DNA from: Deltaproteobacteria bacterium
GTDB taxonomy: Bacteria; Myxococcota_A; UBA796; SXON01
Direction of reading: 5' to 3'
Assembly (NCBI GenBank): GCA_947484175.1
Contig: CANKOI010000001.1
Coordinates: 19,752-83,751 of the forward strand
Length of the DNA: 64,000 bases
Part shown: piece by piece, positions 1 through 64,000 of the stretch
Numbering within the stretch: the stretch's first letter is position 1
Layout of the letters: each line of letters starts with the position of its first letter
Notes under the pieces: model-generated
What the model was told of the DNA's origin: nothing
The model's database searches: none
What the model saw: the letters and a program-made list of their open reading frames with translations, nothing else
Made by a program: the position numbers and the translations under genes

Positions 1-173
1 TCGGCTGGTGGATCGAGCCGAGCCCCGACCTCACCGAGCTGATGAACATCAGCGGCATGGGCGGGAGCGTGGGCTGGAACGGGCTCATCGTCGATGACGT
101 GAACGGCAGCCGCGTGGCCGAGGCCACCGAGCTCGAGTCGGCCGTCGTCTCGGCGAACTGCACCCTCGACTGA
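1..173 (+). CDS. C-terminal end of an unidentified protein (gene starts upstream of the window)
   Basis: Frame open from position 3 to TGA 171-173 (GWWIEPSPDLTELMNISGMGGSVGWNGLIVDDVNGSRVAEATELESAVVSANCTLD*). Third codon positions almost all G/C, as in confirmed genes. Absent from ORF track because it has no start in the window. Confidence 0.5.
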   Translation, partial: GWWIEPSPDLTELMNISGMGGSVGWNGLIVDDVNGSRVAEATELESAVVSANCTLD

Positions 174-185
174 GCGAGCGGGCGT

Positions 186-1916
<1,731 letters not shown>

Positions 1917-1919
1917 CGA

Positions 1920-3059
1920 TCAGAGCGCGATGGGCGCTTCGCCGAAGGCCTTCGCCTTGAGGGCGGGGTTCTTCTTCTGGAGCTCCTGATCCTGCTCGGT
2001 CACGAAGGCCACGAAGGCCGCCTTGTCGAGCAGCGGGAGCTTGGAGGCGACCACCACCACCTCGCCGGTGCAATCCTTCGGAAGGTGCCACTTGTACTGC
2101 GCCACGGCGGGCTGAGCGCGGGCGACCACTTGGTCCGGCCAAGTGCGGCCGGCGTTGGTGACCAGGGCCGTGTGCACTTCGGCGCGAGTGTCCTTCTTGC
2201 AGGTGGCCACCTTCTTCACGTAGAGGCCGTAGCTGAGCGTGCCATCCAACTGCTGGAGCTCGCGGTAACGCTCCGCCGCCATCGCATCGCTGTCCGCTTC
2301 GTGTTTGAGCGCGAGGAGTGTCGTGCGAGCGGTCTCCAACGACAGCGGCGGAAGCTTCGGGGCGAGAGTGCGGATACTCCCGGCAGCGGCATCGGCAGCG
2401 GCAACATCGAGGCCGCCTATCGAGCCCACCCCAGCGGCGTCTGCGAAGGCTCCGACCCAGTAGCTCGCCAGCTCCGCGTCACTCTCCGCGGAAAGCCCCT
2501 GCTCGAGCCGGGGGAGGGCGTCCTTCCCCTGATTGCGCGAAAGCGTTTCGAGCACCGCCTTGAACCGGCTGCGGTCGCTGCGCTGGGACACGAGCCCACC
2601 CTCAAGGATGGTGACCGCCGCGGGCGCCTGGCAACCCGCGAGCCCTGCGTACCAGCGCCCACCCCAGAATTTGTCGCCCAGGGCCGCCGCGGACTCGGCG
2701 AAGAAGGCCGGAACCGCGGCGTTGGTGCACTGCGCGCCGAGCCCGCTGATGAAGCTGCTCTTTTCGTCGGGCTGCAGCGTGTCCACCCAGGTGCGTACGG
2801 CCTCCCCCAGTCCGAGCTCCATCGCTTTGACTGCGGCGGCATCGGCACCGGGGCCGGCGATGATTCGTTTCCACGCATCAGGAGCCGCGGTGCGAGCGGC
2901 GGCGGCATCGCAGTTCGCCAACTCCAGCCACGCCTTGCCCGCGACGGCGGGGCTGGCTTCCACGAGCGCGGATAGGGTACCGGCGACACAGGGGGGGCCG
3001 ACGGGGGCTGCAGGTTTCTTGGCCGCGAGGGCGAGGTTTGCGGTGAGCAGGAAGAACAT
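1920..3059 (-). CDS. Secreted hypothetical protein
   Basis: ORF 1920..3182, but the signal peptide MFFLLTANLALAA starts at the ATG at 3059, which is preceded by AGGAG. No recognisable catalytic motif. Confidence 0.6.
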   Translation of the reverse strand: MFFLLTANLALAAKKPAAPVGPPCVAGTLSALVEASPAVAGKAWLELANCDAAAARTAAPDAWKRIIAGPGADAAAVKAMELGLGEAVRTWVDTLQPDEKSSFISGLGAQCTNAAVPAFFAESAAALGDKFWGGRWYAGLAGCQAPAAVTILEGGLVSQRSDRSRFKAVLETLSRNQGKDALPRLEQGLSAESDAELASYWVGAFADAAGVGSIGGLDVAAADAAAGSIRTLAPKLPPLSLETARTTLLALKHEADSDAMAAERYRELQQLDGTLSYGLYVKKVATCKKDTRAEVHTALVTNAGRTWPDQVVARAQPAVAQYKWHLPKDCTGEVVVVASKLPLLDKAAFVAFVTEQDQELQKKNPALKAKAFGEAPIAL

Positions 3060-3120
3060 CGGGACTCCTAAGGGCGGCGATATACCCCGAAAGGTCGCTT
3101 GAAGCTTGATACGGTGCGGA

Positions 3121-3543
3121 ATGGCCGACAACGCCCCGCTGGACCGCCTCACGCGCCTGATGCGCCTGTCGCTGGGCTTCAACGCCGTCCTTCTTCTGGT
3201 TAACGCCGGGATGTTCTACTTCCTCCTCATCTTCGTGGTGAATGAGCCCGTCACGGTGGAGGGTGCTTCGCTCCGCACGGCCTCCGATCCCCGGCTGGCC
3301 AACGATGGCGATCCGCGCGAGGAGATGAAGCTCTTCTTCAAGGAGAAGTCGCAGGTGCTCGACCGAGCTGCCCGTCGCCACGGCACAAATCCGGCCGATG
3401 TCGTGCCCAGCGCAGGCGAGCTTGAGGCCGCCGTCGAGTCGCGGACGATGCATTCACCAGAGAGCGAAATCGTTCTTCAAAAGCTCAAAGAGGGCTACGA
3501 CTACTACAACTTGATGTGGCCGGTCGCGGTGCCGAATCGGTGA
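3121..3543 (+). CDS. Small membrane protein, unknown function
   Basis: Track ORF starts at TTG 3106; the first ATG is 3121 (MADNAPLDRL..). One hydrophobic helix (LGFNAVLLLVNAGMFYFLLIFVV). High GC3. Confidence 0.5.
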   Translation: MADNAPLDRLTRLMRLSLGFNAVLLLVNAGMFYFLLIFVVNEPVTVEGASLRTASDPRLANDGDPREEMKLFFKEKSQVLDRAARRHGTNPADVVPSAGELEAAVESRTMHSPESEIVLQKLKEGYDYYNLMWPVAVPNR

Positions 3544-3547
3544 ACCC

Positions 3548-4015
3548 TTGACGGCCCCGAAGGAGTGGCGCTATACGCGCGGCCACCCAGAGCCGCGGAT
3601 GATGCAACTCCCCCATGAAATGCGCGACACCATGGTCGAGCAGCTCGACGAATACCTCGACGCCCTGACGGGCACGCCCGAGGCTGAAATGGTTGCGGCG
3701 CGCCTCGTCGAGCTGGTCAGCACGGTGGCCGACGAGATGAAGCTGGACGAAGCCGATGAAATCCTCTTGAAGCTTGAGTCGTCCGGCGAACTGGATGCCT
3801 CGCTGCTCGAGGTGCTCGAGGAGGAGTTCGAGGGCAACCACGAGTTCGAGTTCACCGGCGAGGAGATCGTCGGCCTCCTCGAAAAGGTCTGCGACATCGA
3901 GTGGACCACGAAAGACGACGAGGACGACGACGCAGAAGAAGAAGTGGACGACGACGAAGACCCCGACGGGTTCTTCGACGAGATGGGCGGCGAGCCCGAC
4001 GACGAGGACATGTAG
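3548..4015 (+). CDS. Hyper-acidic hypothetical protein
   Basis: 155-aa ORF. C-terminal third is nearly pure Asp/Glu (DDEDDDAEEEVDDDEDPDGFFDEMGGEPDDEDM). Start ambiguous: TTG 3548 or ATG 3599/3602. Confidence 0.5.
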   Translation: MTAPKEWRYTRGHPEPRMMQLPHEMRDTMVEQLDEYLDALTGTPEAEMVAARLVELVSTVADEMKLDEADEILLKLESSGELDASLLEVLEEEFEGNHEFEFTGEEIVGLLEKVCDIEWTTKDDEDDDAEEEVDDDEDPDGFFDEMGGEPDDEDM

Positions 4016-4045
4016 CGAACCGCGGTTTTCGGATACACCGGCGGG

Positions 4046-5761
4046 ATGTTCTGGCAAGCCGTTGTCGCTGCGGGTTCGAGCGGGGCCTTTGCTGCGCCAC
4101 GGGGGGAAGCGGAGGTGCTCGCGACGCTGCAGGCGGCGCTTGAGGAGGCCCAGGTTCAGCTCACCGCGGCCGCCGCGCCGGGGGCGGATGGCGCCCCGGC
4201 CGACCGCGCCCACGCCATCAGTTACGAAGTGGTTGACCGCCGGGAACACACGGTCCAGGGCTCCCATGGTGCGGCCGCAGGCACCGTTTCCTCCCGCCGA
4301 CGCATCGTTGACGTCGACGTTCGGGTGGGCACCCCCGAGCTCGACAGCACCCACAAGATCCGCGACGAGAGTGCGTTCGGCGGCGACTCCCGTGGGCGGT
4401 GGATGGTGGGCTTCGAGGGCCCGCTCGATCCGCTCCGGCGCCTGCTTCTCCGCGCCACCGACGATGCGTTTCGACAGGCGCGCTCGCGGCTGTTGAAGGT
4501 GCGGAGCAACGCGGCCGTGAAGGTCGTGCGAGACGACGACTCGGCGGACTATGGCCCCGCCGCCCCCGTCACCCGCATGGCACCCGCCGCCCCCCTGGTG
4601 GTGGACTACCCGTCGTGGAAAGAGCTCACCCGCGAGCTCAGCGGCGCCTACCTCGCGTGGCCCGAGATCGTAGACAGCGCCGTGCAACTCGTCGTCACCG
4701 AAGACGACCGCTGGTTCGTGAACAACGACGGCGCCCGCGTGATGGACGGCCGGAGCCACCTGCGCTTCGCCACCTGGGCCACGGCGATCGCCGACGACGG
4801 CATGGAGCTGTCGGTGTACGACTACGTCGACGTAGCCGCCCTCGATCACCTTCCCGACCGGGCGCGCATGGAGGCGATGGTGCAGGGCGTGGCCGAACGG
4901 ACCGCGGCGCTGCGCAAAGCGCCCGTTGTCGAACCGTGGACGGGTCCGGCGATCCTTCGCGGCCGAGCGGCGGGCGTCTTCTTTCACGAGATTTTCGGTC
5001 ATCGCGTGGAGGGGCACCGCCAGAAGGACGAGGACGAAGGCCAGACCTTTACGAGCATGGTGGGCCAGTCCATCCTTCCTTCCTTTCTGAGCGTTTTCGA
5101 CGATCCGACGATTGAGCGCTTCGGGAACGTCGACCTGAACGGCCACTACGTCGTCGACAACGAAGGCGTGGCCGCCGAGCGGGTTTCGCTGGTCGAGAAG
5201 GGTGTGCTGCGGAACTTCCTGATGTCGCGCACCCCCATCGAAGGCTTCGCACGCAGCAACGGGCACGGCCGGCGCCAGACCAGCCACACCGTCGTACCTC
5301 GGCAGGGAAACCTGATGATCGAGGCGCACGTGTCCGTGTCGGCGGCGGAGCTGCGGAAGCGCCTAGTGGCGGAAGCGGTGCGACAGGGCAAGCCGTGGGG
5401 ACTGTTGTTCGACGACATTTCCGGGGGATTCACGTTCACTGGTCGCAGCACACCGAACAGCTTTGCCGTCCAGCCGGTCGTGGTGTGGCGCGTGTGGACG
5501 GATGGCCGCCCCGACGAACTGGTGCGGGGAGTGGACCTGATCGGCACCCCGCTCACCACCTTCTCGCGGATCCTCGCGGCGGGCGGCGAGCCCGAGGTGT
5601 TCAACGGTACTTGCGGCGCCGAGAGCGGGTGGGTTCCCGTGAGCGCAAGCGCGCCGAGCCTGTTGGTGTCGGAGGTGGAAGTGCAGCGGCGTGCCAAGGG
5701 CAACGACCGGCCGCCGCTCCTCTCTCCTCCGGTGCCCCACGACGCGGAGGCCGCCAAATGA
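4046..5761 (+). CDS. TldD-family metallopeptidase
   Basis: 571 aa with the TldD-type HExxxH motif (FFHEIFGHRVEGH) and a C-terminal PmbA_TldD fold pattern. ATG 4046. Stop overlaps the next start (ATGA). Confidence 0.8.
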   Translation: MFWQAVVAAGSSGAFAAPRGEAEVLATLQAALEEAQVQLTAAAAPGADGAPADRAHAISYEVVDRREHTVQGSHGAAAGTVSSRRRIVDVDVRVGTPELDSTHKIRDESAFGGDSRGRWMVGFEGPLDPLRRLLLRATDDAFRQARSRLLKVRSNAAVKVVRDDDSADYGPAAPVTRMAPAAPLVVDYPSWKELTRELSGAYLAWPEIVDSAVQLVVTEDDRWFVNNDGARVMDGRSHLRFATWATAIADDGMELSVYDYVDVAALDHLPDRARMEAMVQGVAERTAALRKAPVVEPWTGPAILRGRAAGVFFHEIFGHRVEGHRQKDEDEGQTFTSMVGQSILPSFLSVFDDPTIERFGNVDLNGHYVVDNEGVAAERVSLVEKGVLRNFLMSRTPIEGFARSNGHGRRQTSHTVVPRQGNLMIEAHVSVSAAELRKRLVAEAVRQGKPWGLLFDDISGGFTFTGRSTPNSFAVQPVVVWRVWTDGRPDELVRGVDLIGTPLTTFSRILAAGGEPEVFNGTCGAESGWVPVSASAPSLLVSEVEVQRRAKGNDRPPLLSPPVPHDAEAAK

Positions 5762-7452
5762 TCGGCGCCCTCCTAGTCGGCGCCGCCTTGGCCGCCGAGG
5801 TACCGCCGCCCAGCCTCGCGCTCGAAGCCGCCCTCGAAGCGGAGCTGGCGCGCATCGCCGACCTCCGCCTCCCCGACGCCCCCGCCCCCTGGCTCGTCAC
5901 CTACGACGTGTCCGATGGTCCCCTGCACTACGCGGCGGCGGAGGACGGCGCGTTGTACGCGGCCATCCACACCCAGCACCGGTCGCTACGCGCCGACGTG
6001 CGGGTGGGCGATTCGACGGTGGACTCCTCGAACTTCGACAGCTTCGGCGGTCGGCCCACGGTGCAGATCCGCAATTTGCCGGAGGAGGACCTGCTCGTGG
6101 CCCTGCGCCGCGAGATCTGGCTCGCCACGGATGCCGCCTACAAGGGCGCGGTCGAGCTCCTCTCGCAGAAGCAGGCCGCACGACGGGGGCAGCTAGAGGT
6201 GCCGCCCCCCGACTACGAGGTGCTTCCTCCGGCGGTGATCGGGCCAGCGAAGAGTACGGTCACCGCCTTGGGTGCCGACGAGGCCGACACCATGGCGCGG
6301 GTGCTGAGCGCGGCGGCCAGCGTGGCGGGCATAGAAGCCGCACAGGCAGAAGTGCGGGACTGGCACGGCTGGCATCTCACGGTGTCGAGCGACGGCACGC
6401 GCGCATGGCGCACGATCGGCAGCGTGGTGGTGCGCGTGCAGGCCACCGTCCGGCGCGACGACGGCACCGAGGTGCGCGATGCGCGCTGGTGGGTGGAGCG
6501 CGACGCCGCAGCCCTCCCTCCGGTGCAGGCGCTTGAGGCCGAAGCGAGCGAGATGGCGGCCCGCCTCCTCTTGATCGCCGCGGCGCCCGCCCCCGAGCCG
6601 TGGCTCGGCCCGGTCCTCTTCGAGGGCCATGCCGCCACCGAACTCTTCAGCCAACTCCTCGCGCCGGAGGTGGTGGGCACGCGGCCCGAGGAGAGCGACG
6701 ACAGCTCGAGCTTCGGCCGCGGCGGAGAGCCGCGCGCGCGGCTCGGCCGCCGGCTGCTCCCCGAGGGTTGGACGGTGTGGGACGATCCCACCAGCACGAC
6801 CGGCGCTGCGGGTGAGTACAGCCTCGATCACGAAGGCGTGGCGCCGAGGCGGGTCGACCTCGTCGTGGGCGGGGTGGTCAAGGACCTTTTGATGTCCCGA
6901 ATCCCGAGCAAAGAACGGGCGCACTCCACCGGCCACGGCCGCGCCCTCAGCGACGCACGCCGGGCCGCGATCGTGGGCTACGCCCACGTGGCGGCGCCCC
7001 GGCTTCTCTCGGCGAAGGCGCTGCGCGCGCGCGCCCTGAGCCTCGCCGGCGCCGCAGGGCTCGACCGCGTGCTGGTCGTGACCCGGCTCACCCCGCCCTC
7101 GATGGTGGACTCCCTCGAGTTCGCGATGTCGGGCGATGCGCCGCTTGCCGGCCTCACCGCCCCCTACGAGGCCTGCCTGCTCGACAAGAACGGGGCGTGC
7201 GAGCCCGTACGCAACCTTCGTTTCGTGGGGGGCGACCGCCGCACGCTCCGCGACATCGTGGCCGCCGGCCCCGGCCCCGGCCCGCAAAACCAGCTCGATG
7301 GCCCCCCCGGCACAAGTCGCTACACCATCGGCACCACCGGCGGCGTGCCGACGACGTGGACCGTTCCCAGCGTGCTGATCTCGGAGCTCGAACTGGAGCC
7401 CGCTGTGGGTGGGGAGCCCCGGGTGCTCCGGGTGGAGCGCGCCGCACAGTGA
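5758..7452 (+). CDS. PmbA/TldE-like partner subunit (no HExxxH)
   Basis: The track ORF (5395..7452) has an implausible Arg-rich N-terminus. The in-frame ATG at 5758 gives MIGALLVGAALAAEV.. and overlaps the upstream stop. C-terminal similarity to the preceding protein (GHG.., LLMSRIPS, ISELELE). Confidence 0.7.
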   Translation: MIGALLVGAALAAEVPPPSLALEAALEAELARIADLRLPDAPAPWLVTYDVSDGPLHYAAAEDGALYAAIHTQHRSLRADVRVGDSTVDSSNFDSFGGRPTVQIRNLPEEDLLVALRREIWLATDAAYKGAVELLSQKQAARRGQLEVPPPDYEVLPPAVIGPAKSTVTALGADEADTMARVLSAAASVAGIEAAQAEVRDWHGWHLTVSSDGTRAWRTIGSVVVRVQATVRRDDGTEVRDARWWVERDAAALPPVQALEAEASEMAARLLLIAAAPAPEPWLGPVLFEGHAATELFSQLLAPEVVGTRPEESDDSSSFGRGGEPRARLGRRLLPEGWTVWDDPTSTTGAAGEYSLDHEGVAPRRVDLVVGGVVKDLLMSRIPSKERAHSTGHGRALSDARRAAIVGYAHVAAPRLLSAKALRARALSLAGAAGLDRVLVVTRLTPPSMVDSLEFAMSGDAPLAGLTAPYEACLLDKNGACEPVRNLRFVGGDRRTLRDIVAAGPGPGPQNQLDGPPGTSRYTIGTTGGVPTTWTVPSVLISELELEPAVGGEPRVLRVERAAQ

Positions 7453-9053
7453 GGCGAGGGCCCGCGCGCCTCGATGGCAGGGCGAAGCTCCTGCGGCTCT
7501 TGGTCTACTTCGGGCTCGCGAGCGGGCTCACTTGGCCGTTGCTGCTCTCCCCCGCGTCCTTGGTTCCCGGGGGCCTGCGCACCGACGTTTTTAACAGTCT
7601 CTGGGGCTACTGGTTCGTAGCGAGCGGGCTGGCAGAAGGCCACTTCCCGGTTCACACCACACTCCTCGCGTGGCCCGACGGCGGGCGCCTCCTCGTGGCC
7701 GATCCGCTCAACGCCGTGCTCGCCGCGCCGCTCACCCTCACCTGCGGCCCAGCGCTGGCCTACTCGGTCACGGTACTGCTCCACCTCACGCTGGCGGGCT
7801 TCTTCGCCGACGCCACCGGGCGGGCGCTCGGGGGCCGAGGTTGGGTGGCGGGAACGGCGTTCGTGGTGTCGCCGATCGTGCTCTCGCACCTGCAGAACGG
7901 TTCCTCGGAAGCGGCGGCGGTGGCGTGGTTGCCGCTCTCGACGCTCCTCGTCGTGCGCGCCCTCGAAGCACCGATGGAGGGGGGCCGGGCCGCTAAGCGC
8001 GTGGGGCTCGCCGGGCTGGGCCTCGCCCTCGCCGCGATCGGCTCGGGCTGGTACGCGGGGCTCGGCGCCTTCCTGTTTGCGGCCTCCTTCCTGTTCGCGG
8101 GCGGGGGACGCCGCATGTTGCCGGTGCTCCTCGTGGGCGCCCTGCTCCTCCTTCCCTTCGCGGCGCTCTACCATCAGCTCGCCGCCGCCCCAGACGGCCT
8201 CGTGGACATCAAGACCCCCGAGGTGCTCGCCCGCCTCCGGCGCACCGTCGGCGCCGCCGATCCGTGGAGCTTCGTGCGGCCGGGAGATTTTCGTTCCCCC
8301 GACTTCGCGCGCTTGGAGCAAAACGCCAGCGACCTCGTTCACACCGCCTATCTGGGCATCGTGCTCGTCGGATTGGCGCTCTGGCGCGGGCGCCGGCCGG
8401 CGCTGTGGATCGGCCTCGGACTCAGCATTCTTCTCGCCCTCGGCCCGGTGCTGGTGTCGGGGGGCGGCGCGGTGCACTGGCATGGGCGCGCCTTTCCGCT
8501 GCCCTACGCCTGGCTGGAGCCGCTGCCGGGGTTTGCGTCGCTCTCCCTGCTCTACCGCATCGCCACGTTGGCCCCGTTGTGTCTGGGCCTGCTGGCGGAT
8601 CGAGCCCCCGGCTGGCTGGCGCCGCTCTTGGTCGCGGAAACGCTCCTGCTTTCCCCCGCGCGCGCGCTCCCCCAGCTCACGCCGGTGGAGCCAGCCGCCG
8701 CGCTCGTGGCGCTCCGCACCGCCGGTGAGGGCGCGGTGATCAGCCTTCCCGCCTCGTTCGCGCGCACCCGGCTCTATGAACAGACGTTGCACGCCCACCC
8801 GCTCACGGCCTCGCTCAACAGCGGCGCCACGCCCGCCGGCTTGCGGGTGCTGGCTGCCCTCCGCAAAGTGGCCCGGCACGAAGCCGCGTGGTCGGAGGCC
8901 GTGGCGATTGCCCGCAAGGAGGGGGTGCGGTTCGTGATTCTGCACACCGACGTGGCGGTGGAGGCCAACTTCCAGACGTCCGCGCGGGCGTTGCGCGACC
9001 ACGCCGAGGTGCTGAGCAGGTCGGAGGGCCGGACCATTTACGGGATTTTTTGA
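7449..9053 (+). CDS. Large polytopic membrane protein, unknown function (possibly GT-C/YfhO-like)
   Basis: GTG 7449 overlaps the upstream stop (GTGA). About 12 hydrophobic segments followed by a soluble C-terminal domain. No diagnostic motif seen. Confidence 0.6.
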   Translation: MRRGPARLDGRAKLLRLLVYFGLASGLTWPLLLSPASLVPGGLRTDVFNSLWGYWFVASGLAEGHFPVHTTLLAWPDGGRLLVADPLNAVLAAPLTLTCGPALAYSVTVLLHLTLAGFFADATGRALGGRGWVAGTAFVVSPIVLSHLQNGSSEAAAVAWLPLSTLLVVRALEAPMEGGRAAKRVGLAGLGLALAAIGSGWYAGLGAFLFAASFLFAGGGRRMLPVLLVGALLLLPFAALYHQLAAAPDGLVDIKTPEVLARLRRTVGAADPWSFVRPGDFRSPDFARLEQNASDLVHTAYLGIVLVGLALWRGRRPALWIGLGLSILLALGPVLVSGGGAVHWHGRAFPLPYAWLEPLPGFASLSLLYRIATLAPLCLGLLADRAPGWLAPLLVAETLLLSPARALPQLTPVEPAAALVALRTAGEGAVISLPASFARTRLYEQTLHAHPLTASLNSGATPAGLRVLAALRKVARHEAAWSEAVAIARKEGVRFVILHTDVAVEANFQTSARALRDHAEVLSRSEGRTIYGIF

Positions 9054-9118
9054 GGGCCGGTCGCGCTTTCCCAAACCCCCGCGCCGGGGTAAACGCCGCC
9101 CCCGCCTCGGAACGCCCC

Positions 9119-10699
9119 ATGATCGTCGTCGACAACGTCAGCAAGAGCTTCGGCGGCACCAAGCTGTTCGAAGAGGTCACCTGCTCGTTCGGGCCGGGCA
9201 AACGCTTCGGGCTCACCGGCCCCAACGGCGCCGGCAAGTCCACGTTCATGAAGATCCTCAACGGCGACCTCGACGCCGACTCGGGCCGCGTGCTGCGTCC
9301 CAAGCGTTTGGGAATCCTCCGCCAGGACCACACACTCTTCGACCACATGCGCGTGATCGACGTGGTGATCTGCGGCAACGCCCGGCTGTGGGAGGCCATG
9401 CAGCGGAAGGACGTGCTGCTCGCCCAGGCCGAGCTGAGCGACGACGACGGCATGGAGCTCGGTGACCTCGAATGTGTCGTGGCCGAAGAGGATGGCTACA
9501 GCGCCGAGAGCGACGCCGCCGTGCTCCTCGAGGGGCTGGGCATTCCGCAGGAGAGCGCGTTCGTTCCCCTGAGCGAGCTCAAGGGCGGTTTTAAGCTGCG
9601 GGTGCTGCTCGCTCAGGCGCTGTTCGGCTCGCCGCAGGCGTTGCTGCTCGACGAACCCACCAACCATCTCGATCTGGAGAGCATCGAGTGGCTGGAAGAG
9701 TTCCTCCACGGCTTTGATGGTGTGCTGGTGGTGATCAGCCACGACCGCCACTTCCTCAACAGCGTGTGCACCCACATCTCCGACATCGACTACGAAACGA
9801 TCATCCAGTACACGGGCAACTACGACGACATGGTGCGGGCCAAGGCGCAGGTTCGCGGGCAGGTGGCCTCGAGCAACGCCAAGAAGATGGAGAAGATCAA
9901 ACAACTCCAAGACTTCATCTCGCGCTTTGCGGCCGGCACCCGGTCTACCCAGGCGGCCAGCCGCAAAAAGGAGCTGGACCGCCTTCGCCCCGACGAGATC
10001 AAGCGCAGCAACATCGCTCGCCCGTTCATCAAGTTTGAGTTTGACAAGCCCGGCGGGCGCGACGTGCTCGAAATCCACAAGCTCGCGTGCGGGTACGTGG
10101 GCGAGGCTCTGTTCCGCGGCCTGCACCTCACCGTTTCCCGCGGCGAGAAGGTCGCCGTGATCGGCAAGAACGGCGTGGGCAAGACCACGTTCATCGAAAC
10201 GCTCGCGAACAATCTCCCCGCCATCGCCGGCAACATCAAGTGGGGCCACGAAGTGGACGTCGGGTATTTTCCTCAAGAACACGACGGCCTCATCCCGCCC
10301 GGCCACAAGATTTTCGACTGGATGTTTGAGCAGAAGCCCGAGGCCGGCAAGGAGGGCGTTCGCAGCGTGCTCGGCCGGATGCTCTTCTCCGGCGAGGACG
10401 GCGACAAGCCCACCACCACGCTCTCCGGCGGCGAGCGCGTCCGGGCCATCCTCGCGCGGCTCATGCTTTTGCGTCACAACACGCTCCTGCTCGACGAGCC
10501 CACCAATCACATGGACCTCGAAGCCATCAGCTCCCTGCGCGACGGCATCCAGAGCTTCCCCGGCACCTGCATCTTCGTGACCCACGACCGCGACCTCATC
10601 GAGGGCGTGGCGAACAAGATCATCAGCGTGGAGCACGGCCGCATCGACGTCTTCCCGGGTGGCTGGCCCGAATACCGAAAGGCCAAGCAGAAGGATTGA
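9119..10699 (+). CDS. ABC-F family ATPase (tandem ABC domains, no TM domain)
   Basis: True start ATG 9119 (MIVVDNVSKSFGG). Walker A GPNGAGKST and GKNGVGKTT, signature LSGGERVR, Walker B LLLDEPTNHLD / LLLDEPTNHMD. Confidence 0.9.
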   Translation: MIVVDNVSKSFGGTKLFEEVTCSFGPGKRFGLTGPNGAGKSTFMKILNGDLDADSGRVLRPKRLGILRQDHTLFDHMRVIDVVICGNARLWEAMQRKDVLLAQAELSDDDGMELGDLECVVAEEDGYSAESDAAVLLEGLGIPQESAFVPLSELKGGFKLRVLLAQALFGSPQALLLDEPTNHLDLESIEWLEEFLHGFDGVLVVISHDRHFLNSVCTHISDIDYETIIQYTGNYDDMVRAKAQVRGQVASSNAKKMEKIKQLQDFISRFAAGTRSTQAASRKKELDRLRPDEIKRSNIARPFIKFEFDKPGGRDVLEIHKLACGYVGEALFRGLHLTVSRGEKVAVIGKNGVGKTTFIETLANNLPAIAGNIKWGHEVDVGYFPQEHDGLIPPGHKIFDWMFEQKPEAGKEGVRSVLGRMLFSGEDGDKPTTTLSGGERVRAILARLMLLRHNTLLLDEPTNHMDLEAISSLRDGIQSFPGTCIFVTHDRDLIEGVANKIISVEHGRIDVFPGGWPEYRKAKQKD

Positions 10700-10869
10700 G
10701 GATGGGCTCGCGGGGGCGTGGCGTGCCGCGCCTCCGCTCCCGCTCTCGCGAGGGGCCCGAAGTGGGGCATCGGTGTCCCGGTGGGGCATGGACGCCCCGA
10801 TCCCGGCGGGGAAAAATCTCTGGCCGAACGCCGGCAGATGCGGTACCCTCCCCTTCCTCCGAGGTGACC

Positions 10870-12879
10870 GTGCGCCCCATTCCCCTCCTCGTCGTTCTGC
10901 TGGCAGCTTGCACCGGCACCTCTGAGGGCGGCGACGGCGGAAGCCCCGCGCTGATTTCGTGGACGGACGAGGATGGCGACACCATCCTTGATTTGGACGA
11001 AGGATTTGTGGACCCGACCGAGGTGAGCGACGACACATCTGAGGAAGCAGGCGTTTCCACGGACAGCGACGGCGACGAAACCCCCGACTACCAGGACCTC
11101 GACTCCGACAACGACGACATCCCCGACATCACGGAGGCGGGCGACGACGACGTGGTCACCCTCGCGTGGGACAGCGACTTGGACGGCACCCCCGACTTTC
11201 GCGACCTCGACTCCGACGAGAACTGCATCCGCGACAACGACGAAGGCAACACCGACAAAGACGACGACGGTGTGGGCGCCTACGCCGACCTCGACGACGA
11301 CGGCGATGGCATCCTCGACACCATCGAGATCGGCGCGGATTGCGCGCGGGTCGATACCGACGGCGATGGCACCGCCGACTACCGCGACGAAGACAGCGAC
11401 AACGACGGTGCCCCCGACATCGACGAAGCCGGCACGAGCCCCTGGGAGTCGCAGCCGCGCGACCTCGATGGCGACGGCATTCCCGACTACCTCGACTCCG
11501 ACAGCGACGGCGACGGCTTCTCCGACGCCGAGGAGTCCGGCGGCGGGGAAACCCCGCTCGACACCGACGGCGACGGCATGTGGGATGGCGCCGACACCGA
11601 CGCGGATGGCGACGGCATCCCCGACGCGGAGGAGGCCGCCTACGGCACCGGCCGCCTTAACCCCGACAGCGACGGCGACGGCTTCACCGACGGGGCGGAG
11701 CTCGCGGCAGGCACCAACCCGGCCGACGCGGGCAGTGTCATCGAGGGCATCTACGTCACCGTGGAAGAGCGCACGACGGTGGAGAAGGCATTTGAGTTCA
11801 CGCTGAGCGTGAGCCAGGGCGACATCGGCTTTCTGCTCGACACCACCTGTTCCATGTCGGGAACGCTCAACTCCATGGCCAGCGAGTTTTCGCAGATCGT
11901 CACCCAGCTCAGCGGGGCCCTCCCCGACGCCCAGTACGGCGTGGCCACCTTCGACGACTACAACTACAGCAGCTACGGCACCACCGGCGACAAGATCTAC
12001 GCCCTGATGAAGCCCATCACGACGAGCACGTCGGGGGTTCAGAGCACCCTCTCCGGGCTCGGCATCCACAACGGGGTCGACGGTCCCGAGGGTTCGATGG
12101 AGGCGCTCTACCAAGCGCTCACCGGCGGTGGCTACGACATGAACTGCAATTCCAGCTACGACTCCACGAAGGATGCGAAGCCGTTCATCGCCTCGGGGGC
12201 CGACCCGTTCAACGGCGGCGGCGGGCAAAACTACGACGCAAGCGTGCCGGGCATCGGCACCGGCGGCGGCATGGGCTTCCGCCCCTACGCGCTGCCGGTG
12301 ATCGTGTACGTCACCGACAACTACATGCGCGACCCTGACTCCACCGACCGCTCGTACAACGGCAGCCCTGGCGGCTGCCCGCTCGATGCCGGTTCCGACG
12401 ATGTGGTGGCTGCTGCGAAGGCGCTCAACGCCACCCTGATCGGCATCAGCGTGTCCGGCAACCTTCCCAAGCCGCAGATGGAAGACCTCGCTACCCGCAC
12501 CAAGAGCTACGCCGACACCGATGGCGACGGCGCAGCCGACGACAAACTTGTGTTCTCCTGGAGCGGCAGCTCGGCGAGTCTCCGCACCACGATCGTCGAT
12601 GCGATCGGTGATTTGGTAGACAGCGTGCAGTTCAGCGAGGTGGTGTTGGAGGTCGAGGGCGACGACTACGGGTTCGTGAAGTCGATCAGCCCCGAGAGCT
12701 ACGCGCTCTCCTCGAGCGCCAACGGCCAGAAGCTCGACTTTGACCTCACGTTCCGGGGCGCGGTGGCCGCCTCCGACACCGACCAGACCTACAAGATCAC
12801 CCTCAACGTACTCGGCGATGGCACCGTGCTGCTCGACACCCTCGACATCTACGTTCTGGTTCCGGGGAGGTCCTACTGA
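10870..12879 (+). CDS. Lipoprotein with thrombospondin type-3-like Ca-binding repeats and a vWA-like domain
   Basis: GTG 10870 after GAGG gives VRPIPLLVVLLAAC (lipobox). About 250 aa of DxDxDGxxDxxD repeats, then a MIDAS-like FLLDTTCSMSG with vWA-like spacing. Confidence 0.7.
   Translation: MRPIPLLVVLLAACTGTSEGGDGGSPALISWTDEDGDTILDLDEGFVDPTEVSDDTSEEAGVSTDSDGDETPDYQDLDSDNDDIPDITEAGDDDVVTLAWDSDLDGTPDFRDLDSDENCIRDNDEGNTDKDDDGVGAYADLDDDGDGILDTIEIGADCARVDTDGDGTADYRDEDSDNDGAPDIDEAGTSPWESQPRDLDGDGIPDYLDSDSDGDGFSDAEESGGGETPLDTDGDGMWDGADTDADGDGIPDAEEAAYGTGRLNPDSDGDGFTDGAELAAGTNPADAGSVIEGIYVTVEERTTVEKAFEFTLSVSQGDIGFLLDTTCSMSGTLNSMASEFSQIVTQLSGALPDAQYGVATFDDYNYSSYGTTGDKIYALMKPITTSTSGVQSTLSGLGIHNGVDGPEGSMEALYQALTGGGYDMNCNSSYDSTKDAKPFIASGADPFNGGGGQNYDASVPGIGTGGGMGFRPYALPVIVYVTDNYMRDPDSTDRSYNGSPGGCPLDAGSDDVVAAAKALNATLIGISVSGNLPKPQMEDLATRTKSYADTDGDGAADDKLVFSWSGSSASLRTTIVDAIGDLVDSVQFSEVVLEVEGDDYGFVKSISPESYALSSSANGQKLDFDLTFRGAVAASDTDQTYKITLNVLGDGTVLLDTLDIYVLVPGRSY
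10964..11736 (+). repeat. Coding tandem Asp-rich (TSP3-like) repeat region
   Basis: Recurrent gacagcgacggcgacggc / gacaccgacggcgatggc units encoding D-x-D-x-D-G-x-x-D. Confidence 0.7.
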
Positions 12880-13934
12880 TGCGACACGCTCTAGCCTTCG
12901 CCCTCGGGCTCGCCGCGTGCGACAACGACAACTCGCTCTCCTACGTGCCCGACCACTTCGGCCACGGCGAGGGCGCCATCAGCGGCCGGGTGTGCGATCC
13001 GGAGTCCTACCTCTGGCTCGAGGGCGCGAGCGTCTACACCCACATCATCGACTCCGCGGGAGCCCTTCGCGACACCCGCAAGACCCTCACCGACGAGAAC
13101 GGCGAGTGGATTCTCGACGACCTCGCGGACGGCACCTACACCGTGTACGTGCAATACGGCTCCACCACCGTGGACATGTTCGACGCGGAAGTGCGGAACG
13201 GCGTCGAGTTGGAGGTGCCCAACGCCACCTGCACCGGCTCCGCCGGCACCGACGTGGCCGTGGTCTCCGGCGACTTCGACGACTTCGATGCCGTGTTGAA
13301 AAAAGCCGGACTCGGCGGCGCGCACGAGGTGGATGGGCAGCGGGGGGCCGAGCTCCTGCAATTCCTGGGCAACCTCGAGGAGATGAAGAGCTACGATGCG
13401 ATCTTCTTCGCCGGTGGCCACCTCGAAGAAGGAATCTTCTATGGCAACGAAGGCGACGAGACAGTCAGCACGGTGAAGGCGAACCTGAAGGAGTACGTCG
13501 AGGCGGGCGGCGTGGTGTACGCCAGCGACTGGAGCTACGACGTGATCGCGGAAACGTGGCCCTCGCAGATCGACTTTGTCGGCGACGGCACACCCGACGA
13601 CGCCCAGATCGGCGAGCCAGAGCTGTTGAAGTGCGAGATCACCATCAACGGCTTGGAAGAGGCGGTCGGCAAGGACACCGTGAAGATGAACCTCGACCTC
13701 GACGCGTGGCCGGTCGTGGAGTCGATCGGCGACGACGCGAAGGTCTTTTTGAGGGCCGATGCGCCGTGGCGGAAGGGCATGGAAACCGGCACGGAGAGCA
13801 ACTCCCCGTTGCTCGTGGAGTTCGAGAGCGGGAAGGGCGCCGTGGTGTTCACCTCGTGGCGCATGAGCGCCAACCTCGACGACCCCCAGCTCGACGTCGT
13901 GCGCTGGATCCTCGACCGCCACCTCGGCGAGTGA
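12879..13934 (+). CDS. Lipoprotein with carboxypeptidase-regulatory-like domain and GATase1/ThuA-like C-terminal domain
   Basis: MRHALAFALGLAAC lipobox. The ATG shares one nt with the upstream TGA. ISGRVCD..GASVY..TDENGEW..LADGTYTVYV pattern. DAIFFAGGH motif. Confidence 0.65.
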   Translation: MRHALAFALGLAACDNDNSLSYVPDHFGHGEGAISGRVCDPESYLWLEGASVYTHIIDSAGALRDTRKTLTDENGEWILDDLADGTYTVYVQYGSTTVDMFDAEVRNGVELEVPNATCTGSAGTDVAVVSGDFDDFDAVLKKAGLGGAHEVDGQRGAELLQFLGNLEEMKSYDAIFFAGGHLEEGIFYGNEGDETVSTVKANLKEYVEAGGVVYASDWSYDVIAETWPSQIDFVGDGTPDDAQIGEPELLKCEITINGLEEAVGKDTVKMNLDLDAWPVVESIGDDAKVFLRADAPWRKGMETGTESNSPLLVEFESGKGAVVFTSWRMSANLDDPQLDVVRWILDRHLGE

Positions 13935-13944
13935 ACTTCGCCGC

Positions 13945-14862
13945 GTGGGGCCGTTGCTGGAGCTCTTCAGCGGCCTCGGCGCCGCCGGCCTCGCGTGGGG
14001 CGGCCCCGTTGCCGGCGCCGTGGACCAATCGGCCGCGGCGAATGAAACCTACGCGCTGAACCACGGGCGCCGCCCCGACTGTTGGAACCTTGCCGCGGTG
14101 CGCGAGCAGCAGCTCGCCGGATTCCAAGCCCCCCGCTGGTGGCTCTCGCCGCCCTGCCAGCCCTACACCGTGCGCGGCGCGGCGCGCGACTTGGACGATC
14201 AGCGCGCGCGGGCGCTCATCCACTTGCTCCCCCTGATCCAACGGCTGCGTCCCGCGGTGATCGCCATGGAGAACGTGCCTGGATTTGTGCCTTCCCACTC
14301 GCGCGGGGAGCTGCGCGCCTGCCTCATCGGGGCCGGCTATTCGTTGCACGAGCGGCTGCTCTGCCCCACCGCGCTCGGCTTTCCGATGCGGCGGTTGCGG
14401 TACTATTTGGTGGCCCACCGGGACGCCGGTGCGCCCCATCACGCTGATTTTTCCACGCCGTGCGCACGCCCGCCCGAGCGGCCGCTGCTTGAGTTTCTCG
14501 ACCCCGATCCCGACCCCGAGCTCTGTCTGACCGAGGCCACCGTGCGGGGATTCGGACACTCAGCGCACGTGGTGGACGCCAACGACGCGGTCGCGACGGC
14601 CCATTGTTTCACGTCGGCCTACGGTCGCTCCCCCCTGCGAGCCGGAAGCTACGTGCGCGACTCGCTGGGCATCCGGCGGTTCTCCCCCGAGGAAGTCCTG
14701 CGTTTACTCGGCTTCCCGAGACCGTTCCGTTTCCCTGACGAGACGGCCCGCACGACCCGCTGGGAGCTGGCCGGCAACAGTCTCGCCATCCCCGTGGTGC
14801 GGGCAGTCTTGGCGGGCGCGGGCGTGCTTGCGCCGGCGGCGTCGGTTGTCAACGGCGCTTGA
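13945..14862 (+). CDS. Dnmt2-family cytosine-C5 methyltransferase (probable tRNA C38 methyltransferase)
   Basis: GTG start. Motif I LELFSGLGAAG, motif IV SPPCQPYT, motif VI MENVPGF, and the Dnmt2-specific CFTSAYG, RRFSPEEVLRLLGFPRPFRFP and LAGNSL. Colinear with human TRDMT1 motifs recalled from memory. Confidence 0.85.
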   Translation: MGPLLELFSGLGAAGLAWGGPVAGAVDQSAAANETYALNHGRRPDCWNLAAVREQQLAGFQAPRWWLSPPCQPYTVRGAARDLDDQRARALIHLLPLIQRLRPAVIAMENVPGFVPSHSRGELRACLIGAGYSLHERLLCPTALGFPMRRLRYYLVAHRDAGAPHHADFSTPCARPPERPLLEFLDPDPDPELCLTEATVRGFGHSAHVVDANDAVATAHCFTSAYGRSPLRAGSYVRDSLGIRRFSPEEVLRLLGFPRPFRFPDETARTTRWELAGNSLAIPVVRAVLAGAGVLAPAASVVNGA

Positions 14863-14907
14863 CGCACGCCCCCCGACCGGTAAGAAGCGGCCCCTTCCGA
14901 GGATTCC

Positions 14908-15813
14908 ATGCTGTCTCTCGTTGCGTTTCTCCTCATCGGCTGCGAGCCCCCCCCTCCCCCCGTGCCCGGCGTCATCGAGCGCACCGGCGAGGTGCTGAAG
15001 GTCGTGAACGGCCAGAACGTGACCCAAGGCATGGTGGACGCACAGGTAAAGCAGCTCCCGGCCAACGTGCGCGACTCGCTGGTGGCCCGCGGCGGCATGG
15101 ACAAACTCAAGGACAACGTTGTCATCGGAGAGCTGCTCTACCAAGAGGCGCTCAAGCAGAAGCTCGACCAGGACGCTGACGTGAAGGTGGGCATTGCCTT
15201 CGCGGAACGGAACGCGCTCGTCACCGCGCTGCTCGAGCGCACCGTGGCGGCCCGCACCACCGACGAGGCGATCAAGAAGTGGTACGACGAACACGCCGTA
15301 CAGTTCGCCCGCCCCCAGGCCAAGGCCCGCCACATCCTCGTGGCCGACGAAGCCGAGGCCAAGGCCGTCTTTGCCGAGGTTTCCGCCAACCGCGCCGGCT
15401 TCGCCGAGCTGGCCACCAAGAAGAGCACCGACAAGGGCAGCGCCAAGGAAGGCGGCGACCTCGGCTGGTTCGAGAAGGCCCGCATGGTGCCCGAGTTCGC
15501 CGAGGCCGTCTTTGCCGGCAAGAAGGGCGACCTCGTGGGGCCCGTGAAGACCAAGTTCGGCTACCACATCATCGAGATCGAAGAGATGCGCGACAGCGTG
15601 CCGGTCGATGAGGTGAAGGACAAGATCAAGGAGCAGCTGCGCAACGAGGTGATCGAGGGCTACATCGACGAGCTGAAGAAGGCCGCGACGATGACCGACC
15701 CCACGCCGGTTGCCGGAGCCACCGTCACCCCCGCCGCGGGCGGCGCCCCGGCGGCCCCCGCCCCCACCGACGCCCCCGCCTCCGGCGATCACGCCGACCA
15801 CGGGCACAAGTAA
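14908..15813 (+). CDS. Parvulin-type peptidyl-prolyl isomerase lipoprotein (PrsA/SurA-like)
   Basis: MLSLVAFLLIGC lipobox. Parvulin core ARHILV..GGDLGWF..FGYHIIE. GAGGA upstream of the ATG. Confidence 0.85.
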   Translation: MLSLVAFLLIGCEPPPPPVPGVIERTGEVLKVVNGQNVTQGMVDAQVKQLPANVRDSLVARGGMDKLKDNVVIGELLYQEALKQKLDQDADVKVGIAFAERNALVTALLERTVAARTTDEAIKKWYDEHAVQFARPQAKARHILVADEAEAKAVFAEVSANRAGFAELATKKSTDKGSAKEGGDLGWFEKARMVPEFAEAVFAGKKGDLVGPVKTKFGYHIIEIEEMRDSVPVDEVKDKIKEQLRNEVIEGYIDELKKAATMTDPTPVAGATVTPAAGGAPAAPAPTDAPASGDHADHGHK

Positions 15814-15823
15814 GCCCGCAAAG

Positions 15824-16591
15824 ATGTCCACGGTCCTCATCCTCGGCGTCTCCTCCGGGTTCGGCGCCGCGGCGGCGCGTGCGTTTGCGCGCGCCGGCTT
15901 CGACGTGGCGGGGGTGCATCTCGATCGGCGCGGCAACCAGCCCCAGGTGGATGCCGTGCGCGCCGACATCGAGGCCGCCGGCCGGAAGGCGTGGTTCTTC
16001 AACCAGAACGCCGCCGACGATGAGGGGCGGGCGCACATCGTCGCCGCGCTCCGAGAGCGCTGCGGCGAAGGCGGCGTGGCGGCCCTCCTCCACTCCCTCG
16101 CCTTCGGCTCGCTCGCGCCCTTCGTCGGCGAAAAAGCCGTCACCCGCAAGCAGCTTGAGATGACCGTCGATGTGATGGGCTCCTCGTTGGTGTACTGGGC
16201 CCAAGACCTCGTCTCCGCCGGCCTCCTCGGCCCGGGCGGGCGGATCTGGGCGATGACCAGCAGCGGCTCCCATCGGGTGTGGCCCGGGTACGGCCCCGTG
16301 AGCGCGGCGAAGGCGGTGCTCGAGGCGGCCTGCCGCCAGCTCGCCGTCGAGCTTGCTCCCCTCGGCATCACCACGAACGCGATTCTGGCGGGCGTTACCG
16401 ACACCCCGGCGCTGCGTAAGATCCCAGGATCGGAGGTCCTGGTCGCCAAGGCACTCGCGGGCAACCCCAGCGGGCGGCTCACCACCCCGGACGATGTGGC
16501 GCTGGCCCTCCTGCTCCTCATTCAGCCCGGCGCGCGCTGGATCAACGGCAACGTGCTCCGCATCGACGGGGGCGAGGACATCGCGGGGTGA
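15824..16591 (+). CDS. SDR-family oxidoreductase (enoyl-ACP-reductase-like)
   Basis: True start ATG 15824 (MSTVLILGVSSGFG, Rossmann motif). YxxxK as YGPVSAAK. C-terminal NGNVLRIDGG. Confidence 0.8.
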   Translation: MSTVLILGVSSGFGAAAARAFARAGFDVAGVHLDRRGNQPQVDAVRADIEAAGRKAWFFNQNAADDEGRAHIVAALRERCGEGGVAALLHSLAFGSLAPFVGEKAVTRKQLEMTVDVMGSSLVYWAQDLVSAGLLGPGGRIWAMTSSGSHRVWPGYGPVSAAKAVLEAACRQLAVELAPLGITTNAILAGVTDTPALRKIPGSEVLVAKALAGNPSGRLTTPDDVALALLLLIQPGARWINGNVLRIDGGEDIAG

Positions 16592-17775
16592 TGCTCCTGA
16601 TGCTGTTCGGATGCGCTCCCGATGTCCCGACTAGCGGTGGCGCGCAGCCCCCAGGCACCGGCGAGTCCGAGGCAGAACTCCCGGACGTCGCGCAGGTGCT
16701 GGAAGCGATCCAAGAAGGCGGCACCGCCGCGATGGAGCGGCTTTCCGCCGAGCACGGCTTTCCCGTACGGACCGAAGAGGGTCTGCTCGTCGTGTCCCTC
16801 GCGCGCGGGGAGTGGCAGGTGGCCGGCGACTACAACGGCTGGAGTCCGGCCGCGATGGAGTGTTCCGCCGGTCTCTGTTGGGCGCTGCTCGACGCAACCG
16901 AGGGCGGGTACAAATTCACCGACGGGGACCAGTGGGTCTCCGACCCGTGGTCGCGCCGCTACGTCGTAGACGAGTTCGGCGAACTGAGCCTCGTGGCCAC
17001 TTCCGCCGCCCATTTTGCCCGTTTCTTCGCGGTGGGGGACGCCGCGATCGTCGCCCGAACGTTGCACCTGCTCGTGCCGGCCGAGCCAATCACCCACGTG
17101 CTCTACGCTCAGGACGGCCAGAACCTCTTCGACGAGAACGCCATGTGGGGCGGGTGGCGCCTCCACGAGAGCGCGCCGCCCGGCATGTTGATCGTGGGCA
17201 TCGACAATACCGAGCACCGCTTCGACGAATACACCCACGTGTCCGACACCCTCGACGGCCAGGAGTACGGCGGGCAGGCCGACGCCTACGCTGATTTCAT
17301 CCATGAGGCCGTACGCCCGCTCATCCGAACCCACTACGGCGAGCCGGGCCCGGTCGGCGTGCTCGGCAGCTCCTTGGGCGGCCTCGTCTCGCTGCACATC
17401 GCCGATCGCCACCCGGGTGAGTTCGCCTTCGCAGCGAGCCTGTCGGGCACGCTGGGGTGGGGCAGCATCGAACTGCACAACGACACCATCCTCGAACGTT
17501 ACGCGGCGCACGGGCACCAGTCCACGTCGATCTACCTCGACTCCGGGGGCGGCGGCTCGTCCTGCGCCGACACCGACAGCGACGGCGTGAACGACGACGA
17601 CCCAGACGCCAGCGACAACTACTGCGAGACCCTTCAGATGCGCGACCTCCTCGCCTCTGCAGGCTACGAGTTCGACCAAGACCTGTGGCACTGGTGGGAG
17701 CCCGGAGCCGAACACAACGAGGCGGCGTGGGCCCAACGGGTGGCCACGCCGTTGGGGATTTTCGCGGGGATTTGA
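16588..17775 (+). CDS. Esterase-family alpha/beta hydrolase lipoprotein (enterochelin-esterase-like, N-terminal E-set/CBM48-like domain)
   Basis: GTG 16588 or ATG 16591 overlapping the upstream stop. MLLMLFGC lipobox. Nucleophile elbow LGSSLGG. Confidence 0.75.
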   Translation: MMLLMLFGCAPDVPTSGGAQPPGTGESEAELPDVAQVLEAIQEGGTAAMERLSAEHGFPVRTEEGLLVVSLARGEWQVAGDYNGWSPAAMECSAGLCWALLDATEGGYKFTDGDQWVSDPWSRRYVVDEFGELSLVATSAAHFARFFAVGDAAIVARTLHLLVPAEPITHVLYAQDGQNLFDENAMWGGWRLHESAPPGMLIVGIDNTEHRFDEYTHVSDTLDGQEYGGQADAYADFIHEAVRPLIRTHYGEPGPVGVLGSSLGGLVSLHIADRHPGEFAFAASLSGTLGWGSIELHNDTILERYAAHGHQSTSIYLDSGGGGSSCADTDSDGVNDDDPDASDNYCETLQMRDLLASAGYEFDQDLWHWWEPGAEHNEAAWAQRVATPLGIFAGI

Positions 17776-17798
17776 ACGAACGCGCTAATGGAGCGCCC

Positions 17799-20447
17799 GT
17801 GTCGTCCTGCCGTCGGAACCACCGCCTGCTGCTCCTTCTCACGGCGCCGCTGCTCCTATCGGCAGCTCCGGCGCGCGCTCCGCGCCCCCCCGAGGGGCCC
17901 CGGCCCTATGAAGAGCAGCTCAACGCCGACGTGATCGGGGCCCGCGCCGACTCCATTGTCACGACCGAAGCTTGGGCGGCCCTCCGCGCAGCCGCGCCCG
18001 CCCTTACCCACGAAGACGGCGGGCTCGACGCCGTGGCCCTGCGGGGCCCGGCCCATCCCGCCGCCCCCAAGCAGGTGCAATTCTCCTCGCCCGCCCCCGG
18101 CCCCACCACCCTGCTGGTCGGGTACTCCGGTGGGGGCGCGCGGGGCACTGACGTTCTGCGCGTCACGTCCACGGGCGCCGACGGACGCGCCAGAGTGAGG
18201 GACCTCGTCGCAGGGGAGGACGTATTTCCCTTCGAGGCCGGCGGGTCGGGCCCCGGCGGGGTGGCCGTGAGCGCCGGGCGGGGGCGGAGCCTCTCGGTCG
18301 TCCACCTCGACGCGGCCGCATCGATCACGGTGGAGGTGCGGAACCCCAAGGCCGACGTGGTGATTCTCGGGTTTGCCGCCGGCACGCTGTTGGACTCCGT
18401 CGCCGTGGAGGGCATGCCGTTCAGCGGATTCCCTTACTCGATCAGCCTGAAGACACCGGGCTCCGGCGTGCCGGCCGGGTGGGAGGTGCCGCCCGACGCG
18501 GCCGCGCAGGGGCCCATCCGGGTACAGGACGGGCACTTCGTGTTCAAAAACGGAACGCGAGCCCGCTTCTGGGGTGTGAACCTGGTGAATGCCGCGTGCG
18601 TTCCCAGCCATGAGCTGGCCGACCGGCTCGCGGCGCACCTCGCTTCGCACGGCGTGAATCTCGCCCGGCTGCACCACTGCGACTCCCTGCGCGCGGGAAT
18701 CCTGAATCCGGAGCGCAAGACGGCGGCCGACCCGCTCTTCCTCCCCGAGGGGCTGGACCGCTTCGACTACCTCGTGTCCCGGCTGCAGGCCGCCGGCATC
18801 TTCGTGCAACTGGAGGTGGCCACCAACCGGCAGTTCACCGCCGCGGACGGCGTGGTGGGCCCCGACACCTCGCTCACGAACAAGATGATGCCGATGTTCG
18901 AGCCCTCGTGGCGGGCCGCCTACTTTGTGTGGGCCGCCGCGTGGCTCGACCGCACCAACGTGTACACCGGCCGCCGGTACGCAGCCGACCCTGGAGTGGC
19001 CATGGTCGAATTGGCCAACGAGAATTCGCTGGCCATGAACTGGCTCACAGGCGCGGTGGAGCGCCTACCCGAAGGCCATCGCGCCACGCTCGGCAGCCAG
19101 TGGAACCAGTTCCTGCGCACCCGCTACGCGAGCGACACCGAGCTCGCGACCGCGTGGACCGGCAGCGTGAACCCGGGGCTGCGCGAGGGCGAGTCCCTCG
19201 GGAAAGTGCGCCGGGAGCCCAGCCAGCAGGGCACGTTCCGGAACTGGCCCGCGGGCCGAGTGGGCGACCTCTACGACTTCTACTTGGGGCTCGATACCCG
19301 GTTCTTCGCCGACCTCGCCGCCCACCTGCGCCAACTGGGCTTCACCCAGCCGCTGGTTCCGGGCATCACCTGGGACACGCCGATGATGGGGCAGGTGATG
19401 TCCGCCTTCGACGTGGTGGACGCTCACATTGAATGGGATGCCCCCGGCGGGCGAGTGCTGCGAAATGAATCGCTCATCGCGAACCCGCGCAGCCAGAGCC
19501 TGCTTGACCGCTTTCATGTGGCTCAGGCCGGCAAGCCGCTGATCGTCTCGGAGCTCAACGAAGGCTTTCCCAACGATCACATGGCGGAGGCGCCGCTCCT
19601 GTGGGCCTCGTTCGCGGCGCTGCAGGACTGGGACGCGCTGATCTGGTTCGACTACGTGAACGGCCCCATCGAGGCAGAGGGCGGCCCGGTGGCGGGCTTC
19701 GCCGACCTGAAGTCGGCCGCCACGAAGTGGGTGCAGATGCCGCTGGCGTCGGGCCTCTTTCGCAGCGGGGCGATTCCGGCGGCATCGGGACTCATCCCCC
19801 AGTGGCGGAGCGCAGCGGCCGTAAAGGCGGAGACAGTGCAGCAGGACCGGCCGGCGTGGATCGGCCTCCGCGACGTCTCAGTGCCGCTCTCAGCGCGCCT
19901 GCGGGAGAGCTACGGAGGGGAGCCGCTCCTGCCCGTTGCGGGCACTCCCGGCGCGCATGTGGGGTGGTGGCCGCTGGCGGGCCGGTACGTGATCGTAACG
20001 GAAACGCTGGAAGCCGTGCTCGGCGACCACGCCCTCGCGGGGCGAGCCGGCGAGGGCGAGGGGGCGGGCCCCACCCAAGCGCCCCACCTCGACCCCCAGT
20101 TGAGAGACCCTGCAGCCGTGAGCCTCGCCTGCGTGAGCGGCCCGCTGCCCACCTGCCGCGAAGGGCTGCTCACGGTGGCGGGGCGCATGGAGAACACCGG
20201 CATGGAGCGCATCGGTGGCGGGGAGGTGGTCCTCGAGCAGGGGGATGGTCAGGTACTCGTGGAGCGCCCCCGCGGCACCGTTCGGTTCCAGTGGCCGTAC
20301 CGCCCCGACGTTCGGCCGGTCCTCCCCTCCGGCGAGCTCGGTCCCGCCGTGCCGATCCGCCCCGACGGCGCCGGCTGGTGGGCCCTGCCGCTCGACACCG
20401 CAGGCTCCTGCCTCCTCTGGCGCATCCTGCCCGCGGGGGGCGGATAA
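17799..20447 (+). CDS. Secreted clan GH-A (GH5-like) glycoside hydrolase with large C-terminal extension
   Basis: GTG 17799 preceded by GGAG. Signal LLLLLTAPLLLSAAPARA. FWGVNLV, HGVNLARLHH, acid/base ELANENS, candidate nucleophile IVSELNEG. Confidence 0.65.
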   Translation: MSSCRRNHRLLLLLTAPLLLSAAPARAPRPPEGPRPYEEQLNADVIGARADSIVTTEAWAALRAAAPALTHEDGGLDAVALRGPAHPAAPKQVQFSSPAPGPTTLLVGYSGGGARGTDVLRVTSTGADGRARVRDLVAGEDVFPFEAGGSGPGGVAVSAGRGRSLSVVHLDAAASITVEVRNPKADVVILGFAAGTLLDSVAVEGMPFSGFPYSISLKTPGSGVPAGWEVPPDAAAQGPIRVQDGHFVFKNGTRARFWGVNLVNAACVPSHELADRLAAHLASHGVNLARLHHCDSLRAGILNPERKTAADPLFLPEGLDRFDYLVSRLQAAGIFVQLEVATNRQFTAADGVVGPDTSLTNKMMPMFEPSWRAAYFVWAAAWLDRTNVYTGRRYAADPGVAMVELANENSLAMNWLTGAVERLPEGHRATLGSQWNQFLRTRYASDTELATAWTGSVNPGLREGESLGKVRREPSQQGTFRNWPAGRVGDLYDFYLGLDTRFFADLAAHLRQLGFTQPLVPGITWDTPMMGQVMSAFDVVDAHIEWDAPGGRVLRNESLIANPRSQSLLDRFHVAQAGKPLIVSELNEGFPNDHMAEAPLLWASFAALQDWDALIWFDYVNGPIEAEGGPVAGFADLKSAATKWVQMPLASGLFRSGAIPAASGLIPQWRSAAAVKAETVQQDRPAWIGLRDVSVPLSARLRESYGGEPLLPVAGTPGAHVGWWPLAGRYVIVTETLEAVLGDHALAGRAGEGEGAGPTQAPHLDPQLRDPAAVSLACVSGPLPTCREGLLTVAGRMENTGMERIGGGEVVLEQGDGQVLVERPRGTVRFQWPYRPDVRPVLPSGELGPAVPIRPDGAGWWALPLDTAGSCLLWRILPAGGG

Positions 20448-20455
20448 GGTTTCCA

Positions 20456-21514
20456 ATGCTGCATCTGCTCCTTGCGTGCGCGGGCGCTCCCGACGACACC
20501 AGCGCCCCGGTCGATCCAGTCGCCTTCCTCACCGAGCCCGGCGCCTGGAGCGTGGGCCACACCACGGTGGAGGTGGAGTACACCGACGCCGAGGGCGAGG
20601 AGCGCGCCCTGCGCACGTCGTTGTGGTACCCCAGCCACGCCACCAGCGGTTTTCCGGCCGAATACCTGCTCGGCTACACGCAGGCGGAGGGCGTCTTCGA
20701 AGACGCGGCGCCGGCCACCGACGGCGACTTTCCGGTCGTCGCCTACTCCCACGGCCACCAGGGCTATGCCGAAGCCAGCTCCTTCCTCGCCGAGCACTTC
20801 GCTTCGCACGGGTACACCGTGATCTCGCCCGATCACACCGGCAACACCACCTTTGACGGCAGCGATCGCGCCACCGACATCTACCTCGACCGCCCCCGCG
20901 ATCTCACCGCGGTGCTCGATGCGTTCGAGGCCGGCGCGCTCCTCGCCTCGCCGCAGTTCGACGGGGATGTGGTGGCCATGGGCCACAGCTTCGGCGGCTA
21001 CACGATCTTCCCGGCGGCGGGCGTCCCGTGGGACATCGACGCCATCGACGAGGCGTGTGCGAGCGGCGACACCGCGAGGGTGTGCACCCACTGGAGCGAA
21101 GACTGGGCCTCCCGGTTCAAGGCCGGCGCATCCGACCCCCGGGTGCGCGCGGTGGTGGCCATGGCGCCCGGCGACCACTGGCTGCTCGGCTCCGCAAACG
21201 TGGGCACCCTCGGAGTGCCTTCGCTCCTGATGACCGGCGAGTTTGACCCCGAGCGGACCGAAGATGGCGCCGACTACCACGACGACCTCAGCCCACTCGG
21301 CGGCCGCACCCTCAACGTGATCGGCGGAGCCCACAACACCTTCGCCGACGTGGCCGGCGCCATGAACGATGGGCAGACCCTCGACGCGGAGGAGGGCCAC
21401 CGGCTTGTGCGCGCCTACGCGCTCGCGTTTGTGGAGCACAGCCTCGGCCGTGGCGACTACGCTTCCGTGCTCGATGGCGACACCGTGATCAGCGCGGCCG
21501 TCGAGTTTCCGTAG
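20456..21514 (+). CDS. Alpha/beta hydrolase lipoprotein (PAF-acetylhydrolase / dienelactone-hydrolase-like)
   Basis: True start ATG 20456 (MLHLLLACAG lipobox). GHSFGG nucleophile motif. Confidence 0.7.
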   Translation: MLHLLLACAGAPDDTSAPVDPVAFLTEPGAWSVGHTTVEVEYTDAEGEERALRTSLWYPSHATSGFPAEYLLGYTQAEGVFEDAAPATDGDFPVVAYSHGHQGYAEASSFLAEHFASHGYTVISPDHTGNTTFDGSDRATDIYLDRPRDLTAVLDAFEAGALLASPQFDGDVVAMGHSFGGYTIFPAAGVPWDIDAIDEACASGDTARVCTHWSEDWASRFKAGASDPRVRAVVAMAPGDHWLLGSANVGTLGVPSLLMTGEFDPERTEDGADYHDDLSPLGGRTLNVIGGAHNTFADVAGAMNDGQTLDAEEGHRLVRAYALAFVEHSLGRGDYASVLDGDTVISAAVEFP

Positions 21515-21517
21515 GCA

Positions 21518-21901
21518 TCAGCGCACGCCCACAGTGGACATGACCTCACACCGAGCCGCCGCGGCATCGCACCGCACGAGCACATCTGCCTTGTCTACGA
21601 TCAGCAGGGCGTCGGGTTCGGAAGCGAACGAGGAACCGCCTGCGAACTGCACCCGGTAGCGGTAACTTCCCACTGCGAACCAGCCGGGGCCCATCTCCTT
21701 TCGGCCTACCGTCACCGCGAGCAGCTCGGCGCCCGAGAGCGTCACCTTCGCGCCCGGAGGGTACACCTGCTGGTCCAGACCGTCGATGTCGCGGGTGGGG
21801 TCGAGAAGCGCGGCGGTCATGCCGAACACCAGCACCACCACGATGGCGATCGCCGCGACCAGCCAGACGGGGAACGAGCGGCGCTGGGCAGGCTCAGCCA
21901 T
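21518..21901 (-). CDS. Membrane-anchored hypothetical protein
   Basis: The track start is TTG 21922. ATG 21901 gives MAEPAQRRSFPVWLVAAIAIVVVLVF (single N-terminal TM). Confidence 0.5.
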   Translation of the reverse strand: MAEPAQRRSFPVWLVAAIAIVVVLVFGMTAALLDPTRDIDGLDQQVYPPGAKVTLSGAELLAVTVGRKEMGPGWFAVGSYRYRVQFAGGSSFASEPDALLIVDKADVLVRCDAAAARCEVMSTVGVR

Positions 21902-21999
21902 GGGTGGCGGGTAACGAGACAAGGGCTGGGGGTCGATGCCGGCCGCAGCGCGTTAGCGACGGCGGGTTCAACTTGCCGCCTCGTGCGAGGGAGTTTTCT

Positions 22000-23349
22000 A
22001 TGATCTTGTTCCTCCTTGGCTGCTCCCCCGCCGACAACGTTTCCACGCCAGCCCCCGCGCCGTCCGCGGTCGCCGCCCCGGCCGGGTGGGCCAACGTCGC
22101 ACCCGCCCGCGTTCTCGAGGCCCACCACGGCGACGGACGCAGCTATCTCCAGATCGAAGAGGCCTCGTACACCTTCTGGGTGAGCGTGCCGCAGCTCGCG
22201 GTCGCCGCCGGAGACTTCGTCCAGATGGGCAAGGGCTCCCTGCATGAGAAGCTCCACAGTGCGGAGCTGGCACGGGACTTCGAACGCATCACGGAGATCG
22301 ATCGTGCCGAGAAGGCCGACGCCGGCGCGGTGTCCGAGGTGTTGGTGCCCATCGAGGGAGGCGTGTCGGTCGCCGACCTGTACGCCCGGCGCACGGAGTT
22401 CGGGGGGAAGGAGGTGCGCGTTCGCGGGCGGGTGGTCAAGGCGAGCAAGGGCATCTTTGGCAAGAACTGGTACCACCTGCGCGATGGCAGCGGCGTGGAG
22501 GGTTCCAACGACCTGACCGTCACCACCACGGCCGATGCGAACCTCGGCGACGTACTCGTGGCCACGGGCCCCCTCACGCTCGACCGCGACCTCGGCTTCG
22601 GGTATTTTTTCGCGGTCATCTTAGAGGATGCGGCCGTCGTGGCCGATGGCGCCGCCGGGGCAGCCGCTCCGGCGGCCTCCGCTGTCCACCTCCCGGAGGT
22701 GCCCGCGGCGCCCGCGCTGCCCGAGGCGGCCCCCGCGCCGGCCGTGGCGACGCCCAAGAAAGCGGGCCTCCCCTCGTCCCCCCTCAAGCAGGTCTTCGGC
22801 ATCGACGTGGGTGCGACCACGCAGGCCCAACTCGACGCGTGGGCCGTCTCCCGGCTCCTCACCTGCACCGTGACCGCCTCCCCCCGGCGCGCCACCACCC
22901 ACACCCGCTGCGGCGGCGACATCGCGCCCTCCGTACTCGAAGGCCGGAAGATGCAGGGGAAGGTGCAGGATCTCCTGTTCTCCCGCACCGACACAGGGCC
23001 CATCCACGCGGTCTCGGCCACGAGCCGCTACTCCCTGCCCTCAAGCGCTGCAGAAGACTACCAGTCCACGCTCGCTCGCTTGGTGGAACAGCTCGGGCGC
23101 CCCTCGATTGAGCGCCCCTACGAGGCCGCGCGGCTCGAGCAGAAGCTGGTTCGTTTCGCCGCCGAGTGGAACTTCAACGACCTCGATGTGGCCGTGTCGC
23201 TCTACCGCACGGGGGTGGACTACTACACGCTCGCGGAGAGCTGGGCGGTGCCGGGCGTGGAGGCCAGTGTGAGCGTTCGCGAGGGTTCGATCGGGCACGG
23301 GGCCGGCCCGCTCCGGCCGCCGGGCTGGAACCCACACGTCGCGGAGTAG
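22000..23349 (+). CDS. Hypothetical lipoprotein (N-terminal OB-fold-like domain, Ala/Pro linker)
   Basis: ATG 22000 gives MILFLLGC lipobox. GKEVRVRGRVVKASKGIFGKNWYHLRDGSG pattern. Linker AAGAAAPAASAVHLPEVPAAPALPEAAPAPA. Confidence 0.6.
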   Translation: MILFLLGCSPADNVSTPAPAPSAVAAPAGWANVAPARVLEAHHGDGRSYLQIEEASYTFWVSVPQLAVAAGDFVQMGKGSLHEKLHSAELARDFERITEIDRAEKADAGAVSEVLVPIEGGVSVADLYARRTEFGGKEVRVRGRVVKASKGIFGKNWYHLRDGSGVEGSNDLTVTTTADANLGDVLVATGPLTLDRDLGFGYFFAVILEDAAVVADGAAGAAAPAASAVHLPEVPAAPALPEAAPAPAVATPKKAGLPSSPLKQVFGIDVGATTQAQLDAWAVSRLLTCTVTASPRRATTHTRCGGDIAPSVLEGRKMQGKVQDLLFSRTDTGPIHAVSATSRYSLPSSAAEDYQSTLARLVEQLGRPSIERPYEAARLEQKLVRFAAEWNFNDLDVAVSLYRTGVDYYTLAESWAVPGVEASVSVREGSIGHGAGPLRPPGWNPHVAE

Positions 23350-23408
23350 CCGTTGCGCCCCTGTACGTTCGACCGCTCCCGGCGTACGCTGGCGCCGTCA
23401 GGGTACTG

Positions 23409-24431
23409 ATGCAGGTCTCCCGTCGAAATCTGCTCGTCGGCGGCGGTGCCGCCTCGCTGGTCGCGCCGCGACTGCCGCGCGCGGCCGCCGGGTCGAGCGA
23501 GCGCCGCTTCATCTTCGTTCAAGCGCTGGGGGCCTGGGACGTCACCCAGGTGTTCGCCCCCGTCTTCGGGTCGCCGGGCATCGTGCATCAGACGGGGTGT
23601 GAGCCCTCCAGCCTAGGCGACCTGTCTTGGGTGGACCACAGGGAGCGGCCGCACGTCTCCCGCTTCTTCGCGCGGTTCGCCGACCAAACCGCGCTGATCA
23701 ACGGCGTGTACGTGGCCTCCATCGCCCACCCCAGCGCGCTCCGCCTCTCGCTCACCAGCAGCCTCGACGCAACGCAGGCTGACTGGGCCACCCGCATCGG
23801 AGCCTTCTCCACTTCGGACAGCGTGACTCCCCACTTGGTCGTCGGGGGCTGCTACTACGCAGGTCGATACGGCGTGCACGTGGGCCGCGGCAGCACCAGC
23901 GGCCAACTCCAGGCGCTCGACGAGCAGATCGACGTGGCGATCATGGCGTTGGAAAACGGGGTGGCGCGGTGCGTGACCGTCGGGGACTCGCTCCTGGACT
24001 ACGACAGCCACGCCGTGAACGACGAACTCCAGTCGCCGCTCTTCAACTCGCTGTTCTTGTCTCTGGAAACGCTCATGGACCGCCTCGCGGCCGCCACATC
24101 TCCTTCGGGCGCCTCCCTCGCCGATGAGACCGTCGTGGTGGTGCTCTCCGAGATGGCCCGCAGCCCGACGTACAACGGATCGAATGGCCGCGACCACTGG
24201 CCCTGCACCAGCGTGATGATCGTCGGCTCAGGCGTGGCGGGCGGTCGCGTGTACGGCGGGTGGGACTCGCTGATGTATGGGCAGCCCGTAGACCTCGCGA
24301 GCGGAGACATCGCCGAGGGCGGCACCTGGCTCGCACCGGAGCACGTCGGCGCCACGCTGTTGGCGCTGGCCGACGTCGATCCCGCCGACACCGGACTCTC
24401 CGTCGGCCCCATCGGCGCGGTCCTCGCGTGA
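23409..24431 (+). CDS. DUF1501-family protein with twin-arginine signal
   Basis: ATG 23409 gives MQVSRRNLLVGGGAASL. LSEMARSP..NGSNGRDHWP..GSGVAGGRVYG matches the SEFGRT..GRDHW..GGG signature of DUF1501. Confidence 0.65.
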   Translation: MQVSRRNLLVGGGAASLVAPRLPRAAAGSSERRFIFVQALGAWDVTQVFAPVFGSPGIVHQTGCEPSSLGDLSWVDHRERPHVSRFFARFADQTALINGVYVASIAHPSALRLSLTSSLDATQADWATRIGAFSTSDSVTPHLVVGGCYYAGRYGVHVGRGSTSGQLQALDEQIDVAIMALENGVARCVTVGDSLLDYDSHAVNDELQSPLFNSLFLSLETLMDRLAAATSPSGASLADETVVVVLSEMARSPTYNGSNGRDHWPCTSVMIVGSGVAGGRVYGGWDSLMYGQPVDLASGDIAEGGTWLAPEHVGATLLALADVDPADTGLSVGPIGAVLA

Positions 24432-24475
24432 TTGAAGAGGGGCCCTGAGCTGGCTGTTTCATGGTCAACACACGG

Positions 24476-24503
24476 TTGACAAAGTGTAGACAAACGGTAG
24501 ACT
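24476..24503 (+). promoter_or_regulatory. Candidate sigma-70-type promoter TTGACA-16-TAGACT overlapped by palindrome GTCAAC-n5-GTTGAC
   Basis: TTGACA at 24476-24481, TAGACT at 24498-24503. Perfect 6-bp inverted repeat at 24464-24469 / 24475-24480. About 70 nt upstream of ATG 24574. Confidence 0.35.
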
Positions 24504-24573
24504 GGTCGGCCACGGCGGCGATCCGGCTTCGGCTCGCTCCTCGCGCCCCTCCCCTCGGAACCAGAGTTTACCC

Positions 24574-25494
24574 ATGATCAGCAGCGTTGCCCTTCTCCTC
24601 CTCTCCCTCGTGGCGTGCGACGCCGATCCCGTCGAGACCGCTGGCGAGACCGGCAGCATGGACACCGACACGGGTGGCATGGACACCGACACCGGCGGCA
24701 TGGACACCGACACGGGTGGCGGCGACACCGACACGGCGGCGGCGAGCCTCTACGAGCAGATCGGGGGCGCGGCAGCGGTGGACGCCGTGGTCGAGCAATT
24801 CGTCGCGAACGTGGCGGCCGACCCCAACATCAACTGGTTCTTCGCGCATGCCGACATTCCGATCCTGAAGGCCCAGCTGAAGGACCAGATTTGCGCCGCC
24901 ACGGGCGGTCCGTGCACCTACAGCGGTGGCGACATGGTCACCGTGCACGCGGGTATGGCGATCACGGATGCGCAGTTCGACTTCCTCGTGGCCGACCTGC
25001 TCATGGCCCTCGACACCCTCGGCGTTCCCTACGCGCTCGACGGCTCCGCCACGATCGACCCGCTGCTCTTCGCCCTCGTCGGCATGCGCGGCGACATCGT
25101 CACCGACCCGCAGGGCACCGTCGTGTACTTCAACCAGCTCGGTGGCCACGGCGCGGTTGAGGTGGTGATCGACACCTTCCTCACCAACGTGCTGGCGGAC
25201 CCCGAAATCAACGGGCGTTTCGCGACGACCGACGCCGCAGCGCTCCGCTCGCACCTCATCGACCAGGTGTGCAGCGCCACGGGTGGCTACTGCACCTACA
25301 CGGGCCGCACGATGCTGGAAACCCACCAGGGCATGAACATCACCGAAGCGGAGTTCAACTTCCTCGTTGGCGACCTGCTCAAGGCCCTCGACACGCTCGG
25401 CGTGCCCTACAGCGCTACCCTCGATGGTACCGGACTCGCCGACGCGCTCCTCCTCGCGCTCCTCGGCATGAAGGGCGACATCGTCGGGCACTGA
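24574..25494 (+). CDS. Lipoprotein with two tandem group-I truncated-haemoglobin (Bac_globin) domains
   Basis: LLLLSLVAC lipobox. Two copies of LYEQIGG..AVVEQFV..FF..GGPCTYSG..MVTVHAGMAIT / FNQLGG..VIDTFL..GGYCTYTG..MLETHQGMNIT. Proximal His retained in both. Confidence 0.8.
   Translation: MISSVALLLLSLVACDADPVETAGETGSMDTDTGGMDTDTGGMDTDTGGGDTDTAAASLYEQIGGAAAVDAVVEQFVANVAADPNINWFFAHADIPILKAQLKDQICAATGGPCTYSGGDMVTVHAGMAITDAQFDFLVADLLMALDTLGVPYALDGSATIDPLLFALVGMRGDIVTDPQGTVVYFNQLGGHGAVEVVIDTFLTNVLADPEINGRFATTDAAALRSHLIDQVCSATGGYCTYTGRTMLETHQGMNITEAEFNFLVGDLLKALDTLGVPYSATLDGTGLADALLLALLGMKGDIVGH
24658..24741 (+). repeat. In-frame 21-bp tandem repeat (about 3.5 copies) encoding MDTDTGG
   Basis: atggacaccgacacgggtggc / atggacaccgacaccggcggc / atggacaccgacacgggtggc / degenerate ggcgacaccgacacggcggcg. 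Confidence 0.85.
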
Positions 25495-25499
25495 GCAGC

Positions 25500-26336
25500 C
25501 TACGAGCGGCTCTCCGCCCGGCCCTCGAGCAACGGCACTGCCCGCTCCGCGAAGGACGCGGGCAGTCGCTTTTTTAGGATCGACGTGATCTGCGAATTGC
25601 TGTAGCGCGCGGAGAAGTGGGTGAGGAGCAGCGCCTCGCAGCCGAGCTGAGGCAGGCGCGGGATCAGCTCGTCGAGGTGGACGTGCCCGCTGTTGCGGGC
25701 CTTTTCCACCGAGACCCGGTCGTCGAGGAAGGTGCACTCGAGGATGAGCAGCCGGGCGGCCCGTACGAGCGGCTCGCGTTCAATCACCTCGGGGAGCGTG
25801 TCGCCCGTGAACGCCACCTCTACCGACTCGGTCTCCTCCGAAACCTGTTCGCCATCGAGGCGGCGGCGGCGAATCGCGTCCTCGTCGAGCCCCGCGAGCT
25901 CGGGGCGCAGGCGCGTGCGCCGCCGACACAGGGCGTACCCTTGGCAGGCCACCCGGTGGGGGCTGCGGAACGGGCGCGCCACCCAACCCCCGCCGAGCTC
26001 CACGGCGTCGCCGGGACCACAGGGGTGCAGCGTGACGGGGAGGTCACTCTTGTCGAGGCGGCGGAAGGCGTCGAGCATGCTGTGCAGGTCGGCTTCGTTC
26101 TCCTGCGGCACGTACCAGATGGGGGGCTTCATCTTGTAGAGGTCGCGCGTGGCGGCGTGGTAGGCCAAGCCCCCCGCGTGGTCCATGTGGGTGTGCGTGA
26201 TGAGGAGTCGGCGCCGCTTCACCGCGCTGTGGGGGCAGCGCCCGATGTCGAACGCGAGATCGAGCTCCGGCAACTGGATGCAGGTCTCAATCCCGCCGAT
26301 GCTGAGCGCATCCACTTCGTAGCCCGCGAGCCGCAT
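25500..26336 (-). CDS. MBL-fold metallohydrolase, RNase Z/ElaC-like
   Basis: 278 aa. HxHxDH as THTHMDHAGG. C-terminal LLTHFSARY typical of RNase Z. Confidence 0.7.
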   Translation of the reverse strand: MRLAGYEVDALSIGGIETCIQLPELDLAFDIGRCPHSAVKRRRLLITHTHMDHAGGLAYHAATRDLYKMKPPIWYVPQENEADLHSMLDAFRRLDKSDLPVTLHPCGPGDAVELGGGWVARPFRSPHRVACQGYALCRRRTRLRPELAGLDEDAIRRRRLDGEQVSEETESVEVAFTGDTLPEVIEREPLVRAARLLILECTFLDDRVSVEKARNSGHVHLDELIPRLPQLGCEALLLTHFSARYSNSQITSILKKRLPASFAERAVPLLEGRAESRS

Positions 26337-26414
26337 CCCCCCGAGCTAACTCAGCGACACCTCGCGACAGCCGGTGACCTTCCCTCCCCAATGTCGGTGG
26401 ATAGGGAAGAAGGT

Positions 26415-27458
26415 ATGCGCTCCTTCGCCGGCCCCCTGTTCCTCACCCTCGTCCTGTCAGCGTGCAACGCCGCGGCCACCGATGCCCCGCCCGTGGCGGT
26501 GCCGGCCAACTTCAACCCCACGCTGACGCTCGCACCGCTGGTCGACAACGTACGCCCCGCGGTGGTGAACGTGTACACCACCCAGCGTCAGACGATCCCC
26601 ACCATGTACCAATACGCGTACGGGTGGCCGAAGGAGCACGTGCAGCAGGGCCAGGGTTCGGGTTTCGTGATCTCCGCCGACGGGTACATCCTCACCAACA
26701 ACCATGTCGTGAGCGGCGCGAGCGAGGTCAAGGTGAAGTTTGACTCGGGCGACGAATACGCCGCTTCCGTGGTCGGACTCGACCGCGGCAGCGACGTGGC
26801 CCTCCTCAAGATCGAGTCGCCCCGCCCGCTCCCTTGGCTCAAGCTCGGCGCCAGCGACCGCGCGCGCGTCGGGGATTGGGTGGTGGCGGTAGGCAACCCC
26901 TTAGGGCTCGGTCACACCGTTACCGCCGGCATCATCTCCGCGAAGGGCCGCGAGGTGCCGGAGCTCGACGCGCTGGAGGAGTTCATCCAGACCGACGCAA
27001 GCATCAACCCGGGCAACTCCGGGGGGCCGCTCATCGGCCTCGACGGTGCCGTGGTGGGCATGAACACCGCGATTGTGAGCGGCGCGAACAGCGTCGGCTT
27101 CGCCATTCCCAGCGATCATCTCGCGCTGGTGGTGCCCCAGCTCCGGAAGACGGGGACGGTTGCGCGGGGTTGGTTGGGGGTGGGCACCGCCGCGCTCAAC
27201 GCCCGGGGCGTCGCGCAATTCAAGGTCGAGGGCGGTGCGCTCGTGGTGCGGCTCTCGGAAGGCAGCCCCGCCGCCCGCGCCGGCCTTGCCCAGGGCGACG
27301 TGATCCTGAACATCGCCGGAAAGACCATCACCAGCGACAAGGATGTGTACCGGGCCATCGCCAGCCGCAACCCCGGCGACGAGGTGGTGGTGCGCTACAT
27401 GCGCGAGGGAAAAACGAAGGAATCGAAGGTGGTTTTGGTGGCGCGGCCGAGCGAGTGA
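26415..27458 (+). CDS. HtrA/DegP-family serine protease lipoprotein with one PDZ domain
   Basis: True start ATG 26415 (MRSFAGPLFLTLVLSAC). TNNHVV, DVALLK, GNSGGPL catalytic triad context. C-terminal PDZ (GDVILNIAGK). Confidence 0.85.
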   Translation: MRSFAGPLFLTLVLSACNAAATDAPPVAVPANFNPTLTLAPLVDNVRPAVVNVYTTQRQTIPTMYQYAYGWPKEHVQQGQGSGFVISADGYILTNNHVVSGASEVKVKFDSGDEYAASVVGLDRGSDVALLKIESPRPLPWLKLGASDRARVGDWVVAVGNPLGLGHTVTAGIISAKGREVPELDALEEFIQTDASINPGNSGGPLIGLDGAVVGMNTAIVSGANSVGFAIPSDHLALVVPQLRKTGTVARGWLGVGTAALNARGVAQFKVEGGALVVRLSEGSPAARAGLAQGDVILNIAGKTITSDKDVYRAIASRNPGDEVVVRYMREGKTKESKVVLVARPSE

Positions 27459-27466
27459 TGTCGGGC

Positions 27467-28204
27467 TCACCCCAACCGGGGCACCGCCCAAATCCACCAC
27501 GCCAGCGCACTGAGCACGAGCAAGCCGGCGGCCACGAACGGCGCGAAACGGATGAGCTTCTCCGCGGGGAGCCAACCCCCGGTGTGCTCGGTGGAGGGGC
27601 CAGCGGGCAGAAGGACATCCGCCTGCGTGGCGGTGTCCTCCCGCTCGAACCCCTCAGGCTGCAGGGTCACGGGGGGCGGGCGGAGCACCCGACCCGAACC
27701 GCGGGCGCCCGCAGGCGCGCCGAGGCTCGGGAGCAGGTCGGGCGGTTCGTCGGCGATGAGGGTGCGGAGGGCGGTCGGGGGGGGGCCCTCGGCCCGGTGC
27801 GGGACACGCTCGCCGAGCGCGGCGGCAATCCACGTGAGGAGCGCGGCGCGCTGGGCGTCGCCTTCGGGTTGGTCGGCGTGTCCGCCGGTGCGCTCGCCGG
27901 TGACGGAGAGCTCGGCCGGGGGGTCGAACAGGCCGCCGTGATCGGAGTGGTCGGGACCCAGCGGAACCCCCACCTCGTCGATGAGCTCGGTGACATACAC
28001 CTCCACCCACTCGTCGGTGCCGAACCCAGTGAGGTCGGCGGGCTCCGACCACACCGCCACGCCGTCCACCATGCCGAGCCAGCGCGCGTGGCGCGGAGCC
28101 GCATCGCCGTGCAGGCGCAGGGCGCGGCCCTCGGCGGTGCGCACGACGCAGGGGAAAGGGCCCTCGCCCTCCCGCCGCAACAGCTCGAACCTCAGCGTCG
28201 CCAT
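27467..28204 (-). CDS. Hypothetical protein with C-terminal TM anchor
   Basis: In-frame ATG 28204 (MATLRFELL..) within the long track ORF 27467..28861. The upstream part is Arg/Pro-rich shadow sequence. C-terminal FAPFVAAGLLVLSALAWWIWAV. Confidence 0.45.
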   Translation of the reverse strand: MATLRFELLRREGEGPFPCVVRTAEGRALRLHGDAAPRHARWLGMVDGVAVWSEPADLTGFGTDEWVEVYVTELIDEVGVPLGPDHSDHGGLFDPPAELSVTGERTGGHADQPEGDAQRAALLTWIAAALGERVPHRAEGPPPTALRTLIADEPPDLLPSLGAPAGARGSGRVLRPPPVTLQPEGFEREDTATQADVLLPAGPSTEHTGGWLPAEKLIRFAPFVAAGLLVLSALAWWIWAVPRLG

Positions 28205-28719
28205 GTGTCGTCCTCGAACAGGGGCCCGTCGGGGTCGGGCGGCGAGCGGAACCGCAGCCCATCGAGGAATACGCCCCAATCGGCGGCGTAGGCATCGAGC
28301 GCGGCTTCGGGCGCGTGGAGCACGATCTCCACCGTGTGTCCGGGGGTGCGGGTCACGACCATGGTGTATCCGGAGCGCGCCGTGCGCCATCGACGCAGGC
28401 CGGTAACGGCACAGGCGCGGCGCCCGTCGAGCAGGATGTCGTGTTCGGCGATGACGGCGTTTTCCACGCCCACGCGGCGGCCCCAAGAAAGCGCCCGGAC
28501 CCCGGCCACGAGGTCGAGCGGAAGTCTTCCGGCCCGCCCGTTCTCGGGACGACGGGTGAGCGAGATGCCGGCGTCGCCACGGGTGATCACCACGGTATGA
28601 CTCCCGAAGAATTGATAGTTCCGGGCCAACGACCAGCCGGACGGCACGGCGAGGTCGAAAGGGCCGGGGCGTTCGGGGTTCCAAGCGGCGGCGCATCCAA
28701 CGAGCAAGAGCAGCAGCAT
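28192..28719 (-). CDS. Hypothetical lipoprotein
   Basis: MLLLLLVGC lipobox, ATG 28719. 13-nt overlap with the downstream gene. Confidence 0.55.
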   Translation of the reverse strand: MLLLLLVGCAAAWNPERPGPFDLAVPSGWSLARNYQFFGSHTVVITRGDAGISLTRRPENGRAGRLPLDLVAGVRALSWGRRVGVENAVIAEHDILLDGRRACAVTGLRRWRTARSGYTMVVTRTPGHTVEIVLHAPEAALDAYAADWGVFLDGLRFRSPPDPDGPLFEDDTWRR

Positions 28720-28722
28720 TGC

Positions 28723-29262
28723 TCAGCTCCGGCCCGGCCGTGCGCGCACCAGCCGGCTCAAGCCTGAGCGTAGCGCAGCGGCGGGAAAACCCGAGGGGGG
28801 AACGTGCAAGAAGGCCGCCGGCAGGCCCGCTCGGAGCGCACGGAACAACCAACTGTTGCACACGTACCCGCCCGCGTCGAGGGATAGCCCTACGCCGAGA
28901 GCGGTGGCCAGCGGCGCCGCGCTAGCCGAAACGAGGCTCCCCTGGCCCGCGCCGTGGTCGGCGAGTCCCACCCCGTCCACGTCGAAGAGCAGCGGGTCGG
29001 CGCGGTGATTCCCCACCTGCTCCACGAGCGCTTCGGTCCGGCCCGACGCCACGCCCACGCCCAACACCAGCGCCGGACCCAACTCCTCCACGAGGTCGAG
29101 CGTGAGCCGCTCGCTGCGGGCGTAGGACACCGGCATCTCCCGCCCCACGATTCGACCGACTCCTCTGCCAAGCGTCTGCCCGTCCACCGCGAGCGCCACC
29201 CGCCGGGCCGGGTTGTCGACGACCGACCCGAACGGGCCGAATCCCAGCACCAGCACGACCAT
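28723..29262 (-). CDS. pcp: Pyroglutamyl-peptidase I (pyrrolidone-carboxylate peptidase)
   Basis: MVVLVLGFGPFG..NPA N-terminus. Catalytic Cys context GGYVCN and His context AFLHVP. ATG 29262 preferred over GTG 29277. Confidence 0.75.
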   Translation of the reverse strand: MVVLVLGFGPFGSVVDNPARRVALAVDGQTLGRGVGRIVGREMPVSYARSERLTLDLVEELGPALVLGVGVASGRTEALVEQVGNHRADPLLFDVDGVGLADHGAGQGSLVSASAAPLATALGVGLSLDAGGYVCNSWLFRALRAGLPAAFLHVPPSGFPAAALRSGLSRLVRARPGRS

Positions 29263-29300
29263 GGGGCAGCCTACCACGGAGGCACCCGGTATAAGGCGCC

Positions 29301-30668
29301 ATGCTCGTGCTGCTCAGCCTGCTCTCCGCGCTCTCTCCGGCCGTAGGGGACCCGCTCCCCGCTACCGGCACCTGGGCCCCTACTGGCCCACGGTACGTTC
29401 ACTACCGCGCCCTCGCCCAGGCTGAGAGTGCCGCCATCTATGGGCGCCTGGTGGAGCTCTGCGACGGCGCCGGCCACCGCCTCGCCGGCAGCCCCGGCCA
29501 GAAGCGGGCCGAGGAGATCGGCGCCGCTTGGTTGCGGAAGGACGGCCTCAAGGTACTGCTCGATCCCGTGAAGGTGCCCGTGTGGGTGCGGGGTGAAGCG
29601 AGTCTGTCGCTCCTCGGCCAAGTGTCCGAGCCGCTCGATCTCCTCGCGCTCGGAGGCAGCGTGGGCACTGGAGTCGCCGGCGTCGAGGCGCCGATCGTGG
29701 TGATCCGGGAGTTCGACGAGTTGGGGCCGCACGTGAAGGGGAAGATCGTGGTTTACAACCACCCCATGGGGAGCGGCAGCCCCGCCATGCACGAGTACGG
29801 CCCCGCCGTGGCCTTCCGCGGCCGCGGGGCCTCGCGAGCGGCGCAGTTCGGGGCGGTGGCCGTGCTCGTTCGCTCCGTCACGGCCCGCTCGCTGTACACC
29901 CCCCACACCGGGGCACTCAACTACGACCCTGCGTGGCCCAAGGTGCCGGCCGCGGCCATCACGCCCGAAGATGCCGACCGTCTCGAACGGCTCGCCGCAC
30001 GGGGCGAAGTGCATGTCAGGCTGCGGCTCGGGTCGCACACCCTGCCCGACGCCGATGCCGTGAACGTGATCGGCGAGCTGCGGGGCAGCGAACGGCCCGA
30101 CGAGGTGGTGGTGATCGGCGGGCACCTCGACAGCTGGGACGTAGGGCAGGGGGCGAGCGACGACGGCGCCGGCATCGTGGAGTCGGTCGAGGCGCTGCGG
30201 CTCTTGGCGAAGGGGGGGGCGCCGCGGCGCACGGTGCGGGTGGTGCTGTTCGCCAACGAAGAGAACGGCCTGCGGGGGGGGCTGGCCTACGAAGCCGCGC
30301 ACGGCAAGGAGCGCCACGTGGCGGCGATCGAGTCCGACTTAGGGGGTGGAGGCCCGCGAGGATGGGGCGTCGTGGGCTCACCGGCGCAGCACGCCTGGCT
30401 GGACGCCGGCCTGGCGGGCAGCGGGATGAGCCGGAGCGACGAGGGCGGCGGGGCGGACATCTCTCCGCTCACCGACCAGGGCGTTCTCGGCATCGGGCTG
30501 GTGCCCGACCACGCCCACTACTTCGACATACACCACACCCGCGCCGACACCGTCGACAAGATTGATCCGGCCGCACTCGCCGACGCCACCGCCGCACTCG
30601 CCGCACTCCTCGAGTATGTGGCGAACGCCCCCGACGCCCCGCCCGCCGGGCCCGTCAGGGAGAAGTGA
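29301..30668 (+). CDS. M28-family aminopeptidase with PA domain
   Basis: Signal MLVLLSLLSALSPAVG. Zn-ligand motifs GGHLDSWDVGQGASDDGAG and FANEENG. Confidence 0.8.
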   Translation: MLVLLSLLSALSPAVGDPLPATGTWAPTGPRYVHYRALAQAESAAIYGRLVELCDGAGHRLAGSPGQKRAEEIGAAWLRKDGLKVLLDPVKVPVWVRGEASLSLLGQVSEPLDLLALGGSVGTGVAGVEAPIVVIREFDELGPHVKGKIVVYNHPMGSGSPAMHEYGPAVAFRGRGASRAAQFGAVAVLVRSVTARSLYTPHTGALNYDPAWPKVPAAAITPEDADRLERLAARGEVHVRLRLGSHTLPDADAVNVIGELRGSERPDEVVVIGGHLDSWDVGQGASDDGAGIVESVEALRLLAKGGAPRRTVRVVLFANEENGLRGGLAYEAAHGKERHVAAIESDLGGGGPRGWGVVGSPAQHAWLDAGLAGSGMSRSDEGGGADISPLTDQGVLGIGLVPDHAHYFDIHHTRADTVDKIDPAALADATAALAALLEYVANAPDAPPAGPVREK

Positions 30669-32133
30669 ACGACCGATAGAGTTGGGCCGCGTTGCGATCC
30701 ACGCGCGAGGCCCCGAAGGGCAAGGAGCCCGCGTTGTCGGAGAGCCAGCGGCCGAGCGGAGCGGTGGGCGCCAGCGCAGGTAGCGACTCGTCCGGTGGGC
30801 CCTCGGTGGAGCGGAGCGCCCCATGGTCCACCGCCGACCAGCCCGGACGCACAGCGAGCACGGAAGAGCCCGCCTCGTCGGCCCGCAGCCACGAGGAGAG
30901 CAGGGTGCCATCGGGCTGAGTGGTCCACACCACCCAATCCCCTACCGCCGGGCGGCGCTCCACGAGGGCCTCCCACGCATCGCCACCCACAGCAATGGCG
31001 AGCCATCCGCGAAGACCACTGGCGGCCGGCGATTCCAACAGGGCCCCCCAACGTTCGCGGGCGAGCACCCGGTCGCCGGCCTCAGCGGCGTCGAGGAGCT
31101 GAAAAAGTGTGGCGAGCGGAGAGCTTTCGACGAGCCGCTTCGGACAGCCGACGGAGAAGGGGAACGCCCGGACGTCGACACCCGGGGTTTCGAGTACGAA
31201 AGCAAAGCGGCCGGAGCCCTTGCAGTGGCCGGGAACAGCGAGCGGGGCGCGGGTGGTAGCCACTCGAGCGATATGCGACCCCGGCGCGCGCACCAGCGTG
31301 AGGAGGTTGGCTTCTGGCCCGGGAGGGGGGCCGCCCACGAGCGCAGCCAGCGCTGCGCCGGCCGGCGCCACCGAGGTGAGCCGCGCTTGGCCTTCGTCAT
31401 CGTACTCCACGGCCCGCAACGACCACCACTCGCTCGTTACGCCCACGCCTGCGCCGGGCAGGTTCACGCCCACGATCGGGTAGGCGCCAGCGCCAGGCAG
31501 CCCCACGGGCATAACGAGCCGGTCGCCGTCGACCGGCACGGACTCCAAGAGCCGCGGCTCCCCTCCAGCAGTGATCAGGTAGATACCGAGGTTGTTCTGG
31601 ACCACGCTCTCCCAAGCGGCCTCTCGCAGCGGGGATGAAGGGTACCGGCCGATGAATCGCTGAATGGCCTCGGGGGTGCCCGCTCGGGAGGCATCGTCAA
31701 AATCCCACGCCTCGCCCTGCTTCAACGCTTCGCCCACCTGCGGCGCCGCGGGGTAACGATCCACGAAGGCTCGCATCGCTTCGGACGTTCCGTCGGCCTG
31801 CGCGGCGGCAAAGGCCAACTCCGCCACGCGGACCCGCGCCGGACCCGCCGCTACGGCGGCGGGGAAACGAGCAAGGAAGGCCGACCACGACTCGAGGGAG
31901 TCGGCCGCCTTGGCCACGCAGGCCGCCGCGTCCACCCGGATGCGCGAAAGGTCGGCCGCCTCGTCGCCCAGCCCGCCGCGAGCTTCCCAGTCGTCCACGC
32001 GGGCCACGGCCTCCGCACACTTGCCGTCGGTGAGGAGGCGCTGAGCGGTGTCCGACTTACGGGCGTGCGCCGTGCCGGGGCGAAGCAGGGGGAGCACGAG
32101 GACGACGGCGAACAAGGCTGCGACGGCGCGCAT
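30655..32133 (-). CDS. Secreted hypothetical protein (helical-repeat N-terminal half)
   Basis: 492 aa. Signal MRAVAALFAVVLVLPLLRPGTAHA. Converges with and overlaps the M28 gene by 14 nt. Confidence 0.55.
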   Translation of the reverse strand: MRAVAALFAVVLVLPLLRPGTAHARKSDTAQRLLTDGKCAEAVARVDDWEARGGLGDEAADLSRIRVDAAACVAKAADSLESWSAFLARFPAAVAAGPARVRVAELAFAAAQADGTSEAMRAFVDRYPAAPQVGEALKQGEAWDFDDASRAGTPEAIQRFIGRYPSSPLREAAWESVVQNNLGIYLITAGGEPRLLESVPVDGDRLVMPVGLPGAGAYPIVGVNLPGAGVGVTSEWWSLRAVEYDDEGQARLTSVAPAGAALAALVGGPPPGPEANLLTLVRAPGSHIARVATTRAPLAVPGHCKGSGRFAFVLETPGVDVRAFPFSVGCPKRLVESSPLATLFQLLDAAEAGDRVLARERWGALLESPAASGLRGWLAIAVGGDAWEALVERRPAVGDWVVWTTQPDGTLLSSWLRADEAGSSVLAVRPGWSAVDHGALRSTEGPPDESLPALAPTAPLGRWLSDNAGSLPFGASRVDRNAAQLYRSFTSP

Positions 32134-32154
32134 CGGCGCCGCTAACGCGAGGCC

Positions 32155-32790
32155 TCAGCCGCCGCCCACCGCCTTCGCGCGCGCATCGAAGGCATCGATG
32201 AGCGCGGGCAACGTGCTGGAAGCGCCGAACTTGAGTACCGCGGCGGGCAGCCCTTCGGTGGCGCTCCACCATTGGTGGCCCACGATCGTGCCGGTGCCGT
32301 CGGCGCGCACGCTCCACCAGCCTGCGCTCGCACCCTGCCACTCCGACTCGTTTCGCCACGCGGCGATCGTCGCAGCCCAGGGCTCGGGCGCCACTCGCGT
32401 CCAGCAGCTCACAAGCTCGCTTCCCTCCAACTGCCCCTCCACCTTGGCCACGAGCTGGCGGTGGAGCGTGATCGCCCCGAACAGGAAGCCTACGTTGACC
32501 TGAAGGTACATGTGGGAGTCGTTCACCCGCTCCACTAGGTCGTAGCCGAACTGGCTGGGCATCCAGTCGTCTTGGGCTTCGGGGTGGCTCAGCACCTTTC
32601 GCCAGGCATCGACTCCCGCGGCGCTGCGTGAAACGAACCGGACGCCCACCACGGGCACGCCGTCGAGGATGGAGTCGCCAGTCACCACGGTCTTGCCCTT
32701 GCCTGGCAACGGCGTGCTCGGCTCGGGAAGCACCCGGTACAGGGGCGAAGCGCAGGCGGCGGCGAAAGCAGCGGCGATGACGACCAACAT
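32155..32790 (-). CDS. Hypothetical lipoprotein (possibly SRPBCC/START-like)
   Basis: In-frame ATG 32790 gives MLVVIAAAFAAAC lipobox. The upstream part of the track ORF is Arg-rich. Confidence 0.5.
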   Translation of the reverse strand: MLVVIAAAFAAACASPLYRVLPEPSTPLPGKGKTVVTGDSILDGVPVVGVRFVSRSAAGVDAWRKVLSHPEAQDDWMPSQFGYDLVERVNDSHMYLQVNVGFLFGAITLHRQLVAKVEGQLEGSELVSCWTRVAPEPWAATIAAWRNESEWQGASAGWWSVRADGTGTIVGHQWWSATEGLPAAVLKFGASSTLPALIDAFDARAKAVGGG

Positions 32791-32828
32791 GGGGCGGCAT
32801 TCTACCGCGGCGAGCATAGGTTCGCCGG

Positions 32829-33854
32829 ATGAACACCCCCGTCGTCCAGCGCACCATTCCGTTGCCCCCACCGCCCTGGCCCACCCTCGACCCCTTCCTC
32901 TTCTGCGTGCATCACGACGACACGTACCCCCGTGGCAACGAGAAGCTCGGACCGGCCGCATCTCTGGAGGGCAGGGCGCTCGGCCAAGATTTCGCGGAAA
33001 AGGACGGCTGGCGGATGTACCACGGCCAGCGCGTTCCCGGCTTTCCCAGCCACCCTCATCGCGGATTCGAAACCGTCACGCTCGCGCGGCGGGGGCTCAT
33101 TGATCACTCCGACTCCATGGGTGCCACGGCGCGATTCGGGGGCGGCGACGCGCAGTGGATGACGGCCGGCGGCGGTGTGGTGCACAGCGAGATGTTCCCG
33201 CTCGTGAATTCCGAGACCGGCAACCCCACCGAACTCTTCCAGATCTGGCTGAACCTGCCCTCGCGCAGCAAGCGGGTGAAACCCTATTTTGCGATGCTGT
33301 GGAACGACGAGATCCCCCACGTGGTCGTCGAAACCGGAGGGGCGTTCGCGGAGGCCCGAGTAGTGTCCGGACATCTCGGCGGCGCCCATGCCCCGGCCTG
33401 CCCTCCCGACAGTTGGGCCGCCGATCCTCAGAACGACGTGACGATCGCCACCCTGAAGCTCGAAGCCGGCGCGGCCTTCACGTTGCCCCCCGCGCTCGTT
33501 GGTGTTCAGCGGGTCCTCTACTTCTTCGCGGGCACCCAGCTCCGCATCAATGGCCATGCCGCACCGGCGCGCCATGCTCTCCAGCTCTTGGCCAGCGAAC
33601 CAGCGGAGCTGGTGGCGGCCGACGCCTGTGAGCTGCTGGTGCTCCAGGGGCGCCCCATCGGGGAGCCGGTCTGCCAGCACGGCCCGTTCGTCATGAACAC
33701 CCAGAGCGAGGTGCAGCAGGCGTTCGCCGACTACCGCCGCACCCAATTCGGCGGCTGGCCGTGGCCGTCGCCCGAGCCGGTCCACGCGGCCAGCGAAGGC
33801 CGCTTCGCCAAGCACGCCGACGGGCGGGTGGAGCGCCCGGCTAGCTTGGTTTGA
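32829..33854 (+). CDS. Pirin-family protein
   Basis: Cupin metal motif HPHRGFETVT; overall length and bicupin pattern. Confidence 0.85.
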   Translation: MNTPVVQRTIPLPPPPWPTLDPFLFCVHHDDTYPRGNEKLGPAASLEGRALGQDFAEKDGWRMYHGQRVPGFPSHPHRGFETVTLARRGLIDHSDSMGATARFGGGDAQWMTAGGGVVHSEMFPLVNSETGNPTELFQIWLNLPSRSKRVKPYFAMLWNDEIPHVVVETGGAFAEARVVSGHLGGAHAPACPPDSWAADPQNDVTIATLKLEAGAAFTLPPALVGVQRVLYFFAGTQLRINGHAAPARHALQLLASEPAELVAADACELLVLQGRPIGEPVCQHGPFVMNTQSEVQQAFADYRRTQFGGWPWPSPEPVHAASEGRFAKHADGRVERPASLV

Positions 33855-35778
33855 AGCCCGAGTAGACCACCCACCGCCAACAGTCACGGATCGCCCCCGT
33901 GGGGGAGATTTCAAAGGGGTGGATAGCGCGAACCTCCGCGGGACAGTGGTGGTAGAGGTCCCGGATCTGGTGCCGGTGCAACAGGGGGGTTTCCCAGGTG
34001 GCAATCCAATTGTCGATGTCCTCCCACTGCAAGTATTCTTGCTTGGAGAGGTTCACGAACCCCGCCTGTTCCAGCAGCGCGCGCACATCTTCGTCGTAGA
34101 GGTTGTTCACGAACAGGGGCTGTTTCTTCTTCACCACCTGAAACATCCAGGGTCCGTCTACCGCGCCGAAGGGCACCCACTGCCCCACCACGAACTGGCC
34201 ACCGGGCTTGAGCACGCGGAAGATCTCAGCCAGCGGTCGCTCGGGTTGCGGCAGCAGATGCAGCACCTCGCGGTTGCACACGCCATCGAAGCTCGCCTCC
34301 GGGAAAGGGATGTCGTACACATCCCCTAAGACGACCTCGTCGAGACGCTTTCGCGAGAGGGCCACCATCTCCGGCGTGAGGTCGAGCCCCACGATGCGCC
34401 CCACCTTGCCACGGAAGCTTGCCCCGACCACGCCCGAGCCGCAGCACACGTCGAGGAGCACGGCGTCGTCGGCGAGTTGGCTGGAGCCGCCGTGCATCGC
34501 GAGCAGCCCGGCGTTGGTGATCCAGTCGGCCGAGGTGTGCCAGGTCTTCGACCGGATGCCGAATTGCTGCCGGTAGATTTCTTTGTCGACGAGGTGCTCC
34601 ACACGCTCGTACCGAGCGCGCTCGCTGGCCCGCCGCGAAGCGAGGCGGGCACGCCCGGCTTCGACGGCCCGCCCCACGACCGCTGCGGCGTCCGCCGGGT
34701 TGGCGCGCAGCCACGCCGCGAGGGCGACCCCGACCGCCGACTCCACGGCGCGCCCCGCGGGGGGGTCTAGCAGGCGGGTCTTGGTCTGCCCTTCGAAGTG
34801 GGGGTCGGGCATGCGCACCGACAGCACCGCCACGAGGCCCTCGAGGGTGTCGTTCACCTCCAGCGGCTCGGTGCTGTCCAGCAGCCGGGCCTCACGGGCA
34901 TAGCGGGTGAGCGCCTGCCCCACGGCCGCGCGCAGGCCGTCGGCGTGGGCGCCCCCGAGCGGGGTGTACACGTGGTTCACGAAACCCTGAAAGTTCTCGG
35001 CGAAGGCTCGGGTCCACAACAACGCAGCAGACACCTCGTGAGGACCGACCGTCGCCGCCACCGACACCGGCCGGGCGTGCACCCGCTCTTGCCCTTCCGC
35101 CAGCCACGCCGCGAAGCCCGCGATGCCCTCGTCGGAGGAGAAGGTCACTTCGCCGGCGGGGCTCACCAGCCGACAGGACAATCCCGAGCTGAGCCAGCTC
35201 TGGCAGCGCAGCCAGCGCTCCACCGCACCCACGTCGGCGCGCGCGCGCCCGAACACCGCTGGGTCGGCCCGGAAGCGCACCGTAGTGCCCGAACGCGCGG
35301 CGTCTCCCACGCGCACAAAGGGCTCAACGGCGAGCCCTTGGGCCCAGCGGCCGCGCCAGCGACCGCCCTCGCGGCACACCTCCAACTCGAAGGTGGCGGA
35401 GAGCGCGTTCACGCAGGTGAGGCCCACGCCGTGGAGTCCGCCCGGCAGGCGGTAGGCGCCTTCCTGAAATTTCCCGCCCGCGTGCAGCTCCGTGACGAGC
35501 ACTTCCGGGATGCGCATTCCCGTGGGCGGGTACACCTCCACCGGAATGCCGCGCCCGTTGTCACTCACCGCCCACTCGTCGTCCAACCCGAGCACGACGT
35601 GCACTTCGGTGGCCTGCCCGGCGAGCGCTTCGTCGAGCGCGTTCTGGAGCACCTCGATCACCAGCTGCATCACGCCGTCGGGGCCGGTGGAGCCGACGTA
35701 CATCGCCGGCCTCATCCTCACCGCCGCCAGCCCCTTCAGAACAACGATGCTGTCTGCATCGTAGCGCATCTCACCCAT
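33841..35778 (-). CDS. Fusion protein: GyrB-type GHKL ATPase + transducer (43K fragment) fused to a class I SAM-dependent methyltransferase; no TOPRIM/C-terminal domain
   Basis: N-terminus YDADSIVVLKGLAAVRMRPAMYVG, IEVLQNALDEALAG, SDNGRGIP, LHAGGKF, GGLHGVG, FEGQTKTRL, colinear with E. coli GyrB residues about 5-390. From about residue 440, MTase motif I LLDVCCGSGVVG, LDLTPEMV, VLKPGGQFVV. Confidence 0.8.
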   Translation of the reverse strand: MGEMRYDADSIVVLKGLAAVRMRPAMYVGSTGPDGVMQLVIEVLQNALDEALAGQATEVHVVLGLDDEWAVSDNGRGIPVEVYPPTGMRIPEVLVTELHAGGKFQEGAYRLPGGLHGVGLTCVNALSATFELEVCREGGRWRGRWAQGLAVEPFVRVGDAARSGTTVRFRADPAVFGRARADVGAVERWLRCQSWLSSGLSCRLVSPAGEVTFSSDEGIAGFAAWLAEGQERVHARPVSVAATVGPHEVSAALLWTRAFAENFQGFVNHVYTPLGGAHADGLRAAVGQALTRYAREARLLDSTEPLEVNDTLEGLVAVLSVRMPDPHFEGQTKTRLLDPPAGRAVESAVGVALAAWLRANPADAAAVVGRAVEAGRARLASRRASERARYERVEHLVDKEIYRQQFGIRSKTWHTSADWITNAGLLAMHGGSSQLADDAVLLDVCCGSGVVGASFRGKVGRIVGLDLTPEMVALSRKRLDEVVLGDVYDIPFPEASFDGVCNREVLHLLPQPERPLAEIFRVLKPGGQFVVGQWVPFGAVDGPWMFQVVKKKQPLFVNNLYDEDVRALLEQAGFVNLSKQEYLQWEDIDNWIATWETPLLHRHQIRDLYHHCPAEVRAIHPFEISPTGAIRDCWRWVVYSGFKPS

Positions 35779-36235
35779 CCACCGACTCCGCCCGCAGCGC
35801 CGCGATGCGCGCCGCGTGGAACACCCGCAGGCGGCTCACACTCTCAAACCAGCTCCCGATGTCGGAGAACCCCTCGCGTCGGGCCGTGGTGGCCCTCGCC
35901 CCCTGCGCCTCGGCGTCCCGGTCGTAGAACTTCTCCAAGACGGCGAGGTTTTCGCTGGTCGTGCCCGCCCGTGCCCCGAGCAGCGCCTCTCGCGATCTTA
36001 AGAGCAGATCGAGCGTGGTGCTGGCGTTGAGCGCATGCTGTTCGGCCATCTCCCGAAGCGCCCGAGAGGCTTCGCTGCGCCCCTCGATCTCCGCGATGCG
36101 GGCAAACCAGGCGCATTCGGTGGAGGCCACCGCTTCGTCGCGGAGCGCGGCTTCGAGGTGCTCGCGGGTGAGCGCGTCGTCGAGGCGGGGCGCGGCCGAA
36201 CGGGCCGGCGCCGCCGAGGGGGAAGGATCAGGCAT
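35771..36235 (-). CDS. Ferritin/rubrerythrin-like four-helix-bundle protein (metal ligands partly degenerate)
   Basis: 154 aa. Two-fold pattern TREHLEAAL..EA....FARIAEIEG....EMAEQH and TSENLAVLE..ARREGF....ESVSRLRVFH resembling rubrerythrin halves. 8-nt overlap with the downstream gene. Confidence 0.5.
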   Translation of the reverse strand: MPDPSPSAAPARSAAPRLDDALTREHLEAALRDEAVASTECAWFARIAEIEGRSEASRALREMAEQHALNASTTLDLLLRSREALLGARAGTTSENLAVLEKFYDRDAEAQGARATTARREGFSDIGSWFESVSRLRVFHAARIAALRAESVDG

Positions 36236-36240
36236 GGGGT

Positions 36241-37857
36241 TCAGACCGAGACGCTGAACTCGCGCTCGTTCACGCGGCTGAGGGTCACCCCTTCTCCCGC
36301 GGCATAGAGCCCGCGGTAGGCCAGAGCCCCTGGGTCGATGACGCCGCCGGCGCTCGCGAAGGACGCGCGCCAGTCGGTGGTCGGTTCGGGGTCGTAGTAG
36401 GCGAAGTGCTCGGGGAAGTGCTGGAAGTCCATCACCGGCCCGGGCTGGTAGCTATCGTAGAGCCGCTTGTAGCTGCGCCGCATCTTCTCTTCGGGCAGCC
36501 GGTTGTAGTTGATGAACTCGTCGCGTTCGAGCGCCTGCTCCACGGCCAGCCAACGCAGGTGCTCCACTTCGTCGCGGATGGCGCCACTTTGCAGCGAGTC
36601 CCGGTAGACCGTGGTGCCGGGCATGGCCGACAGGTACTTCACGCGCGTGATGTGGTGGTTGTCTTCCGCCCACTCACACATGTGGTCGAGCGAGCCTTCG
36701 TCCTCCTCGGGCAGGCCGACGATCGTGAGGCCGCCGTAGCGCACGCCTGCGTCCCACGTGTTTTTCATCGCCTTGTAGACCAAGTTCTCCGTGCTCCCCT
36801 TCCGGGCCATCTTGAGCGCCGCCTTGCCCAGAGACTCCACGCCGTAAAGCGCGATGTCGCAGCCCGCCGTGCCCATCGCGGCCGCCACTTCCGCGTCCAC
36901 ATCGGCGTTGCGGGTGAGACAGGTCCAACGCAGGTCCTGATCCCGAATCACGTCGAGGTATTCCAAGGTCTGCGGCTTGTGCGCGGTGAAGGTGAGGTCG
37001 ACGAAGAAGACAAAGTCGATGTCGTACTTCCGCTTGTACTCCGCCAGCTCGGCGTGCAACTTCTGCGGACTCTTCACGCGCTCCTGAGGGGTGGTGCGGT
37101 AGCAGAAGGAGCAGTCCATCTTGCAGCCGCGGCTGTAGCTGGCGATGATCTGCTTTTGGAGCCCGCGTGGGTCGCGCGACTGTGGCCAGAGATCGAGGTT
37201 CATCGCAGGCAACGAATCCAGGTTGGGCATCTGTCCGCGCGGCGCGGTCTGATGCACGGCGCCTTGGGCATCACGGAACCAGATTCCCTTGATCTCGGGC
37301 AGCCGCGCGCCCCACAGCCCGCTGGCGAAGGCCTCCATCACCTCGAGGATGGTGAGCTCACCCTCGGAGATCACGGCCACGTCGGCCGCCGTTTCGCGCA
37401 TGAAGACGTGGGGCACCGACGTGACGAGCGAACCTCCCAACACGATCGGGAGCCGCGGGCGCGATGCCTTCACCTCGCGGATCAGCTGCTCCAAGAAGGG
37501 GTAGCAGTCCTCGTAGGTGGCGAGCCCCAGGATGTCGCAGCCCTCCATGATCTGGCGGTAGGCCGACTCCAACGGCGCGCGGTCGTACCGAACATCGATG
37601 ATCCGCACCGGGTAGCCGGCGTTGTGAAGCACGGTGGCGATGTACGAAATGCCCTCGTACGGGGAGGTGAGAAAGAACTCCCAGCCGCGGGGCATGGTGA
37701 ACGGTGAGGGGCCCACGACGAGCGCGATGCTGGGCAGCTGCCGATTGGTGGAAACGGGACTGGCGGCCTGCTGGGCCATCAGGTCCATCAGCTGCTGATC
37801 GGTGCGACCGTTGGCCACGGCGTACAGGGCGGGGTCGAGCGAAGGGACGTAGGCCAA
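36241..37857 (-). CDS. B12-binding-domain radical SAM protein (class B type)
   Basis: TTG start at 37857 preceded by GAGGAG with a 5-nt spacer. N-terminal Rossmann-like B12 domain (IALVVGP..GISYIATVL..DILGL). CxxxCxxC as RGCKMDCSFCY. No SPASM Cys clusters. Confidence 0.8.
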   Translation of the reverse strand: MAYVPSLDPALYAVANGRTDQQLMDLMAQQAASPVSTNRQLPSIALVVGPSPFTMPRGWEFFLTSPYEGISYIATVLHNAGYPVRIIDVRYDRAPLESAYRQIMEGCDILGLATYEDCYPFLEQLIREVKASRPRLPIVLGGSLVTSVPHVFMRETAADVAVISEGELTILEVMEAFASGLWGARLPEIKGIWFRDAQGAVHQTAPRGQMPNLDSLPAMNLDLWPQSRDPRGLQKQIIASYSRGCKMDCSFCYRTTPQERVKSPQKLHAELAEYKRKYDIDFVFFVDLTFTAHKPQTLEYLDVIRDQDLRWTCLTRNADVDAEVAAAMGTAGCDIALYGVESLGKAALKMARKGSTENLVYKAMKNTWDAGVRYGGLTIVGLPEEDEGSLDHMCEWAEDNHHITRVKYLSAMPGTTVYRDSLQSGAIRDEVEHLRWLAVEQALERDEFINYNRLPEEKMRRSYKRLYDSYQPGPVMDFQHFPEHFAYYDPEPTTDWRASFASAGGVIDPGALAYRGLYAAGEGVTLSRVNEREFSVSV

Positions 37858-37935
37858 TGAGACTCCTCAGCCAAGCTGAGTGGAAGCGTACCGGTCGGCC
37901 CCGCGGCCGTCAACCCGATCCGCGCTGGAGCGGCC

Positions 37936-39357
37936 TCAGAATACAGTGATGTGCTCTTCCGCGACGCCGAGGTAGCGGTTGGGGTCGGTGTTCATCCCGC
38001 CCATCCACGTGCGGATGTCTTGCTCCAGCTCGTAGGCGGTGCGCGGGTCGGTTTCACTGAGGTCGGTGCTCTCCTGCGGGTCGGCGCCGAGGTCGTGCAG
38101 CTGCTTCTGGCCGTCCGCGAGGTCGAGGATCAGCTTCTTGCCATCGCGGGTGCGAGCCCGCAGGTGGACAAAGAGGCGGTAGTCCGATTCGGCGTAGATC
38201 GGCAGGTCGACCTGCTCGCCCCGCAAGAGCGGCAGGAGGCTCTTGCCGTCGATGTCCGGGGGCGGGGCCACCCCGAGCGCGTCGAACAGCGTGGGGAAGG
38301 TGTCCAAGGTGCGCACCGGCGTGTCGACCACCCGCGCTCCTTCGCCGCCCGGAAACCGAATCATCAGCGGCACGTGCAGCTGGTGCTCGCAGATCGTCGC
38401 CCCGTGGTCGAGGTAGCCGTGTTCCATGAACTCCTCGCCGTGGTCGGCCAGCACCACCACGAGGCTCTTGTCCATGAGCCCCAGCTCGCGCACGCGGGCG
38501 AAGAACAGCCCGAGCCGCTCATCGGCCTCGCGCACCTTCTGCTGGTACACCTTCAGCAGGATGGCCGCATCTTCGGGCGAGATGTCCCCCTTGGCGGGAT
38601 CGCCCGGCTTCACAATCGCGGCGAGGCCGGCCTCGCGGAGCTTCGCCTGCTGCTCGATGCTCCCGTCGATCGTGCCCTGGTAGTCGGGGGCGAGCTCCGC
38701 GACCGTCTTGGTCATCGGGTGCTGGCCGTGAACGTCGTAGCCGTGGAAGAACATCAGGAAGTGGTGGTCGGCGTTGGCGCTGAGCCACTCCATGGCGGGG
38801 GGGCCGGAGTAGTCCATCCCCGCGAACACCTTGTCGTCGAGGTAGGTGGTGAAGCCACGGTTGTAGCCGAACTTCCCGGAAATGCCGGCGCCCCCCGTGA
38901 AGGCGACCGCCTCCCAGCCCTGTTTGCTCAGCTCCTCCGGCAACAGCGGGATCGTGTCCTTCAGGCGGTCGAGGACGAGCTCCTTGCCTCCCGCCGGATC
39001 GGGCACGAGCTTGTTGACCACACCGTGGTGGGAGGGCCAACGTGCAGTGAAGATCGCCATGTGGGCGGGCACTGTCCAGGGCGCGGGAGACGTGGCGTTG
39101 GAGAAGGCTACGGCCTCCTTCTGAAAGGCGTCGAGGTTGGGGGTGAAGGTGCCACCGCCGAGACCCGTGTGGTCGAAACGCAGGGCATCCATGCTCACCA
39201 CGATCACGTTCAGCGCCGAGGCGCGCGCGGCGTAGTCGAACGACGGCCCCTTGGGGGCGGACGGCTTGGCCGCAGGCGAGGCCCCCGCGGGAGGCTCCTC
39301 CGCGGCGCAGGCGGCGGCAAACAACAGCGCGGTGAGGGCAAAGGGCAGGACGCGCAT
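37936..39357 (-). CDS. Sulfatase-like (alkaline-phosphatase superfamily) hydrolase/transferase lipoprotein
   Basis: ATG 39357 after GGAG gives MRVLPFALTALLFAAAC. Metal site VVSMDALRFDH. Nucleophile region PWTVPAHMAIFTARWPSHHG (Thr type, no C/S-x-P-x-R). Later LADHGEEF. Confidence 0.75.
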   Translation of the reverse strand: MRVLPFALTALLFAAACAAEEPPAGASPAAKPSAPKGPSFDYAARASALNVIVVSMDALRFDHTGLGGGTFTPNLDAFQKEAVAFSNATSPAPWTVPAHMAIFTARWPSHHGVVNKLVPDPAGGKELVLDRLKDTIPLLPEELSKQGWEAVAFTGGAGISGKFGYNRGFTTYLDDKVFAGMDYSGPPAMEWLSANADHHFLMFFHGYDVHGQHPMTKTVAELAPDYQGTIDGSIEQQAKLREAGLAAIVKPGDPAKGDISPEDAAILLKVYQQKVREADERLGLFFARVRELGLMDKSLVVVLADHGEEFMEHGYLDHGATICEHQLHVPLMIRFPGGEGARVVDTPVRTLDTFPTLFDALGVAPPPDIDGKSLLPLLRGEQVDLPIYAESDYRLFVHLRARTRDGKKLILDLADGQKQLHDLGADPQESTDLSETDPRTAYELEQDIRTWMGGMNTDPNRYLGVAEEHITVF

Positions 39358-39424
39358 TGTGGACTCCGGAACGCGGGCATAACGCCTCGGTGCGGAGAAG
39401 CCGGAGGCCTGCGCTCGCGGGCGG

Positions 39425-41833
39425 CTACTTGCCTTCGAAGTCGCCGTCGGCATCCCCAGGAGGCTCGGCGCCACCAGGCCCCGACGCCCGTCCCATCGAC
39501 CAAAGGGTGGCAAATCCGAGGGGGATGAGGATGAAGCCCCCGAGGGTCACCGCCACCTCGCCGAGCAACACCAGGAGCCCCAGCGAACGGATGCCCTGCG
39601 AGGAGCCCAACGACAGCGCCGCGAAGGCCACGACGGTCGTGGAGGTTCCCAAGGCACTCGCCCACCCCGTCGTGGACAACGACTTGATCACGCCTCCCGG
39701 TCCTTCCTCCTCGAACCGGTGGATCAAGTGGATCATCACATCGATGCCGATGCCCAGCACAATGGGCACACCGACGAAGTTCACCATCGAGATCTTGATG
39801 CCCGTCATCACCAGCAGCGCCACCCACCACGCCACGCCCGCCAACAGCACAGACATCGCGCCCGCCACGGCCCACACCCGCCTTAGGTCGAGCGAGGTGA
39901 AGAACAAGACGAGGCAGAAGGCCACCGCGGCGATGATGGGGGCGTCCCGGTGCATGAGGCGGAAGAGCACGCCGAGGGTCACGTACTCGCTGGCGATCAC
40001 GGTATCGGGGAACTCACGCTCCATCACTTCGGTGAGGTGGTAGGCCTCCCGCATGTCCCACATGTTGCCGGACGGCACCATCAACATCCGGTGGCGGCCA
40101 CCGAGCGCGCCGAGGGCGTGCTGAACGCCGCGGGGCAGTTCGCTGGCGCTCATCACATGCGGGTCGGCCGCCGACACGCGCTTCAAGTTCTCGCGCACGG
40201 CGGCGGGGAGAAACGCCGTGTTGGGGTCAGCCGACAGTTGCGCGAGGTCTCGCAGCACCTCCACTCGCTCCGCCTGATCTTCCGGCAGAATGGACCGGAT
40301 CGACAACACTTGGGTGATCTCGGGAAGCTTACCGGCTTGCACCTTTTTGCTCACCCGCGCGACCGCTGCGTTGAGCTCCCCTTCGGAGGCGTAGCTGATC
40401 ACCAAGGGGGCGTAGCTCTCGCGGGCGAGCGCCTGTTGACGAGGGGTGAGGTCGGCGTAGGCGAGCCCCTGCCGCCGGAGCTCCGAAAGATCGAACTCAA
40501 ACTCCACGTTCCTCACGAAGAGGCCCGCCACGATCGTAAAACCGGCGAGGAGCGTGAGCGTCATTGGCGCGAGGTGGTACACCGCGGGCAGCTTTCGTCC
40601 GCGAAGTCCAGAGCGGGCCGTGCGGCTCAACGGCCCCCGACGGTCGAGCCACACCACGAGGAGGGGCATCAACAGCATCTCGGCAATGAGCGTGAGCACC
40701 AGCCCCAAGGACAAGAGCCAACCGAGCTGCCGGAACCCGGCAAAGTGCGCGAACAAGAGCGCCGCGAACCCCGCCGAACTGGTGAGCGCGGCGCTGGTGC
40801 ACGCGCCGCCTACGAGGTCCCATGCCCGGACCACAGCGTCCTCGATCGAGTCGCCCGCCTCCACACACTCTCGGATTCGAGCGTAGAGGTGCACCCCGAA
40901 CTCCACGCCGAGCCCGATGAGCACGGCATTCACGAAGCTGGTGAAGGTGTTCAGCCCACCCACCGTGGCCCCGGCGATGCCGAGCGTCCACAGATTGCTC
41001 AGCGCCAGCGGGATGAAGATCACGGCGAGCGCGCGCGGCGTGCGGAACGCGAGCGTAATGATGAAGAGGACGAGGACCAGGCTGGCCGCGGTCGTGGTGA
41101 AGATGTCCTCGACGATGGCTTCGTAATCCTCGACGTTGTGCCGGTAGGCGCCGCCCTTCCACACCACGCTCACGGTCGGATGGTGCGCTTCGACCACCGC
41201 GAGGTGTTCATCCACGCGCTTCATGAACTGAGCGGCGAAGGGCAGGTCGTGAGCGGAGCCACGCGGCCGCACGATCATGCGGGCCACGCCGGACTCCGAG
41301 ACCAACTTCAGGTCGTCGTCCCCCTGCTGGAGCTTCTCGGTAAGGGAACCGAGATCGAGCACGCTCGCCGCGATCAGGGGGTTCGCGAGCGCGGACCCGA
41401 GCGTGGTGGCGCTCTGCACCCGGTCCCGGATGGTGGTGAGCTCCTCGACGGAGAGCGAGAGCAGGCCGAGCTTGAACGCAGTGTCGGGGTCGATCCGGTA
41501 GAGGACGTAGTCCACATCGGGGTCGGCTTCGAGGAGGCCTTGAAGCTCCCCCATGAACGCGTCGCGAGCCACCGGGTCTTCCGCCTCGGCGGCGATGGTG
41601 AGCACGTTTACCCCGCCCTCCTCGGCGTCGAGGCTCGCCAAGGCCTTCGTGGAAGGCTCCTCGCTCGGCATCAGGTGCAGGATGTCGCTGTCCACCCGCA
41701 CCCGGGACGCGAACCCAGCGGCCACCGCGGAGACGGCCGCAAGGAGCAGCAGCAGCAGCAGCTTGTGGTCGAGAACCCAACGGGCCAGACGGCCGTAGAA
41801 GCCCCGCGGAGTGTAGGACATGGTCGCGCGCAT
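39425..41833 (-). CDS. RND-superfamily MMPL-type exporter (two 6-TM bundles, two periplasmic loops)
   Basis: In-frame ATG 41833 or 41821 (MRATMSYTPRGFYGRLARWVLDHKLLLLLLLAAV). Duplicated TM bundles with the SSD-like pattern. The upstream 119 codons of the track ORF are non-coding-like. Confidence 0.75.
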   Translation of the reverse strand: MRATMSYTPRGFYGRLARWVLDHKLLLLLLLAAVSAVAAGFASRVRVDSDILHLMPSEEPSTKALASLDAEEGGVNVLTIAAEAEDPVARDAFMGELQGLLEADPDVDYVLYRIDPDTAFKLGLLSLSVEELTTIRDRVQSATTLGSALANPLIAASVLDLGSLTEKLQQGDDDLKLVSESGVARMIVRPRGSAHDLPFAAQFMKRVDEHLAVVEAHHPTVSVVWKGGAYRHNVEDYEAIVEDIFTTTAASLVLVLFIITLAFRTPRALAVIFIPLALSNLWTLGIAGATVGGLNTFTSFVNAVLIGLGVEFGVHLYARIRECVEAGDSIEDAVVRAWDLVGGACTSAALTSSAGFAALLFAHFAGFRQLGWLLSLGLVLTLIAEMLLMPLLVVWLDRRGPLSRTARSGLRGRKLPAVYHLAPMTLTLLAGFTIVAGLFVRNVEFEFDLSELRRQGLAYADLTPRQQALARESYAPLVISYASEGELNAAVARVSKKVQAGKLPEITQVLSIRSILPEDQAERVEVLRDLAQLSADPNTAFLPAAVRENLKRVSAADPHVMSASELPRGVQHALGALGGRHRMLMVPSGNMWDMREAYHLTEVMEREFPDTVIASEYVTLGVLFRLMHRDAPIIAAVAFCLVLFFTSLDLRRVWAVAGAMSVLLAGVAWWVALLVMTGIKISMVNFVGVPIVLGIGIDVMIHLIHRFEEEGPGGVIKSLSTTGWASALGTSTTVVAFAALSLGSSQGIRSLGLLVLLGEVAVTLGGFILIPLGFATLWSMGRASGPGGAEPPGDADGDFEGK

Positions 41834-41875
41834 AGCGCGCCCGCCCGAGAAGCGCCGCGAGCCCCCCGCGATGCC

Positions 41876-41904
41876 TTGCAGACCCCCGCCTCCCGTCGTA
41901 TCGT
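41876..41904 (+). promoter_or_regulatory. Candidate promoter TTGCAG-17-TATCGT only 10 nt upstream of the sigma-factor ATG
   Basis: TTGCAG 41876-41881, TATCGT 41899-41904, ATG 41915. No Shine-Dalgarno sequence in between. Confidence 0.3.
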
Positions 41905-41914
41905 GCGGGCGTTC

Positions 41915-42622
41915 ATGTCCTTCACCCCCGCCCAGCGCGACGCCCTGATTCTCGACCACGTCGCGCTGGTCCGGATCATCGCGGGCCGCCTCGCGCGGCG
42001 CCTCCCGAGCAGCGTGGATGTCGACGAGCTCGTGAGCGTGGGCACCGTGGGACTGATCGACGCGATCGACCGCTTTGATCCCGAGCGCGGCGTGCCCTTC
42101 AAGGGTTTCGCCGACCTGCGTATTCGCGGCGCGATGGTGGACTACCTGCGCGGGATCGACCCGGTTTCTCGTGCGGTCCGGCGGAAGCACAACGCCCTCG
42201 AAGCGAAACGAACGGAGCTGAGGAACCGCCTCGGGCGCGCACCCACCCGCGAAGAGATGGCCCGCGGCCTCGAGCTCCAGCCTCAGGCCTACGACGACAT
42301 GGTCGACGCCGCCCTGCTCTTCAGCGTGGTGAGCAGCGACACCCCGCTAGACGAAGACGCCGGCACGACGATCGGGGACCAGCTCTCGGGGCAGGAGACG
42401 AACGTCGAGGACGCCTGGGTGGCTCGAGAACTCACGGCCGAGATGCTGGCCGCCCTCGAAAACCTCCCGGAGCGCGAGCGTATCGTCGTGACCAAATTCT
42501 ATCTGGAGAGTCGCACGCTCAAGGAGATCGGGTCCGAGTTGGCGGTGACCGAGTCCCGCGCTTGTCAGATCGCGAAGGCGGGCACCGCTCGGATGCGAGT
42601 ACGCCTACTCCCCGGGCAGTAA
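41915..42622 (+). CDS. FliA/WhiG-family (sigma-28 type) RNA polymerase sigma factor
   Basis: Only the last 235 codons of track ORF 39950..42622 are coding. LVRIIAGRLARRLPSSVDVDELVSVGTVGLIDAIDRFDPERGVPFKGFADLRIRGAMVDYLR. Region 4.2 LKEIGSELAVTESRACQI. Confidence 0.85.
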   Translation: MSFTPAQRDALILDHVALVRIIAGRLARRLPSSVDVDELVSVGTVGLIDAIDRFDPERGVPFKGFADLRIRGAMVDYLRGIDPVSRAVRRKHNALEAKRTELRNRLGRAPTREEMARGLELQPQAYDDMVDAALLFSVVSSDTPLDEDAGTTIGDQLSGQETNVEDAWVARELTAEMLAALENLPERERIVVTKFYLESRTLKEIGSELAVTESRACQIAKAGTARMRVRLLPGQ

Positions 42623-42643
42623 GGGGGGGCGCCCTCCGATCGA

Positions 42644-44191
42644 TCACGGTTCGTCGGTTTCGTCCAGCGCACTGCTCTCCTTGGGTCGGCTCCCAAACAG
42701 GCGCACCTGCACGCCCACCGACAGGCCTACCCCGAGAGCGGTGGGGCCAGGAAGCGTCTCGATGCCCTCGAGGGCCGACACGGGGCTGTACCGCTCCTCC
42801 TGCGTTTCGCCGTCGTCGAGCAGAAACGACACCGGCACCTGCGCGTAGAAGTCGAGGATGTCGTTGACCCGAACCTCCGCGCCGCCGATCAACTCCACGC
42901 TCCACGTGGCCTGCGCCGGGAAGCGGGCCAGTTCGTCGGGCGGCAGGATGTGGTCGGCGATGCCCGTTCCCTGCATCCAGTAGGCCCCGAACCCAAACGT
43001 GGGGTGGATCGCGGACGCCGGCAGAAAGGACACCGTGGCGCGTGGCCCCACGATCAGGCTGGACTGCTGAGTGGTCACCGACTCGGGCACTCGGCCATCA
43101 TCCAGATCATCCGTGCTCTCCTGGCTGATGAGGTAGACGAAGTTGCCGCCGGCAAGTCCTACCCGCACGGAGACGTCCACCATCGGATGAACGCCGAAGC
43201 CCAGTTCCAGGGAACCCGTGCCACTTGACCCGCTCGCTACGCTCTGGGCGGAGTAGGCATCGACGGTTTGCAGACCCTGCACGGCGTAGCGTCCGTAGTA
43301 CTCGGCGTCGACAGGGCCGTTGACGTAGCCGCCCGAGGCACGAATCAACAACTGGAAGCGCCGCCCTTCCGCTCGTTCACGCCAGGTGGGCAGGTCGAGA
43401 CCCGAGTTTCGGTACCGAAGGTAGTCGCCGGCCTGCATCCCCAGTCGCTCCCACGGCTTGGACCCTTCTTCCACCGACTTCTCCGCGATGTCGGCTTCCG
43501 TGAGCTTCGGTCGTTCGATCTGCACGTCGGCCCGGCGAATGCTGGTGGTGAACTCACCCAGCTCCTCCTCCAGCGCGGCCAGTTCCGCGGCGATCACGGC
43601 ATCCTGCTCCTCGTCGGCCGCTTCCGCGTCCTCCGTCTTCACCCGGATGTCCCTCTCCGCGCCCACCTCGCCGGCAATGGCCGCCACGAGGACACGGGCC
43701 ACGCCCTCCGCGAACGCCTCATCCCGCCCGGAGTCGAGCTCGCTGCGGAAGCTCACGGCCACCCGCGCCCCGTTGATGTCGACGATGTCGATGTCCACCC
43801 GCGTGCCCTTCAGCAGCGACTGCACCGACCCCGTGACCGCCCACGAAGCCGACGCGCGGCCCCCCACCACGAACGTGCAGCCCACAATGTCGCCCGGCGG
43901 ACAGCTGTCCATGTAAATGCGGGCCGAGTAGTCTTCGAACGCGGGGCTGTCCTCCACCCGCAAGACCCGCAGTTCGGGCCGCCCCCGCAGCTTCTCCGCC
44001 ACAAAGGCCTCGATCAGGGCCGCGAGCGAGCGCGACTCGTCGTTGCGTGCCTGAAAGGCGGAAACGAAAACGGGCGTGGGCGAAGCCGCCACCGCCCAAG
44101 AGGACCAGATCGAGAGGAGGAGGGGCAGCACGGCGGCACCATAGCAGAAACCTCGGCGGCCCGGCGTGGCGCGCTCAGGGGAGGGGGGCAA
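42644..44191 (-). CDS. Secreted hypothetical protein; C-terminal half possibly beta-barrel
   Basis: TTG start. Signal GAAVLPLLLSIWSSWAVAA. Central acidic coiled-coil-like stretch. C-terminal alternating hydrophobic pattern ending VQVRLF plus a tail. Confidence 0.5.
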   Translation of the reverse strand: MPPSPERATPGRRGFCYGAAVLPLLLSIWSSWAVAASPTPVFVSAFQARNDESRSLAALIEAFVAEKLRGRPELRVLRVEDSPAFEDYSARIYMDSCPPGDIVGCTFVVGGRASASWAVTGSVQSLLKGTRVDIDIVDINGARVAVSFRSELDSGRDEAFAEGVARVLVAAIAGEVGAERDIRVKTEDAEAADEEQDAVIAAELAALEEELGEFTTSIRRADVQIERPKLTEADIAEKSVEEGSKPWERLGMQAGDYLRYRNSGLDLPTWRERAEGRRFQLLIRASGGYVNGPVDAEYYGRYAVQGLQTVDAYSAQSVASGSSGTGSLELGFGVHPMVDVSVRVGLAGGNFVYLISQESTDDLDDGRVPESVTTQQSSLIVGPRATVSFLPASAIHPTFGFGAYWMQGTGIADHILPPDELARFPAQATWSVELIGGAEVRVNDILDFYAQVPVSFLLDDGETQEERYSPVSALEGIETLPGPTALGVGLSVGVQVRLFGSRPKESSALDETDEP

Positions 44192-44927
44192 GGGGCCTTC
44201 GCCGACGCGCGTCGGCCAAGCCGTCGGCGATGGCCGGCAATCGCGACAGTGGGCCGCCCTCCCGCAGGACTTGCGCGAGATGCAGGCCGGCGACCACGGC
44301 CGTTCGCCAGCCCGGCGGAAACAGCAGCGCCTGCCCGGCTACGGCGCAGCGCGTGGCCATGACGCTCCGCCGGTGCACGGTGCCGCCCCCTTCGTGCCAG
44401 CAGCGCGCACCCGCTACGAGCCAGGCGCCGCCCAGGCGAAGGCACAGCTCCACGTCCTCCCCGCCGTGGGGAAACCGCTCGTCGAAGCGCGCGCTGGCCG
44501 GCACGTGAAGGCAGGCGCCGCTCAGAGCAGCCACGGACCGGTCGGCAAGGGGCGAGTCGCGGCGCTGGACCACGCGGCCCCACCCGCGCACCACGATCCC
44601 CGCAGACTCCACGCCTGCTGGGCCGGTGAGCACCGGCCCGCACAGCCCCCCCCGCGCTGCGAGACGGTCGAGGCAATCGCCCATGGGGAGGGCATCGTCG
44701 TTGAGCAGGATCGCGGCCGGCGTACGCACGGCGGCGAGCCCCGCGTTCGCGGCGCGCGCAAAACCCTGCCCGCCGCCGAGCCGCACGCGGGGGACATCAA
44801 GGTCCAAGCCGGCGTCGGTGTCGTCGACCACCAAGACCCGGCGGCCCTCGAGGGCGTGGAGCAGCCGAAGGAGCGCGGCCGTGGCGCTTCGGTGCGGCAC
44901 CACCACGGTGATGCCGTCCGCGTTCAT
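44175..44927 (-). CDS. Family 2 glycosyltransferase
   Basis: ITVVVPHRS.., VLVVDDTD, ILLNDDALP (DxD). The ATG overlaps the upstream stop (ATGA). Confidence 0.75.
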   Translation of the reverse strand: MNADGITVVVPHRSATAALLRLLHALEGRRVLVVDDTDAGLDLDVPRVRLGGGQGFARAANAGLAAVRTPAAILLNDDALPMGDCLDRLAARGGLCGPVLTGPAGVESAGIVVRGWGRVVQRRDSPLADRSVAALSGACLHVPASARFDERFPHGGEDVELCLRLGGAWLVAGARCWHEGGGTVHRRSVMATRCAVAGQALLFPPGWRTAVVAGLHLAQVLREGGPLSRLPAIADGLADARRRRPLAPLP

Positions 44928-46858
44928 TCGTTCGCCGGTTCCTTGTTGGCCGCACGGCCGATCACATCCGCGAGCTGGCGTACGGTGTACGGTTTTTGAA
45001 GAAACCCGCTCAGGCCCTCCGACATGCCACGCCGACGGGCGTCGACCTGTGAAAAGCCCGAACTGAGCACGATCCCCGCAGTGGGCTCGCGCCGCAGGAG
45101 GGCGCGCAGCACCTCTTCGCCCGACATCACGGGCATGGTCATATCGAGCAGGACGACGCGCACCTCGGCCCGGTGCCGGTCGAACCGAAGGAGGCCGGCC
45201 CTGCCGTCTTCCGCCTCGATGACGTCGTAGCCGAGCGCCTCGAGCATGGCGCGCGCGGTCGCCCGCACCTCGCTCTCGTCGTCGATGACCAGCACCAGCC
45301 CCGATCCCGTACGAATCCGCGACAACAACGGTACCGGTGCCGGCACGCGCGCCAAGGAGGCCGGCAGGTACACCCGAACGGTCGTGCCAGCCTCCAGACT
45401 GCTCTGGACCTGCACGACGCCGCCGTGCCCCTTCACGATCCCGTGAACGACGGCGAGGCCCAACCCCCGCCCGTGCGCCTTCGTGGTGAAGAAGGGGTCG
45501 AAGATGCGACGGCGCGTGCTGTCGTCCATGCCCGAACCGTTGTCGGCCACCGTGAGGACCGCGTAGGGGCCGGGGGGAAGGCGCAGCTCGCCCGCCGCGA
45601 CGGAGTCGATCTGGTTGAATCCCGTGCGGATGGTGATCACGCCGCGGCGGTCTCCCAGCGCTTCGGCGGCGTTCGTGGCGAGGTTCATCAACACTTGCTG
45701 CAGCTGCGTCCGGTCGCCCTCGACGGCGGGCGTGAGGGGGTCCACCTCGAACTGAAACTCGGCGAGCTTGGGCACCACCGTGGCAAGCAGGCCACGAAGC
45801 TCACGAAACGCGACGCCCAACTCCAGTGTTTCGGTGGTGAGCTGCGCCCTGCCCGAATAGGCGAGGAGCTGACGGGTGAGGTCGGCCGCGCGCTGGGCGT
45901 TGGCGATGAGGTCGTCGATGGAACCGCGGGCGGGGCTGCGCTCCGGCAGGCGCATCGCCGCGAGCGAGGCGTTGCCGAGGATCACCGTGAGCAGGTTGTT
46001 GAAGTCGTGCGCGATCCCGCCCGCCATCACTCCGAGGCTCTCCACTTTCTGCAACTCCACGATCTCGGCGTGGATCCGTTCCCGGTCACGCTCCGCCTCC
46101 ACGCGGGCCGTGATGTCGAGCATCACTCCTCGCTGTGCCACGACGTTGCCGCCCTTGTCGTACACCACCCGAACGGCATCGCGCATCCACACCACCCGCC
46201 CATCCTCGGCGCGGACCCGGTACTCAAGGTCGCGGTTGCCGCGGGCCGAGCCGGACTCGGCCACGACGCGGACCCGGTCGTCTTCGTGGAGAATCTTGCG
46301 CCAGAACCGCGGCTCCGCCCATCGCTCCAGCGGATACCCCAAAAGAACCGCTGCGCCGTCGCTCACGTAGCTCCAGCCGCTCTGGCCCTCGGGCGCCTCC
46401 CATACAATCGCGTTGATGCTCTGGATGAGCTGCGCCTGCCGCTCCTCCGCCGCCGAGGCCGCTTCGTTCAAGAACGTCTGCTCGCGCCGCCCCCGCGCGC
46501 TCGCCTCCGCGGCCTGCCGCACTTCAACAGATCGGGACACCAGCCCCGCCGCCACCCGCAGCACCCGCAGGCCGGCGCGCCCGACGGGCACCGGGGAACG
46601 AAGCACCAGGCCCAATGCTCCGTCCAGGCGCTCCTCAAAGCAGCCTGCCGGCGCCGGCTCCACGGCCTCCGACGCGAGCCCGACCCACACCCCCTCGAGC
46701 CCCTCTTCAGCGAGGACCCGCCGAACCAAATGGAGGGCCGCCTGTTCGTCGACCAGCCCTTCCGCGCCCTCAAGCAGCCGATCGAGTACGTTCTCCCACC
46801 GGGCTCCTGAAGGCTCGACCGACGCTTGCGTCATGGGAGGATACTTAAGACCGCTCAT
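44924..46858 (-). CDS. Hybrid sensor histidine kinase / response regulator (PAS-HisKA-HATPase-REC)
   Basis: H-box IAHDFNNLL, N-box NLATNAAEA, G-boxes DNGSGMD and GRGLGLAVVHGIV. Receiver VLVIDDE..VLLDMTMP. Start 46858 or 46834. Confidence 0.85.
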   Translation of the reverse strand: MSGLKYPPMTQASVEPSGARWENVLDRLLEGAEGLVDEQAALHLVRRVLAEEGLEGVWVGLASEAVEPAPAGCFEERLDGALGLVLRSPVPVGRAGLRVLRVAAGLVSRSVEVRQAAEASARGRREQTFLNEAASAAEERQAQLIQSINAIVWEAPEGQSGWSYVSDGAAVLLGYPLERWAEPRFWRKILHEDDRVRVVAESGSARGNRDLEYRVRAEDGRVVWMRDAVRVVYDKGGNVVAQRGVMLDITARVEAERDRERIHAEIVELQKVESLGVMAGGIAHDFNNLLTVILGNASLAAMRLPERSPARGSIDDLIANAQRAADLTRQLLAYSGRAQLTTETLELGVAFRELRGLLATVVPKLAEFQFEVDPLTPAVEGDRTQLQQVLMNLATNAAEALGDRRGVITIRTGFNQIDSVAAGELRLPPGPYAVLTVADNGSGMDDSTRRRIFDPFFTTKAHGRGLGLAVVHGIVKGHGGVVQVQSSLEAGTTVRVYLPASLARVPAPVPLLSRIRTGSGLVLVIDDESEVRATARAMLEALGYDVIEAEDGRAGLLRFDRHRAEVRVVLLDMTMPVMSGEEVLRALLRREPTAGIVLSSGFSQVDARRRGMSEGLSGFLQKPYTVRQLADVIGRAANKEPANE

Positions 46859-47708
46859 GGTTCCTGAGCGCCGACTTCGTGAAGACCTGCTGAAGTTTGC
46901 ACACCTTTGCTACGAGCGGCACTTGCTGGTGGCGATGGACGGCAACCTGAGTGCGCGCTTGCCCGACGGCTCCATCCTCTGCACGAAGGCGGGCTGCCAC
47001 AAGGGCTTTTTGACCGACGACGATCTCGTCGTGATCGACATGCAGGGCCGAAGGCTCCGCGGCAGTGGCAGCCCCACCAGCGAAATGGCCATGCACCTCG
47101 CCTGCTACGAGGAGCGACCCGACTGCCAGGCCGTCATCCATGCACACCCGCCCATCTCGATCGCGTTCACGATTGCGAACGTGAGCATGGCGCGGTGTGT
47201 GCTCCCCGAGGTGGTGCTCACGCTCGGCACGGTGCCCACGGTGCCCTACGCCACCACCGGTACCCGCAAGCTCGCCGACGACATCCGGCCCTTCGTGCGC
47301 GAACACGACGCCATCCTGATGGACACTCACGGCGCCGTCTGTTTAGGCAGCAGTGTTCTCGAAGCCTTCTGTCGGCTCGAAACCGTGGAGCACACCGCCC
47401 TGATCACCAAGACCGCACGCGACCTTGGCGGGGCCAAAGAGCTCGACCCCGCCGAGGCGGTGCGGCTGCGCAGCATGGGGCTGAAGCGGTACGGCGGACC
47501 GCCGGCCGCCGTGGCGCGGGCCGACTCCACGGGCGCGGACCTCCCTGCGGCGTGCCTGGGCTGCTCGGGTTGCGCGAACCCGCATCCTCTGGGCATCGCG
47601 CCCGTCGCAAACCTGCGCTTGGCCCGGGTCGTTTCGCAGCCGCTGGCGACTTCGCCGCACGTCGAAGCCGCGATCGCCGCGGCCGTCGTCCGTTCGCTCA
47701 CGCGCTGA
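46857..47708 (+). CDS. Class II aldolase/adducin-family protein with C-terminal extension
   Basis: In-frame ATG 46857 (MVPERRLREDLLKFAHLCYERHLLVAMDGNLSAR). HLACYEERPDCQAVIHAHP metal-binding region. Confidence 0.75.
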   Translation: MVPERRLREDLLKFAHLCYERHLLVAMDGNLSARLPDGSILCTKAGCHKGFLTDDDLVVIDMQGRRLRGSGSPTSEMAMHLACYEERPDCQAVIHAHPPISIAFTIANVSMARCVLPEVVLTLGTVPTVPYATTGTRKLADDIRPFVREHDAILMDTHGAVCLGSSVLEAFCRLETVEHTALITKTARDLGGAKELDPAEAVRLRSMGLKRYGGPPAAVARADSTGADLPAACLGCSGCANPHPLGIAPVANLRLARVVSQPLATSPHVEAAIAAAVVRSLTR

Positions 47709-47713
47709 GCGGG

Positions 47714-48688
47714 ATGCGCTCCCTTGAACTTTCCATCCGGCTCGGGCGAACGCCGGTGCGACTCCGGGCCGTGCCGAGCGCCGTTCAGCCCCTGCCCAAC
47801 CGGTCGCTGGTGCTGCGCGACGACCTCGCGGGAACCGAGATCGGTGGTGGAAAACTGCGAAAACTTGAATGGCTCCTCGCCGAGAACGCCACGGGAGATG
47901 TGATCACGCTGGGGCCGGCTGGGGGGCTTCACCTGCTCAGCAGCGCCGTGGTAGGCCGCAAGCTGGGCTTGCGGGTGCACGCGGTGGCGTGGCCGCAGCG
48001 CTGGCTTCCCCTAGCGGAGGCCCAGCTTCGGGCAATGCACGCACACGCCGAGACGGTATGGCCATCACGAAGCCGCGCGCACGCGCTCGCGCGCCTCGCG
48101 CGGGTCTGGGCGACGGTGCGGGCGCAGTCCGGCGAAGCGCCTGCCATTTGGGGCCCGGGAGGCTCCGATGCGGCGGGTACGCTGGGGTGGGTGGAGGCCG
48201 CGCTCGAGCTGGCCGAGCGCGCAGCGAGCGGCGAGTTTGTGTTGCCCCCCCGCGTGGTCGTGGCCCAGGGGAGCGGTGGAACGGCGGCGGGACTGCAGGT
48301 CGGCCTGGCGCTCGCCGGCGTGGCCGTCGAGGTGCATACGCTGGACACCACCGGCTTCGGCGCTAGGTTGGTCAAGGCTCGGGTCGCCGCGGTCACGCGC
48401 CTCTTGGCTGCCCGAGGCCTCCGTGTCCCGCCGCTCCCTCCCCTCCGGGTCATCGCCGAAGGCTCGCCGTACGGTGAGCCCAGCGTGGCGGGCGGGAAAG
48501 CCGCCCTGTGGGCCGAGCGCGAGGGCTTCGGCGTAGAGCCCGTGTACAGCGGCAAAGCCCTCGCCTACGCCCTCCAGAGCGCCACCCCCTTCCTGTTCAT
48601 CAACTCCGGCAACGGCCTGCCCCTCGGGCCCCTCTTACGCTCCGCACTCCCCGTCCTCCCGGCCCGTCTGGCGGCGCTGTGGTGCTGA
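47714..48688 (+). CDS. PLP-dependent ACC deaminase / D-cysteine desulfhydrase family protein
   Basis: ATG 47714. GGGKLRKLEWLL corresponds to the GGNKxRKLE PLP-lysine motif. Later GSGGTAAG. Confidence 0.7.
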   Translation: MRSLELSIRLGRTPVRLRAVPSAVQPLPNRSLVLRDDLAGTEIGGGKLRKLEWLLAENATGDVITLGPAGGLHLLSSAVVGRKLGLRVHAVAWPQRWLPLAEAQLRAMHAHAETVWPSRSRAHALARLARVWATVRAQSGEAPAIWGPGGSDAAGTLGWVEAALELAERAASGEFVLPPRVVVAQGSGGTAAGLQVGLALAGVAVEVHTLDTTGFGARLVKARVAAVTRLLAARGLRVPPLPPLRVIAEGSPYGEPSVAGGKAALWAEREGFGVEPVYSGKALAYALQSATPFLFINSGNGLPLGPLLRSALPVLPARLAALWC

Positions 48689-49098
48689 TCCTGCTCGCCG
48701 CCTGCGCCGGCGGAGTCTCGCGGCAACCGGGCGCTTCGCCGCTCCCGCCCTTGCTCTACGTGGGCAGTGCGCCCTGCGCGGGGTGCCATGCCGCGGCTGG
48801 AGCGATCTGGGCGGCCAGCGCGCACGCCCACGCTCGGGACACACTCCGAGAGGCCCAACACGGCTTCGACTCCGAGTGCCTACCCTGCCACCAAACCGGA
48901 CTCGGGCACGCCGGCGGTTTCGACCATGTGGGCTGCGAAGCCTGCCACGGTCCCGCAAGCGCGCACCTCGCCTCCCCCTCCGCAGCGTACGGACTCCTGC
49001 CCAAGGGCGCCGACGCCTGTGTCGCCTGCCACACCCCCACGAACTCGCCCGACTTCGTGTTCGAGCCCTACTGGACCGCGATCGCTCACGGCCGATGA
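48679..49098 (+). CDS. Tetrahaem c-type cytochrome lipoprotein
   Basis: GTG 48679/48682 overlapping the upstream stop. VVLILLAAC lipobox. Four CxxCH motifs: CAGCH, CLPCH, CEACH, CVACH. Confidence 0.75.
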   Translation: MVLILLAACAGGVSRQPGASPLPPLLYVGSAPCAGCHAAAGAIWAASAHAHARDTLREAQHGFDSECLPCHQTGLGHAGGFDHVGCEACHGPASAHLASPSAAYGLLPKGADACVACHTPTNSPDFVFEPYWTAIAHGR

Positions 49099-49108
49099 GC
49101 CCAGACGA

Positions 49109-49369
49109 TTACTGCCCGTCTTCGCCGATCGCCTCTACCGGGCAGTTTTCGGCGGCCTCGCGACACTGGCTGAGCTCCGCCTCGTCTTCCGGCTGCTTGT
49201 AGCAGATGTCGTGATCCTCATCGTCGGACATGCGGAAGTTGTTGGGCGCCGCATCGGAACACACGGAGCAGAGGATGCACTCCTTGTCTACGAAGAACCC
49301 ATGCTTCTTCGTGTTGATGGTGCTCGTTCCTCCGACATTGTCTTCCCAACGGTTGGTCCAGTCCGCCAC
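49109..49369 (-). CDS. Small ferredoxin (single Fe-S cluster type)
   Basis: 86 aa, GTG start. CILCSVC....C-P pattern (CxxCxxC..CP). Confidence 0.7.
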   Translation of the reverse strand: MADWTNRWEDNVGGTSTINTKKHGFFVDKECILCSVCSDAAPNNFRMSDDEDHDICYKQPEDEAELSQCREAAENCPVEAIGEDGQ

Positions 49370-49437
49370 GATGCACCCCGAATGAGTGAGCGTGTAGCCC
49401 GTCCCGCTCCCGAGGCAAGGCGATCAAGGCTACGAGA

Positions 49438-49977
49438 ATGCGCATGGCCATCCTCCAGGTCGCCCGCATGGGCCATCCGATTCTTCGCCAGGTCTCCGAA
49501 CGGGTGGACGACGCCCAGTTCGAGGACCCGAACTTCCAACGGTTCTGCGACGACCTCTACGAATCAATGCTGGAGCACGACGGCTTGGGGCTCGCGGCGC
49601 CCCAGGTGTTTCGGAGCCTACGGGTGGTGGTCATCCAGCTCGACAGCGATGAGGAGGCGATGTTCCTCGCCAATCCAGAGATCACTCCGATCGGCGACGG
49701 TCAGGCGTTGGGGTACGAAGGCTGCCTCAGCGTGCCGGAGCTGCGAGGGCTGGTGGCGCGCGCCACGTCCATTCGGGTGAGCGCCCGCGATCGACACGGA
49801 AAACCCTTTCTCTTCGAAGCCCACGGGTGGGCGGCCCGCGTCGTGCAACACGAGTGCGACCACCTCGACGGCGTGCTCTACGTCGACCGTGCCGAGCCCC
49901 GCTCTCTGGCCTTTCTCAAGGAATATCGTAGGTTTGGGCCGCCGATCGTGATTGAGGGAGAGGAGGGAGAGGAATAG
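49438..49977 (+). CDS. def: Peptide deformylase
   Basis: GLGLAAPQV, EGCLSVP, HECDHLDG motifs. Confidence 0.95.
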   Translation: MRMAILQVARMGHPILRQVSERVDDAQFEDPNFQRFCDDLYESMLEHDGLGLAAPQVFRSLRVVVIQLDSDEEAMFLANPEITPIGDGQALGYEGCLSVPELRGLVARATSIRVSARDRHGKPFLFEAHGWAARVVQHECDHLDGVLYVDRAEPRSLAFLKEYRRFGPPIVIEGEEGEE

Positions 49978-50037
49978 CGCACACCTCGGGGGCTCCCTGC
50001 TCGCCGCCCCCTCCCGGGGGCCGCACGGAAAACGCTC

Positions 50038-50066
50038 TCGACACGTCAAGAGAAACACGGTACGAT
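50038..50066 (+). promoter_or_regulatory. Candidate promoter TCGACA-17-TACGAT upstream of the LysM gene
   Basis: TCGACA 50038-50043, TACGAT 50061-50066, about 45 nt upstream of the start. Confidence 0.25.
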
Positions 50067-50107
50067 CCTCCTCCCCGCCTGCGATTCCCACGCAGCTCCA
50101 CCGCTAG

Positions 50108-51076
50108 GTGAACCCCATGTCCGAAGCCCTCGCCGCCGACCTGACCTCCTTTGACGACGCGCCCCGCCCCGGCGCCAGCCCCGATGGCAATGCGCCGGCG
50201 CGCTTCGGAAAGGTGCTGGGCGATGCCGGGATCGAAGTCCCCAGCACGCTGTTCAACGAGTCGCTCGCGCTGGCCCGCGAAGGCCACCTCGGGCAGGCGC
50301 AGGCGCGCCTCCAGATGCTCCTCTGCCTCGACCCCGACGACGGGGACGCCCAGCTTCTGCTGGCCAAAGTCCATGGCGCACAGAACCGCTGGGGGGAAGC
50401 GCTCGCGCGTCTCGACGCCGCCGTAGCCAGCGGGGTGGTCCCCCCGGCGGGATTCCGCGAGGGCCTCGAAGGCCAGATCCGAGCGGAGCGGGGGCGTGAA
50501 GAAGAGCATCGCGCCCGCGTGGCGGCCCGCGAGCTCGGCGAGCTGAAGGCGCTGCGTCATGAGACACGTTCGCTGCGCGGCGAAACGATCCGGCTGGAAA
50601 CGGAGGTGGGCGAACACCTTGAGCGGGAGCGCGCTTGGAAGCTGGTGGCGCTCGCGGCGGGGCTGTTCGGCACCTTGGTGATCCTCTTCCTGCTGTTCAC
50701 CACCCCGCGGCCCGCCGCCCAGGTGGCGATGCCCGAGGCGCGCGAGGCGCTCTACACGGCCCCGGCGGCGGCCGCCCTCCAACCGGCGCTCCCCGAACCG
50801 GTGCCCCCCGAACCGACGCTCGCCGCCCTAGTGCCCGCCGACCTCGAGGCGCTTGCGGAGGCCATCCCCGTCACCAAGGTCGTGGTCGCCAACGCCGCCC
50901 CGCCCGTAGCGCCGAAGATGCACACGGTGAAGAAGGGCGAAACGCTCGGGAAGCTTGCCGCGAAGTACTACGGCAAGTCCTCCGCTTGGCAAAAGATCGC
51001 CGCAGCGAACCCTCAGGTGGGTCCGGACGGCGCCAAGCTCTCGGTGGGCATGACGCTCACCATCCCCACCAAGTAG
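50108..51076 (+). CDS. LysM-domain membrane protein with TPR-like N-terminal region
   Basis: GTG 50108 or ATG 50117. One TM (LVALAAGLFGTLVILFLLF). C-terminal LysM HTVKKGETLGKLAAKYYG..WQKIAAANP..LSVGMTLTIP. Confidence 0.8.
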   Translation: MNPMSEALAADLTSFDDAPRPGASPDGNAPARFGKVLGDAGIEVPSTLFNESLALAREGHLGQAQARLQMLLCLDPDDGDAQLLLAKVHGAQNRWGEALARLDAAVASGVVPPAGFREGLEGQIRAERGREEEHRARVAARELGELKALRHETRSLRGETIRLETEVGEHLERERAWKLVALAAGLFGTLVILFLLFTTPRPAAQVAMPEAREALYTAPAAAALQPALPEPVPPEPTLAALVPADLEALAEAIPVTKVVVANAAPPVAPKMHTVKKGETLGKLAAKYYGKSSAWQKIAAANPQVGPDGAKLSVGMTLTIPTK

Positions 51077-51078
51077 CG

Positions 51079-51639
51079 TCAGCGCTCAGCCAGCAGCAGG
51101 TCGAGGTAGGCCTCCACTTGCCCCGGCTCTTTGGGGTCGGGGTAGGCACGAATGGTGGCCGTCGCGTCGACGAGAACGAAACGACTGCCGTGCAGAACGG
51201 TCTCCGGAGTGGTCCCGGAGGCGGGCGCCCGCTCCATCAGCTGCTTCAAGCCCCCGACCACCACCGCCTTCATCTCGGTCGTTTCGCCCGTGAGGAACAG
51301 CCACGTGGGGTGCACGGCGTCGAACCGTGCCGCGTAGCGGCTCAGCACGTGGGGGGTGTCGGTGACGGGATCCACGCTGAACGAGACGAAGCGGAGATCG
51401 GGTTCGTGGCGGTATTTCGCGGCCACTGACGACAGCCGGGCCGACAGCGTGGGGCAGATGTCCGGACAACTGGTGAACATGAAGTCGGCCACCCACAGCT
51501 TCCCGTCGAGGGCCGCGCGCGTGACAGGCACGTCGGTCTGGTCGCGCAACGAAAACTCGGGCACCGTGCCGAGGGATTCGAGTCGCAAGGCCGGAGCGGG
51601 GGGGGCTCCCGTGCAGGCAGCAAAAAACAGGAACGTCAT
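51079..51639 (-). CDS. SCO1/SenC-family copper chaperone lipoprotein
   Basis: MTFLFFAAC lipobox. CxxxC as FTSCPDICP, plus a conserved His region. Confidence 0.85.
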   Translation of the reverse strand: MTFLFFAACTGAPPAPALRLESLGTVPEFSLRDQTDVPVTRAALDGKLWVADFMFTSCPDICPTLSARLSSVAAKYRHEPDLRFVSFSVDPVTDTPHVLSRYAARFDAVHPTWLFLTGETTEMKAVVVGGLKQLMERAPASGTTPETVLHGSRFVLVDATATIRAYPDPKEPGQVEAYLDLLLAER

Positions 51640-52847
51640 GGAAGTTTGGCCAGGGCCTTTTGAGCCGCAGAGTTGTCGGAGACACGGACCGCCTCGGTGT
51701 AGGCCGCGCGGGCATCTTCCACGCGAGACTCACGCGCGTAGAGCAGACCCAGCCGATACCACGCTTGGCCGCGGTAGTCCGGCTGCACCTCTGGAAAGCC
51801 CACATACCGCTTGAAGGAAGCTTCGGCTTCAGGGAACGCTCGCTTTCGCGCGTACACCACGCCTAGGTGGTAGTGGGTGCGCTGGTTGTCGGGCGCGACC
51901 GTAAGCACCTCCTGGTACATCTTCACGGCTTCGTCGTAGCGGGCCATGCTGGTGAGCACCCGACCGGCGGTGAGGTTGTTGATCACGTTGTCGGGGTACT
52001 TCAGCCGTCCGTACATCACTCGCCCGAGCGCGTTGCGCAGGTCGTTGTCCTCGATGTAGCTGTAGGTGAGCGCGAGGGTGGCGGCCGGGCCCATCAGCAC
52101 CCCGTCCTTCTCGACTCGGCGAATGAGATCCTTGCCGGCCGCCCGATCATCGGCACCGTCAGGGATGAGTGCCGTGGTCCTCGCCACCACGGTCCGCCAG
52201 TACATGTACATTCCGTCGCCCATCAACGGGTCGACGAAGTCCGGAGCCGCCCGTTTGGCCTCGACCAGGGAGGTGACACAGTCGTACCCGTGGCCGATGG
52301 CGGAGAGGAACTGCCCTCGCCGCATGTCGTGAATTCCCTGAATGCCCGACATGCCGGCTTGGAGAAAGTACTCGATGGGCTCGTTGCCAGGGCTGCGGAG
52401 GCCCTCGGAGATCTGAGCCAAGGCGGCGCTGTGTGCGGCCCGGTACTCCTGCTCGTATCGAAAGTCGAAGTTTTCGAACATCAAGGCCTGATAGATCACG
52501 GCCATCCCTGCAGGACCGATGCCGGTCGTGGGCGAGTCGACGGTGAGCGCCTCCAGCTCGCGCTTGGCGTCTTTGTACTTCCGGGCGTAGATGAGGTCGA
52601 CAGCGCGGCGGCAGCGGTCGGCGAAGACAATGTCGACCTTCAACACCTCGGCCGCCGCGTACGAGAGCGCCGGGTAGGCGAGGCCGCCTGAGTCCACCAC
52701 GATGGGCGGCGGCAGATCGAGCGGCAGCTCTCCCGCCGGCGTGGCCACTCCTCCCACCGTGTTCTCTCGGAGCGCGTCGGACGGATCCTCTCCGGCCAGC
52801 GCAGCTCCGAACACCGTCAAGCCCACGAAGAAGGAGGGAAAGCTCAC
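51636..52847 (-). CDS. TPR-repeat protein (secreted)
   Basis: GTG start overlapping the gshB stop (GTGA). Signal FFVGLTVFGAALAG. C-terminal TPR motifs (AWYRLGLLYA, YHLGVVYA). Confidence 0.7.
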   Translation of the reverse strand: MSFPSFFVGLTVFGAALAGEDPSDALRENTVGGVATPAGELPLDLPPPIVVDSGGLAYPALSYAAAEVLKVDIVFADRCRRAVDLIYARKYKDAKRELEALTVDSPTTGIGPAGMAVIYQALMFENFDFRYEQEYRAAHSAALAQISEGLRSPGNEPIEYFLQAGMSGIQGIHDMRRGQFLSAIGHGYDCVTSLVEAKRAAPDFVDPLMGDGMYMYWRTVVARTTALIPDGADDRAAGKDLIRRVEKDGVLMGPAATLALTYSYIEDNDLRNALGRVMYGRLKYPDNVINNLTAGRVLTSMARYDEAVKMYQEVLTVAPDNQRTHYHLGVVYARKRAFPEAEASFKRYVGFPEVQPDYRGQAWYRLGLLYARESRVEDARAAYTEAVRVSDNSAAQKALAKLP

Positions 52848-53782
52848 GTACGGGATTCCCAGCGGCGCACCGCCGCGTCGAGCAGGCGAGCCTCAAGCAC
52901 GACCCCATCGAAGGCGTTGATCTCTTGCAGGCCCGTTGGGCTCGTCACGTTGATTTCGGTGAGCCAGTTCCCGATCACGTCGATCCCTACGAACAGCATG
53001 CCCTCAGCGCGGAGCGTTGGCCCGATCCGCGCACAAATCTCGTGTTCCCGCGCCGTGAGGGTGGTGGCGTGGGCCGTGGCCCCGACATGCAGGTTGCCGC
53101 GGTGGTCTCCCGGCCCGGGCACCCGGAGCACGGCGCCAGCGGGCTCTCCGTCGATGAGGATGATTCTCTTGTCGCCCTGCACGATCTCGGGAAGGTAGCG
53201 CTGAGCGAGGATGTAGCGCCGGCCTTCGTCGCTGAGCACTTCGATCATGGAACGTAAGTTGGGGTCGCCCGCTCGCGTCACCAACACCCCGCGCCCGCCG
53301 TTTCCGTCCCACGGCTTGAGCACCACCCGGTCGGGTTGGGAAGCCACGAACTCCACGATTCGCCGCACGTCGGCGCTGATGAGCGTCGGGGGTGTCAGGT
53401 CCGTGAGCGCCGCAGCGAACAGCTTTTCGTTGCGGGCGCGCAGGGCAGCCGGCGCGTTGAGTACGACGGTATCCACACCCACGAGATCGAGCAGGTACGT
53501 GGAAAAGATGTAGCTCATGTCGAACGGAGGGTCCTTCCGCATCCACACCAGCTGAAAACTCGAGAGCTCCTGTTCCGCCCATTCGGCCGGCTCGAAACCA
53601 GCCACGGTGGTCACCACGCGTTGGCAGCGCGCCTTCGTTCGCCCGCCCTCCGCCCACATCCAGCTCGGGTGGCACCACCAAACCTCCCAGCCGCGACGGC
53701 TGCTCTCCCGCATCAGTGCGTAGGTGGAATCGCCCGCAATGTTGATCGAGCCGATCGGGTCCATCACAAAAATCGAACGCAT
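52844..53782 (-). CDS. gshB: Glutathione synthetase (ATP-grasp)
   Basis: Colinear with E. coli GshB: VMDPIGSINI..DST, MRKDPPFD, NEKLF, KPWDGNGG, GDKRIILIDGEP, RGNLHVG, EINVTSPTG. Confidence 0.9.
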   Translation of the reverse strand: MRSIFVMDPIGSINIAGDSTYALMRESSRRGWEVWWCHPSWMWAEGGRTKARCQRVVTTVAGFEPAEWAEQELSSFQLVWMRKDPPFDMSYIFSTYLLDLVGVDTVVLNAPAALRARNEKLFAAALTDLTPPTLISADVRRIVEFVASQPDRVVLKPWDGNGGRGVLVTRAGDPNLRSMIEVLSDEGRRYILAQRYLPEIVQGDKRIILIDGEPAGAVLRVPGPGDHRGNLHVGATAHATTLTAREHEICARIGPTLRAEGMLFVGIDVIGNWLTEINVTSPTGLQEINAFDGVVLEARLLDAAVRRWESRT

Positions 53783-53791
53783 GCCCCCCCT

Positions 53792-55069
53792 TTACTTGCC
53801 GATGCAGAAGCGTGCGAACAGGCGATCGAGCACCGCCTCCCGCACGGTGGAACCGCTGAGTTCCGCCAGAGCCTCCAACGCGGCGTAGCCCAGCTCCACC
53901 GCTACGGCCGCCCCCGCGTGCGGCAGCACGTTGGCCGCCTCTTGGAGGGAACGCCCCACCCGAGCCAACAGCTCCGCCTGCCGCGCGCTGGTCAGCACCA
54001 CCTCCGCGCTACCCGGCGCCTCGCCGCGAAGCGCGACGAGGATGGCCCCGCGCACGGCGTCCATCCCTTCCCCCGTGAGCGCAGACACGGCCAAGACTCC
54101 GGAAGGAGGCGCGCCCACATCGCACATCGTGCCCACCCGCAGCTCCCCTTCTCGTTCCGCAGGCGTCCTCGCGCCCGGCGGGATGCAGCGCACCACGAGG
54201 TCGGCGCCGCGGGACTCCACACGCGCCTGTTCGATGCCTTCGGCCTCGATCGCGTCGGTAGCCTCACGCTCCCCTGCGGTATCGACCAGGGTGAGCCTCG
54301 CGGCCTCAAGCTGCAGCGGGGACTCCACTGCGTCACGGGTGGTGCCGGCCTGCGGGGAGACGATCGCGCGCTGTCGCCCGAGCAGCGCATTGAACAGACT
54401 CGACTTTCCCGCGTTCACCGGCCCCGCGAGCACCACGCGGGCGCCTTCGACCGCCACCCGCCCGGCGCGCCATGAGTCGGCCAGGCGAGCCGCCTGAACG
54501 GCCAAACGGTGCAGCCTCTCTGCCAGCGCACCATCGCTGCCTACGAGCAGGTCCTCGCCCGGGTAGTCGAGCACCGCTTCGAGCTCCGCGCACACGTCGA
54601 TCAGCTCGGCGCGAAGCGACTCCACGGCCTCGTGGAGTCGACCGTCGAGACCCCCACGGGCGAGCTCGATCCCCACGCCCGAGCGCGCCTCGATGGTGGC
54701 GAGCACGGCCTCCGCGCGTAGGAGGTCCATGCGGCCGGCGAGAAAGGCCCGACGGGTGAACTCGCCGGGGCGCGCGAGGCGAGCGCCCAGCGCGCGCAGC
54801 AGCCGCTCCACCAAGAGGGGGTTGCCGTGCCCGGCCAGCTCGACCACGTCCTCGCCGGTGTAGCTGCGCGGCCCCGGGAACACGGTCACCACGCCCTCGT
54901 CGAACACGCCCGCCTCGTCACGGAAGCGGCGCAGGCCGGCCCGTCGGGGGGCTGGCAATTCGCCGACCACCTGAGCCGCAAGCTCCTGCGCCTCTGGACC
55001 CGACAGGCGCACGACGGCAATCGCCGCGTGCCCCCACGCCGTGGCGCAGGCCGCGATCGTGTCGTTCAC
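53792..55069 (-). CDS. mnmE: tRNA modification GTPase MnmE
   Basis: GTG start after GAGGA. DTIAACAT, G1 GPVNAGKS, G2 GTTRD, G3 DTAG, C-terminal FCIGK. Confidence 0.9.
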   Translation of the reverse strand: MNDTIAACATAWGHAAIAVVRLSGPEAQELAAQVVGELPAPRRAGLRRFRDEAGVFDEGVVTVFPGPRSYTGEDVVELAGHGNPLLVERLLRALGARLARPGEFTRRAFLAGRMDLLRAEAVLATIEARSGVGIELARGGLDGRLHEAVESLRAELIDVCAELEAVLDYPGEDLLVGSDGALAERLHRLAVQAARLADSWRAGRVAVEGARVVLAGPVNAGKSSLFNALLGRQRAIVSPQAGTTRDAVESPLQLEAARLTLVDTAGEREATDAIEAEGIEQARVESRGADLVVRCIPPGARTPAEREGELRVGTMCDVGAPPSGVLAVSALTGEGMDAVRGAILVALRGEAPGSAEVVLTSARQAELLARVGRSLQEAANVLPHAGAAVAVELGYAALEALAELSGSTVREAVLDRLFARFCIGK

Positions 55070-55080
55070 CGCATCCTCGC

Positions 55081-55962
55081 CTACTCGGCAGCGCTTTCGC
55101 CGCCCGCGGACTGGAAGATCTCCACGCGACGGTCGGAGCCTTCCCCGACAGAGCGCGAGGCCACGCCGGCCATCTCTTGGATTTCCAAATGCACAAGGCG
55201 GCGGTCGAAGCTGTTCAGCTCACGGCGAATCATCTCGGGCTCTCCGGTTTCACGCACCTTCTCAGCCAGCTTTCGGGCGAGGGCGCGCAGCGCGTCGGCA
55301 TCCTGCCGACGCGGGCGGTCGTCGCGAAACCCTCCCGGGCGGGGGCCGCGGTCATCGCCCGGGCCGCGGTCGTCGCGACGGGGGCCGCGGTCATCGCGCG
55401 GGCCGCGGTCATCGCGCGGGCCGCGGTCGTCGCGACGGGGGCCGCGGTCATCGCGCGGGCCGCGGTCGTCGCGGGGGCCGCGGTCGTCGCGCGGGCCACG
55501 GTCGTCGCGCCGCTCGCCGCCGTCGTCGTTGCGCGCGATGTCGATCCGGAACTCAGCGCCTGGAAACGGCCCCCCCACGTTCCGCTCGAGGAGGTGCTGG
55601 ATCGCGCGAAGCGTGGTGCCCTGACGGCCCACGAGGTGGCGCGCGCCCTCGCCCGCGTCCACATAGACCACTGCGGCCTCACCCCGCATGTCGGCACGCA
55701 CGGTAGCGGTGCGCCCCATGCTGTCGAGGAGCCCGCGAACCCAGGCTTCGGCCGCCATGGCGGGAGCCACGCTGGCCATGTCCTTCGCCCACGCGAAGAT
55801 TTTGACGGTTGCGGCACCCGAGGTGCCAGAGGCCTTGAAATGGGCGAGGTCGAGCTTGTGCTCCACCGCGTTGAGCGGCACGCCGAGCTCCGCGGAGGCG
55901 GCCTCGCGAGCGGCAAGGAGGGTGCGGCCTTCGGCGACGACGTGGTTCTCAGGTAGCGACAT
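55081..55962 (-). CDS. jag: Jag/KhpB-type RNA-binding protein (Jag_N-KH-R3H) with RG/D-rich repeat insertion
   Basis: ATG 55962. KH GRQGTTLRAIQHLL, R3H RRLVHLEI. Sits in the yidC-jag-mnmE synteny. Confidence 0.85.
   Translation of the reverse strand: MSLPENHVVAEGRTLLAAREAASAELGVPLNAVEHKLDLAHFKASGTSGAATVKIFAWAKDMASVAPAMAAEAWVRGLLDSMGRTATVRADMRGEAAVVYVDAGEGARHLVGRQGTTLRAIQHLLERNVGGPFPGAEFRIDIARNDDGGERRDDRGPRDDRGPRDDRGPRDDRGPRRDDRGPRDDRGPRDDRGPRRDDRGPGDDRGPRPGGFRDDRPRRQDADALRALARKLAEKVRETGEPEMIRRELNSFDRRLVHLEIQEMAGVASRSVGEGSDRRVEIFQSAGGESAAE
55339..55511 (-). repeat. In-frame 18/21-bp tandem repeat encoding (R)DDRGPR about 9 times
   Basis: Recurrent gggccgcggtc(a/g)tcgcg units on the plus strand. 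Protein RDDRGPRDDRGPRDDRGPRDDRGPRRDDRGPRDDRGPRDDRGPRRDDRGPGDDRGPR. Confidence 0.85.
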
Positions 55963-57589
55963 TGGGGGCTCCAACAGGGAGGATGGGGGGGAACGAACGG
56001 GTGTTGTACCACTGCTGCGCGATCGCGAGCACGGTGTTGAGCGAGTAGTAGAGCGACAGGCCGGCCGGCGCCGACCACATCATGAGGCCGAAGACGATCG
56101 GCATCAGCTTCATCATGCGGGCCTGCATCTCGTCCATGCCGGTGATCGGCGTGATCCGCTGTTGGGCGAACATGCCGAGCACGACGAGCGCAGGGAGCAA
56201 GCCATAGGGGTCTTGTGCGCTGAGGTCTTTTACGTAGAAGAACTCCGCGTTGTAGAGACTGGGCTCGTAGGCGAGAGCGGAGAAGAGCGCGAAGAAGATC
56301 GGCATTTGAACGAGCATGGGCAGGCACCCGCCCACGGGGTTCACCCCGTGCTTGGAAAACAGTGCCATCTGTTCGCGGCTGAGGGTCTCTTTGTCGTCCC
56401 CGTGCTTTTCCTGCAGCTCTTTGATGAAGGGCTGCAGACCCTGCATCTTTCGACCGGAGATCAGCGCCGAGCGCGTGAGCGGGTAGGTCACGATCCGCAC
56501 GAGGAGCGTGAGTGCGAGGATCGAAAAGCCCCAGTTGCCCACCACCCCGTAGATGAGATGCAGGGTGACCAGCATGAATTTTGCGAACAGGCCGAACCAG
56601 CCGAGCGACGCAGCGGAGTCGAGCCCGTGGCCCGCCGCCTCGAGCGCGCCCAGCTCACGCTCGCCCGTGTACAGGAGAAAACTCGCCTCCAGCGGCGCCC
56701 CAGCCGATAGGTTCTCGGCCGGCAGCGTGTAGAGGGCGCCCACCCGGTCCTTGCCGAACTGAGCCCATTCAACCCTCGCTCCCGCTGGTGCTTCCGGTGC
56801 CGCCGCCACCAGGTGGTACCGATCCGCAACGCCGAACCAAGCCACGGCGCCTTCCAGCGGTTCGGGCTGGGGCAGCGTAGTCGCGGTGAGGGTTTCTAGG
56901 CTCTCGTCGACGGTGACGCGGACGAGGGGCTCCAGCGACGTAGTCTCGTTTGCGTCGGGAACGGGCGCCGCGGCGACTCCCACCCAGAACGGCCCCATCA
57001 GCGGCCGATCCGCCTCGAAGCGAATCACCGACGACCAGAGCTGGCCCTCCCGCGGCGTGATCGTGCGGGTGATCGTGAGCCCGTCGTCGGTGGTTCGCCG
57101 CTGCACCAGCGGGTCGCTCGACACGAGGATCCACGTGCCGCCGAGCGTGGGGCTTCCGCGGCCGGCCACGAGGAACTCACCGCTGGGAACGAGGTCGAGC
57201 GCGGCATCGCCCCCGGAATAGGCGTCCCAGCCGCCGGAAGCGCTCCCCCACGCCCGGGACCACGCCCACGACCACCAACCGGTGACGGTTCGCGGCGAAC
57301 GGATCGCGGGGAATCGAACCGCTCGCACCGCGCCACAGTCGGTCACTTCGAGCTCGGCCCCGCCCGAACGGATGAGCGAGGTGGCTCCGGTGCAAGGAGC
57401 CTCGGAGGAAACGACGGCCGGCACCGCTGCCGCCGCGGGGGGGGAGGCCTCGCTGAGCGCGACCGGATTCTCGACGGCCAGCTCCGGCGGTACCGGGGGG
57501 GGCGGGGCGAACAGAAACTGCCAGACCGTGATGATCACGAGGCTGAGTGCCACCGCCAGAAACAGCCGCCGATCGTTCTGGTCCTTCAC
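55949..57589 (-). CDS. yidC: Membrane protein insertase YidC
   Basis: GTG 57589 overlaps the yidD stop (GTGA). [27 protein letters not shown], then a periplasmic domain and the conserved C-terminal 5-TM core ([10 protein letters not shown].., [17 protein letters not shown]). Confidence 0.9.
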
Positions 57590-57819
57590 GAAAGCTCCCG
57601 CGGCGGGGGAAGCGGCACGGGGTCGAACCCGCCCGCGTGAAGCGGGTGACACCGGCAGATGCGCTTCGCGCCCAACCACCCACCCTGCAGGGGGCCCCAC
57701 GCGCGGATCGCCTCGGCCGTGTACCGACTGCAGCTCGGATAGAACCGACACATCGGGGGCATGAACCGTGAAACGAGCCGTTGCCAGCCGCGAATTAGGG
57801 TGAGGAGGAACCAGGTCAT
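57586..57819 (-). CDS. yidD: Membrane protein insertion efficiency factor YidD
   Basis: 77 aa. [24 protein letters not shown] motif. Confidence 0.9.
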
Positions 57820-58172
57820 CGGGAAGATCGGGTGAGGAGCGAATCAAGTTCGGCGGTGAGCGGCGCGAAACCGGCCAGAGCGGCCGCGGGGAGAGCGATA
57901 AGCACGAGATCACGGTTCGGCGGCATTCGATCCGCCAAGGCGCGCAGAGCTTCGCGGAGCCAACGTTTCACGCGGTTCCGAACCACGGCGTTTCCCACCT
58001 TGCGGCTGACGGCGAGCCCCGCCCGCGAGCGCCCCGCTTCACGAAGGGCAACGACCAGCGTGAGGAAACGACCGCGTTGACGGCGCCCCGTGCGCTGCGC
58101 GTGGGAGAAGTCCGCCGAACGACAAAGGCGCTCGGGTGGCTCAGTCGCGCTTGGAGGCAATCGTGACGACAA
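57816..58172 (-). CDS. rnpA: RNase P protein component
   Basis: [15 protein letters not shown].., [20 protein letters not shown] (RNR motif). TTG start lying inside rpmH; exact start uncertain. Confidence 0.8.
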
Positions 58173-58299
58173 GGCGCTTGCGGCCCTTGGTGCGCCGACG
58201 AGCGAGCACGTTGCGGCCGGCCGGCGTGGCCATGCGGGCGCGGAAACCGTGGGTGCGCTTGCGGCGCTTGTTGTGGGGCTGAAAGGTGCGCTTGGACAT
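58141..58299 (-). CDS. rpmH: 50S ribosomal protein L34
   Basis: Manual translation of the minus strand: [52 protein letters not shown]. Below the ORF-track length cutoff. Confidence 0.95.
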
Positions 58300-58569
58300 A
58301 CAGGGACTCCGGCGCGCGGCCGCTAACCCGTCTCACAGAGCCGGCAACGCCAAGAGCCCGATCGGAGTGATTCTGCCCGACCCGAAAGAAGTCGATCGCA
58401 ATCCTGCACTTTTGTAAAACCGTGGGGGCACCGGTCGTAGATCGGCACGCGGCCTCAGATCGCGATCCGAATGTGGTGAAAGCCCCTTGAAACCGATCCG
58501 ATTCCTGAGGTAGACCCCCCGGTGGGGGAGGCTGCCCCCGCACGACGACGGCACGGCTTGGGGGGCGGG

Positions 58570-59883
58570 ATGGACTCACTGTGGGCAGACTTCTGCGTGG
58601 CGATGGAACGTCGCATTGGCGTTGCGAACATGGAAATCTGGTTCAATCGAGCCGTACGACTCGGGAGCGTCGAGCCAGGCCGCGTGCGGCTGATCGCCGA
58701 GAACCGCGTCACCTTCGACTGGGTGCGTGACAACCTGCTCACCGACATCCGTACGGCGTGGGAAGAAGTGCAGGGTGGACCCATGGACGTAAAGGTGTCC
58801 TGGGATGGCGCCCCCCCCGAGCCCGAACCCATGGAGCACCGCCGGGGCGCCCGGCGGGGTTCGAGTCGACTTGAACGTGGGATGGTTTTTGAGAACTTCG
58901 TGGTGGGCAAGAGCAACGAGTTCGCGCATGGCGTGGCCTGCGCCGTGGCCGACGAACCGGGAGTGGCCTACAACCCCCTGTTCATCTACGGCAGCACCGG
59001 GCTCGGCAAGACCCACCTGATGCACGCGATCGGCAACAGTGTGGAGCGGCGCCTCGGCGGCGGGGTGGAGTATATGACCGCCCAGCAGTTCTTCGACGCG
59101 ATGGTGTCGGCCTTTCAGAACCGCAACATCTCCGACTTCCGCGAACGGTTCCGCAGCGAAATCGACGTGCTGCTGCTTGACGATGTGCAGTTCATCGCTG
59201 GGCGCGACCGCACCGAAGAGGAGGTGTTCCACGTCTTCGAATGGATGATGCAGTCGCGAAAGCAGATCGTCCTGTGCGCCGACCGACCGCCGAATGAGAT
59301 TTTTAAGCTCGCGCCGCGGCTTCGCTCCCGATTTTCGCAGGGACTCATCGCCGACGTGCAACCCCCGGATGTCGAAACGATGATGGCCATCCTCGCCCGC
59401 AAGGCGGAGGCGTTGCACCTCGTCGTGCCTTCTGACGTGCTGTACGCCATCGCCCTGCGGGTCCGAAACAGCGTGCGCGAGGCCGAGGGGGTGCTCAACC
59501 GCTTGGCTGCGCTGCACGCGTTCTATGGAAAGTGCATCACGATGGCCTTCATCCACGAACGAATGGCCGACCTGGTCCCGCCCGAAGCTCCGCCGCCTAC
59601 CGCCCAGGTCATCATCGAACGGGTCGCGGAACACTACCACCTCCGACCCGCCGACATCAAGGGCTCCCGCCGCCCCGCGAACATCGTGCGACCCCGACAG
59701 CTGGCGATGTACCTCTGTCGTACCGTGGCCAAACTCTCGTTTCCGGAGATCGCCCGCGCGTTCGAACGCGACAACTCCACCGTTCAATACGCCTGCAAGA
59801 AGGTGGTGAAGGACGCCAAGAACTGCCCAAACCTTCGCGCCGAACTGGTGCTGCTGGAGGAGATCGTCCGCCAACTGAACTGA
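58570..59883 (+). CDS. dnaA: Chromosomal replication initiator DnaA
   Basis: ATG 58570 (MDSLWADFCVAM..). AAA+ Walker A GSTGLGKTHL, Walker B LLLDDVQF. Domain IV RRPANIVRPRQLAMYLCR..S.PEIARAF..DNSTVQYA. Confidence 0.95.
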   Translation: MDSLWADFCVAMERRIGVANMEIWFNRAVRLGSVEPGRVRLIAENRVTFDWVRDNLLTDIRTAWEEVQGGPMDVKVSWDGAPPEPEPMEHRRGARRGSSRLERGMVFENFVVGKSNEFAHGVACAVADEPGVAYNPLFIYGSTGLGKTHLMHAIGNSVERRLGGGVEYMTAQQFFDAMVSAFQNRNISDFRERFRSEIDVLLLDDVQFIAGRDRTEEEVFHVFEWMMQSRKQIVLCADRPPNEIFKLAPRLRSRFSQGLIADVQPPDVETMMAILARKAEALHLVVPSDVLYAIALRVRNSVREAEGVLNRLAALHAFYGKCITMAFIHERMADLVPPEAPPPTAQVIIERVAEHYHLRPADIKGSRRPANIVRPRQLAMYLCRTVAKLSFPEIARAFERDNSTVQYACKKVVKDAKNCPNLRAELVLLEEIVRQLN

Positions 59884-60160
59884 ACAGGCGACCCTGTGCA
59901 CAAGCTGTGGGAAATCCTGTGGGAATGGGGGGGATAGCCTGCGGAGGGCTGACCCACTGGCAGAACCGCCCCCCGGGGGCCTCCTCCCCCCTGGGGAGAA
60001 CCCGCCGCGGCTCGCGATGTTCTCCACGAGGTTCTCCAAGACAAATGACCAGATAGTAGGCCCACAGATCGACTTCTCCACATTCTCCACAGACCTTATC
60101 AGGATCATCAAGATCACCTAGATCAGGTTAGAAGCCTCCTTCCTTGAACCCGGAAACCAC
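59884..60160. other. Probable oriC: DnaA-box-like cluster plus AT-richer GATC-periodic element
   Basis: TTCTCCACg 60020-60028, TTCTCCAag 60032-60040, tandem perfect TTCTCCACA at 60074-60082 and 60083-60091 (one mismatch to TTATCCACA). Weaker inverted tgtgggaaa/tgtgggaat at 59906-59926. GATC at 60103, 60112, 60121 (9-bp spacing). Confidence 0.6.
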
Positions 60161-61276
60161 ATGGACCTCCTCATCCACCGCGACGAACTGGTGCGCGCTC
60201 TCGCCCGTGCTCAGGGGGTCGTTGAGAAACGGCCGACTCTCCAGATTCTGGGTGCCGTGCTGCTCCAAACCACCGCCTCGGGGCTGCGTGCCACGGCCAC
60301 CGACAAGGCGATGACCGTCATCGGGGACTACGCCGCCACGATTCGCACGGCGGGCGAAGTGGCCGTGGACGCGAACAACTTCTTCCAGATCGCCAAGGTT
60401 TTGGCGGGCGACATCGTCACGCTCACCTTGGTGGAGAACGGGCGCCTCGAAGTTCGTGCGGGTGCATCGGTGTTCAAGCTGGCCACCTTCAACACGGCGG
60501 ACTTTCCCGTTACGCCTGCGTTGGACCAGGCGCGCTCGCTTACGATGGCCGCCAGTGCCCTTCGTCGCGTGATCGATCGGGTCCATTTCGCGGTGGCGCC
60601 CGACGACAACCGCTACGGACTCAACGGCGCACACGTCGAAGACACCAGCGTGAACTCAGGGGCCGTCGTGCGCTTCGTGGGCACCGATGGCAACCGCCTC
60701 TGTTGGGCGCAGGCCCCGTATCAGGGGGAGCTGGGCATTGGGAAGAAGATGCTCCTCCCGCGAAAGGGTCTCGGTGAGATGCGGAAGCTGCTCGAAGGGT
60801 ACGAGGGTGATGTGCAGATCGCCTTCGGCGATCGTGCTGCGCTCATGCAATACCCCGGCATCCTTGTGCATCAGCGCCTGCTCGAAGCGGAGTTCCCGGA
60901 TTACCGGCAGGTGCTCCCCGCGTCGTTCAAGCGTCGGGTGGTGGTGGATCGCGACGCATTGCGCGAGGCCCTCCGCCGGGTGTCGATCCTCGCCACCGAC
61001 GCGACCAACTCCGTCCGTTTCCAGTTCACCGCCGATTCGCTTCAGCTCTCCGCTCGCAAGGCCGACGCGGGCGACGGCAAAGAAGACGTGCCCGTTGAGC
61101 TCCAAGGGGAGCCGATCAGTATGGGTTTTAACGCCCGTTTTATGGTGGAGGTGCTCTCCGTGATGGAGGGAAGCCGGGTGTCACTGGAGCTCGGCGAGGC
61201 GCTCGCGCCGTGCATCCTTCGTGATCTCGACGATGACAACGCCCTGTTTGTCGTGATGCCCGTCCGCCTCGACTGA
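60161..61276 (+). CDS. dnaN: DNA polymerase III beta sliding clamp
   Basis: 371 aa. MDLLIHRDELVRALARAQGVVEKRPTLQILGAVLL. Three-domain length. dnaA-dnaN-recF synteny. Confidence 0.95.
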   Translation: MDLLIHRDELVRALARAQGVVEKRPTLQILGAVLLQTTASGLRATATDKAMTVIGDYAATIRTAGEVAVDANNFFQIAKVLAGDIVTLTLVENGRLEVRAGASVFKLATFNTADFPVTPALDQARSLTMAASALRRVIDRVHFAVAPDDNRYGLNGAHVEDTSVNSGAVVRFVGTDGNRLCWAQAPYQGELGIGKKMLLPRKGLGEMRKLLEGYEGDVQIAFGDRAALMQYPGILVHQRLLEAEFPDYRQVLPASFKRRVVVDRDALREALRRVSILATDATNSVRFQFTADSLQLSARKADAGDGKEDVPVELQGEPISMGFNARFMVEVLSVMEGSRVSLELGEALAPCILRDLDDDNALFVVMPVRLD

Positions 61277-61285
61277 GGAGAGCTC

Positions 61286-62359
61286 ATGCGGGTGAAGCGG
61301 CTGATGGCTCAGGGTTTTCGGAACCTGAGCGCCGAGGTGCTCGACGTCGATGCACCCTTCGTGGCCTTTGTGGGCGCGAATGGGCAGGGCAAGACCAACT
61401 GGTTGGAGGCGGTGGCGGCCCTCGGCACGCTGCGTAGCTTCCGGACTCCGCGCACCTCGGAGCTGCTTCGTTTCGGCGAACGTGAGGCCATGGTGGAGGC
61501 AGCCGTCGACTCCGACGGAATGACGCGCCGATTCCGCGTGGCGTGGAGCGACGGCGAACGCTCTCTCCACCGAGAAGATCGGGTGATCGACGCGGTCACC
61601 TGGCTGCGCAGCCTTCGGGCCGCGTGGTTCGCTCCGGGCGACGTGGCTCCGATCCGGGGGGAACCCGGTCTCCGCCGCGCGATGCTCGACCGGGCCGCAC
61701 TCACGCTCGAGCCCAGCTACCTCTCCCTCGCTCAGCAGCACCGCCGTTGCCTCGAGCAGAAGGCAGCCCTCCTGCGCGGTGGGAACGCGGACGGACCCAC
61801 CCTCGATGCAGTCGACGCTCAACTCGCGGGGCTCAGTGTGCGGGTGGTGGCACGTCGTGTGGAGACGGTGAGCCGGATGTCGTCCCACTTCAAAAGTTTC
61901 TACGAAGAGTTCGGTGGGCCCGAAGAACCTGCGGTGCGCTACCGGCCCCACGTGTCGGGTGACGAAGAGTTCGTGCTGGAGAAGATGCTGGCCGCTCGGG
62001 TGCAGGAGCGCGAACAGCGTCGGGTTTTAGTGGGCCCTCACCGCGACGAGCTTGAGTTTTCCCTGTTGGGACGTCTCGTTCGTTCCTACGCATCTCAGGG
62101 TCAGGCGCGCTCCGTCGTGCTCGCGTGGAAGCTCGCCGAGCTCGCAGCCGCGCGCGTCGGCGACGATGCACCGCTCTTTCTCGTCGACGATGTCGGCAGC
62201 GAGCTCGACCCCGGTCGGACCGCCCGGTTGGTCTCTGTGGTTCGTTCCTTGGGCGCGCAAGTCTTCGTCACGACCACCGACCGCCGCTACCTGCCCTCCG
62301 ACCTGCGGGACTTCCGGGTCTTTGAGGTGGAGGCCGGCGTGGCGCGTCGGTCGACGTAG
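61286..62359 (+). CDS. recF: DNA replication and repair protein RecF
   Basis: GAGGAG upstream. Walker A GANGQGKTNWLEA. SMC-like signature GQARSVVLAWKLAE. Walker B LFLVDDVGSELD. Confidence 0.9.
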   Translation: MRVKRLMAQGFRNLSAEVLDVDAPFVAFVGANGQGKTNWLEAVAALGTLRSFRTPRTSELLRFGEREAMVEAAVDSDGMTRRFRVAWSDGERSLHREDRVIDAVTWLRSLRAAWFAPGDVAPIRGEPGLRRAMLDRAALTLEPSYLSLAQQHRRCLEQKAALLRGGNADGPTLDAVDAQLAGLSVRVVARRVETVSRMSSHFKSFYEEFGGPEEPAVRYRPHVSGDEEFVLEKMLAARVQEREQRRVLVGPHRDELEFSLLGRLVRSYASQGQARSVVLAWKLAELAAARVGDDAPLFLVDDVGSELDPGRTARLVSVVRSLGAQVFVTTTDRRYLPSDLRDFRVFEVEAGVARRST

Positions 62360-62362
62360 GGG

Positions 62363-62896
62363 CTACCGCTCCGGCAGCACAGCGAGCACATCGGCCACCT
62401 GGGCGTGGTCGCCCGCAAAGCCCGCGAGGTGCAGAAACAGCACCCGGCCATCGGGCTGTACCACCAGCTCACCGCCCTGTTGGAGCGGATCGCCCGCGGT
62501 GCCCGTTTGTTTGTGTCCGCTCGCCAATGAGCGCAGCCCGGCGAGCGTCGCGAGCGGGTGGAACATAGCGGCCAAGCCGCGCTTCGCGCCCAGCGCAGCG
62601 TAGGTTTGGCGGCTGGGGTCGGTGTACACGGGGGCGCTCACGCCCCCGTGCTCCTTGAAGTCCGCCGCCATCGCGGCCGTGCCGTTGCCGATGAAGGCGA
62701 GCTCCGCACCACGCTCCTGAAAACTTGATGCTGCCTGGCTGAAGTGAGCGACCTGCTCACGACAAAACGTTCACCCAAAGTGCCGCAGCCACACGAGCAC
62801 CCGGGTCTGGTCGGCCCAGAGCGAGCCCACCCTCACGGGGGTGCCGCTGAGGTCCAGTACGGTGAGCTGAGCGAGCGCAGTGGTGATTGGGTGCAT
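62363..62896 (-). CDS. Peroxiredoxin-like (AhpC/TSA_2, PRXL2/SelU-like) selenoprotein with in-frame UGA (Sec) at 62773..62771
   Basis: ATG 62896, 41 sense codons, TGA, then the same frame runs into track ORF 62363..62671. Context VLVWLRHFG-U-TFCREQVAHF matches the G-C-x-F-C-R redox motif. SECIS-like hairpin lies 10 nt downstream. Confidence 0.7.
62744..62760 (-). promoter_or_regulatory. Candidate bacterial SECIS hairpin
   Basis: mRNA 5'-GUGAGC-AGGUC-GCUCAC-3' starts 11 nt after the UGA. 6-bp perfect stem, and the 5-nt loop contains the GGUC also found in the E. coli fdhF SECIS apical loop. Three further pairs are possible beyond a 2x2 internal loop. Confidence 0.6.
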
Positions 62897-62946
62897 GGGA
62901 GCGGATAACGCACCCGCGAATCCTCACGGCGGGGTACCTGAGGCGG

Positions 62947-64000
62947 ATGCGTGCCGCGCTCTCTCCGCTGCTGATCCTTCTCGCCGCTGGGTGCGATGAA
63001 GTCGTGGTCGAAGTGCCCTTCGAGCGGGGCGCCCAGCCGGTGTACACGGCCGAGCCTCCCATCACTCGGCGTCTCACCTACGATCAGTACGTGCACACGC
63101 TCGACGATCTCTTCGGCGAGGGGCTGGTGATTCCCCCGTCGTTGGAGCCGGACAGCCGCGTGTCGGGACTCTACGCAGTGGGCGCGTCGGTCACCTCGAT
63201 CTCGGCTTTGGGCGTGGAACGATACGAGTCCGCTGCGTTCGACGTGGCCGAGCAGGTGCTCGCCGACCCGGAACGTCGGCTGCGGCTGGGAACGTGCTCC
63301 CCGGCCGAGGGGCGCGACGACGCGTGTGCGGAGGAGTGGCTCGGCACGATCGGCCCCGCCGCGTGGCGCCGCCCGCTGACGACCGAAGAAACCGAACGGC
63401 TCGTCGGCATCGCTGGCGCGGCGGCCGACACGCTGGGCAGCTTCGACGACGGGTTCAGCTATGCGTTGGCCGCGCTCCTTCAATCGCCGTGGTTCCTCTT
63501 CCGCCCGGAGGTAGGCGTGGTCGGTGACGACGGTCTGCTCCGCTACGATGCGTGGGAGCTGGCCACGCGCCTGTCGTACTTTTTGTGGGACGGCCCGCCG
63601 GATGCGGAGCTGCGAGTCGCTGCGGCGGACGGGACTCTCCTCACGGACGAGGTGGTGGCGGCCCAGATTGACCGGATGCTGGCGGACGACCGCGCCCGCC
63701 GTGGGCTCCGTGCGTTCGTGGCCGATATGCTTCACCTCGCGGAGCTCGATGTGCTCACCAAAGACCCCACGATCTTCGTGTACATGAGCGAGGGTCTCGG
63801 CGCGTCGGCTCGGGAGCAGACCTTGCTGGATGCCGAAGCGCTGGTGTTCGCCGACGATGGCGACGTGCGCACGCTGCTCACCAATACCGAAACCCACCTC
63901 GACCGCACCCTCGCGGCCCTCTACGACGTGCCGGCTCCGGCGCGGGAGGGTTTTGGGGCCACCACCCTCGGGGAGTCCGGGGGTCGTCGCGGCTTTTTGG
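62947..64000 (+). CDS. DUF1592/DUF1595/DUF1588-type lipoprotein (5' part; continues beyond the window)
   Basis: Manual translation from ATG 62947: MRAALSPLLILLAAGC lipobox.., RLTYDQYVHTLDDLFG, WRRPLTTEETERL, ALLQSPWFLFRPE, ELATRLSYFLWDGPPD, final GGRRGFL. Open to the window end, hence absent from the track. Confidence 0.75.
   Translation, partial: MRAALSPLLILLAAGCDEVVVEVPFERGAQPVYTAEPPITRRLTYDQYVHTLDDLFGEGLVIPPSLEPDSRVSGLYAVGASVTSISALGVERYESAAFDVAEQVLADPERRLRLGTCSPAEGRDDACAEEWLGTIGPAAWRRPLTTEETERLVGIAGAAADTLGSFDDGFSYALAALLQSPWFLFRPEVGVVGDDGLLRYDAWELATRLSYFLWDGPPDAELRVAAADGTLLTDEVVAAQIDRMLADDRARRGLRAFVADMLHLAELDVLTKDPTIFVYMSEGLGASAREQTLLDAEALVFADDGDVRTLLTNTETHLDRTLAALYDVPAPAREGFGATTLGESGGRRGFL

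Follow-up and report, generated by a model that had tools for sequence, protein, structure and literature searches.

The gene at 13945..14862 on the + strand of the window (the whole stretch of DNA analysed, 64 kb in length) most probably encodes a stand-alone, chromosomal, SAM-dependent C5 methyltransferase of the Dnmt2/TRDMT1 family, belonging to the same bacterial branch as GsDnmt2 of Geobacter and predicted to be active on C38 of tRNA; a probability of about 0.8 is given to this reading. Membership of the Dnmt2/TRDMT1 family is supported by sequence and fold searches, motif content and a distance tree. That the substrate is RNA, which tRNA it would be and which position is targeted would follow by homology from GsDnmt2 and from published work on Dnmt2. 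Dnmt2 is the textbook example of a DNA-methylase fold acting on tRNA; its origin is debated. Taken alone, the gene is a sound and unsurprising assignment; bacterial Dnmt2 is already known from Geobacter.

The gene, its nearest neighbours and the motifs of its product are as follows.

12879..13934, + strand: upstream gene, putative lipoprotein with a CarboxypepD_reg-like domain; LAAC lipobox; 10-nt gap to the methyltransferase start.
13945..14862, + strand: Dnmt2-type (TRDMT1-like) C5-cytosine methyltransferase gene; uninterrupted ORF, 305 aa, GTG start, stop included.
13966..13989, + strand: motif I (SAM binding), FSGLGAAG, residues 8–15; the usual G-x-G-G is G-L-G-A here.
14146..14169, + strand: motif IV, SPPCQPYT, residues 68–75; nucleophile Cys71 at 14155–14157.
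14269..14277, + strand: motif VI, ENV, residues 109–111 (Glu109); from translation and alignment.
14383..14406, + strand: motif VIII, PMRRLRYY, residues 147–154 (Arg150, Arg152); Met in place of the DNA-methylase Gln (Q-x-R-x-R).
14605..14625, + strand: CFT motif of the target-recognition domain, CFTSAYG, residues 221–227; from translation and alignment.
14674..14718, + strand: motif IX block, RRFSPEEVLRLLGFP, residues 244–258; from alignment and profile search.
14773..14784, + strand: motif X, GNSL, residues 277–280 (AGNSL, residues 276–280).
14908..15813, + strand: downstream gene, PpiC-type peptidyl-prolyl isomerase; LIGC lipobox; 45-nt gap after the methyltransferase stop.

Single-domain protein without large extra domains. 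Matched by Pfam PF00145 (DNA_methylase) at 2e-25, well outside what chance would give, and, among NCBIfam models, by the generic dcm superfamily model alone, under its cut-off. The motifs that an earlier note on this DNA had read from the sequence were all recovered: FSGLG (residues 8–12), PPCQPYT (within 68–75), ENV (109–111), CFTSAYG (221–227), RRFSPEEVLRLLGFPRPFRFP (244–264, the RxFSPxEVxRLLGFPxxFxFP block) and xGNSL (276–280). They are colinear with TRDMT1, as proposed there, and stand in the canonical order of C5-methyltransferases in both the translation and the multiple alignment. The stretch at residues ~160–200 is short, with many prolines and acidic residues, which fits the note's description of the variable target-recognition region. 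The target-recognition domain (TRD) is likewise short: the insertion that eukaryotes have ahead of motif IX is absent, and so is the mammalian TRED.

The catalytic set is intact: Cys71, Glu109, Arg150 and Arg152 are all invariant in the alignment, the motif IV Cys in 70/70 aligned sequences. Tyr226 and Gly234 are invariant in 65/65 Dnmt2-type sequences aligned and correspond to Y297 and G305 of human DNMT2 (PMC10653749). The CFT motif is described as the defining marker of Dnmt2 (PMC3227630, PMC4041430). The C of the motif is present in 45/47 sequences from bacteria and 18/18 from eukaryotes, and 4/5 DNA methylases have T at that column; by regular expression, 190/274 family sequences contain CFT and 17 contain TFT. 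In motif VIII the Gln is replaced by Asn in most Dnmt2 proteins and by Met in G. metallireducens (Met or Ser in Geobacter) (PMC10653749); NR occurs in 110 and MR in 66 members of the family. Motif I is less usual. Nearly all C5-methylases have G-x-G-G at this site. After GxG, GG is present in 120/120 eukaryotic Dnmt2 proteins examined and G also in the five aligned DNA methylases; 'AA' is found in 32/274 family sequences and 'AF' in 14. The Ala variant is kept throughout the sub-lineage of the window protein, the members of which are 52–100% identical.

Eukaryotic Dnmt2 proteins head the PDB matches in both sequence and fold, so the homology claimed in the earlier note stands. In a single-sequence search of the PDB, four eukaryotic Dnmt2 proteins rank first, with E values of 3.6e-29 for human DNMT2, 6.4e-28 for S. 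pombe Pmt1 (residues 4–288) and 1.9e-24 for the Spodoptera protein; M.HhaI follows at 1.6e-15. A family profile (A1) built from 19 diverse aligned bacterial homologues matches five eukaryotic Dnmt2 entries at 8.5e-69 to 6.8e-50, with most or all of the length aligned; Pmt1, Spodoptera and Entamoeba cover positions 2–292, and the two human entries are split into two segments. The same profile matches M.HhaI at 4.5e-31 over positions 3–184 only, and in the profile search no alignment of the C-terminal half to M.HhaI or M.HaeIII is obtained. In the reverse test, an HMM made from 115 eukaryotic Dnmt2 sequences scores the window protein at 160 bits, the Geobacter homologue at 216, the bacterial family at a median of 194 and the five DNA methylases at 63–109. 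This score marks the window lineage as divergent within the family (160 bits vs the bacterial median of 194).

The AlphaFold2 model has a pLDDT of 91.5, with 94–96 in the motif I region. Compared with the PDB by Foldseek, it takes Dnmt2 chains at ranks 1–9 (E 4e-26 to 1.4e-22, TM 0.81–0.83); M.HhaI is next at 1.7e-19, with a small margin in TM-score. In the multiple alignment the comparison set of DNA methylases comprised M.HhaI, M.HaeIII, Dcm and two plasmid methylases. Features common to the window protein and eukaryotic Dnmt2, and absent from these five, are SPPCQP[YF]T, the loss of Gln from Q-x-R-x-R, CFT with its Tyr and Gly, RxF[ST]PxE...GFP, and GNSL.

The nearest structures are those of eukaryotic Dnmt2, TRDMT1, Pmt1 and Ehmeth (PDB 1g55, 9hgm, 6fdf, 4h0n, 3qv2). 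The window protein is colinear with them in SPPCQP[FY]T, ENV, CFT..Y, RxF[ST]PxE..LxGFP and GNS[LI], and is 34% identical to a mammalian TRDMT1 over the catalytic half. With a median of 382 aa, the eukaryotic proteins exceed the 305 aa found here; the 15–30 residues that they insert after the CFT region and ahead of motif IX are missing from the window protein, and so is the TRED of mammals. Motif I reads Y-S-G-x-G-G-M in eukaryotes, whereas F-S-G-L-G-A-A is found here; motif VIII reads P-N-S-R in eukaryotes and P-M-R-R here. Eight basic residues of human DNMT2 are needed for tRNA methylation (R84, R95, K122, R275, R289, K295, K367, R371). Only R95 is kept in position in the window protein, as R87; arginines are present one or two residues off the positions of R84, R275, K367 and R371 (three or four of the eight). 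The Geobacter homologue also lacks R84, K122, R289 and K295, and keeps R or K at R275 and K367.

[quoted passage not shown] The homologue from G. hydrogenophilus DSM 13691 (locus L045) is 47% identical to the window protein over 299 aa (E 9e-76). At its N-terminus, LRALELFCG is similar to MRAVELFC, the product of the GSU0227 cloning primer (PMC4041430); an exact match to the primer is absent from the fetched loci. From this likeness and from the sister species, the G. hydrogenophilus protein is probably the orthologue of GsDnmt2. The window protein shares with the Geobacter homologue a length of ~300 aa, the same set of motifs (CFT and P-M-R-R-x-R-Y-Y among them), the same bacterial clade and the lack of eukaryote-type insertions, and the window gene, like that of GsDnmt2, is solitary and chromosomal. 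It differs in motif I (GLGAAG vs GIGGF), in the equivalents of human R275/K367 (G/T vs R/R), in its host (a high-GC, Myxococcota-like lake organism) and in its gene neighbourhood. The putative Dnmt2 of Holophaga foetida (Acidobacteriota) also belongs to the bacterial Dnmt2-like group and has CFI where the window protein has CFT (PMC4041430; compared by the published description only). Many homologues from Acidobacteriota (Thermoanaerobaculia), ~45–49% identical to the window protein, were found in the genome scan.

A neighbour-joining tree (a distance method) was built from 70 sequences and 288 columns with 100 replicates, with the five DNA methylases as outgroups and with eukaryotes represented by opisthokonts and Amoebozoa only. 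Dnmt2-type proteins, bacterial and eukaryotic, are separated from DNA methylases in 100/100 replicates. The phylogeny that had been proposed as a check thus places the window protein on the Dnmt2 side and not among the five DNA C5-methylases. It pairs with its closest relative, from a lake MAG, in a bacterial group with Geobacter, Desulfuromonas and Syntrophales. Eukaryotic Dnmt2 is monophyletic in 99/100 replicates. Bacteria fall inside eukaryotes, as a eukaryote-to-Geobacter transfer would predict, in 1/100, eukaryotes inside bacteria in 49/100, and each group is monophyletic in 50/100. The bacterial clade lies outside the sampled eukaryotes, and transfer from eukaryotes is therefore unsupported by the tree; the earlier note had held that bacterial Dnmt2 was probably acquired by horizontal transfer, and an origin from eukaryotes gains no backing here. 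The tree does not settle the direction of transfer between bacteria and eukaryotes. The mean corrected distance is greater in the bacterial sample (1.05) than among the sampled eukaryotes (0.76).

The window also holds yidC, dnaA and dnaN at 56–61 kb and is chromosomal on this ground. The composition of the gene is native (GC 0.71 and GC3 0.85, vs 0.686 for the window). Against five related MAGs dN/dS is 0.18–0.32, with dS close to saturation; the gene is under purifying selection. The neighbours encode a TSP3-repeat lipoprotein, the CarboxypepD_reg lipoprotein, the PpiC isomerase, a FabL/FabI-like reductase (SDR) and an esterase. The two lipoprotein genes described upstream in the earlier note were found, both ORFs with LAAC lipoboxes as read from the sequence, and the 10-nt spacing holds, the upstream ORF ending at 13934. 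The absence of a restriction partner was borne out as well: no restriction, Vsr or defence-family gene was matched among the neighbours by PADLOC models. Gene order around the methylase is kept in ~10 related lake-MAG loci, including L001–L003 and L006–L011, in which the downstream PpiC synteny is conserved; the methylases of these loci are 52–76% identical. The CarboxypepD_reg-like upstream neighbour is also found in L084 and related MAG loci, and an identical protein is present on two further assemblies with the same upstream gene. The ORF on the other strand at 13849–14559 is not taken as a gene: it is a shadow ORF of the kind usual in high-GC DNA, and its counterparts at other loci also lie over the methylase.

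A conserved partner gene was sought by all-vs-all clustering of ORFs from 81 loci and rejected, as no neighbour is family-wide. The widest non-methylase clusters (1–3 and 6) are shadow ORFs over the methylase or its neighbours, or other spurious ORFs; the remaining shared clusters are either neighbours specific to a lineage or Ser/Thr kinases of common type. A mobile-element origin was also rejected, as plasmids, phages and IMG/VR hold no close relatives. The best relatives among 72,556 plasmids are dcm genes, 25% identical, beside restriction genes; there are zero matches in 50,697 phage records, and IMG/VR gives partial matches only, at 22–31% identity.

An orphan, Dcm-like DNA C5 methyltransferase, marking a short chromosomal motif for regulation or repair and without a role on tRNA, is quite unlikely. 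The window protein does share the PF00145 fold, the motif order and the catalytic Cys, Glu and Arg of type II and solitary DNA C5-methylases (M.HhaI, M.HaeIII, Dcm, plasmid dcm), and it is matched by the PADLOC MTase_II and 'orphan MTase' models, the type II methylase model spanning its full length at 90 bits. All database names of family members read 'DNA cytosine methyltransferase', but these are automatic labels from PF00145. One abstract states that bacterial DNMT2 acts on DNA (PMC5456315), and weak DNA activity is retained by Dnmt2 proteins (PMC5699548, PMC5699543); against this, the studied member of the same bacterial branch methylates tRNA-Glu in vivo (PMC4041430). Of the proteins compared, eukaryotic Dnmt2 is far nearer to the window protein than any of the DNA methylases. 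Identity to DNA C5-methylases is ~18–25%, with the N-terminal half alone aligning; these have GFPCQxFS and P-Q-x-R-x-R and lack CFT, whereas the window protein has SPPCQPYT, P-M-R-R-L-R, without the Gln of Q-x-R-x-R, and CFT. The plasmid dcm adjoins restriction endonuclease genes and E. coli dcm adjoins vsr; the window gene adjoins neither. None of the type II/Dcm hallmarks (adjacent restriction or Vsr gene, residence on a mobile element, GFPCQxFS, P-Q-x-R-x-R, alignable TRD) is found for it.

That the protein is a Dnmt2-type RNA methyltransferase with a shifted substrate (another set of tRNAs, another position, a structured RNA or tRNA-like DNA) is unlikely. The change from tRNA-Asp to tRNA-Glu in GsDnmt2 is a precedent (PMC4041430), most of the human tRNA-binding positions are changed in the window lineage, G202, T270 and E274 stand where most bacterial members have R or K, and the TRD is short, both the TRED and the insertion that precedes motif IX in eukaryotes being absent. 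Yet R201, R269 and R272 lie one or two residues from changed positions, and a basic surface may therefore be preserved; CFT, Y226 and G234 are intact, and positive evidence for any alternative substrate is absent. A catalytically weakened or inactive protein, with motif I altered from GxGG to GxGA and persisting as an RNA-binding protein or a relic, is very improbable. The Ala of the window lineage does replace a Gly present in 120/120 eukaryotic Dnmt2 proteins and the five DNA methylases. The four catalytic residues are nevertheless all intact, the variant is conserved across a sub-lineage and recurs as 'AF' in 14 other sequences, dN/dS is ~0.2–0.3, and the motif I region is modelled with confidence. 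Changes in motif I and in basic residues, with the differences in the TRD, leave the choice of substrate open and do not speak against family membership.

A Dnmt2 enzyme acting on tRNA would work as follows. The target cytosine, C38 of a tRNA whose anticodon loop reads CUNNCAC, would be flipped into the active site. Cys71 of motif IV would attack C6, and the base would be activated and held by Glu109 of ENV together with Arg150/Arg152 of motif VIII; SAM would then give its methyl group to C5, and the enzyme would be freed by beta-elimination. The anticodon stem-loop would be bound by the CFT-containing target-recognition region (Cys221, Tyr226, Gly234), with the probable help of basic Arg77, Arg87, Arg201, Arg269 and Arg272. 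Candidate substrates are tRNA-Asp(GUC) and/or tRNA-Glu(UUC); the variable loop is one of the features that may decide which is used. Dnmt2 is described as methylating tRNA by a mechanism of the DNA-methylase type (PMC5699548). No tRNA genes are present within the 64-kb window. Linkage to tRNA genes was rejected, as 60 related loci give scattered, unrelated tRNAs; a 'tRNA-Glu' called in locus L039 is probably false, being an 85-nt call within coding-looking sequence.

In a collection of one genome per species (185,579 species), 363 family loci were found; this is a lower bound, since the scan requires near-exact motif patterns. At least 785 proteins have E < 1e-5 (among word-sharing candidates). 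At E <= 1e-30 and 50% identity 223 clusters are formed, the best 150 of which are 35–59% identical to the window protein. Going by record titles, the best 80 of the 363 loci belong to MAGs of lake 'Deltaproteobacteria' and of Myxococcota, Acidobacteriota (Thermoanaerobaculia, Ca. Multivoradales, others), Pirellulaceae, Planctomycetaceae, Syntrophales, Geobacter and Desulfuromonas. The view of the earlier note, that only a few bacterial lineages carry Dnmt2, does not hold against 363 loci across several bacterial phyla. In the literature bacterial Dnmt2 is described as a handful of proteins (Geobacter, Holophaga), with acquisition from eukaryotes proposed (PMC3227630, PMC4041430, PMC5699548), and a report of wide bacterial distribution was not found in the literature searched. 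The bacterial family is much larger than the literature found describes.

A wider reading is offered tentatively, at rather less than even odds: Dnmt2 may be an old and diverse family of bacterial tRNA methyltransferases, carried by Myxococcota-like, Acidobacteriota, Planctomycetota, Syntrophales and Desulfuromonadales genomes, eukaryotic Dnmt2 may derive from a transfer from bacteria to the eukaryotic stem, and the window protein may represent a divergent branch with an altered motif I and tRNA-binding surface, possibly with a substrate of its own. The 363 loci, the 223 clusters, the divergence of 1.05 vs 0.76 and the replicate counts of the tree are compatible with an old bacterial Dnmt2 family. 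The direction of Dnmt2 transfer between bacteria and eukaryotes is reopened. For annotation, bacterial Dnmt2 genes should be kept out of counts of DNA methylases and of orphan restriction-modification components. For tRNA biology, m5C38 may exist in several bacterial phyla, and a broad tree now exists on which to place the switch of Geobacter from tRNA-Asp to tRNA-Glu.

Motif I, the SAM-binding motif of the Dnmt2-type methyltransferase (residues 8-15), reads FSG[LI]GAAG in the window sub-lineage (window 13966-13989; homologues P0001-P0032), as against the near-universal FxGxGG. 'AF' follows GxG in 14 other family members.

Close methylase homologues at four loci (L004, L011, L052, L054) lie on contigs titled, for example, 'MAG: Klebsiella pneumoniae' or 'uncultured Enterobacteriaceae'. 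Methylases of L004 and L052 share about 60% identity with the window protein; neighbouring gene clusters are common to the window and L011 and L052. The deposited organism labels look wrong.

Homologues of Syntrophales/Syntrophaceae are accompanied by a short gene (about 135-170 aa), directly 3' of the methylase gene or overlapping its end. At L040, L050, L051, L070-L072, L074, L075 and L078 the spacing between the two genes is about 0-20 nt; the linkage is lineage-specific. No small downstream gene of this type was seen in the window. At the homologue locus L039, ARAGORN reports a 'tRNA-Glu(CTC)' of 85 nt (2639-2723), probably a false positive; the sequence resembles ordinary GC-rich coding DNA.

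Elsewhere in the window, the GyrB N-terminal half and a class I SAM methyltransferase domain are joined in one ORF, an unusual architecture.

33844-35835, (-), GyrB-methyltransferase fusion ORF, 664 aa

Residues 22-409 align at 362 bits with positions 7-399 of gyrase B, its GHKL ATPase and transducer, and residues ~455-600 match Methyltransf_11 (5.5e-22). The methyltransferase stands where GyrB has Toprim and the C-terminal part. A separate, normal gyrB-like ORF apparently starts near 62887.

The following genes were also recognized.

24490-25491, (+), ORF with bacterial-like (truncated) globin domain, 334 aa (PF01152, 3.1e-25)
36244-37866, (-), B12-binding radical SAM protein
37939-39546, (-), sulfatase, directly adjoining the radical SAM protein gene
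39428-42346, MMPL-family transporter, next after the sulfatase

The PF01152 match consists of two stretches; an NCBIfam search of the globin-domain ORF gave no match.

Positions 55952-63999 are occupied by a chromosomal replication-origin gene cluster.

55952-57967, (-), yidC
58480-59880, (+), dnaA
60122-61273, (+), dnaN

Two more ORFs follow dnaN in the window. The distance from dnaA to the Dnmt2 gene is about 44 kb.

Follow-up and report, generated by a model that had tools for sequence, protein, structure and literature searches.

A GyrB-type ATPase fused to a methyltransferase as a NucP/AcmP-family protein in a myxobacterium-like genome

The fusion gene and its operon

The window, i.e., the whole stretch of 64,000 nucleotides (64 kb) that was analyzed, carries on its minus strand a gene that joins a GyrB-like ATPase module to a methyltransferase. 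The features of the locus are as follows:

33841..35778, minus strand: NucP/AcmP-family fusion gene, 645 aa, ATG start (open reading frame and translation, Pfam, NCBIfam)
34609..35778, minus strand: GyrB 43K module (GHKL ATP-binding part and transducer), residues 1–390, ending in the long C-terminal transducer helix
34585..34623, minus strand: flexible linker, residues ~386–398, where TOPRIM begins in GyrB
33841..34584, minus strand: complete YcgJ/NucL-type class I methyltransferase, residues 399–645 (Methyltransf_11/25, alignments with YcgJ and NucL)
35771..36235, minus strand: NucQ-like pseudo-rubrerythrin, 154 aa, directly upstream of the fusion, its stop overlapping or abutting the fusion start
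36241..37857, minus strand: NucJ-like cobalamin-binding radical SAM enzyme, 538 aa (Pfam B12-binding and Radical_SAM)
37936..39357, minus strand: exported lipoprotein of the alkaline-phosphatase/sulfatase superfamily (AlkP-like; Pfam Sulfatase/Phosphodiest)

The open reading frame and all motifs quoted in a sequence-only reading of this DNA are present as described: YDADSI (residues 6–11), IEVLQNALDE (41–50), SDNGRGIP (72–79), GGLHGVG (113–119), EGQTKTRL (329–336), RARLASRRASERA (376–388), LLDVCCGSGVVG (441–452), LDLTPEMV (465–472) and VLKPGGQFVV (522–531). The architecture search recommended there returned the predicted combination, with Pfam placing HATPase_c at residues 33–170, DNA_gyraseB at 218–386 and Methyltransf_11 at 442–531; neither Toprim nor DNA_gyraseB_C matched anywhere in the protein, and the same search found both in the true GyrB P0129. 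Translation may start at the second ATG (residue 4, nucleotide 35769), one base past the upstream stop. The linker has the lowest column conservation among 225 family members (0.50, residues ~386–398), and its residues 386–396 form the only AlphaFold segment with pLDDT < 50. The model as a whole has a pTM of 0.56, with a disordered linker and low confidence in the mutual placement of the two modules. A frameshift or an assembly error joining two genes, which had been named as a possible artefact, is rejected, as the frame is uninterrupted in >220 protein clusters and 86 loci, and the continuous architecture recurs in those loci and, for two separate searches, in all of the 120 top-ranked hits of each.

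Colinearity with GyrB as far as the helix preceding TOPRIM, as originally proposed, is borne out by the NCBIfam gyrB/parE models, which cover residues 4–390 only (model positions 8–399 of 641), by the closest PDB relatives of residues 4–386, the GyrB 43K fragments 6enh and 1kij (E 2.5e-88), and by the AlphaFold model, whose residues 1–385 superpose on AMPPNP-bound 43K structures at 1.7–1.9 Å (TM 0.94, Foldseek). The GyrB-universal residues of the ATP site, the QTK loop and the N-terminal arm are all retained, and E42, N46, D73, G77, K103, G114–G119, Q331, K333, Y6 and I11 are kept in 225 of 225 family members, which agrees with the earlier claim that the residues for ATP binding, hydrolysis and N-arm dimerization are preserved. 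Only V122C and F282L are near-fixed family differences from GyrB; K110 is variable, D45 is not conserved (Q in 55%), and the aminocoumarin-contacting positions of GyrB (D73, R76, R136, T165) are conserved. The retained site residues and the match of the model to the closed AMPPNP form suggest that ATPase and clamp are still live. The protein cannot be a topoisomerase subunit, a point on which the first reading was right: TOPRIM, the GyrA-binding tail and the DNA-cleavage part are missing, and its 343–361 bits against the gyrB/parE models stay below the curated cut-offs of 740–882 bits.

The second half comprises an N-terminal lid (Y402, QFG.RS..WH.S..W), a Rossmann core (LDVCCGSG) and a C-terminal half (KKKQP ... 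WRW). That it contains a complete class I methyltransferase had been recognized correctly; the presumed C-terminal extension of about 100 residues, however, is the normal C-terminal half of the enzyme, and a separate C-terminal domain is rejected because this stretch aligns with YcgJ and NucL up to the last residues. Residues ~440–643 align end to end with chain residues 24–236 of Bacillus subtilis YcgJ (239 aa, 1xxl), and the stand-alone paralogue NucL is 30% identical over 247 aa. The SAM motif and about 30 further methyltransferase residues are invariant across the family, with D443, C445, C446, G447, G449, D466, K552, Q553 and P554 fixed in 225 of 225 members, which argues for a live enzyme. 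Pfam matches are confined to Methyltransf_11/25/31/23/12 and UbiE-type families; no nucleic-acid methyltransferase family or motif is matched by the fusion, the sole DNA-methylase signal being a sub-threshold PADLOC hit to MTase_II (E 0.0033). By these matches, the fused methyltransferase is a member of the YcgJ/UbiE/BioC-like small-molecule group. A role in anti-phage defence is rejected as well, with PADLOC giving only a generic mad2 match in the methyltransferase region (E 1.6e-14, residues 415–572) and nothing for the partner genes.

The fusion is co-transcribed and translationally coupled with the NucQ homologue, in one operon with the NucJ homologue; searches around this operon for riboswitch, promoter and terminator signals found none. 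The NucQ-like protein has rubrerythrin 4di0 and sulerythrin among its homologues (E 1.4e-10) and is 34% identical to Streptomyces virens NucQ. The family consensus lacks both ExxH motifs, and iron ligands are lost even in the most rubrerythrin-like copy (E53 to G, H56 to N, E126 to K), which rules out an active diiron rubrerythrin and fits the term ‘pseudo-rubrerythrin’ (PMC10946740). The NucJ-like enzyme shares 59% identity with S. virens NucJ over 541 aa. The AlkP-like gene is listed as an open reading frame extending to 39513, and its start is probably the ATG at 39357, giving MRVLPFALTALLFAAAC. Its product is only 25–27% identical to NucI/NucG and shares with them an AP-x-T-x-x-x-H motif at the place of the formylglycine signature C/S-x-P-x-R, which is absent from all aligned members. 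A formylglycine sulfatase matured by its radical-SAM neighbor is therefore discarded; the latter enzyme is, moreover, of the B12 type and not of the anSME type. In loci from outside the actinobacteria, AlkP-like proteins have a lipobox or a membrane anchor, which NucG/NucI lack. Directly upstream of the operon lies a gene for an MMPL transporter. An assignment to a lipid or hopanoid pathway, for which an HpnJ-like score and the MMPL gene might be quoted, is unsupported, since MMPL is not a conserved neighbor.

Membership, origin and context of the NucP/AcmP family

The family was recognized through the enzyme set of sulfamate nucleoside clusters. The fusion is 48% identical to S. virens NucP (P0292) and colinear with it over residues 6–644 versus 17–660 (E = 0). 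P0292 sits in a nucleocidin cluster with the published nuc gene order, namely DUF6027, sulfatase, ADI-like, sulfatase, regulator, B12-rSAM, sulfotransferase, methyltransferase, rubrerythrin, GyrB-MT, ST-like, APRT and PNP. In the ascamycin cluster, AcmP is annotated as a ‘DNA topoisomerase II’ of 658 aa beside a rubrerythrin of 155 aa, and the sizes and names of AcmJ, K, L, N, O, P and Q in the gene table match (PMC4257720). Judged by this homology, the fusion is a member of the NucP/AcmP family. The absence of the remaining sulfamylation genes described below is a feature of the pathway and has no bearing on this membership.

The architecture, which the sequence-only reading had taken to be uncharacterized, is thus already known and no discovery: the 2014 ascamycin paper lists it and the 2023 nucleocidin paper names it (PMC4257720, PMC10946740). 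Prior characterization was one of the points that the reading itself had named as refuting its proposal; it exists here at the genetic and not the biochemical level. NucP, NucQ and NucJ belong with six further genes to the Streptomyces ‘sulfamylation sub-cluster’, each gene of which is required for the 5'-O-sulfamoyl group (O-SO2-NH2) of nucleocidin; knock-outs of nucP, nucQ, nucL or nucJ in Streptomyces calvus abolish sulfamylation and keep fluorination, and the four genes have no paralogues in producers (Wojnowska et al. 2023; PMC10946740). We found no biochemical assay of any family member in the literature searched, and among the post-2023 papers searched none assigns a biochemical role to NucP or AcmP.

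The same architecture occurs in >220 protein clusters and in 289 species genomes, with hosts beyond the actinomycetes including Myxococcota, Gemmatimonadota and Acidobacteriota-labelled MAGs; the fusion was found in no plasmid record. The window contains dnaA-dnaN-recF and the next gene is not gyrB, so 40 GyrBs from the representative library served for comparison in the tree. Against these, the N-terminal domains of the family are monophyletic (neighbor joining, bootstrap 94/100), and a score gap separates family members at ~600 bits from true GyrBs at ≤282 bits in the 50%-representative library. Both observations indicate that the family branched off from GyrB once and long ago, with a NucL-like SAM methyltransferase probably taking the place of the TOPRIM/GyrA-binding half.

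Gene neighborhoods are strongly conserved. The gene immediately preceding the fusion is NucQ-like in 79 of 84 loci (phmmer); among the 48 loci with full flanks, NucJ is found within 10 kb in 43 and NucL in 39, often adjoining the fusion gene, and P0025 is a natural NucP–NucL fusion. Nucleoside genes are rare in these 48 loci (APRT in 5, PNP in 2), compared with 30–43 for sulfamylation genes. A tblastn search of the 64-kb window with the S. virens proteins gave no match to the sulfotransferases NucK and NucO, the amidinotransferase-like NucN or the second methyltransferase NucL, so sulfamate production by this organism is only putative.

A possible role in sulfamoyl assembly

The reading that we favor, and hold to be somewhat more probable than its negation, is that the protein works as a dimeric methyltransferase gated by ATP, at the center of a complex that assembles the sulfamoyl group. 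By analogy with gyrase, the GyrB part would be an ATP-operated clamp, in which ATP binding closes the N-terminal gate and dimerizes the protein and hydrolysis re-opens it. Dimerization would draw together the methyltransferase modules that the two transducer helices carry at their ends, plus NucL where present, with the dead-site rubrerythrin NucQ as a structural partner of NucP. To our knowledge, neither nucleocidin nor ascamycin contains a methyl group, yet two SAM methyltransferases are essential, which leads us to propose a cryptic methylation that leaves no methyl in the final product; its target may be a sulfur-containing intermediate, a carrier or a partner cofactor, in a step needed for sulfamoyl assembly. 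In this genome the operon is reduced to AlkP-like, NucJ, NucQ and NucP; the other genes would lie elsewhere in the genome, or the chemistry would be a related one. A bolder version, which we advance only tentatively and judge to be probably wrong, sees the AlkP-J-Q-P operon as the self-sufficient center of a mobile machine for making sulfamoyl groups, widespread far beyond the actinomycetes, in which a gyrase ATPase powers or gates formation of the S–N bond.

The lack of sulfotransferase and amidinotransferase-like genes, with no NucK, L, N or O in the 64 kb, could also mean that the operon is autonomous or re-purposed here, for instance to modify an exported or envelope compound in a B12/SAM-dependent way with no sulfamate involved. 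The relatives L007, L009, L010 and L014 (75–76% identity) likewise have no more than AlkP-J-Q-P in their flanks, the gene directly upstream of the operon in this genome encodes an MMPL transporter, and the AlkP-like protein is predicted to be an exported lipoprotein here and cytoplasmic in Streptomyces. However, the closest syntenic loci, L006 and L013 (79–80% identical, with the same pirin neighbor), carry K-O-N directly upstream of AlkP-J-Q-P in a single block, so that the ancestral state of the clade is the sulfamylation set; NucJ and NucP show the same degree of conservation here as they do in complete clusters, and the missing genes may sit elsewhere in the genome. We regard re-purposing as rather unlikely.

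Less likely still is that the GHKL domain acts as a chemical catalyst instead of a switch. ATP would then activate a sulfur oxyanion, for instance through phosphorylation of a sulfate ester or free sulfamate, giving an anhydride (phospho-sulfate or ‘sulfamoyl phosphate’). Nitrogen could next displace the phosphate at sulfur, or the sulfamoyl group could be transferred, and this intermediate would also be the substrate of the fused methyltransferase. Making an S–N bond from PAPS-derived sulfate needs a leaving group, and activation energy beyond PAPS is unaccounted for; Glu42 and the γ-phosphate contacts Q331 and K333 are 100% conserved, and GHKL folds serve as phosphotransferases elsewhere, in histidine kinases and BCK/PDK kinases. 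This proposal is, however, at odds with the retention of the GyrB-specific N-terminal arm (Y6, I11), which makes sense only for dimer-dependent hydrolysis, with the lack of any family-specific change around the catalytic water, and with the closed GyrB site (1EI1), which leaves little room for an acceptor.

The sequence-only reading had also suggested a GyrB-ATPase decoy or modifier linked to an aminocoumarin-like metabolite. Its link to secondary metabolism holds in a broad sense. In favor of a decoy, the Streptomyces cassette sits among typical secondary-metabolite genes, a duplicated housekeeping-type domain in a biosynthetic cluster is a classic signature of resistance, and the aminocoumarin contacts are conserved. 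A self-resistance mimic that binds, and perhaps methylates, a gyrase-ATPase inhibitor made by the cluster is nevertheless highly improbable. Strains with nucP deleted remain viable but no longer carry out sulfamylation, a step of biosynthesis, and this phenotype groups NucP with eight other enzymes; the known products of the cassette mimic AMP and hijack aminoacyl-tRNA synthetases, not gyrase (PMC7613620); a decoy would need neither the catalytic Glu nor the QTK lysine nor the dimerization arm, all of which are invariant; and the model suggests that the methyltransferase lies at the transducer end, far from the ATP pocket. Equally hard to credit is the other earlier suggestion, an ATP-gated clamp acting on DNA or another polymer, which would be held in the GyrB cavity and methylated there: by analogy, gyrase 43K captures a T-segment duplex and the methyltransferases would occupy the position of the DNA gate, but the enzyme is of the small-molecule type with that single sub-threshold DNA-methylase signal, the conserved neighbors are metabolic enzymes, and the knock-out phenotype is metabolic.

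The NucP/NucQ/NucJ core is strongly conserved and occurs well beyond Streptomyces, can occur stripped of sulfotransferases, and travels mostly without adenosine-specific genes, and comparing it across genomes offers a handle on the genes of a minimal machine and points to new producers. This bears on the origin of the S–N bond in sulfamate antibiotics, for which nine or more genes are needed, at a time when drug research has an interest in nucleoside sulfamates, which inhibit aminoacyl-tRNA synthetases by ‘reaction hijacking’. If the sulfamoyl-machine reading were true, an ATPase domain of a type IIA topoisomerase would for the first time be seen at work in small-molecule biosynthesis, and many sulfamate-type natural products, with acceptors other than adenosine, would await discovery.

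Comparison with known systems

The ATPase half shares the GHKL and transducer fold of the GyrB 43K fragments of Escherichia coli (1EI1), Thermus thermophilus (1KIJ) and Mycobacterium tuberculosis (3ZKB) at 39–44% identity; the fusion differs from GyrB in lacking TOPRIM, the GyrA-binding tail and the cleavage part, in forming a separate clade, and in the unconserved K110 and D45. A truncated GyrB from Myxococcus xanthus, determined by structural genomics (PDB 3CWV), is likewise GyrB-derived without TOPRIM and comes from the same broad bacterial group, however, it is a distant match only (E 2.8e-13), has no methyltransferase and belongs to a different family. With YcgJ (1XXL) and NucL/AcmL, the methyltransferase half has in common the class I fold including the C-terminal half, whereas it differs from them in being tethered to an ATPase and in a distinctive set of invariant motifs (CC in motif I, KKKQP, WRW).

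[quoted passage not shown] JCM9888, with the same two modules (645 versus 658–661 aa), the same upstream pseudo-rubrerythrin, the same linked B12 radical-SAM enzyme and the same invariant ATP and SAM residues. Compared with these, the host here is a high-GC myxobacterium-like genome and not an actinomycete, NucK, NucL, NucN and NucO are missing from the operon, as are APRT and PNP of the nucleoside part, and the partner from the phosphatase family, an exported lipoprotein, is only ~26% identical to NucG/NucI.

Architecture and conservation of the fusion protein

33841..35778, minus strand: GyrB-type ATPase-methyltransferase fusion (translated ORF, 645 residues)

Every motif quoted in the sequence-only reading was found in the translation of this ORF. 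Pfam assigns a HATPase_c domain (residues 33–170), the DNA_gyraseB transducer domain (218–386) and a Methyltransf_11/25 domain (442–531), with no match to Toprim or the GyrB C-terminal domain. The match to the curated gyrB/parE models (NCBIfam) is confined to residues 4–390 (model positions 8–399), and the protein reaches about half of their cut-off scores. The closest solved structures are GyrB 43K fragments, i.e., 6enh and 1kij (E 2.5e-88, residues 4–386), and residues 1–385 of an AlphaFold model (29 homologues as input, mean pLDDT 87) superimpose on AMPPNP-bound 43K structures at 1.7–1.9 Å (TM 0.94); the sole disordered stretch, 386–396, lies exactly at the module junction. Together, these matches and the superposition bear out the proposal of a GyrB 43K module joined to a methyltransferase without TOPRIM. 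The 100 residues described as a C-terminal extension form the usual second half of a YcgJ-type methyltransferase: the methyltransferase region can be aligned with chain residues 24–236 of YcgJ (1xxl, 239 residues). Translation may in fact begin at the second ATG (residue 4), which lies one base beyond the stop of the preceding gene.

In a search of 5.8 billion proteins, all of the best 120 matches listed share the same domain set (48–90% identity, 89–100% coverage), so the fusion is not the assembly or frameshift artefact for which the sequence-only reading had allowed; a further search, started from a Streptomyces member, gave the same picture. In a library of representatives at 50% identity, the family amounts to about four full-length entries at ~600 bits, and the next scores (≤282 bits) belong to true GyrBs with TOPRIM. 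Relatives are encoded in 289 genomes in a scan with one genome per species.

Counted over 225 family proteins, the invariant or nearly invariant residues include Glu42 and Asn46 (the catalytic Glu and the Mg ligand according to established GyrB biochemistry), Asp73, Lys103, the glycine-rich ATP lid 114–119, Gln331 and Lys333 of the QTK loop, Tyr6 and Ile11 of the N-terminal arm, and D443, C445, C446, G447, G449 and D466 of the SAM motif. The ATP-binding residues are thus retained in careful alignment, and the conservation shows that the ATP and SAM sites are intact and under strong purifying selection. The N-domains of the family are monophyletic with respect to 40 diverse GyrBs (NJ bootstrap 94/100), with a mean identity of 50% within the family and 41% to GyrB, and only a handful of GyrB-universal positions are changed (D45, K110, V122C, F282L).

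The sulfamylation cassette

The architecture had been thought uncharacterized; this claim fails, because the family has been reported previously, in the ascamycin and nucleocidin clusters, and is genetically tied to sulfamate biosynthesis. The ascamycin cluster encodes AcmJ (557 aa, Fe-S oxidoreductase), AcmK (356 aa, sulfotransferase), AcmL (250 aa, methyltransferase), AcmN (319 aa, amidinotransferase), AcmO (444 aa, hypothetical), AcmP (658 aa, ‘DNA topoisomerase II’) and AcmQ (155 aa, rubrerythrin) (PMC4257720). [quoted passage not shown]

Unbiased ORF clustering in 84 loci carrying the fusion gene places a small rubrerythrin-like gene immediately upstream in 79 (phmmer). Further recurrent neighbours are a B12-binding radical-SAM enzyme, a stand-alone paralogous methyltransferase, a sulfotransferase, a weakly sulfotransferase-like protein of 450–470 aa, a DDAH/arginine-deiminase-fold protein and sulfatase-family proteins. 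Nucleoside-sulfamate clusters encode this very set of enzymes. The rubrerythrin-like partner is clearly homologous to sulerythrin and Burkholderia pseudomallei rubrerythrin (E 1e-39, one copy), but its iron ligands E53, H56 and E126 have been lost; the pairing of this dead-site rubrerythrin gene with the fusion gene is obligatory.

The cassette moves as one unit. Of the 48 loci with flanks of 8 kb or more on both sides, 43 have NucJ, 39 NucL, 34 a NucI-like protein, 33 NucO, 32 NucK and 30 NucN. Since genes specific to nucleoside chemistry are seldom present (APRT in 5 of the 48, PNP in 2), the sulfamylation set moves largely independently of adenosine chemistry. In one metagenomic protein of 900 aa (P0025), a NucP-type part (residues 10–657) is joined end to end with a NucL-type methyltransferase (661–900) that is 65% identical to S. 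virens NucL; this single instance, which could reflect a lost stop codon, hints that the two methyltransferases act together.

All cassette ‘sulfatases’ (window 37936-39357; NucG and NucI in locus L085) carry a Thr/His motif, AP-x-T-x-x-x-H, in place of the formylglycine motif C/S-x-P-x-R of true sulfatases, and are perhaps transferases or phosphodiesterase-like enzymes instead. NucG and NucI have no lipobox or membrane anchor, whereas the alkaline-phosphatase-family partner (AlkP) of non-actinobacterial loci has one. A protein of 270–306 aa, with no Pfam or NCBIfam match, adjoins the cassette in 12 non-actinobacterial loci (e.g., L003:6559-7479, L081:16680-17549); it has a Cys-rich, ferredoxin-like motif at the C terminus, C-x2-C-x3-C...CP, and could partner the radical-SAM enzyme in electron transfer.

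NucP-type genes also occur in the well-known streptomycetes Streptomyces anulatus (locus L083), S. griseus (protein P0324) and S. clavuligerus (P0325). Around the full cassette in S. anulatus lie genes for an adenylation-thiolation didomain, an MbtH-like protein, DUF6027 and another B12 radical-SAM enzyme, but neither APRT nor PNP. These occurrences, with cassette context seen in S. anulatus, suggest sulfamate products besides nucleocidin and ascamycin. Several high-GC cassette contigs from MAGs (L010, L020, L029, L030 and others) are titled Bifidobacterium breve, Klebsiella pneumoniae, Enterobacterales or Rickettsiales, names that are implausible for the gene content and composition and are not to be relied on. 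The fusion is absent from PLSDB plasmids.

The operon and its chromosomal setting

Two operon forms exist in the clade of the window. The nearest syntenic relatives (79–80% identical, same pirin neighbour) carry NucK, NucO, NucN, AlkP, NucJ, NucQ and NucP in one block; the window and several other members carry AlkP, NucJ, NucQ and NucP only. NucL is absent from every member of the clade, and tblastn with S. virens queries detected no NucK, NucL, NucN or NucO in the whole 64-kb window. The window copy of NucQ (35771-36235) is unusually divergent, with A57S, G73T, P84A and A127G at positions 87–96% conserved in the family and AHGHLD replaced by ASTTLD; the adjoining NucP and NucJ are well conserved.

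39425-46858, same strand as the operon, directly upstream: MMPL/RND-type transporter (921 aa), 515-aa protein without family, weak GT2-like protein (250 aa), PAS hybrid histidine kinase with receiver domain
53792-62359: chromosomal origin region
53792-55069, minus: mnmE
55081-55974, minus: jag/R3H
55949-57913, minus: yidC
58522-59883, plus: dnaA
60161-61276, plus: dnaN
61286-62359, plus: recF
62887-64000: secreted-looking protein without assigned family, next gene past recF, running off the window end

None of the genes in 39425-46858 is a conserved cassette neighbour in other loci. The operon is chromosomal, ~22 kb from dnaA-dnaN-recF, which the minus-strand genes mnmE, jag and yidC face, and cumulative GC skew reaches its lowest point at ~54–56 kb. 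In many bacteria recF is followed by gyrB, but not here.

Proposed role and relation to known sulfamate clusters

On balance, we favour the statement that the window protein belongs to the NucP/AcmP family and works in a sulfamylation pathway. More tentatively, its N-terminal module would act as an ATP-operated clamp, as in gyrase; we infer this working because the protein retains both the QTK loop and the dimerisation arm peculiar to GyrB, and because conservation is weak in the linker alone. Closure would unite two C-terminal methyltransferase modules, together with NucL, with NucQ as a possible scaffold. The final sulfamate products contain no methyl group, and methylation would therefore be cryptic, its target being perhaps an intermediate, a carrier or the cobalamin of NucJ. 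It is rather unlikely that the reduced operon of the window genome has been re-purposed for a non-sulfamate role, and less probable again that ATP use is kinase-like, i.e., chemically catalytic, with activation of a sulfur oxyanion. A decoy for gyrase inhibitors and a DNA-directed clamp, both raised in the sequence-only reading, are each very improbable, as both run counter to the phenotype of the knock-outs, the kind of methyltransferase present and the conserved gene neighbours.

The finding is of moderate interest for the part that a gyrase ATPase would play in small-molecule biosynthesis, and since no report of the reduced core operon in a non-actinomycete lineage was found in the literature searched. 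Compared with S. virens, the window AlkP shares 25–27% identity with the AlkP-family proteins, the NucQ homologue 34% and the product of 36253-37842 59% with NucJ (all tblastn). S. virens NucP (P0292), which is encoded in exactly the nucleocidin cluster, shares 48% identity with the window protein along the whole length, and the family identity of the fusion protein is thereby established.

What the first reader, a model, noticed from the sequence alone, without database searches (positions are those of the whole stretch)
33841..37857. Candidate novel three-gene operon: class-B (B12) radical SAM + ferritin/rubrerythrin-like protein + GyrB-ATPase::methyltransferase
The three minus-strand genes are separated by 5 nt and by an 8-nt overlap. 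The first has a strong GAGGAG-5 nt-TTG initiation site. It has a cobalamin-binding N-domain plus CxxxCxxC (CKMDCSFC) and no SPASM clusters, the layout of class-B radical SAM methylases (HpnP/HpnR, Fom3, GenK, TsrM types). Together with a conventional SAM methyltransferase, a possible diiron four-helix bundle and an ATP-driven dimerising clamp, this reads as a multi-step (double methylation/oxidation) modification machine. None of the proteins has a signal peptide. I cannot map the combination onto any described pathway or defence system. The substrate could be a nucleic acid (suggested by the GyrB clamp) or a lipid/metabolite (suggested by the MMPL exporter and sulfatase-like lipoprotein immediately upstream on the same strand).
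Basis: inference. Interest (0 to 1): 0.75.

Follow-up and report, generated by a model that had tools for sequence, protein, structure and literature searches.

The report
Homologue of nucleocidin sulfamoylation gene module
The three tightly packed genes are real and strongly conserved, but they are not an unknown system: they are counterparts of nucJ, nucQ and nucP, which Streptomyces needs to build the sulfamate (-O-SO2-NH2) group of the antibiotics nucleocidin and ascamycin. Here they sit in a myxobacterium-like chromosome without the rest of that pathway nearby.

Summary
Three minus-strand genes, with a 5-nt gap and an 8-nt overlap, encode a B12-binding radical SAM protein, a rubrerythrin-like protein, and a GyrB 43-kDa ATPase fused to a class I methyltransferase.

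The claim that they map to no described pathway does not hold. They are 59%, 34% and 48% identical to NucJ, NucQ and NucP of the Streptomyces virens nucleocidin cluster. They also match AcmJ, AcmQ and AcmP of the ascamycin cluster. Published knockouts of nucJ, nucQ and nucP each abolish sulfamoylation. The biochemistry is unsolved.

Across 82 loci from several phyla, the rubrerythrin-like gene sits directly upstream of the fusion gene in 72 of 73 testable cases. The radical SAM gene is within 10 kb in 36 of 40. Many loci carry the full cassette: NucL methyltransferase, NucK and NucO sulfotransferases, and the NucN DDAH-fold protein.

The window is a short form with NucJ, NucQ, NucP and an exported NucI/G-like hydrolase. 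NucK, NucL, NucN and NucO are absent from all 64 kb. The genes are under purifying selection.

The rubrerythrin-like protein has lost most diiron ligands, so an oxidation role is unsupported. No evidence supports a nucleic-acid, lipid or defence role.

Verdict: a new member of a known kind, of moderate interest.

The parts
36241..37857 (-). NucJ/AcmJ orthologue: B12-binding-domain radical SAM protein, 538 aa, TTG start. B12-binding domain at about 37342-37653, radical SAM core at about 36667-37137, CKMDCSFC at 37102-37125.
   Evidence: Pfam PF02310 and PF04055. 59% identity over 541 aa to S. virens NucJ, 669 bits. Best NCBIfam hit is HpnJ at 123 bits against a cut-off of 578.
37855..37868 (-). 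Ribosome-binding site GAGGAG (37863-37868), 5-nt spacer, TTG start codon (37855-37857) of the NucJ-like gene.
   Evidence: Read directly from the sequence. The N-terminus aligns from residue 6 to NucJ residue 5, which supports this start.
35771..36235 (-). NucQ/AcmQ orthologue: 'pseudo-rubrerythrin', 154 aa, an erythrin-type four-helix-bundle homologue with a degenerate diiron site and no rubredoxin domain.
   Evidence: PDB erythrins and sulerythrin at E 1e-10 to 1e-7. 34% identity to NucQ, E 5e-10. Family alignment of 65 sequences: the helix-B ExxH is lost and the second ExxH glutamate is K/R in 64 of 65. Lies directly upstream of the fusion gene in 72 of 73 loci.
35771..35778 (-). 8-nt overlap ATGGGTGA, comprising the start of the NucP-like gene and the stop of the NucQ-like gene. 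This implies translational coupling.
   Evidence: The same architecture is ATGAGTGA for nucQ/nucP (supplement of PMC10946740) and ATGACTGA in Streptomyces locus L076. Overlaps of 1-8 nt occur in the called genes of L002, L003, L005, L007, L088, L091 and L094.
33841..35778 (-). NucP/AcmP orthologue, 645 aa: GyrB 43-kDa fragment (ATPase plus transducer, residues 4-390, about 34609-35769) fused to a class I SAM methyltransferase of the YcgJ/UbiE type (residues about 396-645, 33844-34593). No Toprim domain and no GyrA-binding tail.
   Evidence: Pfam and NCBIfam. 48% identity over the full length to S. virens NucP. AF2 model pLDDT 89.6, superposing on E. coli and M. tuberculosis GyrB43 at TM 0.93-0.94, rmsd 2.0 A. 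Invariant in 53 family members: E42, N46, D73, G77, K103, Y109, G114-G119, Q331, K333; the methyltransferase residues L442, D443, C445, C446, G447, G449 (S448 near-invariant); and many basic residues in the methyltransferase lid.
37936..39357 (-). Alkaline-phosphatase-superfamily ('sulfatase'-family) lipoprotein, distantly related to NucI and NucG. Threonine sits at the nucleophile position (APWTVPAH), and there is an N-terminal lipoprotein signal. It is conserved directly upstream of the NucJ-like gene in the window's clade.
   Evidence: Pfam Sulfatase and Phosphodiest. 25% identity to NucI (E 2e-26) and 27% to NucG (E 8e-16). Sits immediately upstream of the radical SAM gene on the same strand in 13 loci. 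Signal peptides occur in the Gram-negative orthologues but not in the actinomycete ones.

Best explanation
The operon is a short form of the 'sulfamylation sub-cluster' known from the nucleocidin (nuc) and ascamycin (acm) gene clusters. It has a NucJ-like cobalamin-domain radical SAM enzyme, a NucQ-like pseudo-rubrerythrin and a NucP-like GyrB-clamp::methyltransferase. An exported NucI/G-like alkaline-phosphatase-superfamily hydrolase precedes them.

Shown by others, genetically: each of nucJ, nucQ and nucP is required to install the 5'-O-sulfamoyl group from a PAPS-derived sulfur. None is required for nucleoside assembly or fluorination.

Shown here:
- Orthology to the nuc genes.
- A Q-P gene pair that is essentially invariant and translationally coupled.
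- An intact GHKL ATPase site and N-terminal dimerisation arm in P.
- An intact SAM/adenosine-binding motif in P's Rossmann domain.
- A lost diiron site in Q.
- Purifying selection on all three genes.

Inferred mechanism:
- P is an ATP-gated homodimer, like GyrB43, that works as a stoichiometric complex with Q. Q serves as a structural adaptor, not an oxidase.
- P, Q and the radical SAM enzyme J together form the ATP/SAM/cobalamin-dependent half of sulfamoyl assembly.
- The sulfotransferase/DDAH-fold trio (NucK, NucO, NucN) forms the sulfur-nitrogen half and must be encoded elsewhere in this genome.
- Neither known product carries an added methyl group. The two methyltransferase-fold units (P and NucL) and J therefore probably act transiently, or use SAM or adenosine as a bound ligand, rather than leaving a methyl mark.
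- ATP hydrolysis in P most plausibly pays for activating the sulfo intermediate or for a gated hand-over.
For: Orthology:
- BLASTP to S. virens Nuc proteins gives J 59% over 541 aa, P 48% over 645 aa, and Q 34% at E 5e-10.
- Locus L094 is the nuc cluster. Its proteins contain the peptides encoded by published primers, VINRYAAAH in NucP and QADTASW in NucQ.

Literature:
- Knockouts of nucI, G, J, K, L, N, O, Q and P each abolish sulfamylation. [quoted passage not shown]
- The acm gene table gives matching sizes: 557, 155 and 658 aa (PMC4257720).

Synteny:
- Q lies upstream of P in 72 of 73 loci.
- Of 40 loci with at least 7 kb on both sides, J is present in 36, NucL in 31, NucK in 24, NucO in 27 and NucN in 23.
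- The gene order J-K-L-Q-P-O in Streptomyces loci L076 and L081 is identical to nuc.

Fusions:
- A natural P-L fusion exists, P0025.
- An APS-kinase::NucO fusion exists, P0313, which ties the family to PAPS.

Functional integrity:
- ATPase and SAM-motif residues are invariant.
- The fold matches GyrB43.
- dN/dS is 0.075-0.21.
Against: - NucK, NucO, NucN and NucL are absent from all 64 kb of the window. They are also absent within 10 kb in the 90%-identical relative L091. The end product here may therefore not be a sulfamate.
- 15 of 40 well-flanked loci lack the complete NucK/O/N trio (14 lack all three; L067 retains NucO only).
- The window's NucI/G-like protein is an exported lipoprotein, unlike the cytoplasmic actinomycete proteins, and is only 25-27% identical to them.
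- No PAPS-synthesis or nucleoside-tailoring gene was found among the window ORFs scanned against Pfam, which were a sample rather than every ORF.
- No biochemical activity has been shown for any J, Q or P protein. The mechanistic roles proposed here are inference.
Confidence: 0.7

Rival explanations
1. J, Q and P (with or without NucL) form an autonomous ATP/SAM/cobalamin machine. In short-form genomes such as this one it makes or modifies something other than a sulfamate. Sulfamate pathways merely recruited it.
For: - 15 of 40 well-flanked loci lack the complete NucK/O/N trio (14 lack all three; L067 retains NucO only) and one (L079) has only Q and P.
- The window lacks K, O, N and L across 64 kb.
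- J, Q and P remain under purifying selection in two short-form genomes.
- Q-P is the only invariant pair.
Against: - Short and long forms are interleaved in the P tree. The window nests among JKON-bearing sisters L009, L014 and L017. This fits rearrangement better than a separate functional class.
- A related Myxococcota contig carries NucK-NucO with no Q-P within 10 kb, so the pathway can be split across a genome.
- The only experimental phenotype for J, Q and P is loss of sulfamylation (PMC10946740).
Confidence: 0.2
2. One reading: a new nucleic-acid modification or defence machine in which the GyrB clamp captures DNA for methylation.
For: - The GyrB43 clamp is complete, including the dimerisation arm and the QTK loop.
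- There is a weak PADLOC hit of the methyltransferase domain to mad2 at 52 bits.
Against: - The methyltransferase is a small-molecule YcgJ/UbiE type. It is not a DNA methyltransferase.
- No PADLOC system matches.
- The locus lies in origin-proximal housekeeping DNA and not on a mobile island.
- It is orthologous to genes whose deletion specifically removes a sulfamoyl group from a nucleoside antibiotic.
Confidence: 0.03
3. A lipid (hopanoid- or sterol-type) modification pathway whose product is exported by the adjacent MMPL transporter.
For: - The best NCBIfam hits are HpnJ for the radical SAM protein and HpnN/BstA for the MMPL protein.
- The genes share a strand with short gaps.
Against: - Scores are far below the cut-offs: 123 against 578, and 192 against 752.
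- MMPL is found next to the cluster in none of the other loci.
- The 90%-identical relative has GDSL lipases at that position instead.
- No cyclase or other hopanoid gene was detected among the window ORFs scanned against Pfam.
Confidence: 0.04
4. A GyrB decoy or self-resistance protein that binds a GyrB-ATPase inhibitor and methylates it. Alternatively, a RiPP pathway with a B12-radical SAM C-methylase.
For: - The ATP/aminocoumarin pocket residues, including R136, are conserved.
- There are weak hits to RiPP radical SAM proteins ApyD and TIGR03975.
Against: - Nucleocidin and ascamycin target translation, not gyrase. Deleting nucP abolishes sulfamylation.
- No conserved small precursor ORF was found in 82 loci.
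Confidence: 0.03

Closest known systems
NucJ/NucQ/NucP (nucleocidin cluster, Streptomyces calvus and S. virens) and AcmJ/AcmQ/AcmP (ascamycin cluster, Streptomyces sp. JCM9888)
   Same: - The three protein families and domain architectures are the same.
- Identities are 59%, 34% and 48%.
- The Q-P 8-nt start/stop overlap is the same.
- An alkaline-phosphatase-superfamily 'sulfatase' accompanies them, as NucI and NucG do.
   Different: - The host is a Myxococcota-like Gram-negative organism, not an actinomycete.
- The sulfotransferases NucK and NucO, the DDAH-fold NucN and the methyltransferase NucL are not in the 64-kb window.
- No nucleoside-tailoring genes are present.
- The sulfatase-like protein is an exported lipoprotein.
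- The product is unknown.
DNA gyrase subunit B, N-terminal 43-kDa fragment (E. coli 1EI1, M. tuberculosis 3ZKB)
   Same: - About 40% identity.
- TM 0.93-0.94 and rmsd 2.0 A.
- All ATP-binding and hydrolysis residues, the QTK loop and the N-terminal strap are present.
   Different: - There is no Toprim domain and no GyrA-interacting tail. A methyltransferase domain replaces them.
- The protein scores 361 bits against a 740-bit subfamily cut-off.
- It is not a topoisomerase subunit.
Cobalamin-domain radical SAM enzymes: HpnJ, BchE, ApyD, AprD4, TokK
   Same: An N-terminal B12-binding domain plus a CxxxCxxC radical SAM core, with no SPASM domain.
   Different: - Every equivalog cut-off is missed by a factor of four or more.
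- The nearest profiles are non-methylating enzymes.
- The substrate and reaction are unknown.
Erythrin/sulerythrin (single-domain rubrerythrins, e.g. 4DI0, 1J30)
   Same: Homologous four-helix-bundle sequence of the same length, at E 1e-10.
   Different: - The helix-B ExxH motif is lost.
- The second ExxH glutamate is replaced by K/R family-wide.
- There is no rubredoxin domain.
- The protein is unlikely to bind a diiron centre.
YcgJ/BH2331/UbiE-type class I methyltransferases (1XXL, 1VL5)
   Same: - Full-length match including the C-terminal lid.
- Canonical motif I is present (LDVCCGSG).
   Different: - The domain is fused to a GHKL clamp.
- It is paralogous to the stand-alone NucL (about 30% identity).
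- The methyl acceptor, if any, is unknown.

Membership tests
Nuc/Acm sulfamylation sub-cluster (NucJ-NucQ-NucP module) | Orthology of all three proteins to NucJ, NucQ and NucP | tested here: met
   59%, 34% and 48% identity with full-length alignments for J and P. Each Nuc protein finds only its counterpart in the window.
Nuc/Acm sulfamylation sub-cluster (NucJ-NucQ-NucP module) | Q immediately upstream of P with overlapping stop and start codons | tested here: met
   ATGGGTGA in the window against ATGAGTGA in nuc. Q is upstream of P in 72 of 73 loci.
Nuc/Acm sulfamylation sub-cluster (NucJ-NucQ-NucP module) | Presence of the sulfotransferases NucK and NucO, the DDAH-fold NucN and the methyltransferase NucL in the same locus | tested here: not met
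   No hit anywhere in the 64-kb window. They are present in sister loci L009, L014 and L017. Whether they lie elsewhere in the genome cannot be told.
Nuc/Acm sulfamylation sub-cluster (NucJ-NucQ-NucP module) | Alkaline-phosphatase-superfamily 'sulfatase' partners (NucG, NucI) | tested here: inconclusive
   One such gene lies directly upstream, with E 2e-26 to NucI and 8e-16 to NucG. Identity is only 25-27%, and the protein carries a lipoprotein signal that the Nuc proteins lack.
Nuc/Acm sulfamylation sub-cluster (NucJ-NucQ-NucP module) | A sulfamate-bearing product; dependence on PAPS | not testable with these tools
   This needs metabolite analysis and the whole genome. The only indirect support is an APS-kinase::NucO fusion elsewhere in the family.
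DNA gyrase subunit B / type IIA topoisomerase ATPase subunit | GHKL ATPase plus transducer domain with catalytic residues | tested here: met
DNA gyrase subunit B / type IIA topoisomerase ATPase subunit | Toprim domain and C-terminal GyrA-binding region; a score reaching the family cut-off | tested here: not met
   The alignment to the GyrB models stops at residue 390. The score is 361 bits against a cut-off of 740-882. Residues 396-645 are a methyltransferase.
Class B (cobalamin-dependent) radical SAM methylases (HpnP/HpnR, Fom3, GenK, TsrM, PhpK) | B12-binding domain plus a CxxxCxxC radical SAM core | tested here: met
Class B (cobalamin-dependent) radical SAM methylases (HpnP/HpnR, Fom3, GenK, TsrM, PhpK) | Membership of a characterised methylase family, or evidence of methyl transfer | tested here: not met
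   HpnR scores 55 bits against 650, PhpK 69 against 600, TsrM 14 against 500. The best hits are the non-methylases HpnJ, BchE and AprD4. Nucleocidin and ascamycin carry no added methyl group (established structures, from the literature).
Rubrerythrin / diiron four-helix-bundle proteins | Homologous four-helix-bundle sequence | tested here: met
   E 1.4e-10 to 4DI0 and E 2e-7 to sulerythrin.
Rubrerythrin / diiron four-helix-bundle proteins | Complete set of Glu/His diiron ligands (two ExxH motifs plus further Glu residues); rubredoxin domain | tested here: not met
   In helix B, ExxH becomes H..N in the window and G/H/S..N across the family. The E128 equivalent is K/R in 64 of 65 sequences. There is no rubredoxin domain.
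Formylglycine-dependent sulfatases | C/S-x-P-x-R motif at the nucleophile position | tested here: not met
   The window protein has T-V-P-A-H, and NucI and NucG likewise have T at that position. The pattern resembles the Thr-nucleophile phosphodiesterase/transferase branch, a comparison I make from my own knowledge of that family.
Known anti-phage defence systems | Match to a PADLOC system model | tested here: not met
   Only weak generic methyltransferase and radical SAM hits were found.

The most novel reading that the evidence does not exclude
The Q-P pair, with J, may be a self-sufficient ATP-gated machine. Its three SAM-binding units would not act as methyl donors. They would instead handle the adenosyl moiety or a transient intermediate.

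On this reading, the cassette that is widespread in Myxococcota, Bdellovibrionota, Elusimicrobiota, Gemmatimonadota and many actinomycetes would make 5'-O-sulfamoyl-adenosine-type toxins, which hijack aminoacyl-tRNA synthetases, directly from SAM or adenosine and PAPS. Short forms like this window would make a different, undescribed 5'-modified or sulfur-containing product.
Probability: 0.2. Interest if true: 0.75.

Novelty: new member of a known kind. Interest (0 to 1): 0.45.

Why it matters
- **Annotation.** These proteins are labelled 'DNA gyrase subunit B', 'DNA topoisomerase (ATP-hydrolyzing)', 'recombinase RmuC' or 'methyltransferase domain-containing protein' in public databases. This can mislead gyrB-based marker analyses. 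It can also mislead resistance-guided genome mining that treats a second gyrB as a self-resistance gene.

- **Distribution.** Natural sulfamates have so far been reported only from actinomycetes (PMC9113183). The same cassette occurs in at least 143 species representatives across several phyla. It is very common in Streptomyces; one S. griseus cluster alone holds 192 member sequences. Sulfamate or related chemistry may therefore be much more widespread than known.

- **Constraints on the open mechanism.** How the S-N bond of sulfamates is made is unknown. The comparative data offer constraints for experiments:
  - Q-P is the invariant core.
  - The genes fall into a J/L/Q/P group and a K/O/N group.
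  - P-L and APS-kinase-O fusions exist.
  - The pseudo-rubrerythrin has lost its metal site.

Tried and rejected
- **Defence system.** PADLOC scan of eight cassette proteins gave nothing meaningful.

- **RiPP pathway.** Clustering all small ORFs (25-130 aa) around 82 loci found no conserved precursor.

- **Arsenic link.** I considered organoarsenical metabolism because of weak ArsM-like hits and an ArsP-family permease next to the Streptomyces locus. I dropped this once the nuc and acm match was found.

- **Hopanoid or sterol link.** Scores are far below cut-offs and the MMPL gene is not conserved.

- **Literature.** First searches on GyrB, methyltransferase, radical SAM and rubrerythrin, and on self-resistance, returned nothing relevant. 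The match came only after the extended neighbourhood (sulfotransferases plus a DDAH-fold protein) suggested sulfamoyl-nucleoside clusters. A search for newer biochemical work on NucJ, NucP and NucQ found none in the held library.

- **Missing genes elsewhere in the genome.** I tried to learn whether the window organism carries NucK/O/N elsewhere, by searching NucO-like proteins and looking up their contigs. I found a related contig with NucK-NucO unlinked from Q-P. I could not tie any contig to this organism.

- **Authentic gyrB.** I looked after dnaA-dnaN-recF for an in-window comparison. It is not in the window.

- **Promoter and terminator scan.** Uninformative.

- **Structure of Q with an alignment.** Not attempted, because the homologues I hold come from loci, which the structure tool does not accept.


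Full report
**1. The observation**

- 36241-37857: 538 aa, TTG start.
- 35771-36235: 154 aa.
- 33841-35778: 645 aa.

The first two are 5 nt apart. The last two overlap by 8 nt, reading ATGGGTGA. A GAGGAG box lies 5 nt before the TTG start.

Pfam gives the following:
- First protein: a B12-binding domain (residues 69-172) plus a Radical_SAM core (241-397, containing CKMDCSFC).
- Third protein: DNA_gyraseB plus HATPase_c (residues 4-390), followed by a Methyltransf_11 domain.
- Middle protein: no hit.

The middle protein does match single-domain rubrerythrins and sulerythrins in the PDB at E 1e-10 to 1e-7. The window is about 68% G+C throughout. The locus lies in ordinary origin-proximal chromosome. 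Nearby genes are dnaA, dnaN, recF, yidC, mnmE and gshB.

**2. The fusion protein**

The GyrB part is not a vague GHKL domain. It scores 361 bits against the GyrB subfamily models, and the alignment stops at residue 390.

An alignment of 53 full-length family members (48-90% identical to the window protein) has these columns invariant:
- E42, N46, D73, G77, K103, Y109.
- The ATP-lid glycines G114-G119.
- Q331 and K333 of the QTK loop.
- Nearly invariant: Y6 and I11 of the N-terminal dimerisation strap.

The AlphaFold model has mean pLDDT 89.6. It superposes on the E. coli and M. tuberculosis GyrB 43-kDa fragments at TM 0.93-0.94 and rmsd 2.0 A, with about 40% identity.

The Toprim domain and the GyrA-binding tail are replaced by a class I methyltransferase. 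That domain's closest solved relatives are YcgJ and BH2331, followed by a range of small-molecule N-, O- and C-methyltransferases. Motif I (LDVCCGSG) and a long C-terminal lid rich in invariant Arg, Lys, His and Trp residues are conserved. So this is an ATP-operated dimerising clamp joined to a SAM-binding Rossmann domain. It is not a topoisomerase subunit.

**3. The rubrerythrin-like protein**

I aligned 65 family members and compared them with the erythrin alignment:
- The first ExxH motif is lost. The window has H..N, and the family has G/H/S..N.
- The glutamates of the third helix are not conserved.
- The glutamate of the second ExxH is Lys or Arg in 64 of 65 sequences.
- Only one Glu of helix A, one Glu of helix B and the last His are kept.

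There is no rubredoxin domain. A diiron oxidase role is therefore not supported.

**4. Neighbourhoods**

The fusion family is large. More than 600 clusters at 90% identity score E below 1e-100.

A pattern scan of one genome per species found 143 species, and 80 loci were fetched. They come from:
- Myxococcota, including Sorangium.
- Bdellovibrionota.
- Elusimicrobiota.
- Gemmatimonadota.
- Armatimonadota.
- 'Wallbacteria'.
- Actinomycetes.

I clustered all ORFs of these loci, then searched with HMMs built from the clusters. Results:
- The rubrerythrin-like gene (Q) lies directly upstream of the fusion gene (P) in 72 of 73 loci with enough upstream DNA.
- Among 40 loci with at least 7 kb on both sides:
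  - The radical SAM gene (J) is present in 36.
  - A stand-alone 250-aa methyltransferase paralogous to P's C-terminal domain (L) is present in 31.
  - A Sulfotransfer_3/1 protein (K) is present in 24.
  - A 450-aa protein with a weak Sulfotransfer_3 match (O) is present in 27.
  - A DDAH/arginine-deiminase-fold protein (N) is present in 23.
  - A sulfatase-family protein is present in 17.

Many loci carry L-J-Q-P-K-O-N as one compact, same-strand block, for example L053, L064, L065 and L085.

**5. Identification**

That gene set pointed to sulfamoyl-nucleoside clusters, and the literature confirmed it.

- In the ascamycin cluster, acmJ (557 aa), acmK (356), acmL (250), acmN (319), acmO (444), acmP (658, 'DNA topoisomerase II') and acmQ (155, 'rubrerythrin') have the same sizes and annotations (PMC4257720).
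- The authors call these nine genes a 'sulfamylation sub-cluster'. [quoted passage not shown]
- They state that the roles of these enzymes and the origin of the amine remain unknown (PMC10946740).

I retrieved the S. virens cluster as locus L094. Its proteins contain the peptides encoded by the published knockout primers: VINRYAAAH in NucP and QADTASW in NucQ.

Identities of the window proteins to the S. virens proteins:

| Window protein | Nuc protein | Identity | Span or E-value |
|---|---|---|---|
| J | NucJ | 59% | 541 aa |
| P | NucP | 48% | 645 aa |
| Q | NucQ | 34% | E 5e-10 |
| 'Sulfatase' | NucI | 25% | E 2e-26 |
| 'Sulfatase' | NucG | 27% | E 8e-16 |

The 8-nt Q/P overlap is also shared:
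- ATGAGTGA in nuc.
- ATGACTGA in Streptomyces locus L076.
- ATGGGTGA in the window.

**6. What is particular about the window**

It is a short form. No homologue of NucK, NucO, NucN or NucL, nor of NucM, NucV or NucPNP, exists anywhere in the 64 kb. The 90%-identical relative L091 also lacks the sulfotransferase and DDAH-fold genes (K, O, N) and a stand-alone methyltransferase (L) within 10 kb.

Several points bear on whether this means the pathway is incomplete:
- In a tree of P, short and long forms are interleaved. The window nests among sisters L009, L014 and L017, which carry K-O-N next to the operon.
- A related Myxococcota contig has K-O with no Q-P within 10 kb. The B12-radical SAM gene near it is a different family, 22% identical to the window's J. 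So the pathway can be split across a genome.
- J, Q and P are under purifying selection between the two short-form genomes, with dN/dS of 0.11, 0.21 and 0.075.

The upstream alkaline-phosphatase-superfamily gene is directly upstream of J in 13 loci of this clade. In the Gram-negative loci it carries a lipoprotein or membrane signal, which the actinomycete NucI-type proteins lack. It has Thr where sulfatases have the formylglycine Cys or Ser.

The MMPL gene further upstream is found next to the cluster in no other locus. I do not count it as part of the system.

**7. How it probably works**

Established by genetics in Streptomyces: J, Q and P are each needed to turn a PAPS-derived sulfur into the 5'-O-sulfamoyl group.

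Shown here:
- P has everything a GyrB43 clamp needs to bind and hydrolyse ATP and to dimerise.
- P's Rossmann domain keeps the SAM/adenosine-binding motif.
- Q has lost its metal site and is always co-encoded with P, usually translationally coupled.
- A natural P-L fusion (P0025) and an APS-kinase::NucO fusion (P0313) exist.
- The genes fall into two recurring groups, J/L/Q/P and K/O/N.

Inferred:
- P2 with Q is an ATP-gated complex. Together with the radical SAM enzyme it supplies the energy-requiring, SAM/cobalamin-dependent half of sulfamoyl assembly.
- K/O/N handle sulfo transfer and nitrogen delivery.
- J's nearest profiles are non-methylating enzymes: HpnJ, BchE and AprD4. Neither nucleocidin nor ascamycin carries an added methyl group.
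- I therefore think persistent methylation is unlikely. Either methylation is transient, or the SAM-binding units handle the adenosyl part. This last step is speculation and is testable from the SAM co-products.

**8. Verdict**

- The interpretation as an unmapped, novel system is not.
- This is a new, phylogenetically distant and reduced member of a known but biochemically unsolved gene module.
- Its value lies in correcting annotation, in showing how widespread the module is outside actinomycetes, and in the comparative constraints it offers for solving sulfamate biosynthesis.

Noticed in passing
window 39425-41833 (-): An MMPL/RND-type transporter lies immediately upstream on the same strand. 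It gives weak HpnN/BstA-like hits. It is found next to the cluster in none of the other 80-plus loci, so it is probably not part of the conserved system, though it could export the product here.
   Followed up: partly
window 41915-42622 (+): A sigma-70 family factor (regions 2, 3 and 4) is transcribed divergently from the MMPL gene across an 81-nt gap. It may be a local regulator.
   Followed up: partly
window 52844-62359: An origin-proximal housekeeping block: gshB, mnmE, yidC, dnaA (58522-59883), dnaN and recF. The authentic gyrB does not follow recF within the window.
   Followed up: partly
window 13945-14862 (+): A C-5 cytosine DNA methyltransferase gene. No partner restriction gene was looked for.
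   Followed up: no
protein P0025 (900 aa, metagenomic): A natural fusion of a NucP-like protein with a NucL-like methyltransferase (65% identical to NucL). This argues that P and L act together.
   Followed up: partly
protein P0313 (667 aa, metagenomic): An APS kinase fused to a NucO-like protein (46% identical to NucO). This ties the weakly sulfotransferase-like NucO family to PAPS supply.
   Followed up: partly
L095 8995-11290 and 13567-15246: A related Myxococcota contig carries NucK-NucO with no Q-P within 10 kb. A different B12-radical SAM protein, only 22% identical to the window's NucJ-like protein, lies nearby. The pathway can be dispersed, and a second radical SAM protein may take part, as with AcmH.
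   Followed up: partly
L032 1-2434: This is the only locus of 73 in which no rubrerythrin-like gene precedes the fusion gene. A repeat-rich (D-S/D-A) secreted protein sits there instead.
   Followed up: partly
L076 12234-14422 (Streptomyces sp. NBRC 110035): An ArsP_1-family permease and a DUF1980 protein follow the NucO-like gene in a Streptomyces cassette with nuc gene order. That cassette has no NucN, NucV or NucPNP nearby, so it may be a cryptic sulfamate-type cluster with a different acceptor.
   Followed up: no
loci L015, L026, L035 and others: Several high-G+C Myxococcota-like MAG contigs in the species-representative collection carry implausible organism names in their record titles, such as Bifidobacterium breve, Klebsiella pneumoniae and Enterobacterales.
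   Followed up: no

Follow-up and report, generated by a model that had tools for sequence, protein, structure and literature searches.

A small gene for a thioredoxin-fold redox protein beside recF, lying in the 64-kb stretch of deltaproteobacterial DNA analysed here in full (hereafter the window), almost certainly comprises 177 codons and carries an in-frame TGA encoding selenocysteine (Sec) at the active site, as judged by comparing its sequence with those of its relatives. With the evidence below weighed together, it is very probable that 62896..62363 on the minus strand is one 177-residue cytoplasmic oxidoreductase of the PRX-like2/SelL-related kind, in which UGA codon 42 is decoded as Sec.

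An in-frame TGA splits the gene in current annotation

From ATG 62896 to TAG 62363 on the minus strand, the frame has a sole interruption, the TGA at 62773..62771, and its product consists of 41 residues, U and a further 135 residues. Another in-frame TGA is located 10 codons 5′ of ATG 62896, and as the intervening codons include neither ATG nor GTG nor TTG, ATG 62896 is the first possible start. An earlier, sequence-only reading of this DNA had noticed that the listed 102-aa ORF is only part of a gene whose frame, save for one TGA, continues upstream as far as ATG 62896; upon re-reading of the minus strand, its coordinates and sequence of the frame, the TGA and the hairpin all proved correct. 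The features of the gene are listed below.

62363..62896, minus strand: full predicted selenoprotein CDS, Met1..Arg177 plus TAG; PRX-like2/SelL-related thioredoxin-fold redox protein with predicted U42-x-x-C45
62894..62896, minus strand: ATG start codon, the first start 3′ of the upstream in-frame TGA, 41 codons before the Sec codon
62771..62773, minus strand: UGA codon 42, predicted Sec replacing the first (attacking) Cys of CxxC, from alignment to Cys homologues
62762..62764, minus strand: Cys45 codon (UGU), predicted resolving Cys of UxxC; nearly invariant, Ala only in the Desulfobacterales UxxA forms
62363..62671, minus strand: 102-aa ORF reported by gene callers, a C-terminal fragment from internal Met76 (ORF listing; public protein P0001, 102 aa)
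62771..62896, minus strand: N-terminal fragment of 41 codons (ORF listing), annotated on some contigs as a 41-aa gene of its own
62744..62760, minus strand: bSECIS-type hairpin GUGAGC/AGGUC/GCUCAC, 6-bp stem, UGA-to-loop distance 16 nt, dG −8.0 kcal/mol

Mis-annotation of the gene, which had been anticipated, is indeed found in the public records wherever the gene occurs: it appears there as fragments of 99-140 aa that are sometimes accompanied by a separate 41-aa gene. The NCBI entries MDX2010627.1 (139 aa) and MCU0699922.1 (118 aa) both lack the N-terminal part, and the 41-aa head was called as a gene of its own on contigs L002, L005 and L006. The active site is entirely missing from the 102-aa fragment, and correcting the annotation would restore a complete redox enzyme together with its active site.

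The TGA occupies the position of the first redox cysteine

A search of 5.8 billion proteins returned full-length relatives of ~181 aa with 46-51% identity, all carrying the motif RHFG-C-x-F-C-REQV; the closest relatives, with 55-70% identity, were all called as fragments of 99-140 aa, and two fragment relatives begin with “MFCREQVA”, one codon past the TGA position. As the Cys homologues read RHFGCxFCREQV, the TGA substitutes exactly for the first Cys. The UxxC motif proposed by the sequence-only reading, in which the TGA stands for the first Cys of CxxC, agrees with this alignment as well as with the one to the catalytic CxxC of PRXL2B.

Homologous loci were surveyed with one genome per GTDB species, and the 69 loci returned were translated in frame. 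At the homologous codon, 35 loci had TGA and 32 had a Cys codon (TGC or TGT), giving 36 TGA forms out of 68 when the window is included, and neither TAA nor TAG was found at this codon among the 68 loci (window included). Aligning the gene with its Cys homologues, a check that had been suggested, matched TGA codon 42 to the Cys that is invariant in the 32 Cys-form loci and the database homologues. In every TGA locus the TGA is the lone in-frame stop, with the exception of L054, whose tblastn span had a second. Apart from this one locus, the frames are intact on both sides of the TGA, and the disrupted downstream frames that had been named as the mark of a true pseudogene did not occur; nor were any frameshifts seen among the TGA-form loci.

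A start codon is present 34-46 codons 5′ of the TGA in 36/36 TGA forms (32 with ATG, three with TTG and one with GTG); this register agrees with that of the Cys forms (~39 codons), and the products are 166-191 aa long. Mean identity to the window protein was 45% before and 41% after the TGA in the Sec forms, and 48% before and 42% after the redox Cys in the full-length Cys forms. This comparable conservation indicates that selection at the protein level constrains the first 41 codons as much as the remainder. L001-L006, six contigs representing strains of the same organism and differing by one SNP, all retain the TGA as well. Elsewhere in the window, TGA serves as the ordinary terminator of 24 of the 35 confident genes, dnaN among them, and it likewise ends many of the homologues. 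TGA being a usual stop, the genetic code is the standard one, and therefore a recoding of codon 42 must be local.

The TGA forms were found in Myxococcota (Myxococcaceae, Archangium, Nannocystaceae and “Myxococcales”), in unclassified “Deltaproteobacteria/Proteobacteria” MAGs and in Desulfobacterales, and the Cys forms mostly in Dormibacterota and Acidobacteriota, with some in Polyangiaceae. In a neighbour-joining (NJ) tree, the Cys forms L010, L045, L052, L065 and L068 are nested among Sec clades; L010 is placed between L050 and L058, and Cys forms of Polyangiaceae stand beside Sec forms. Such interspersion of Sec and Cys forms is consistent with several switches within Myxococcota. The Desulfobacterales/Desulfatiglandaceae MAGs L062, L064, L066, L067, L069 and L070 read RHFG-U-LFA-[RKQ]-QQ, that is UxxA, ~43 codons into the gene. 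The Ala in place of the resolving Cys suggests a one-selenol mechanism that would need an external thiol.

A hairpin downstream of the UGA is conserved and specific to the Sec forms

In the window, the hairpin GUGAGC-AGGUC-GCUCAC starts 10 nt after the UGA, as the sequence-only reading had placed it (62760..62744). Its 5′ arm and loop coincide with codons R46-E47-Q48-V49, and its 3′ arm with A50-H51 (GCU CAC). We compared it with the published bSECIS criteria (PMC13188914, Fig. 2), namely a loop of 3-9 nt, an upper stem of 4-16 bp, a G in the first two loop positions, a UGA-loop spacing of 16-37 nt and an MFE of ≤ −7.5 kcal/mol. The window hairpin meets them with its 5-nt AGGUC loop and 6-bp stem, and it stands at the edge of two limits, with a spacing of 16 nt (range 16-37) and an energy of −8.0 kcal/mol (threshold −7.5). 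No bacterial SECIS or other relevant Rfam family was matched at either gathering or permissive thresholds. The lower-stem extension of G-C, U-A and G-U pairs described earlier does form in the MFE fold of the window, but it lacks conservation, being only 18-50% paired in the relatives.

The 66-nt local fold of the window is no better than those of shuffled sequences (z=−0.38), so it is only in comparative data that the hairpin exceeds chance. Averaged over 57-nt segments, the MFE likewise hardly differs between Sec forms (−19.1 kcal/mol) and Cys forms (−19.3 kcal/mol). In coding DNA of 69% GC, the thermodynamics of single sequences is uninformative, and tests based on a fixed register and on the bSECIS criteria were therefore used instead. 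With the 5′ arm set at nt +14..19, the loop at +20..24 and the 3′ arm at +25..30, and at least 5 contiguous pairs required, the hairpin was found in 23 of the 36 Sec forms versus none of the 32 Cys forms (Fisher p=2.9e-9, phylogenetic relatedness being ignored). The bSECIS criteria were passed by 33/36 Sec forms versus 1/32 Cys forms (p=1.6e-14, with relatedness again ignored). Both groups have the sequence CGY GAG CAG GUN of the 5′ arm and loop, because it encodes the conserved Arg-Glu-Gln-Val; what distinguishes them is the 3′ arm, where Sec forms read GCU CRC (Ala-His/Arg) and Cys forms GCC GAG (Ala-Glu).

Among the 23 sequences with the window-type hairpin, 97.7% of the stem cells are paired, and two of the six pairs are compensatory: one is C-G in 12 sequences, G-C in five and U-A in three, and the other is G-C in 16 and C-G in five. 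The observed covariation score was reached by 0 of 500 shuffles, and pairing falls to 19-68% when the register is shifted by 1-3 nt. In particular, a synonymous position, the third of the Arg46 codon, changes in concert with the middle base of codon 51: Arg46 CGU goes with codon 51 CAC or CAA, giving U-A in three sequences from two clades, and CGC goes with CGN or UGC, giving C-G in twelve sequences, with one U.G and one G.U as intermediates. In the Desulfobacterales both arms are altered (GGCAGC/GCUGCC), and the pairing, the AGGUN loop and the register are kept despite the peptide ARQQVAAL. Thus, conservation of the hairpin in Sec-containing orthologues, on which the sequence-only reading had made its proposal depend, is borne out by the pairing and the compensatory changes, together with its rarity in the Cys forms. 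These observations support the view that the hairpin is a minimal fdhF-like bSECIS overlaid on the conserved REQV codons.

The resemblance to the E. coli fdhF SECIS was checked against the actual gene, and the heptamer GCAGGUC is common to both. Both elements are located directly 3′ of the UGA (codon 140 in fdhF) within the coding sequence, and the window hairpin fits the bSECIS consensus; counted from the U of UGA, GGUC lies at nt 22 in fdhF and at nt 21 in the window. The fdhF helix, however, is longer and has a bulged U, whereas the window hairpin has six perfect base pairs, a 5-nt loop and no bulge, and its sequence is otherwise unrelated.

Thirteen other Sec forms have a hairpin 9 nt further downstream, with the loop from ~+29 and a stem of 5-8 bp (7-8 bp except in L049). 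These are L013, L026, L027, L039 and L046 of Myxococcaceae/Archangium, and L049, L050, L056, L058-L061 and L074 of Myxococcales. Their loops are GUU/GGUUC, AGUU(G) or AGGU, and their stems show compensatory changes as well (GCCGCGC/GCGCGGC and GCCGUGC/GCACGGC). The two placements indicate that SECIS elements occupy at least two positions in the family, and the hairpin type tracks the protein clade in the NJ tree.

Relationship to known redox families and selenoproteins

In profile searches, for which U was read as C, the window protein matched Pfam AhpC-TSA_2 (PF13911) over residues 53-157 with E=3.8e-19 (69.6 bits versus a gathering threshold of 27), and matched AhpC-TSA (PF00578; 1.5e-9, 38 bits) and Redoxin more weakly. 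Its sole NCBIfam match was NF040769, “SelL-related redox protein” (SelL_rel_redox), with E=6.9e-34 over residues 9-173 (positions 4-172/173). The match spans the whole profile; scored with Cys at the U position, it reaches 117 bits, 3 below the curated cut-off of 120 bits, so that the naming threshold is missed. The same profile was matched by 35/35 of the Sec and Cys relatives tested, with a best E of 6.9e-44. On these profile matches, homology of the window protein to the NF040769 family is certain.

Among solved structures, the closest relative by sequence is human prostamide/prostaglandin F synthase PRXL2B (PDB 9us9, E=3.4e-15), whose catalytic RRFG-C-VVC-R is aligned to RHFG-U-TFC-R; a further entry, PDB 9usa, is titled as the C44S/C47S mutant. 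The AlphaFold (AF2) model of a Cys homologue, P0003, which is 51% identical to the window protein, had a pLDDT of 89.8 and a pTM of 0.87, and its C40 is located between strand 30-34 and helix 41-51. In this homologue model, the redox Cys position is the canonical active site of the thioredoxin fold, at the helix N-terminus. When the P0003 model was searched with Foldseek, PGFS/PRXL2B ranked first (TM 0.79-0.86), followed by the PrxQ/BCP peroxiredoxins. The PF13911/cd02970 PRX-like2 domain, to which the window protein belongs, also takes in eukaryotic PRXL2A/B/C and SelU. Eukaryotic SelL differs from the window protein in its motif: it is UxxU, reportedly as described by Shchedrina et al. in 2007, and the window protein is UxxC.

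That the family is not new, as the sequence-only reading had remarked, is evident from NF040769 and from two reviews (PMC9312934; PMC13188914). In both reviews, the pfam13911/cd02970 “AhpC/TSA family protein” selenoprotein is listed as UxxS only (Table 1 of each), and a different motif is taken to mean a different subfamily. The catalogued UxxS proteins (CAB1081847.1 and MDX2448127.1) have PF13911 and Sec as the first residue of the redox motif in common with the window clade, which is set apart from them by the listed motif, being UxxC, or UxxA in Desulfobacterales. The GOS study described the UxxC families Prx-like 1/2/3 and named SelL a Prx-like protein (PMC2398784). “Prx-like thiol:disulfide oxidoreductase” selenoproteins (pfam00578, UxxC/UxxU) are known from Geobacter, Syntrophus and Desulfotalea (PMC1794560; PMC2398784). 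Like the window protein, they are bacterial thioredoxin-fold UxxC proteins with abundant Cys homologues and are typical of Deltaproteobacteria; they are assigned to pfam00578, whereas the window protein scores 38 bits with PF00578 and 70 bits with PF13911. Because PF00578 is the weaker match, the window clade is probably a sister subfamily of the pfam00578 Prx-like selenoproteins, set apart by its profile scores. Deltaproteobacteria are rich in selenoproteins, with 11 in the myxobacterium Anaeromyxobacter, and Cys-to-Sec conversion is a common trend in UxxC redox families (PMC1794560).

The kind of gene is therefore known from the SelL-related and Prx-like selenoprotein families in NCBIfam, the reviews and the GOS data. 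Prx-like UxxC selenoproteins, their mis-annotation and the interconversion of Cys and Sec are well documented, and a specialist would not be surprised. Table 1 of PMC9312934 and that of PMC13188914 do not explicitly include a UxxC/UxxA Sec clade of PF13911, which differs from their entries by the listed motif. As a tentative joint proposal, which we rate as somewhat less probable than its negation, the Myxococcota/Desulfobacterales clade would be an uncatalogued PF13911/SelL-related Sec subfamily (UxxC with a UxxA offshoot) and would also have taken an unusual route, with the SECIS assembled through changes in just the two codons that come after the pre-existing, functionally fixed R-E-Q-V codons, at least two alternative hairpin positions in sister clades, and repeated switching between Sec and Cys. 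General knowledge of selenoproteins is unchanged by the gene, which is a neat example of SECIS evolution inside a coding sequence and useful for annotation. Its 36 Sec and 32 Cys forms constitute a clean natural experiment on a SECIS hairpin overlaid on a constrained coding sequence, and it marks the organism and ~35 other uncultured Myxococcota/deltaproteobacterial species as probable Sec users.

Alternative explanations for the TGA and the hairpin

If the TGA were a nonsense mutation, the gene would be a pseudogene or truly truncated, and only fragments or nothing would be made from it. This is how gene callers and public records treat it, and the unremarkable energy of the single-sequence hairpin and the absence of Sec-machinery matches from the mere ~74 kb of the organism's genome that was searched would both fit. 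Decay does not account, however, for a TGA at the same codon in 36 species-level genomes, never replaced by TAA or TAG and free of frameshifts, nor for starts that are in register and 41 upstream codons that are conserved as in the intact Cys forms. A TGA-specific hairpin with compensatory changes is likewise unexpected in a decaying gene, and a 102-aa fragment would be left without the whole active site. We consider a pseudogene highly unlikely on these grounds. The conservation on both sides of the TGA suits any read-through mechanism, and would thus also be found if a full-length product were made without selenium, through a near-cognate or suppressor tRNA for Cys or Trp or through a reassigned code. 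Reassignment is contradicted by the TGA stops of 24/35 confident window genes and of many homologues. TGA is confined to the redox Cys and accompanied by a hairpin that satisfies the bSECIS criteria and presents a G-G/U loop 16-26 nt downstream. This pattern characterises SelB-dependent recoding, as opposed to leaky termination, and makes selenium-free read-through very unlikely.

Another explanation concerns the hairpin itself, which could be a by-product of the peptide CREQVAH/R and not a selected RNA element, any Sec insertion then depending on something else. The equal presence of the 5′ arm and loop (CGY GAG CAG GUN) in the Cys forms and the non-significant z-score are what one would see in that case. 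The complementary 3′ arm, by contrast, is confined to the TGA forms (0/32 Cys forms), and the synonymous Arg46 site (CGU/CGC) covaries with codon 51 (CAC/CAA or CGN). Moreover, the Desulfobacterales changed both arms and yet kept the pairing and the loop with a different peptide, and the Sec clades without the window-type hairpin carry another one 9 nt further on. Taken together, these patterns render a mere by-product extremely unlikely.

Proposed mechanism of selenocysteine insertion and catalysis

For the preferred reading, that UGA codon 42 is decoded as Sec, we infer the insertion itself, the binding of SelB, the substrate and the reductant as follows. During translation, the 17-nt hairpin 10 nt past the UGA would be bound by SelB-GTP-Sec-tRNA(Sec), and this complex would deliver Sec to the A site in place of release factor 2. 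The signal would be built on the coding sequence, with the R-E-Q-V codons serving as its 5′ arm and loop and the Ala-His codons GCU CAC as its 3′ arm. In the folded protein, Sec42, in the classical CxxC position where the first active-site helix begins, may attack an oxidised substrate, such as a disulfide, a sulfenate or an (endo)peroxide, and the resulting Sec42-Cys45 selenenylsulfide could then be re-reduced by a thioredoxin- or glutathione-type system.

Genome context and search for the Sec machinery

The gene converges on recF (61286..62359), which itself comes after dnaN (60161..61276) and dnaA. Among the Sec forms no conserved neighbour or operon partner was found, synteny being confined to the Cys clade of closely related Dormibacterota, and the gene is accordingly regarded as standing alone. 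A promoter and terminator scan gave no σ70-like match, and the lone terminator-like match falls inside the coding region.

By tblastn with E. coli SelA, SelB and SelD, no selA, selB or selD was found in the 64-kb window plus ~10 kb of flanks from this organism, nor were SelA, SelB or SelD found in ~500 kb of homologue loci. ARAGORN returned no tRNA-Sec in the 64-kb window, which has no tRNA at all, or in 39 homologue loci. One candidate, a 98-nt ‘tRNA-Arg(ccg)’ called by ARAGORN at L057 4028..4125, adjacent to the Sec-form gene of that locus, was rejected as a false positive, since permissive Rfam searching shows a GC-rich repeated hairpin there, made of GGGCUCCGG units.

The window was also inspected for a second selenoprotein, and the other in-frame TGAs with flanking coding signal were dismissed as gene junctions or non-coding frames. 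On the minus strand, a single TGA at 1920..1922 separates same-frame genes of 420 aa and 576 aa, and another at 32155..32157 separates same-frame genes of 268 aa and 492 aa, which public calls keep separate. With no redox motif at either TGA, and with the genes of the latter pair called separately, both were read as ordinary gene junctions.

Two further observations were made on other genes of the window. A 645-aa protein encoded at 33841..35778 (minus strand) has HATPase_c/DNA_gyraseB and several SAM-methyltransferase Pfam matches, and appears as an unusual GyrB-like/methyltransferase fusion. From ~63100 onward on the plus strand (L001 5833..9785), a divergent cluster upstream of the gene encodes PSD/PSCyt-domain (DUF1592-type) and HXXSHH (DUF1552-type) proteins, and a DUF1501 protein is encoded elsewhere in the window; the DUF1592, DUF1552 and DUF1501 types are Planctomycete-style families, and the genome in which they occur here is 69% GC and presumably myxobacterial.
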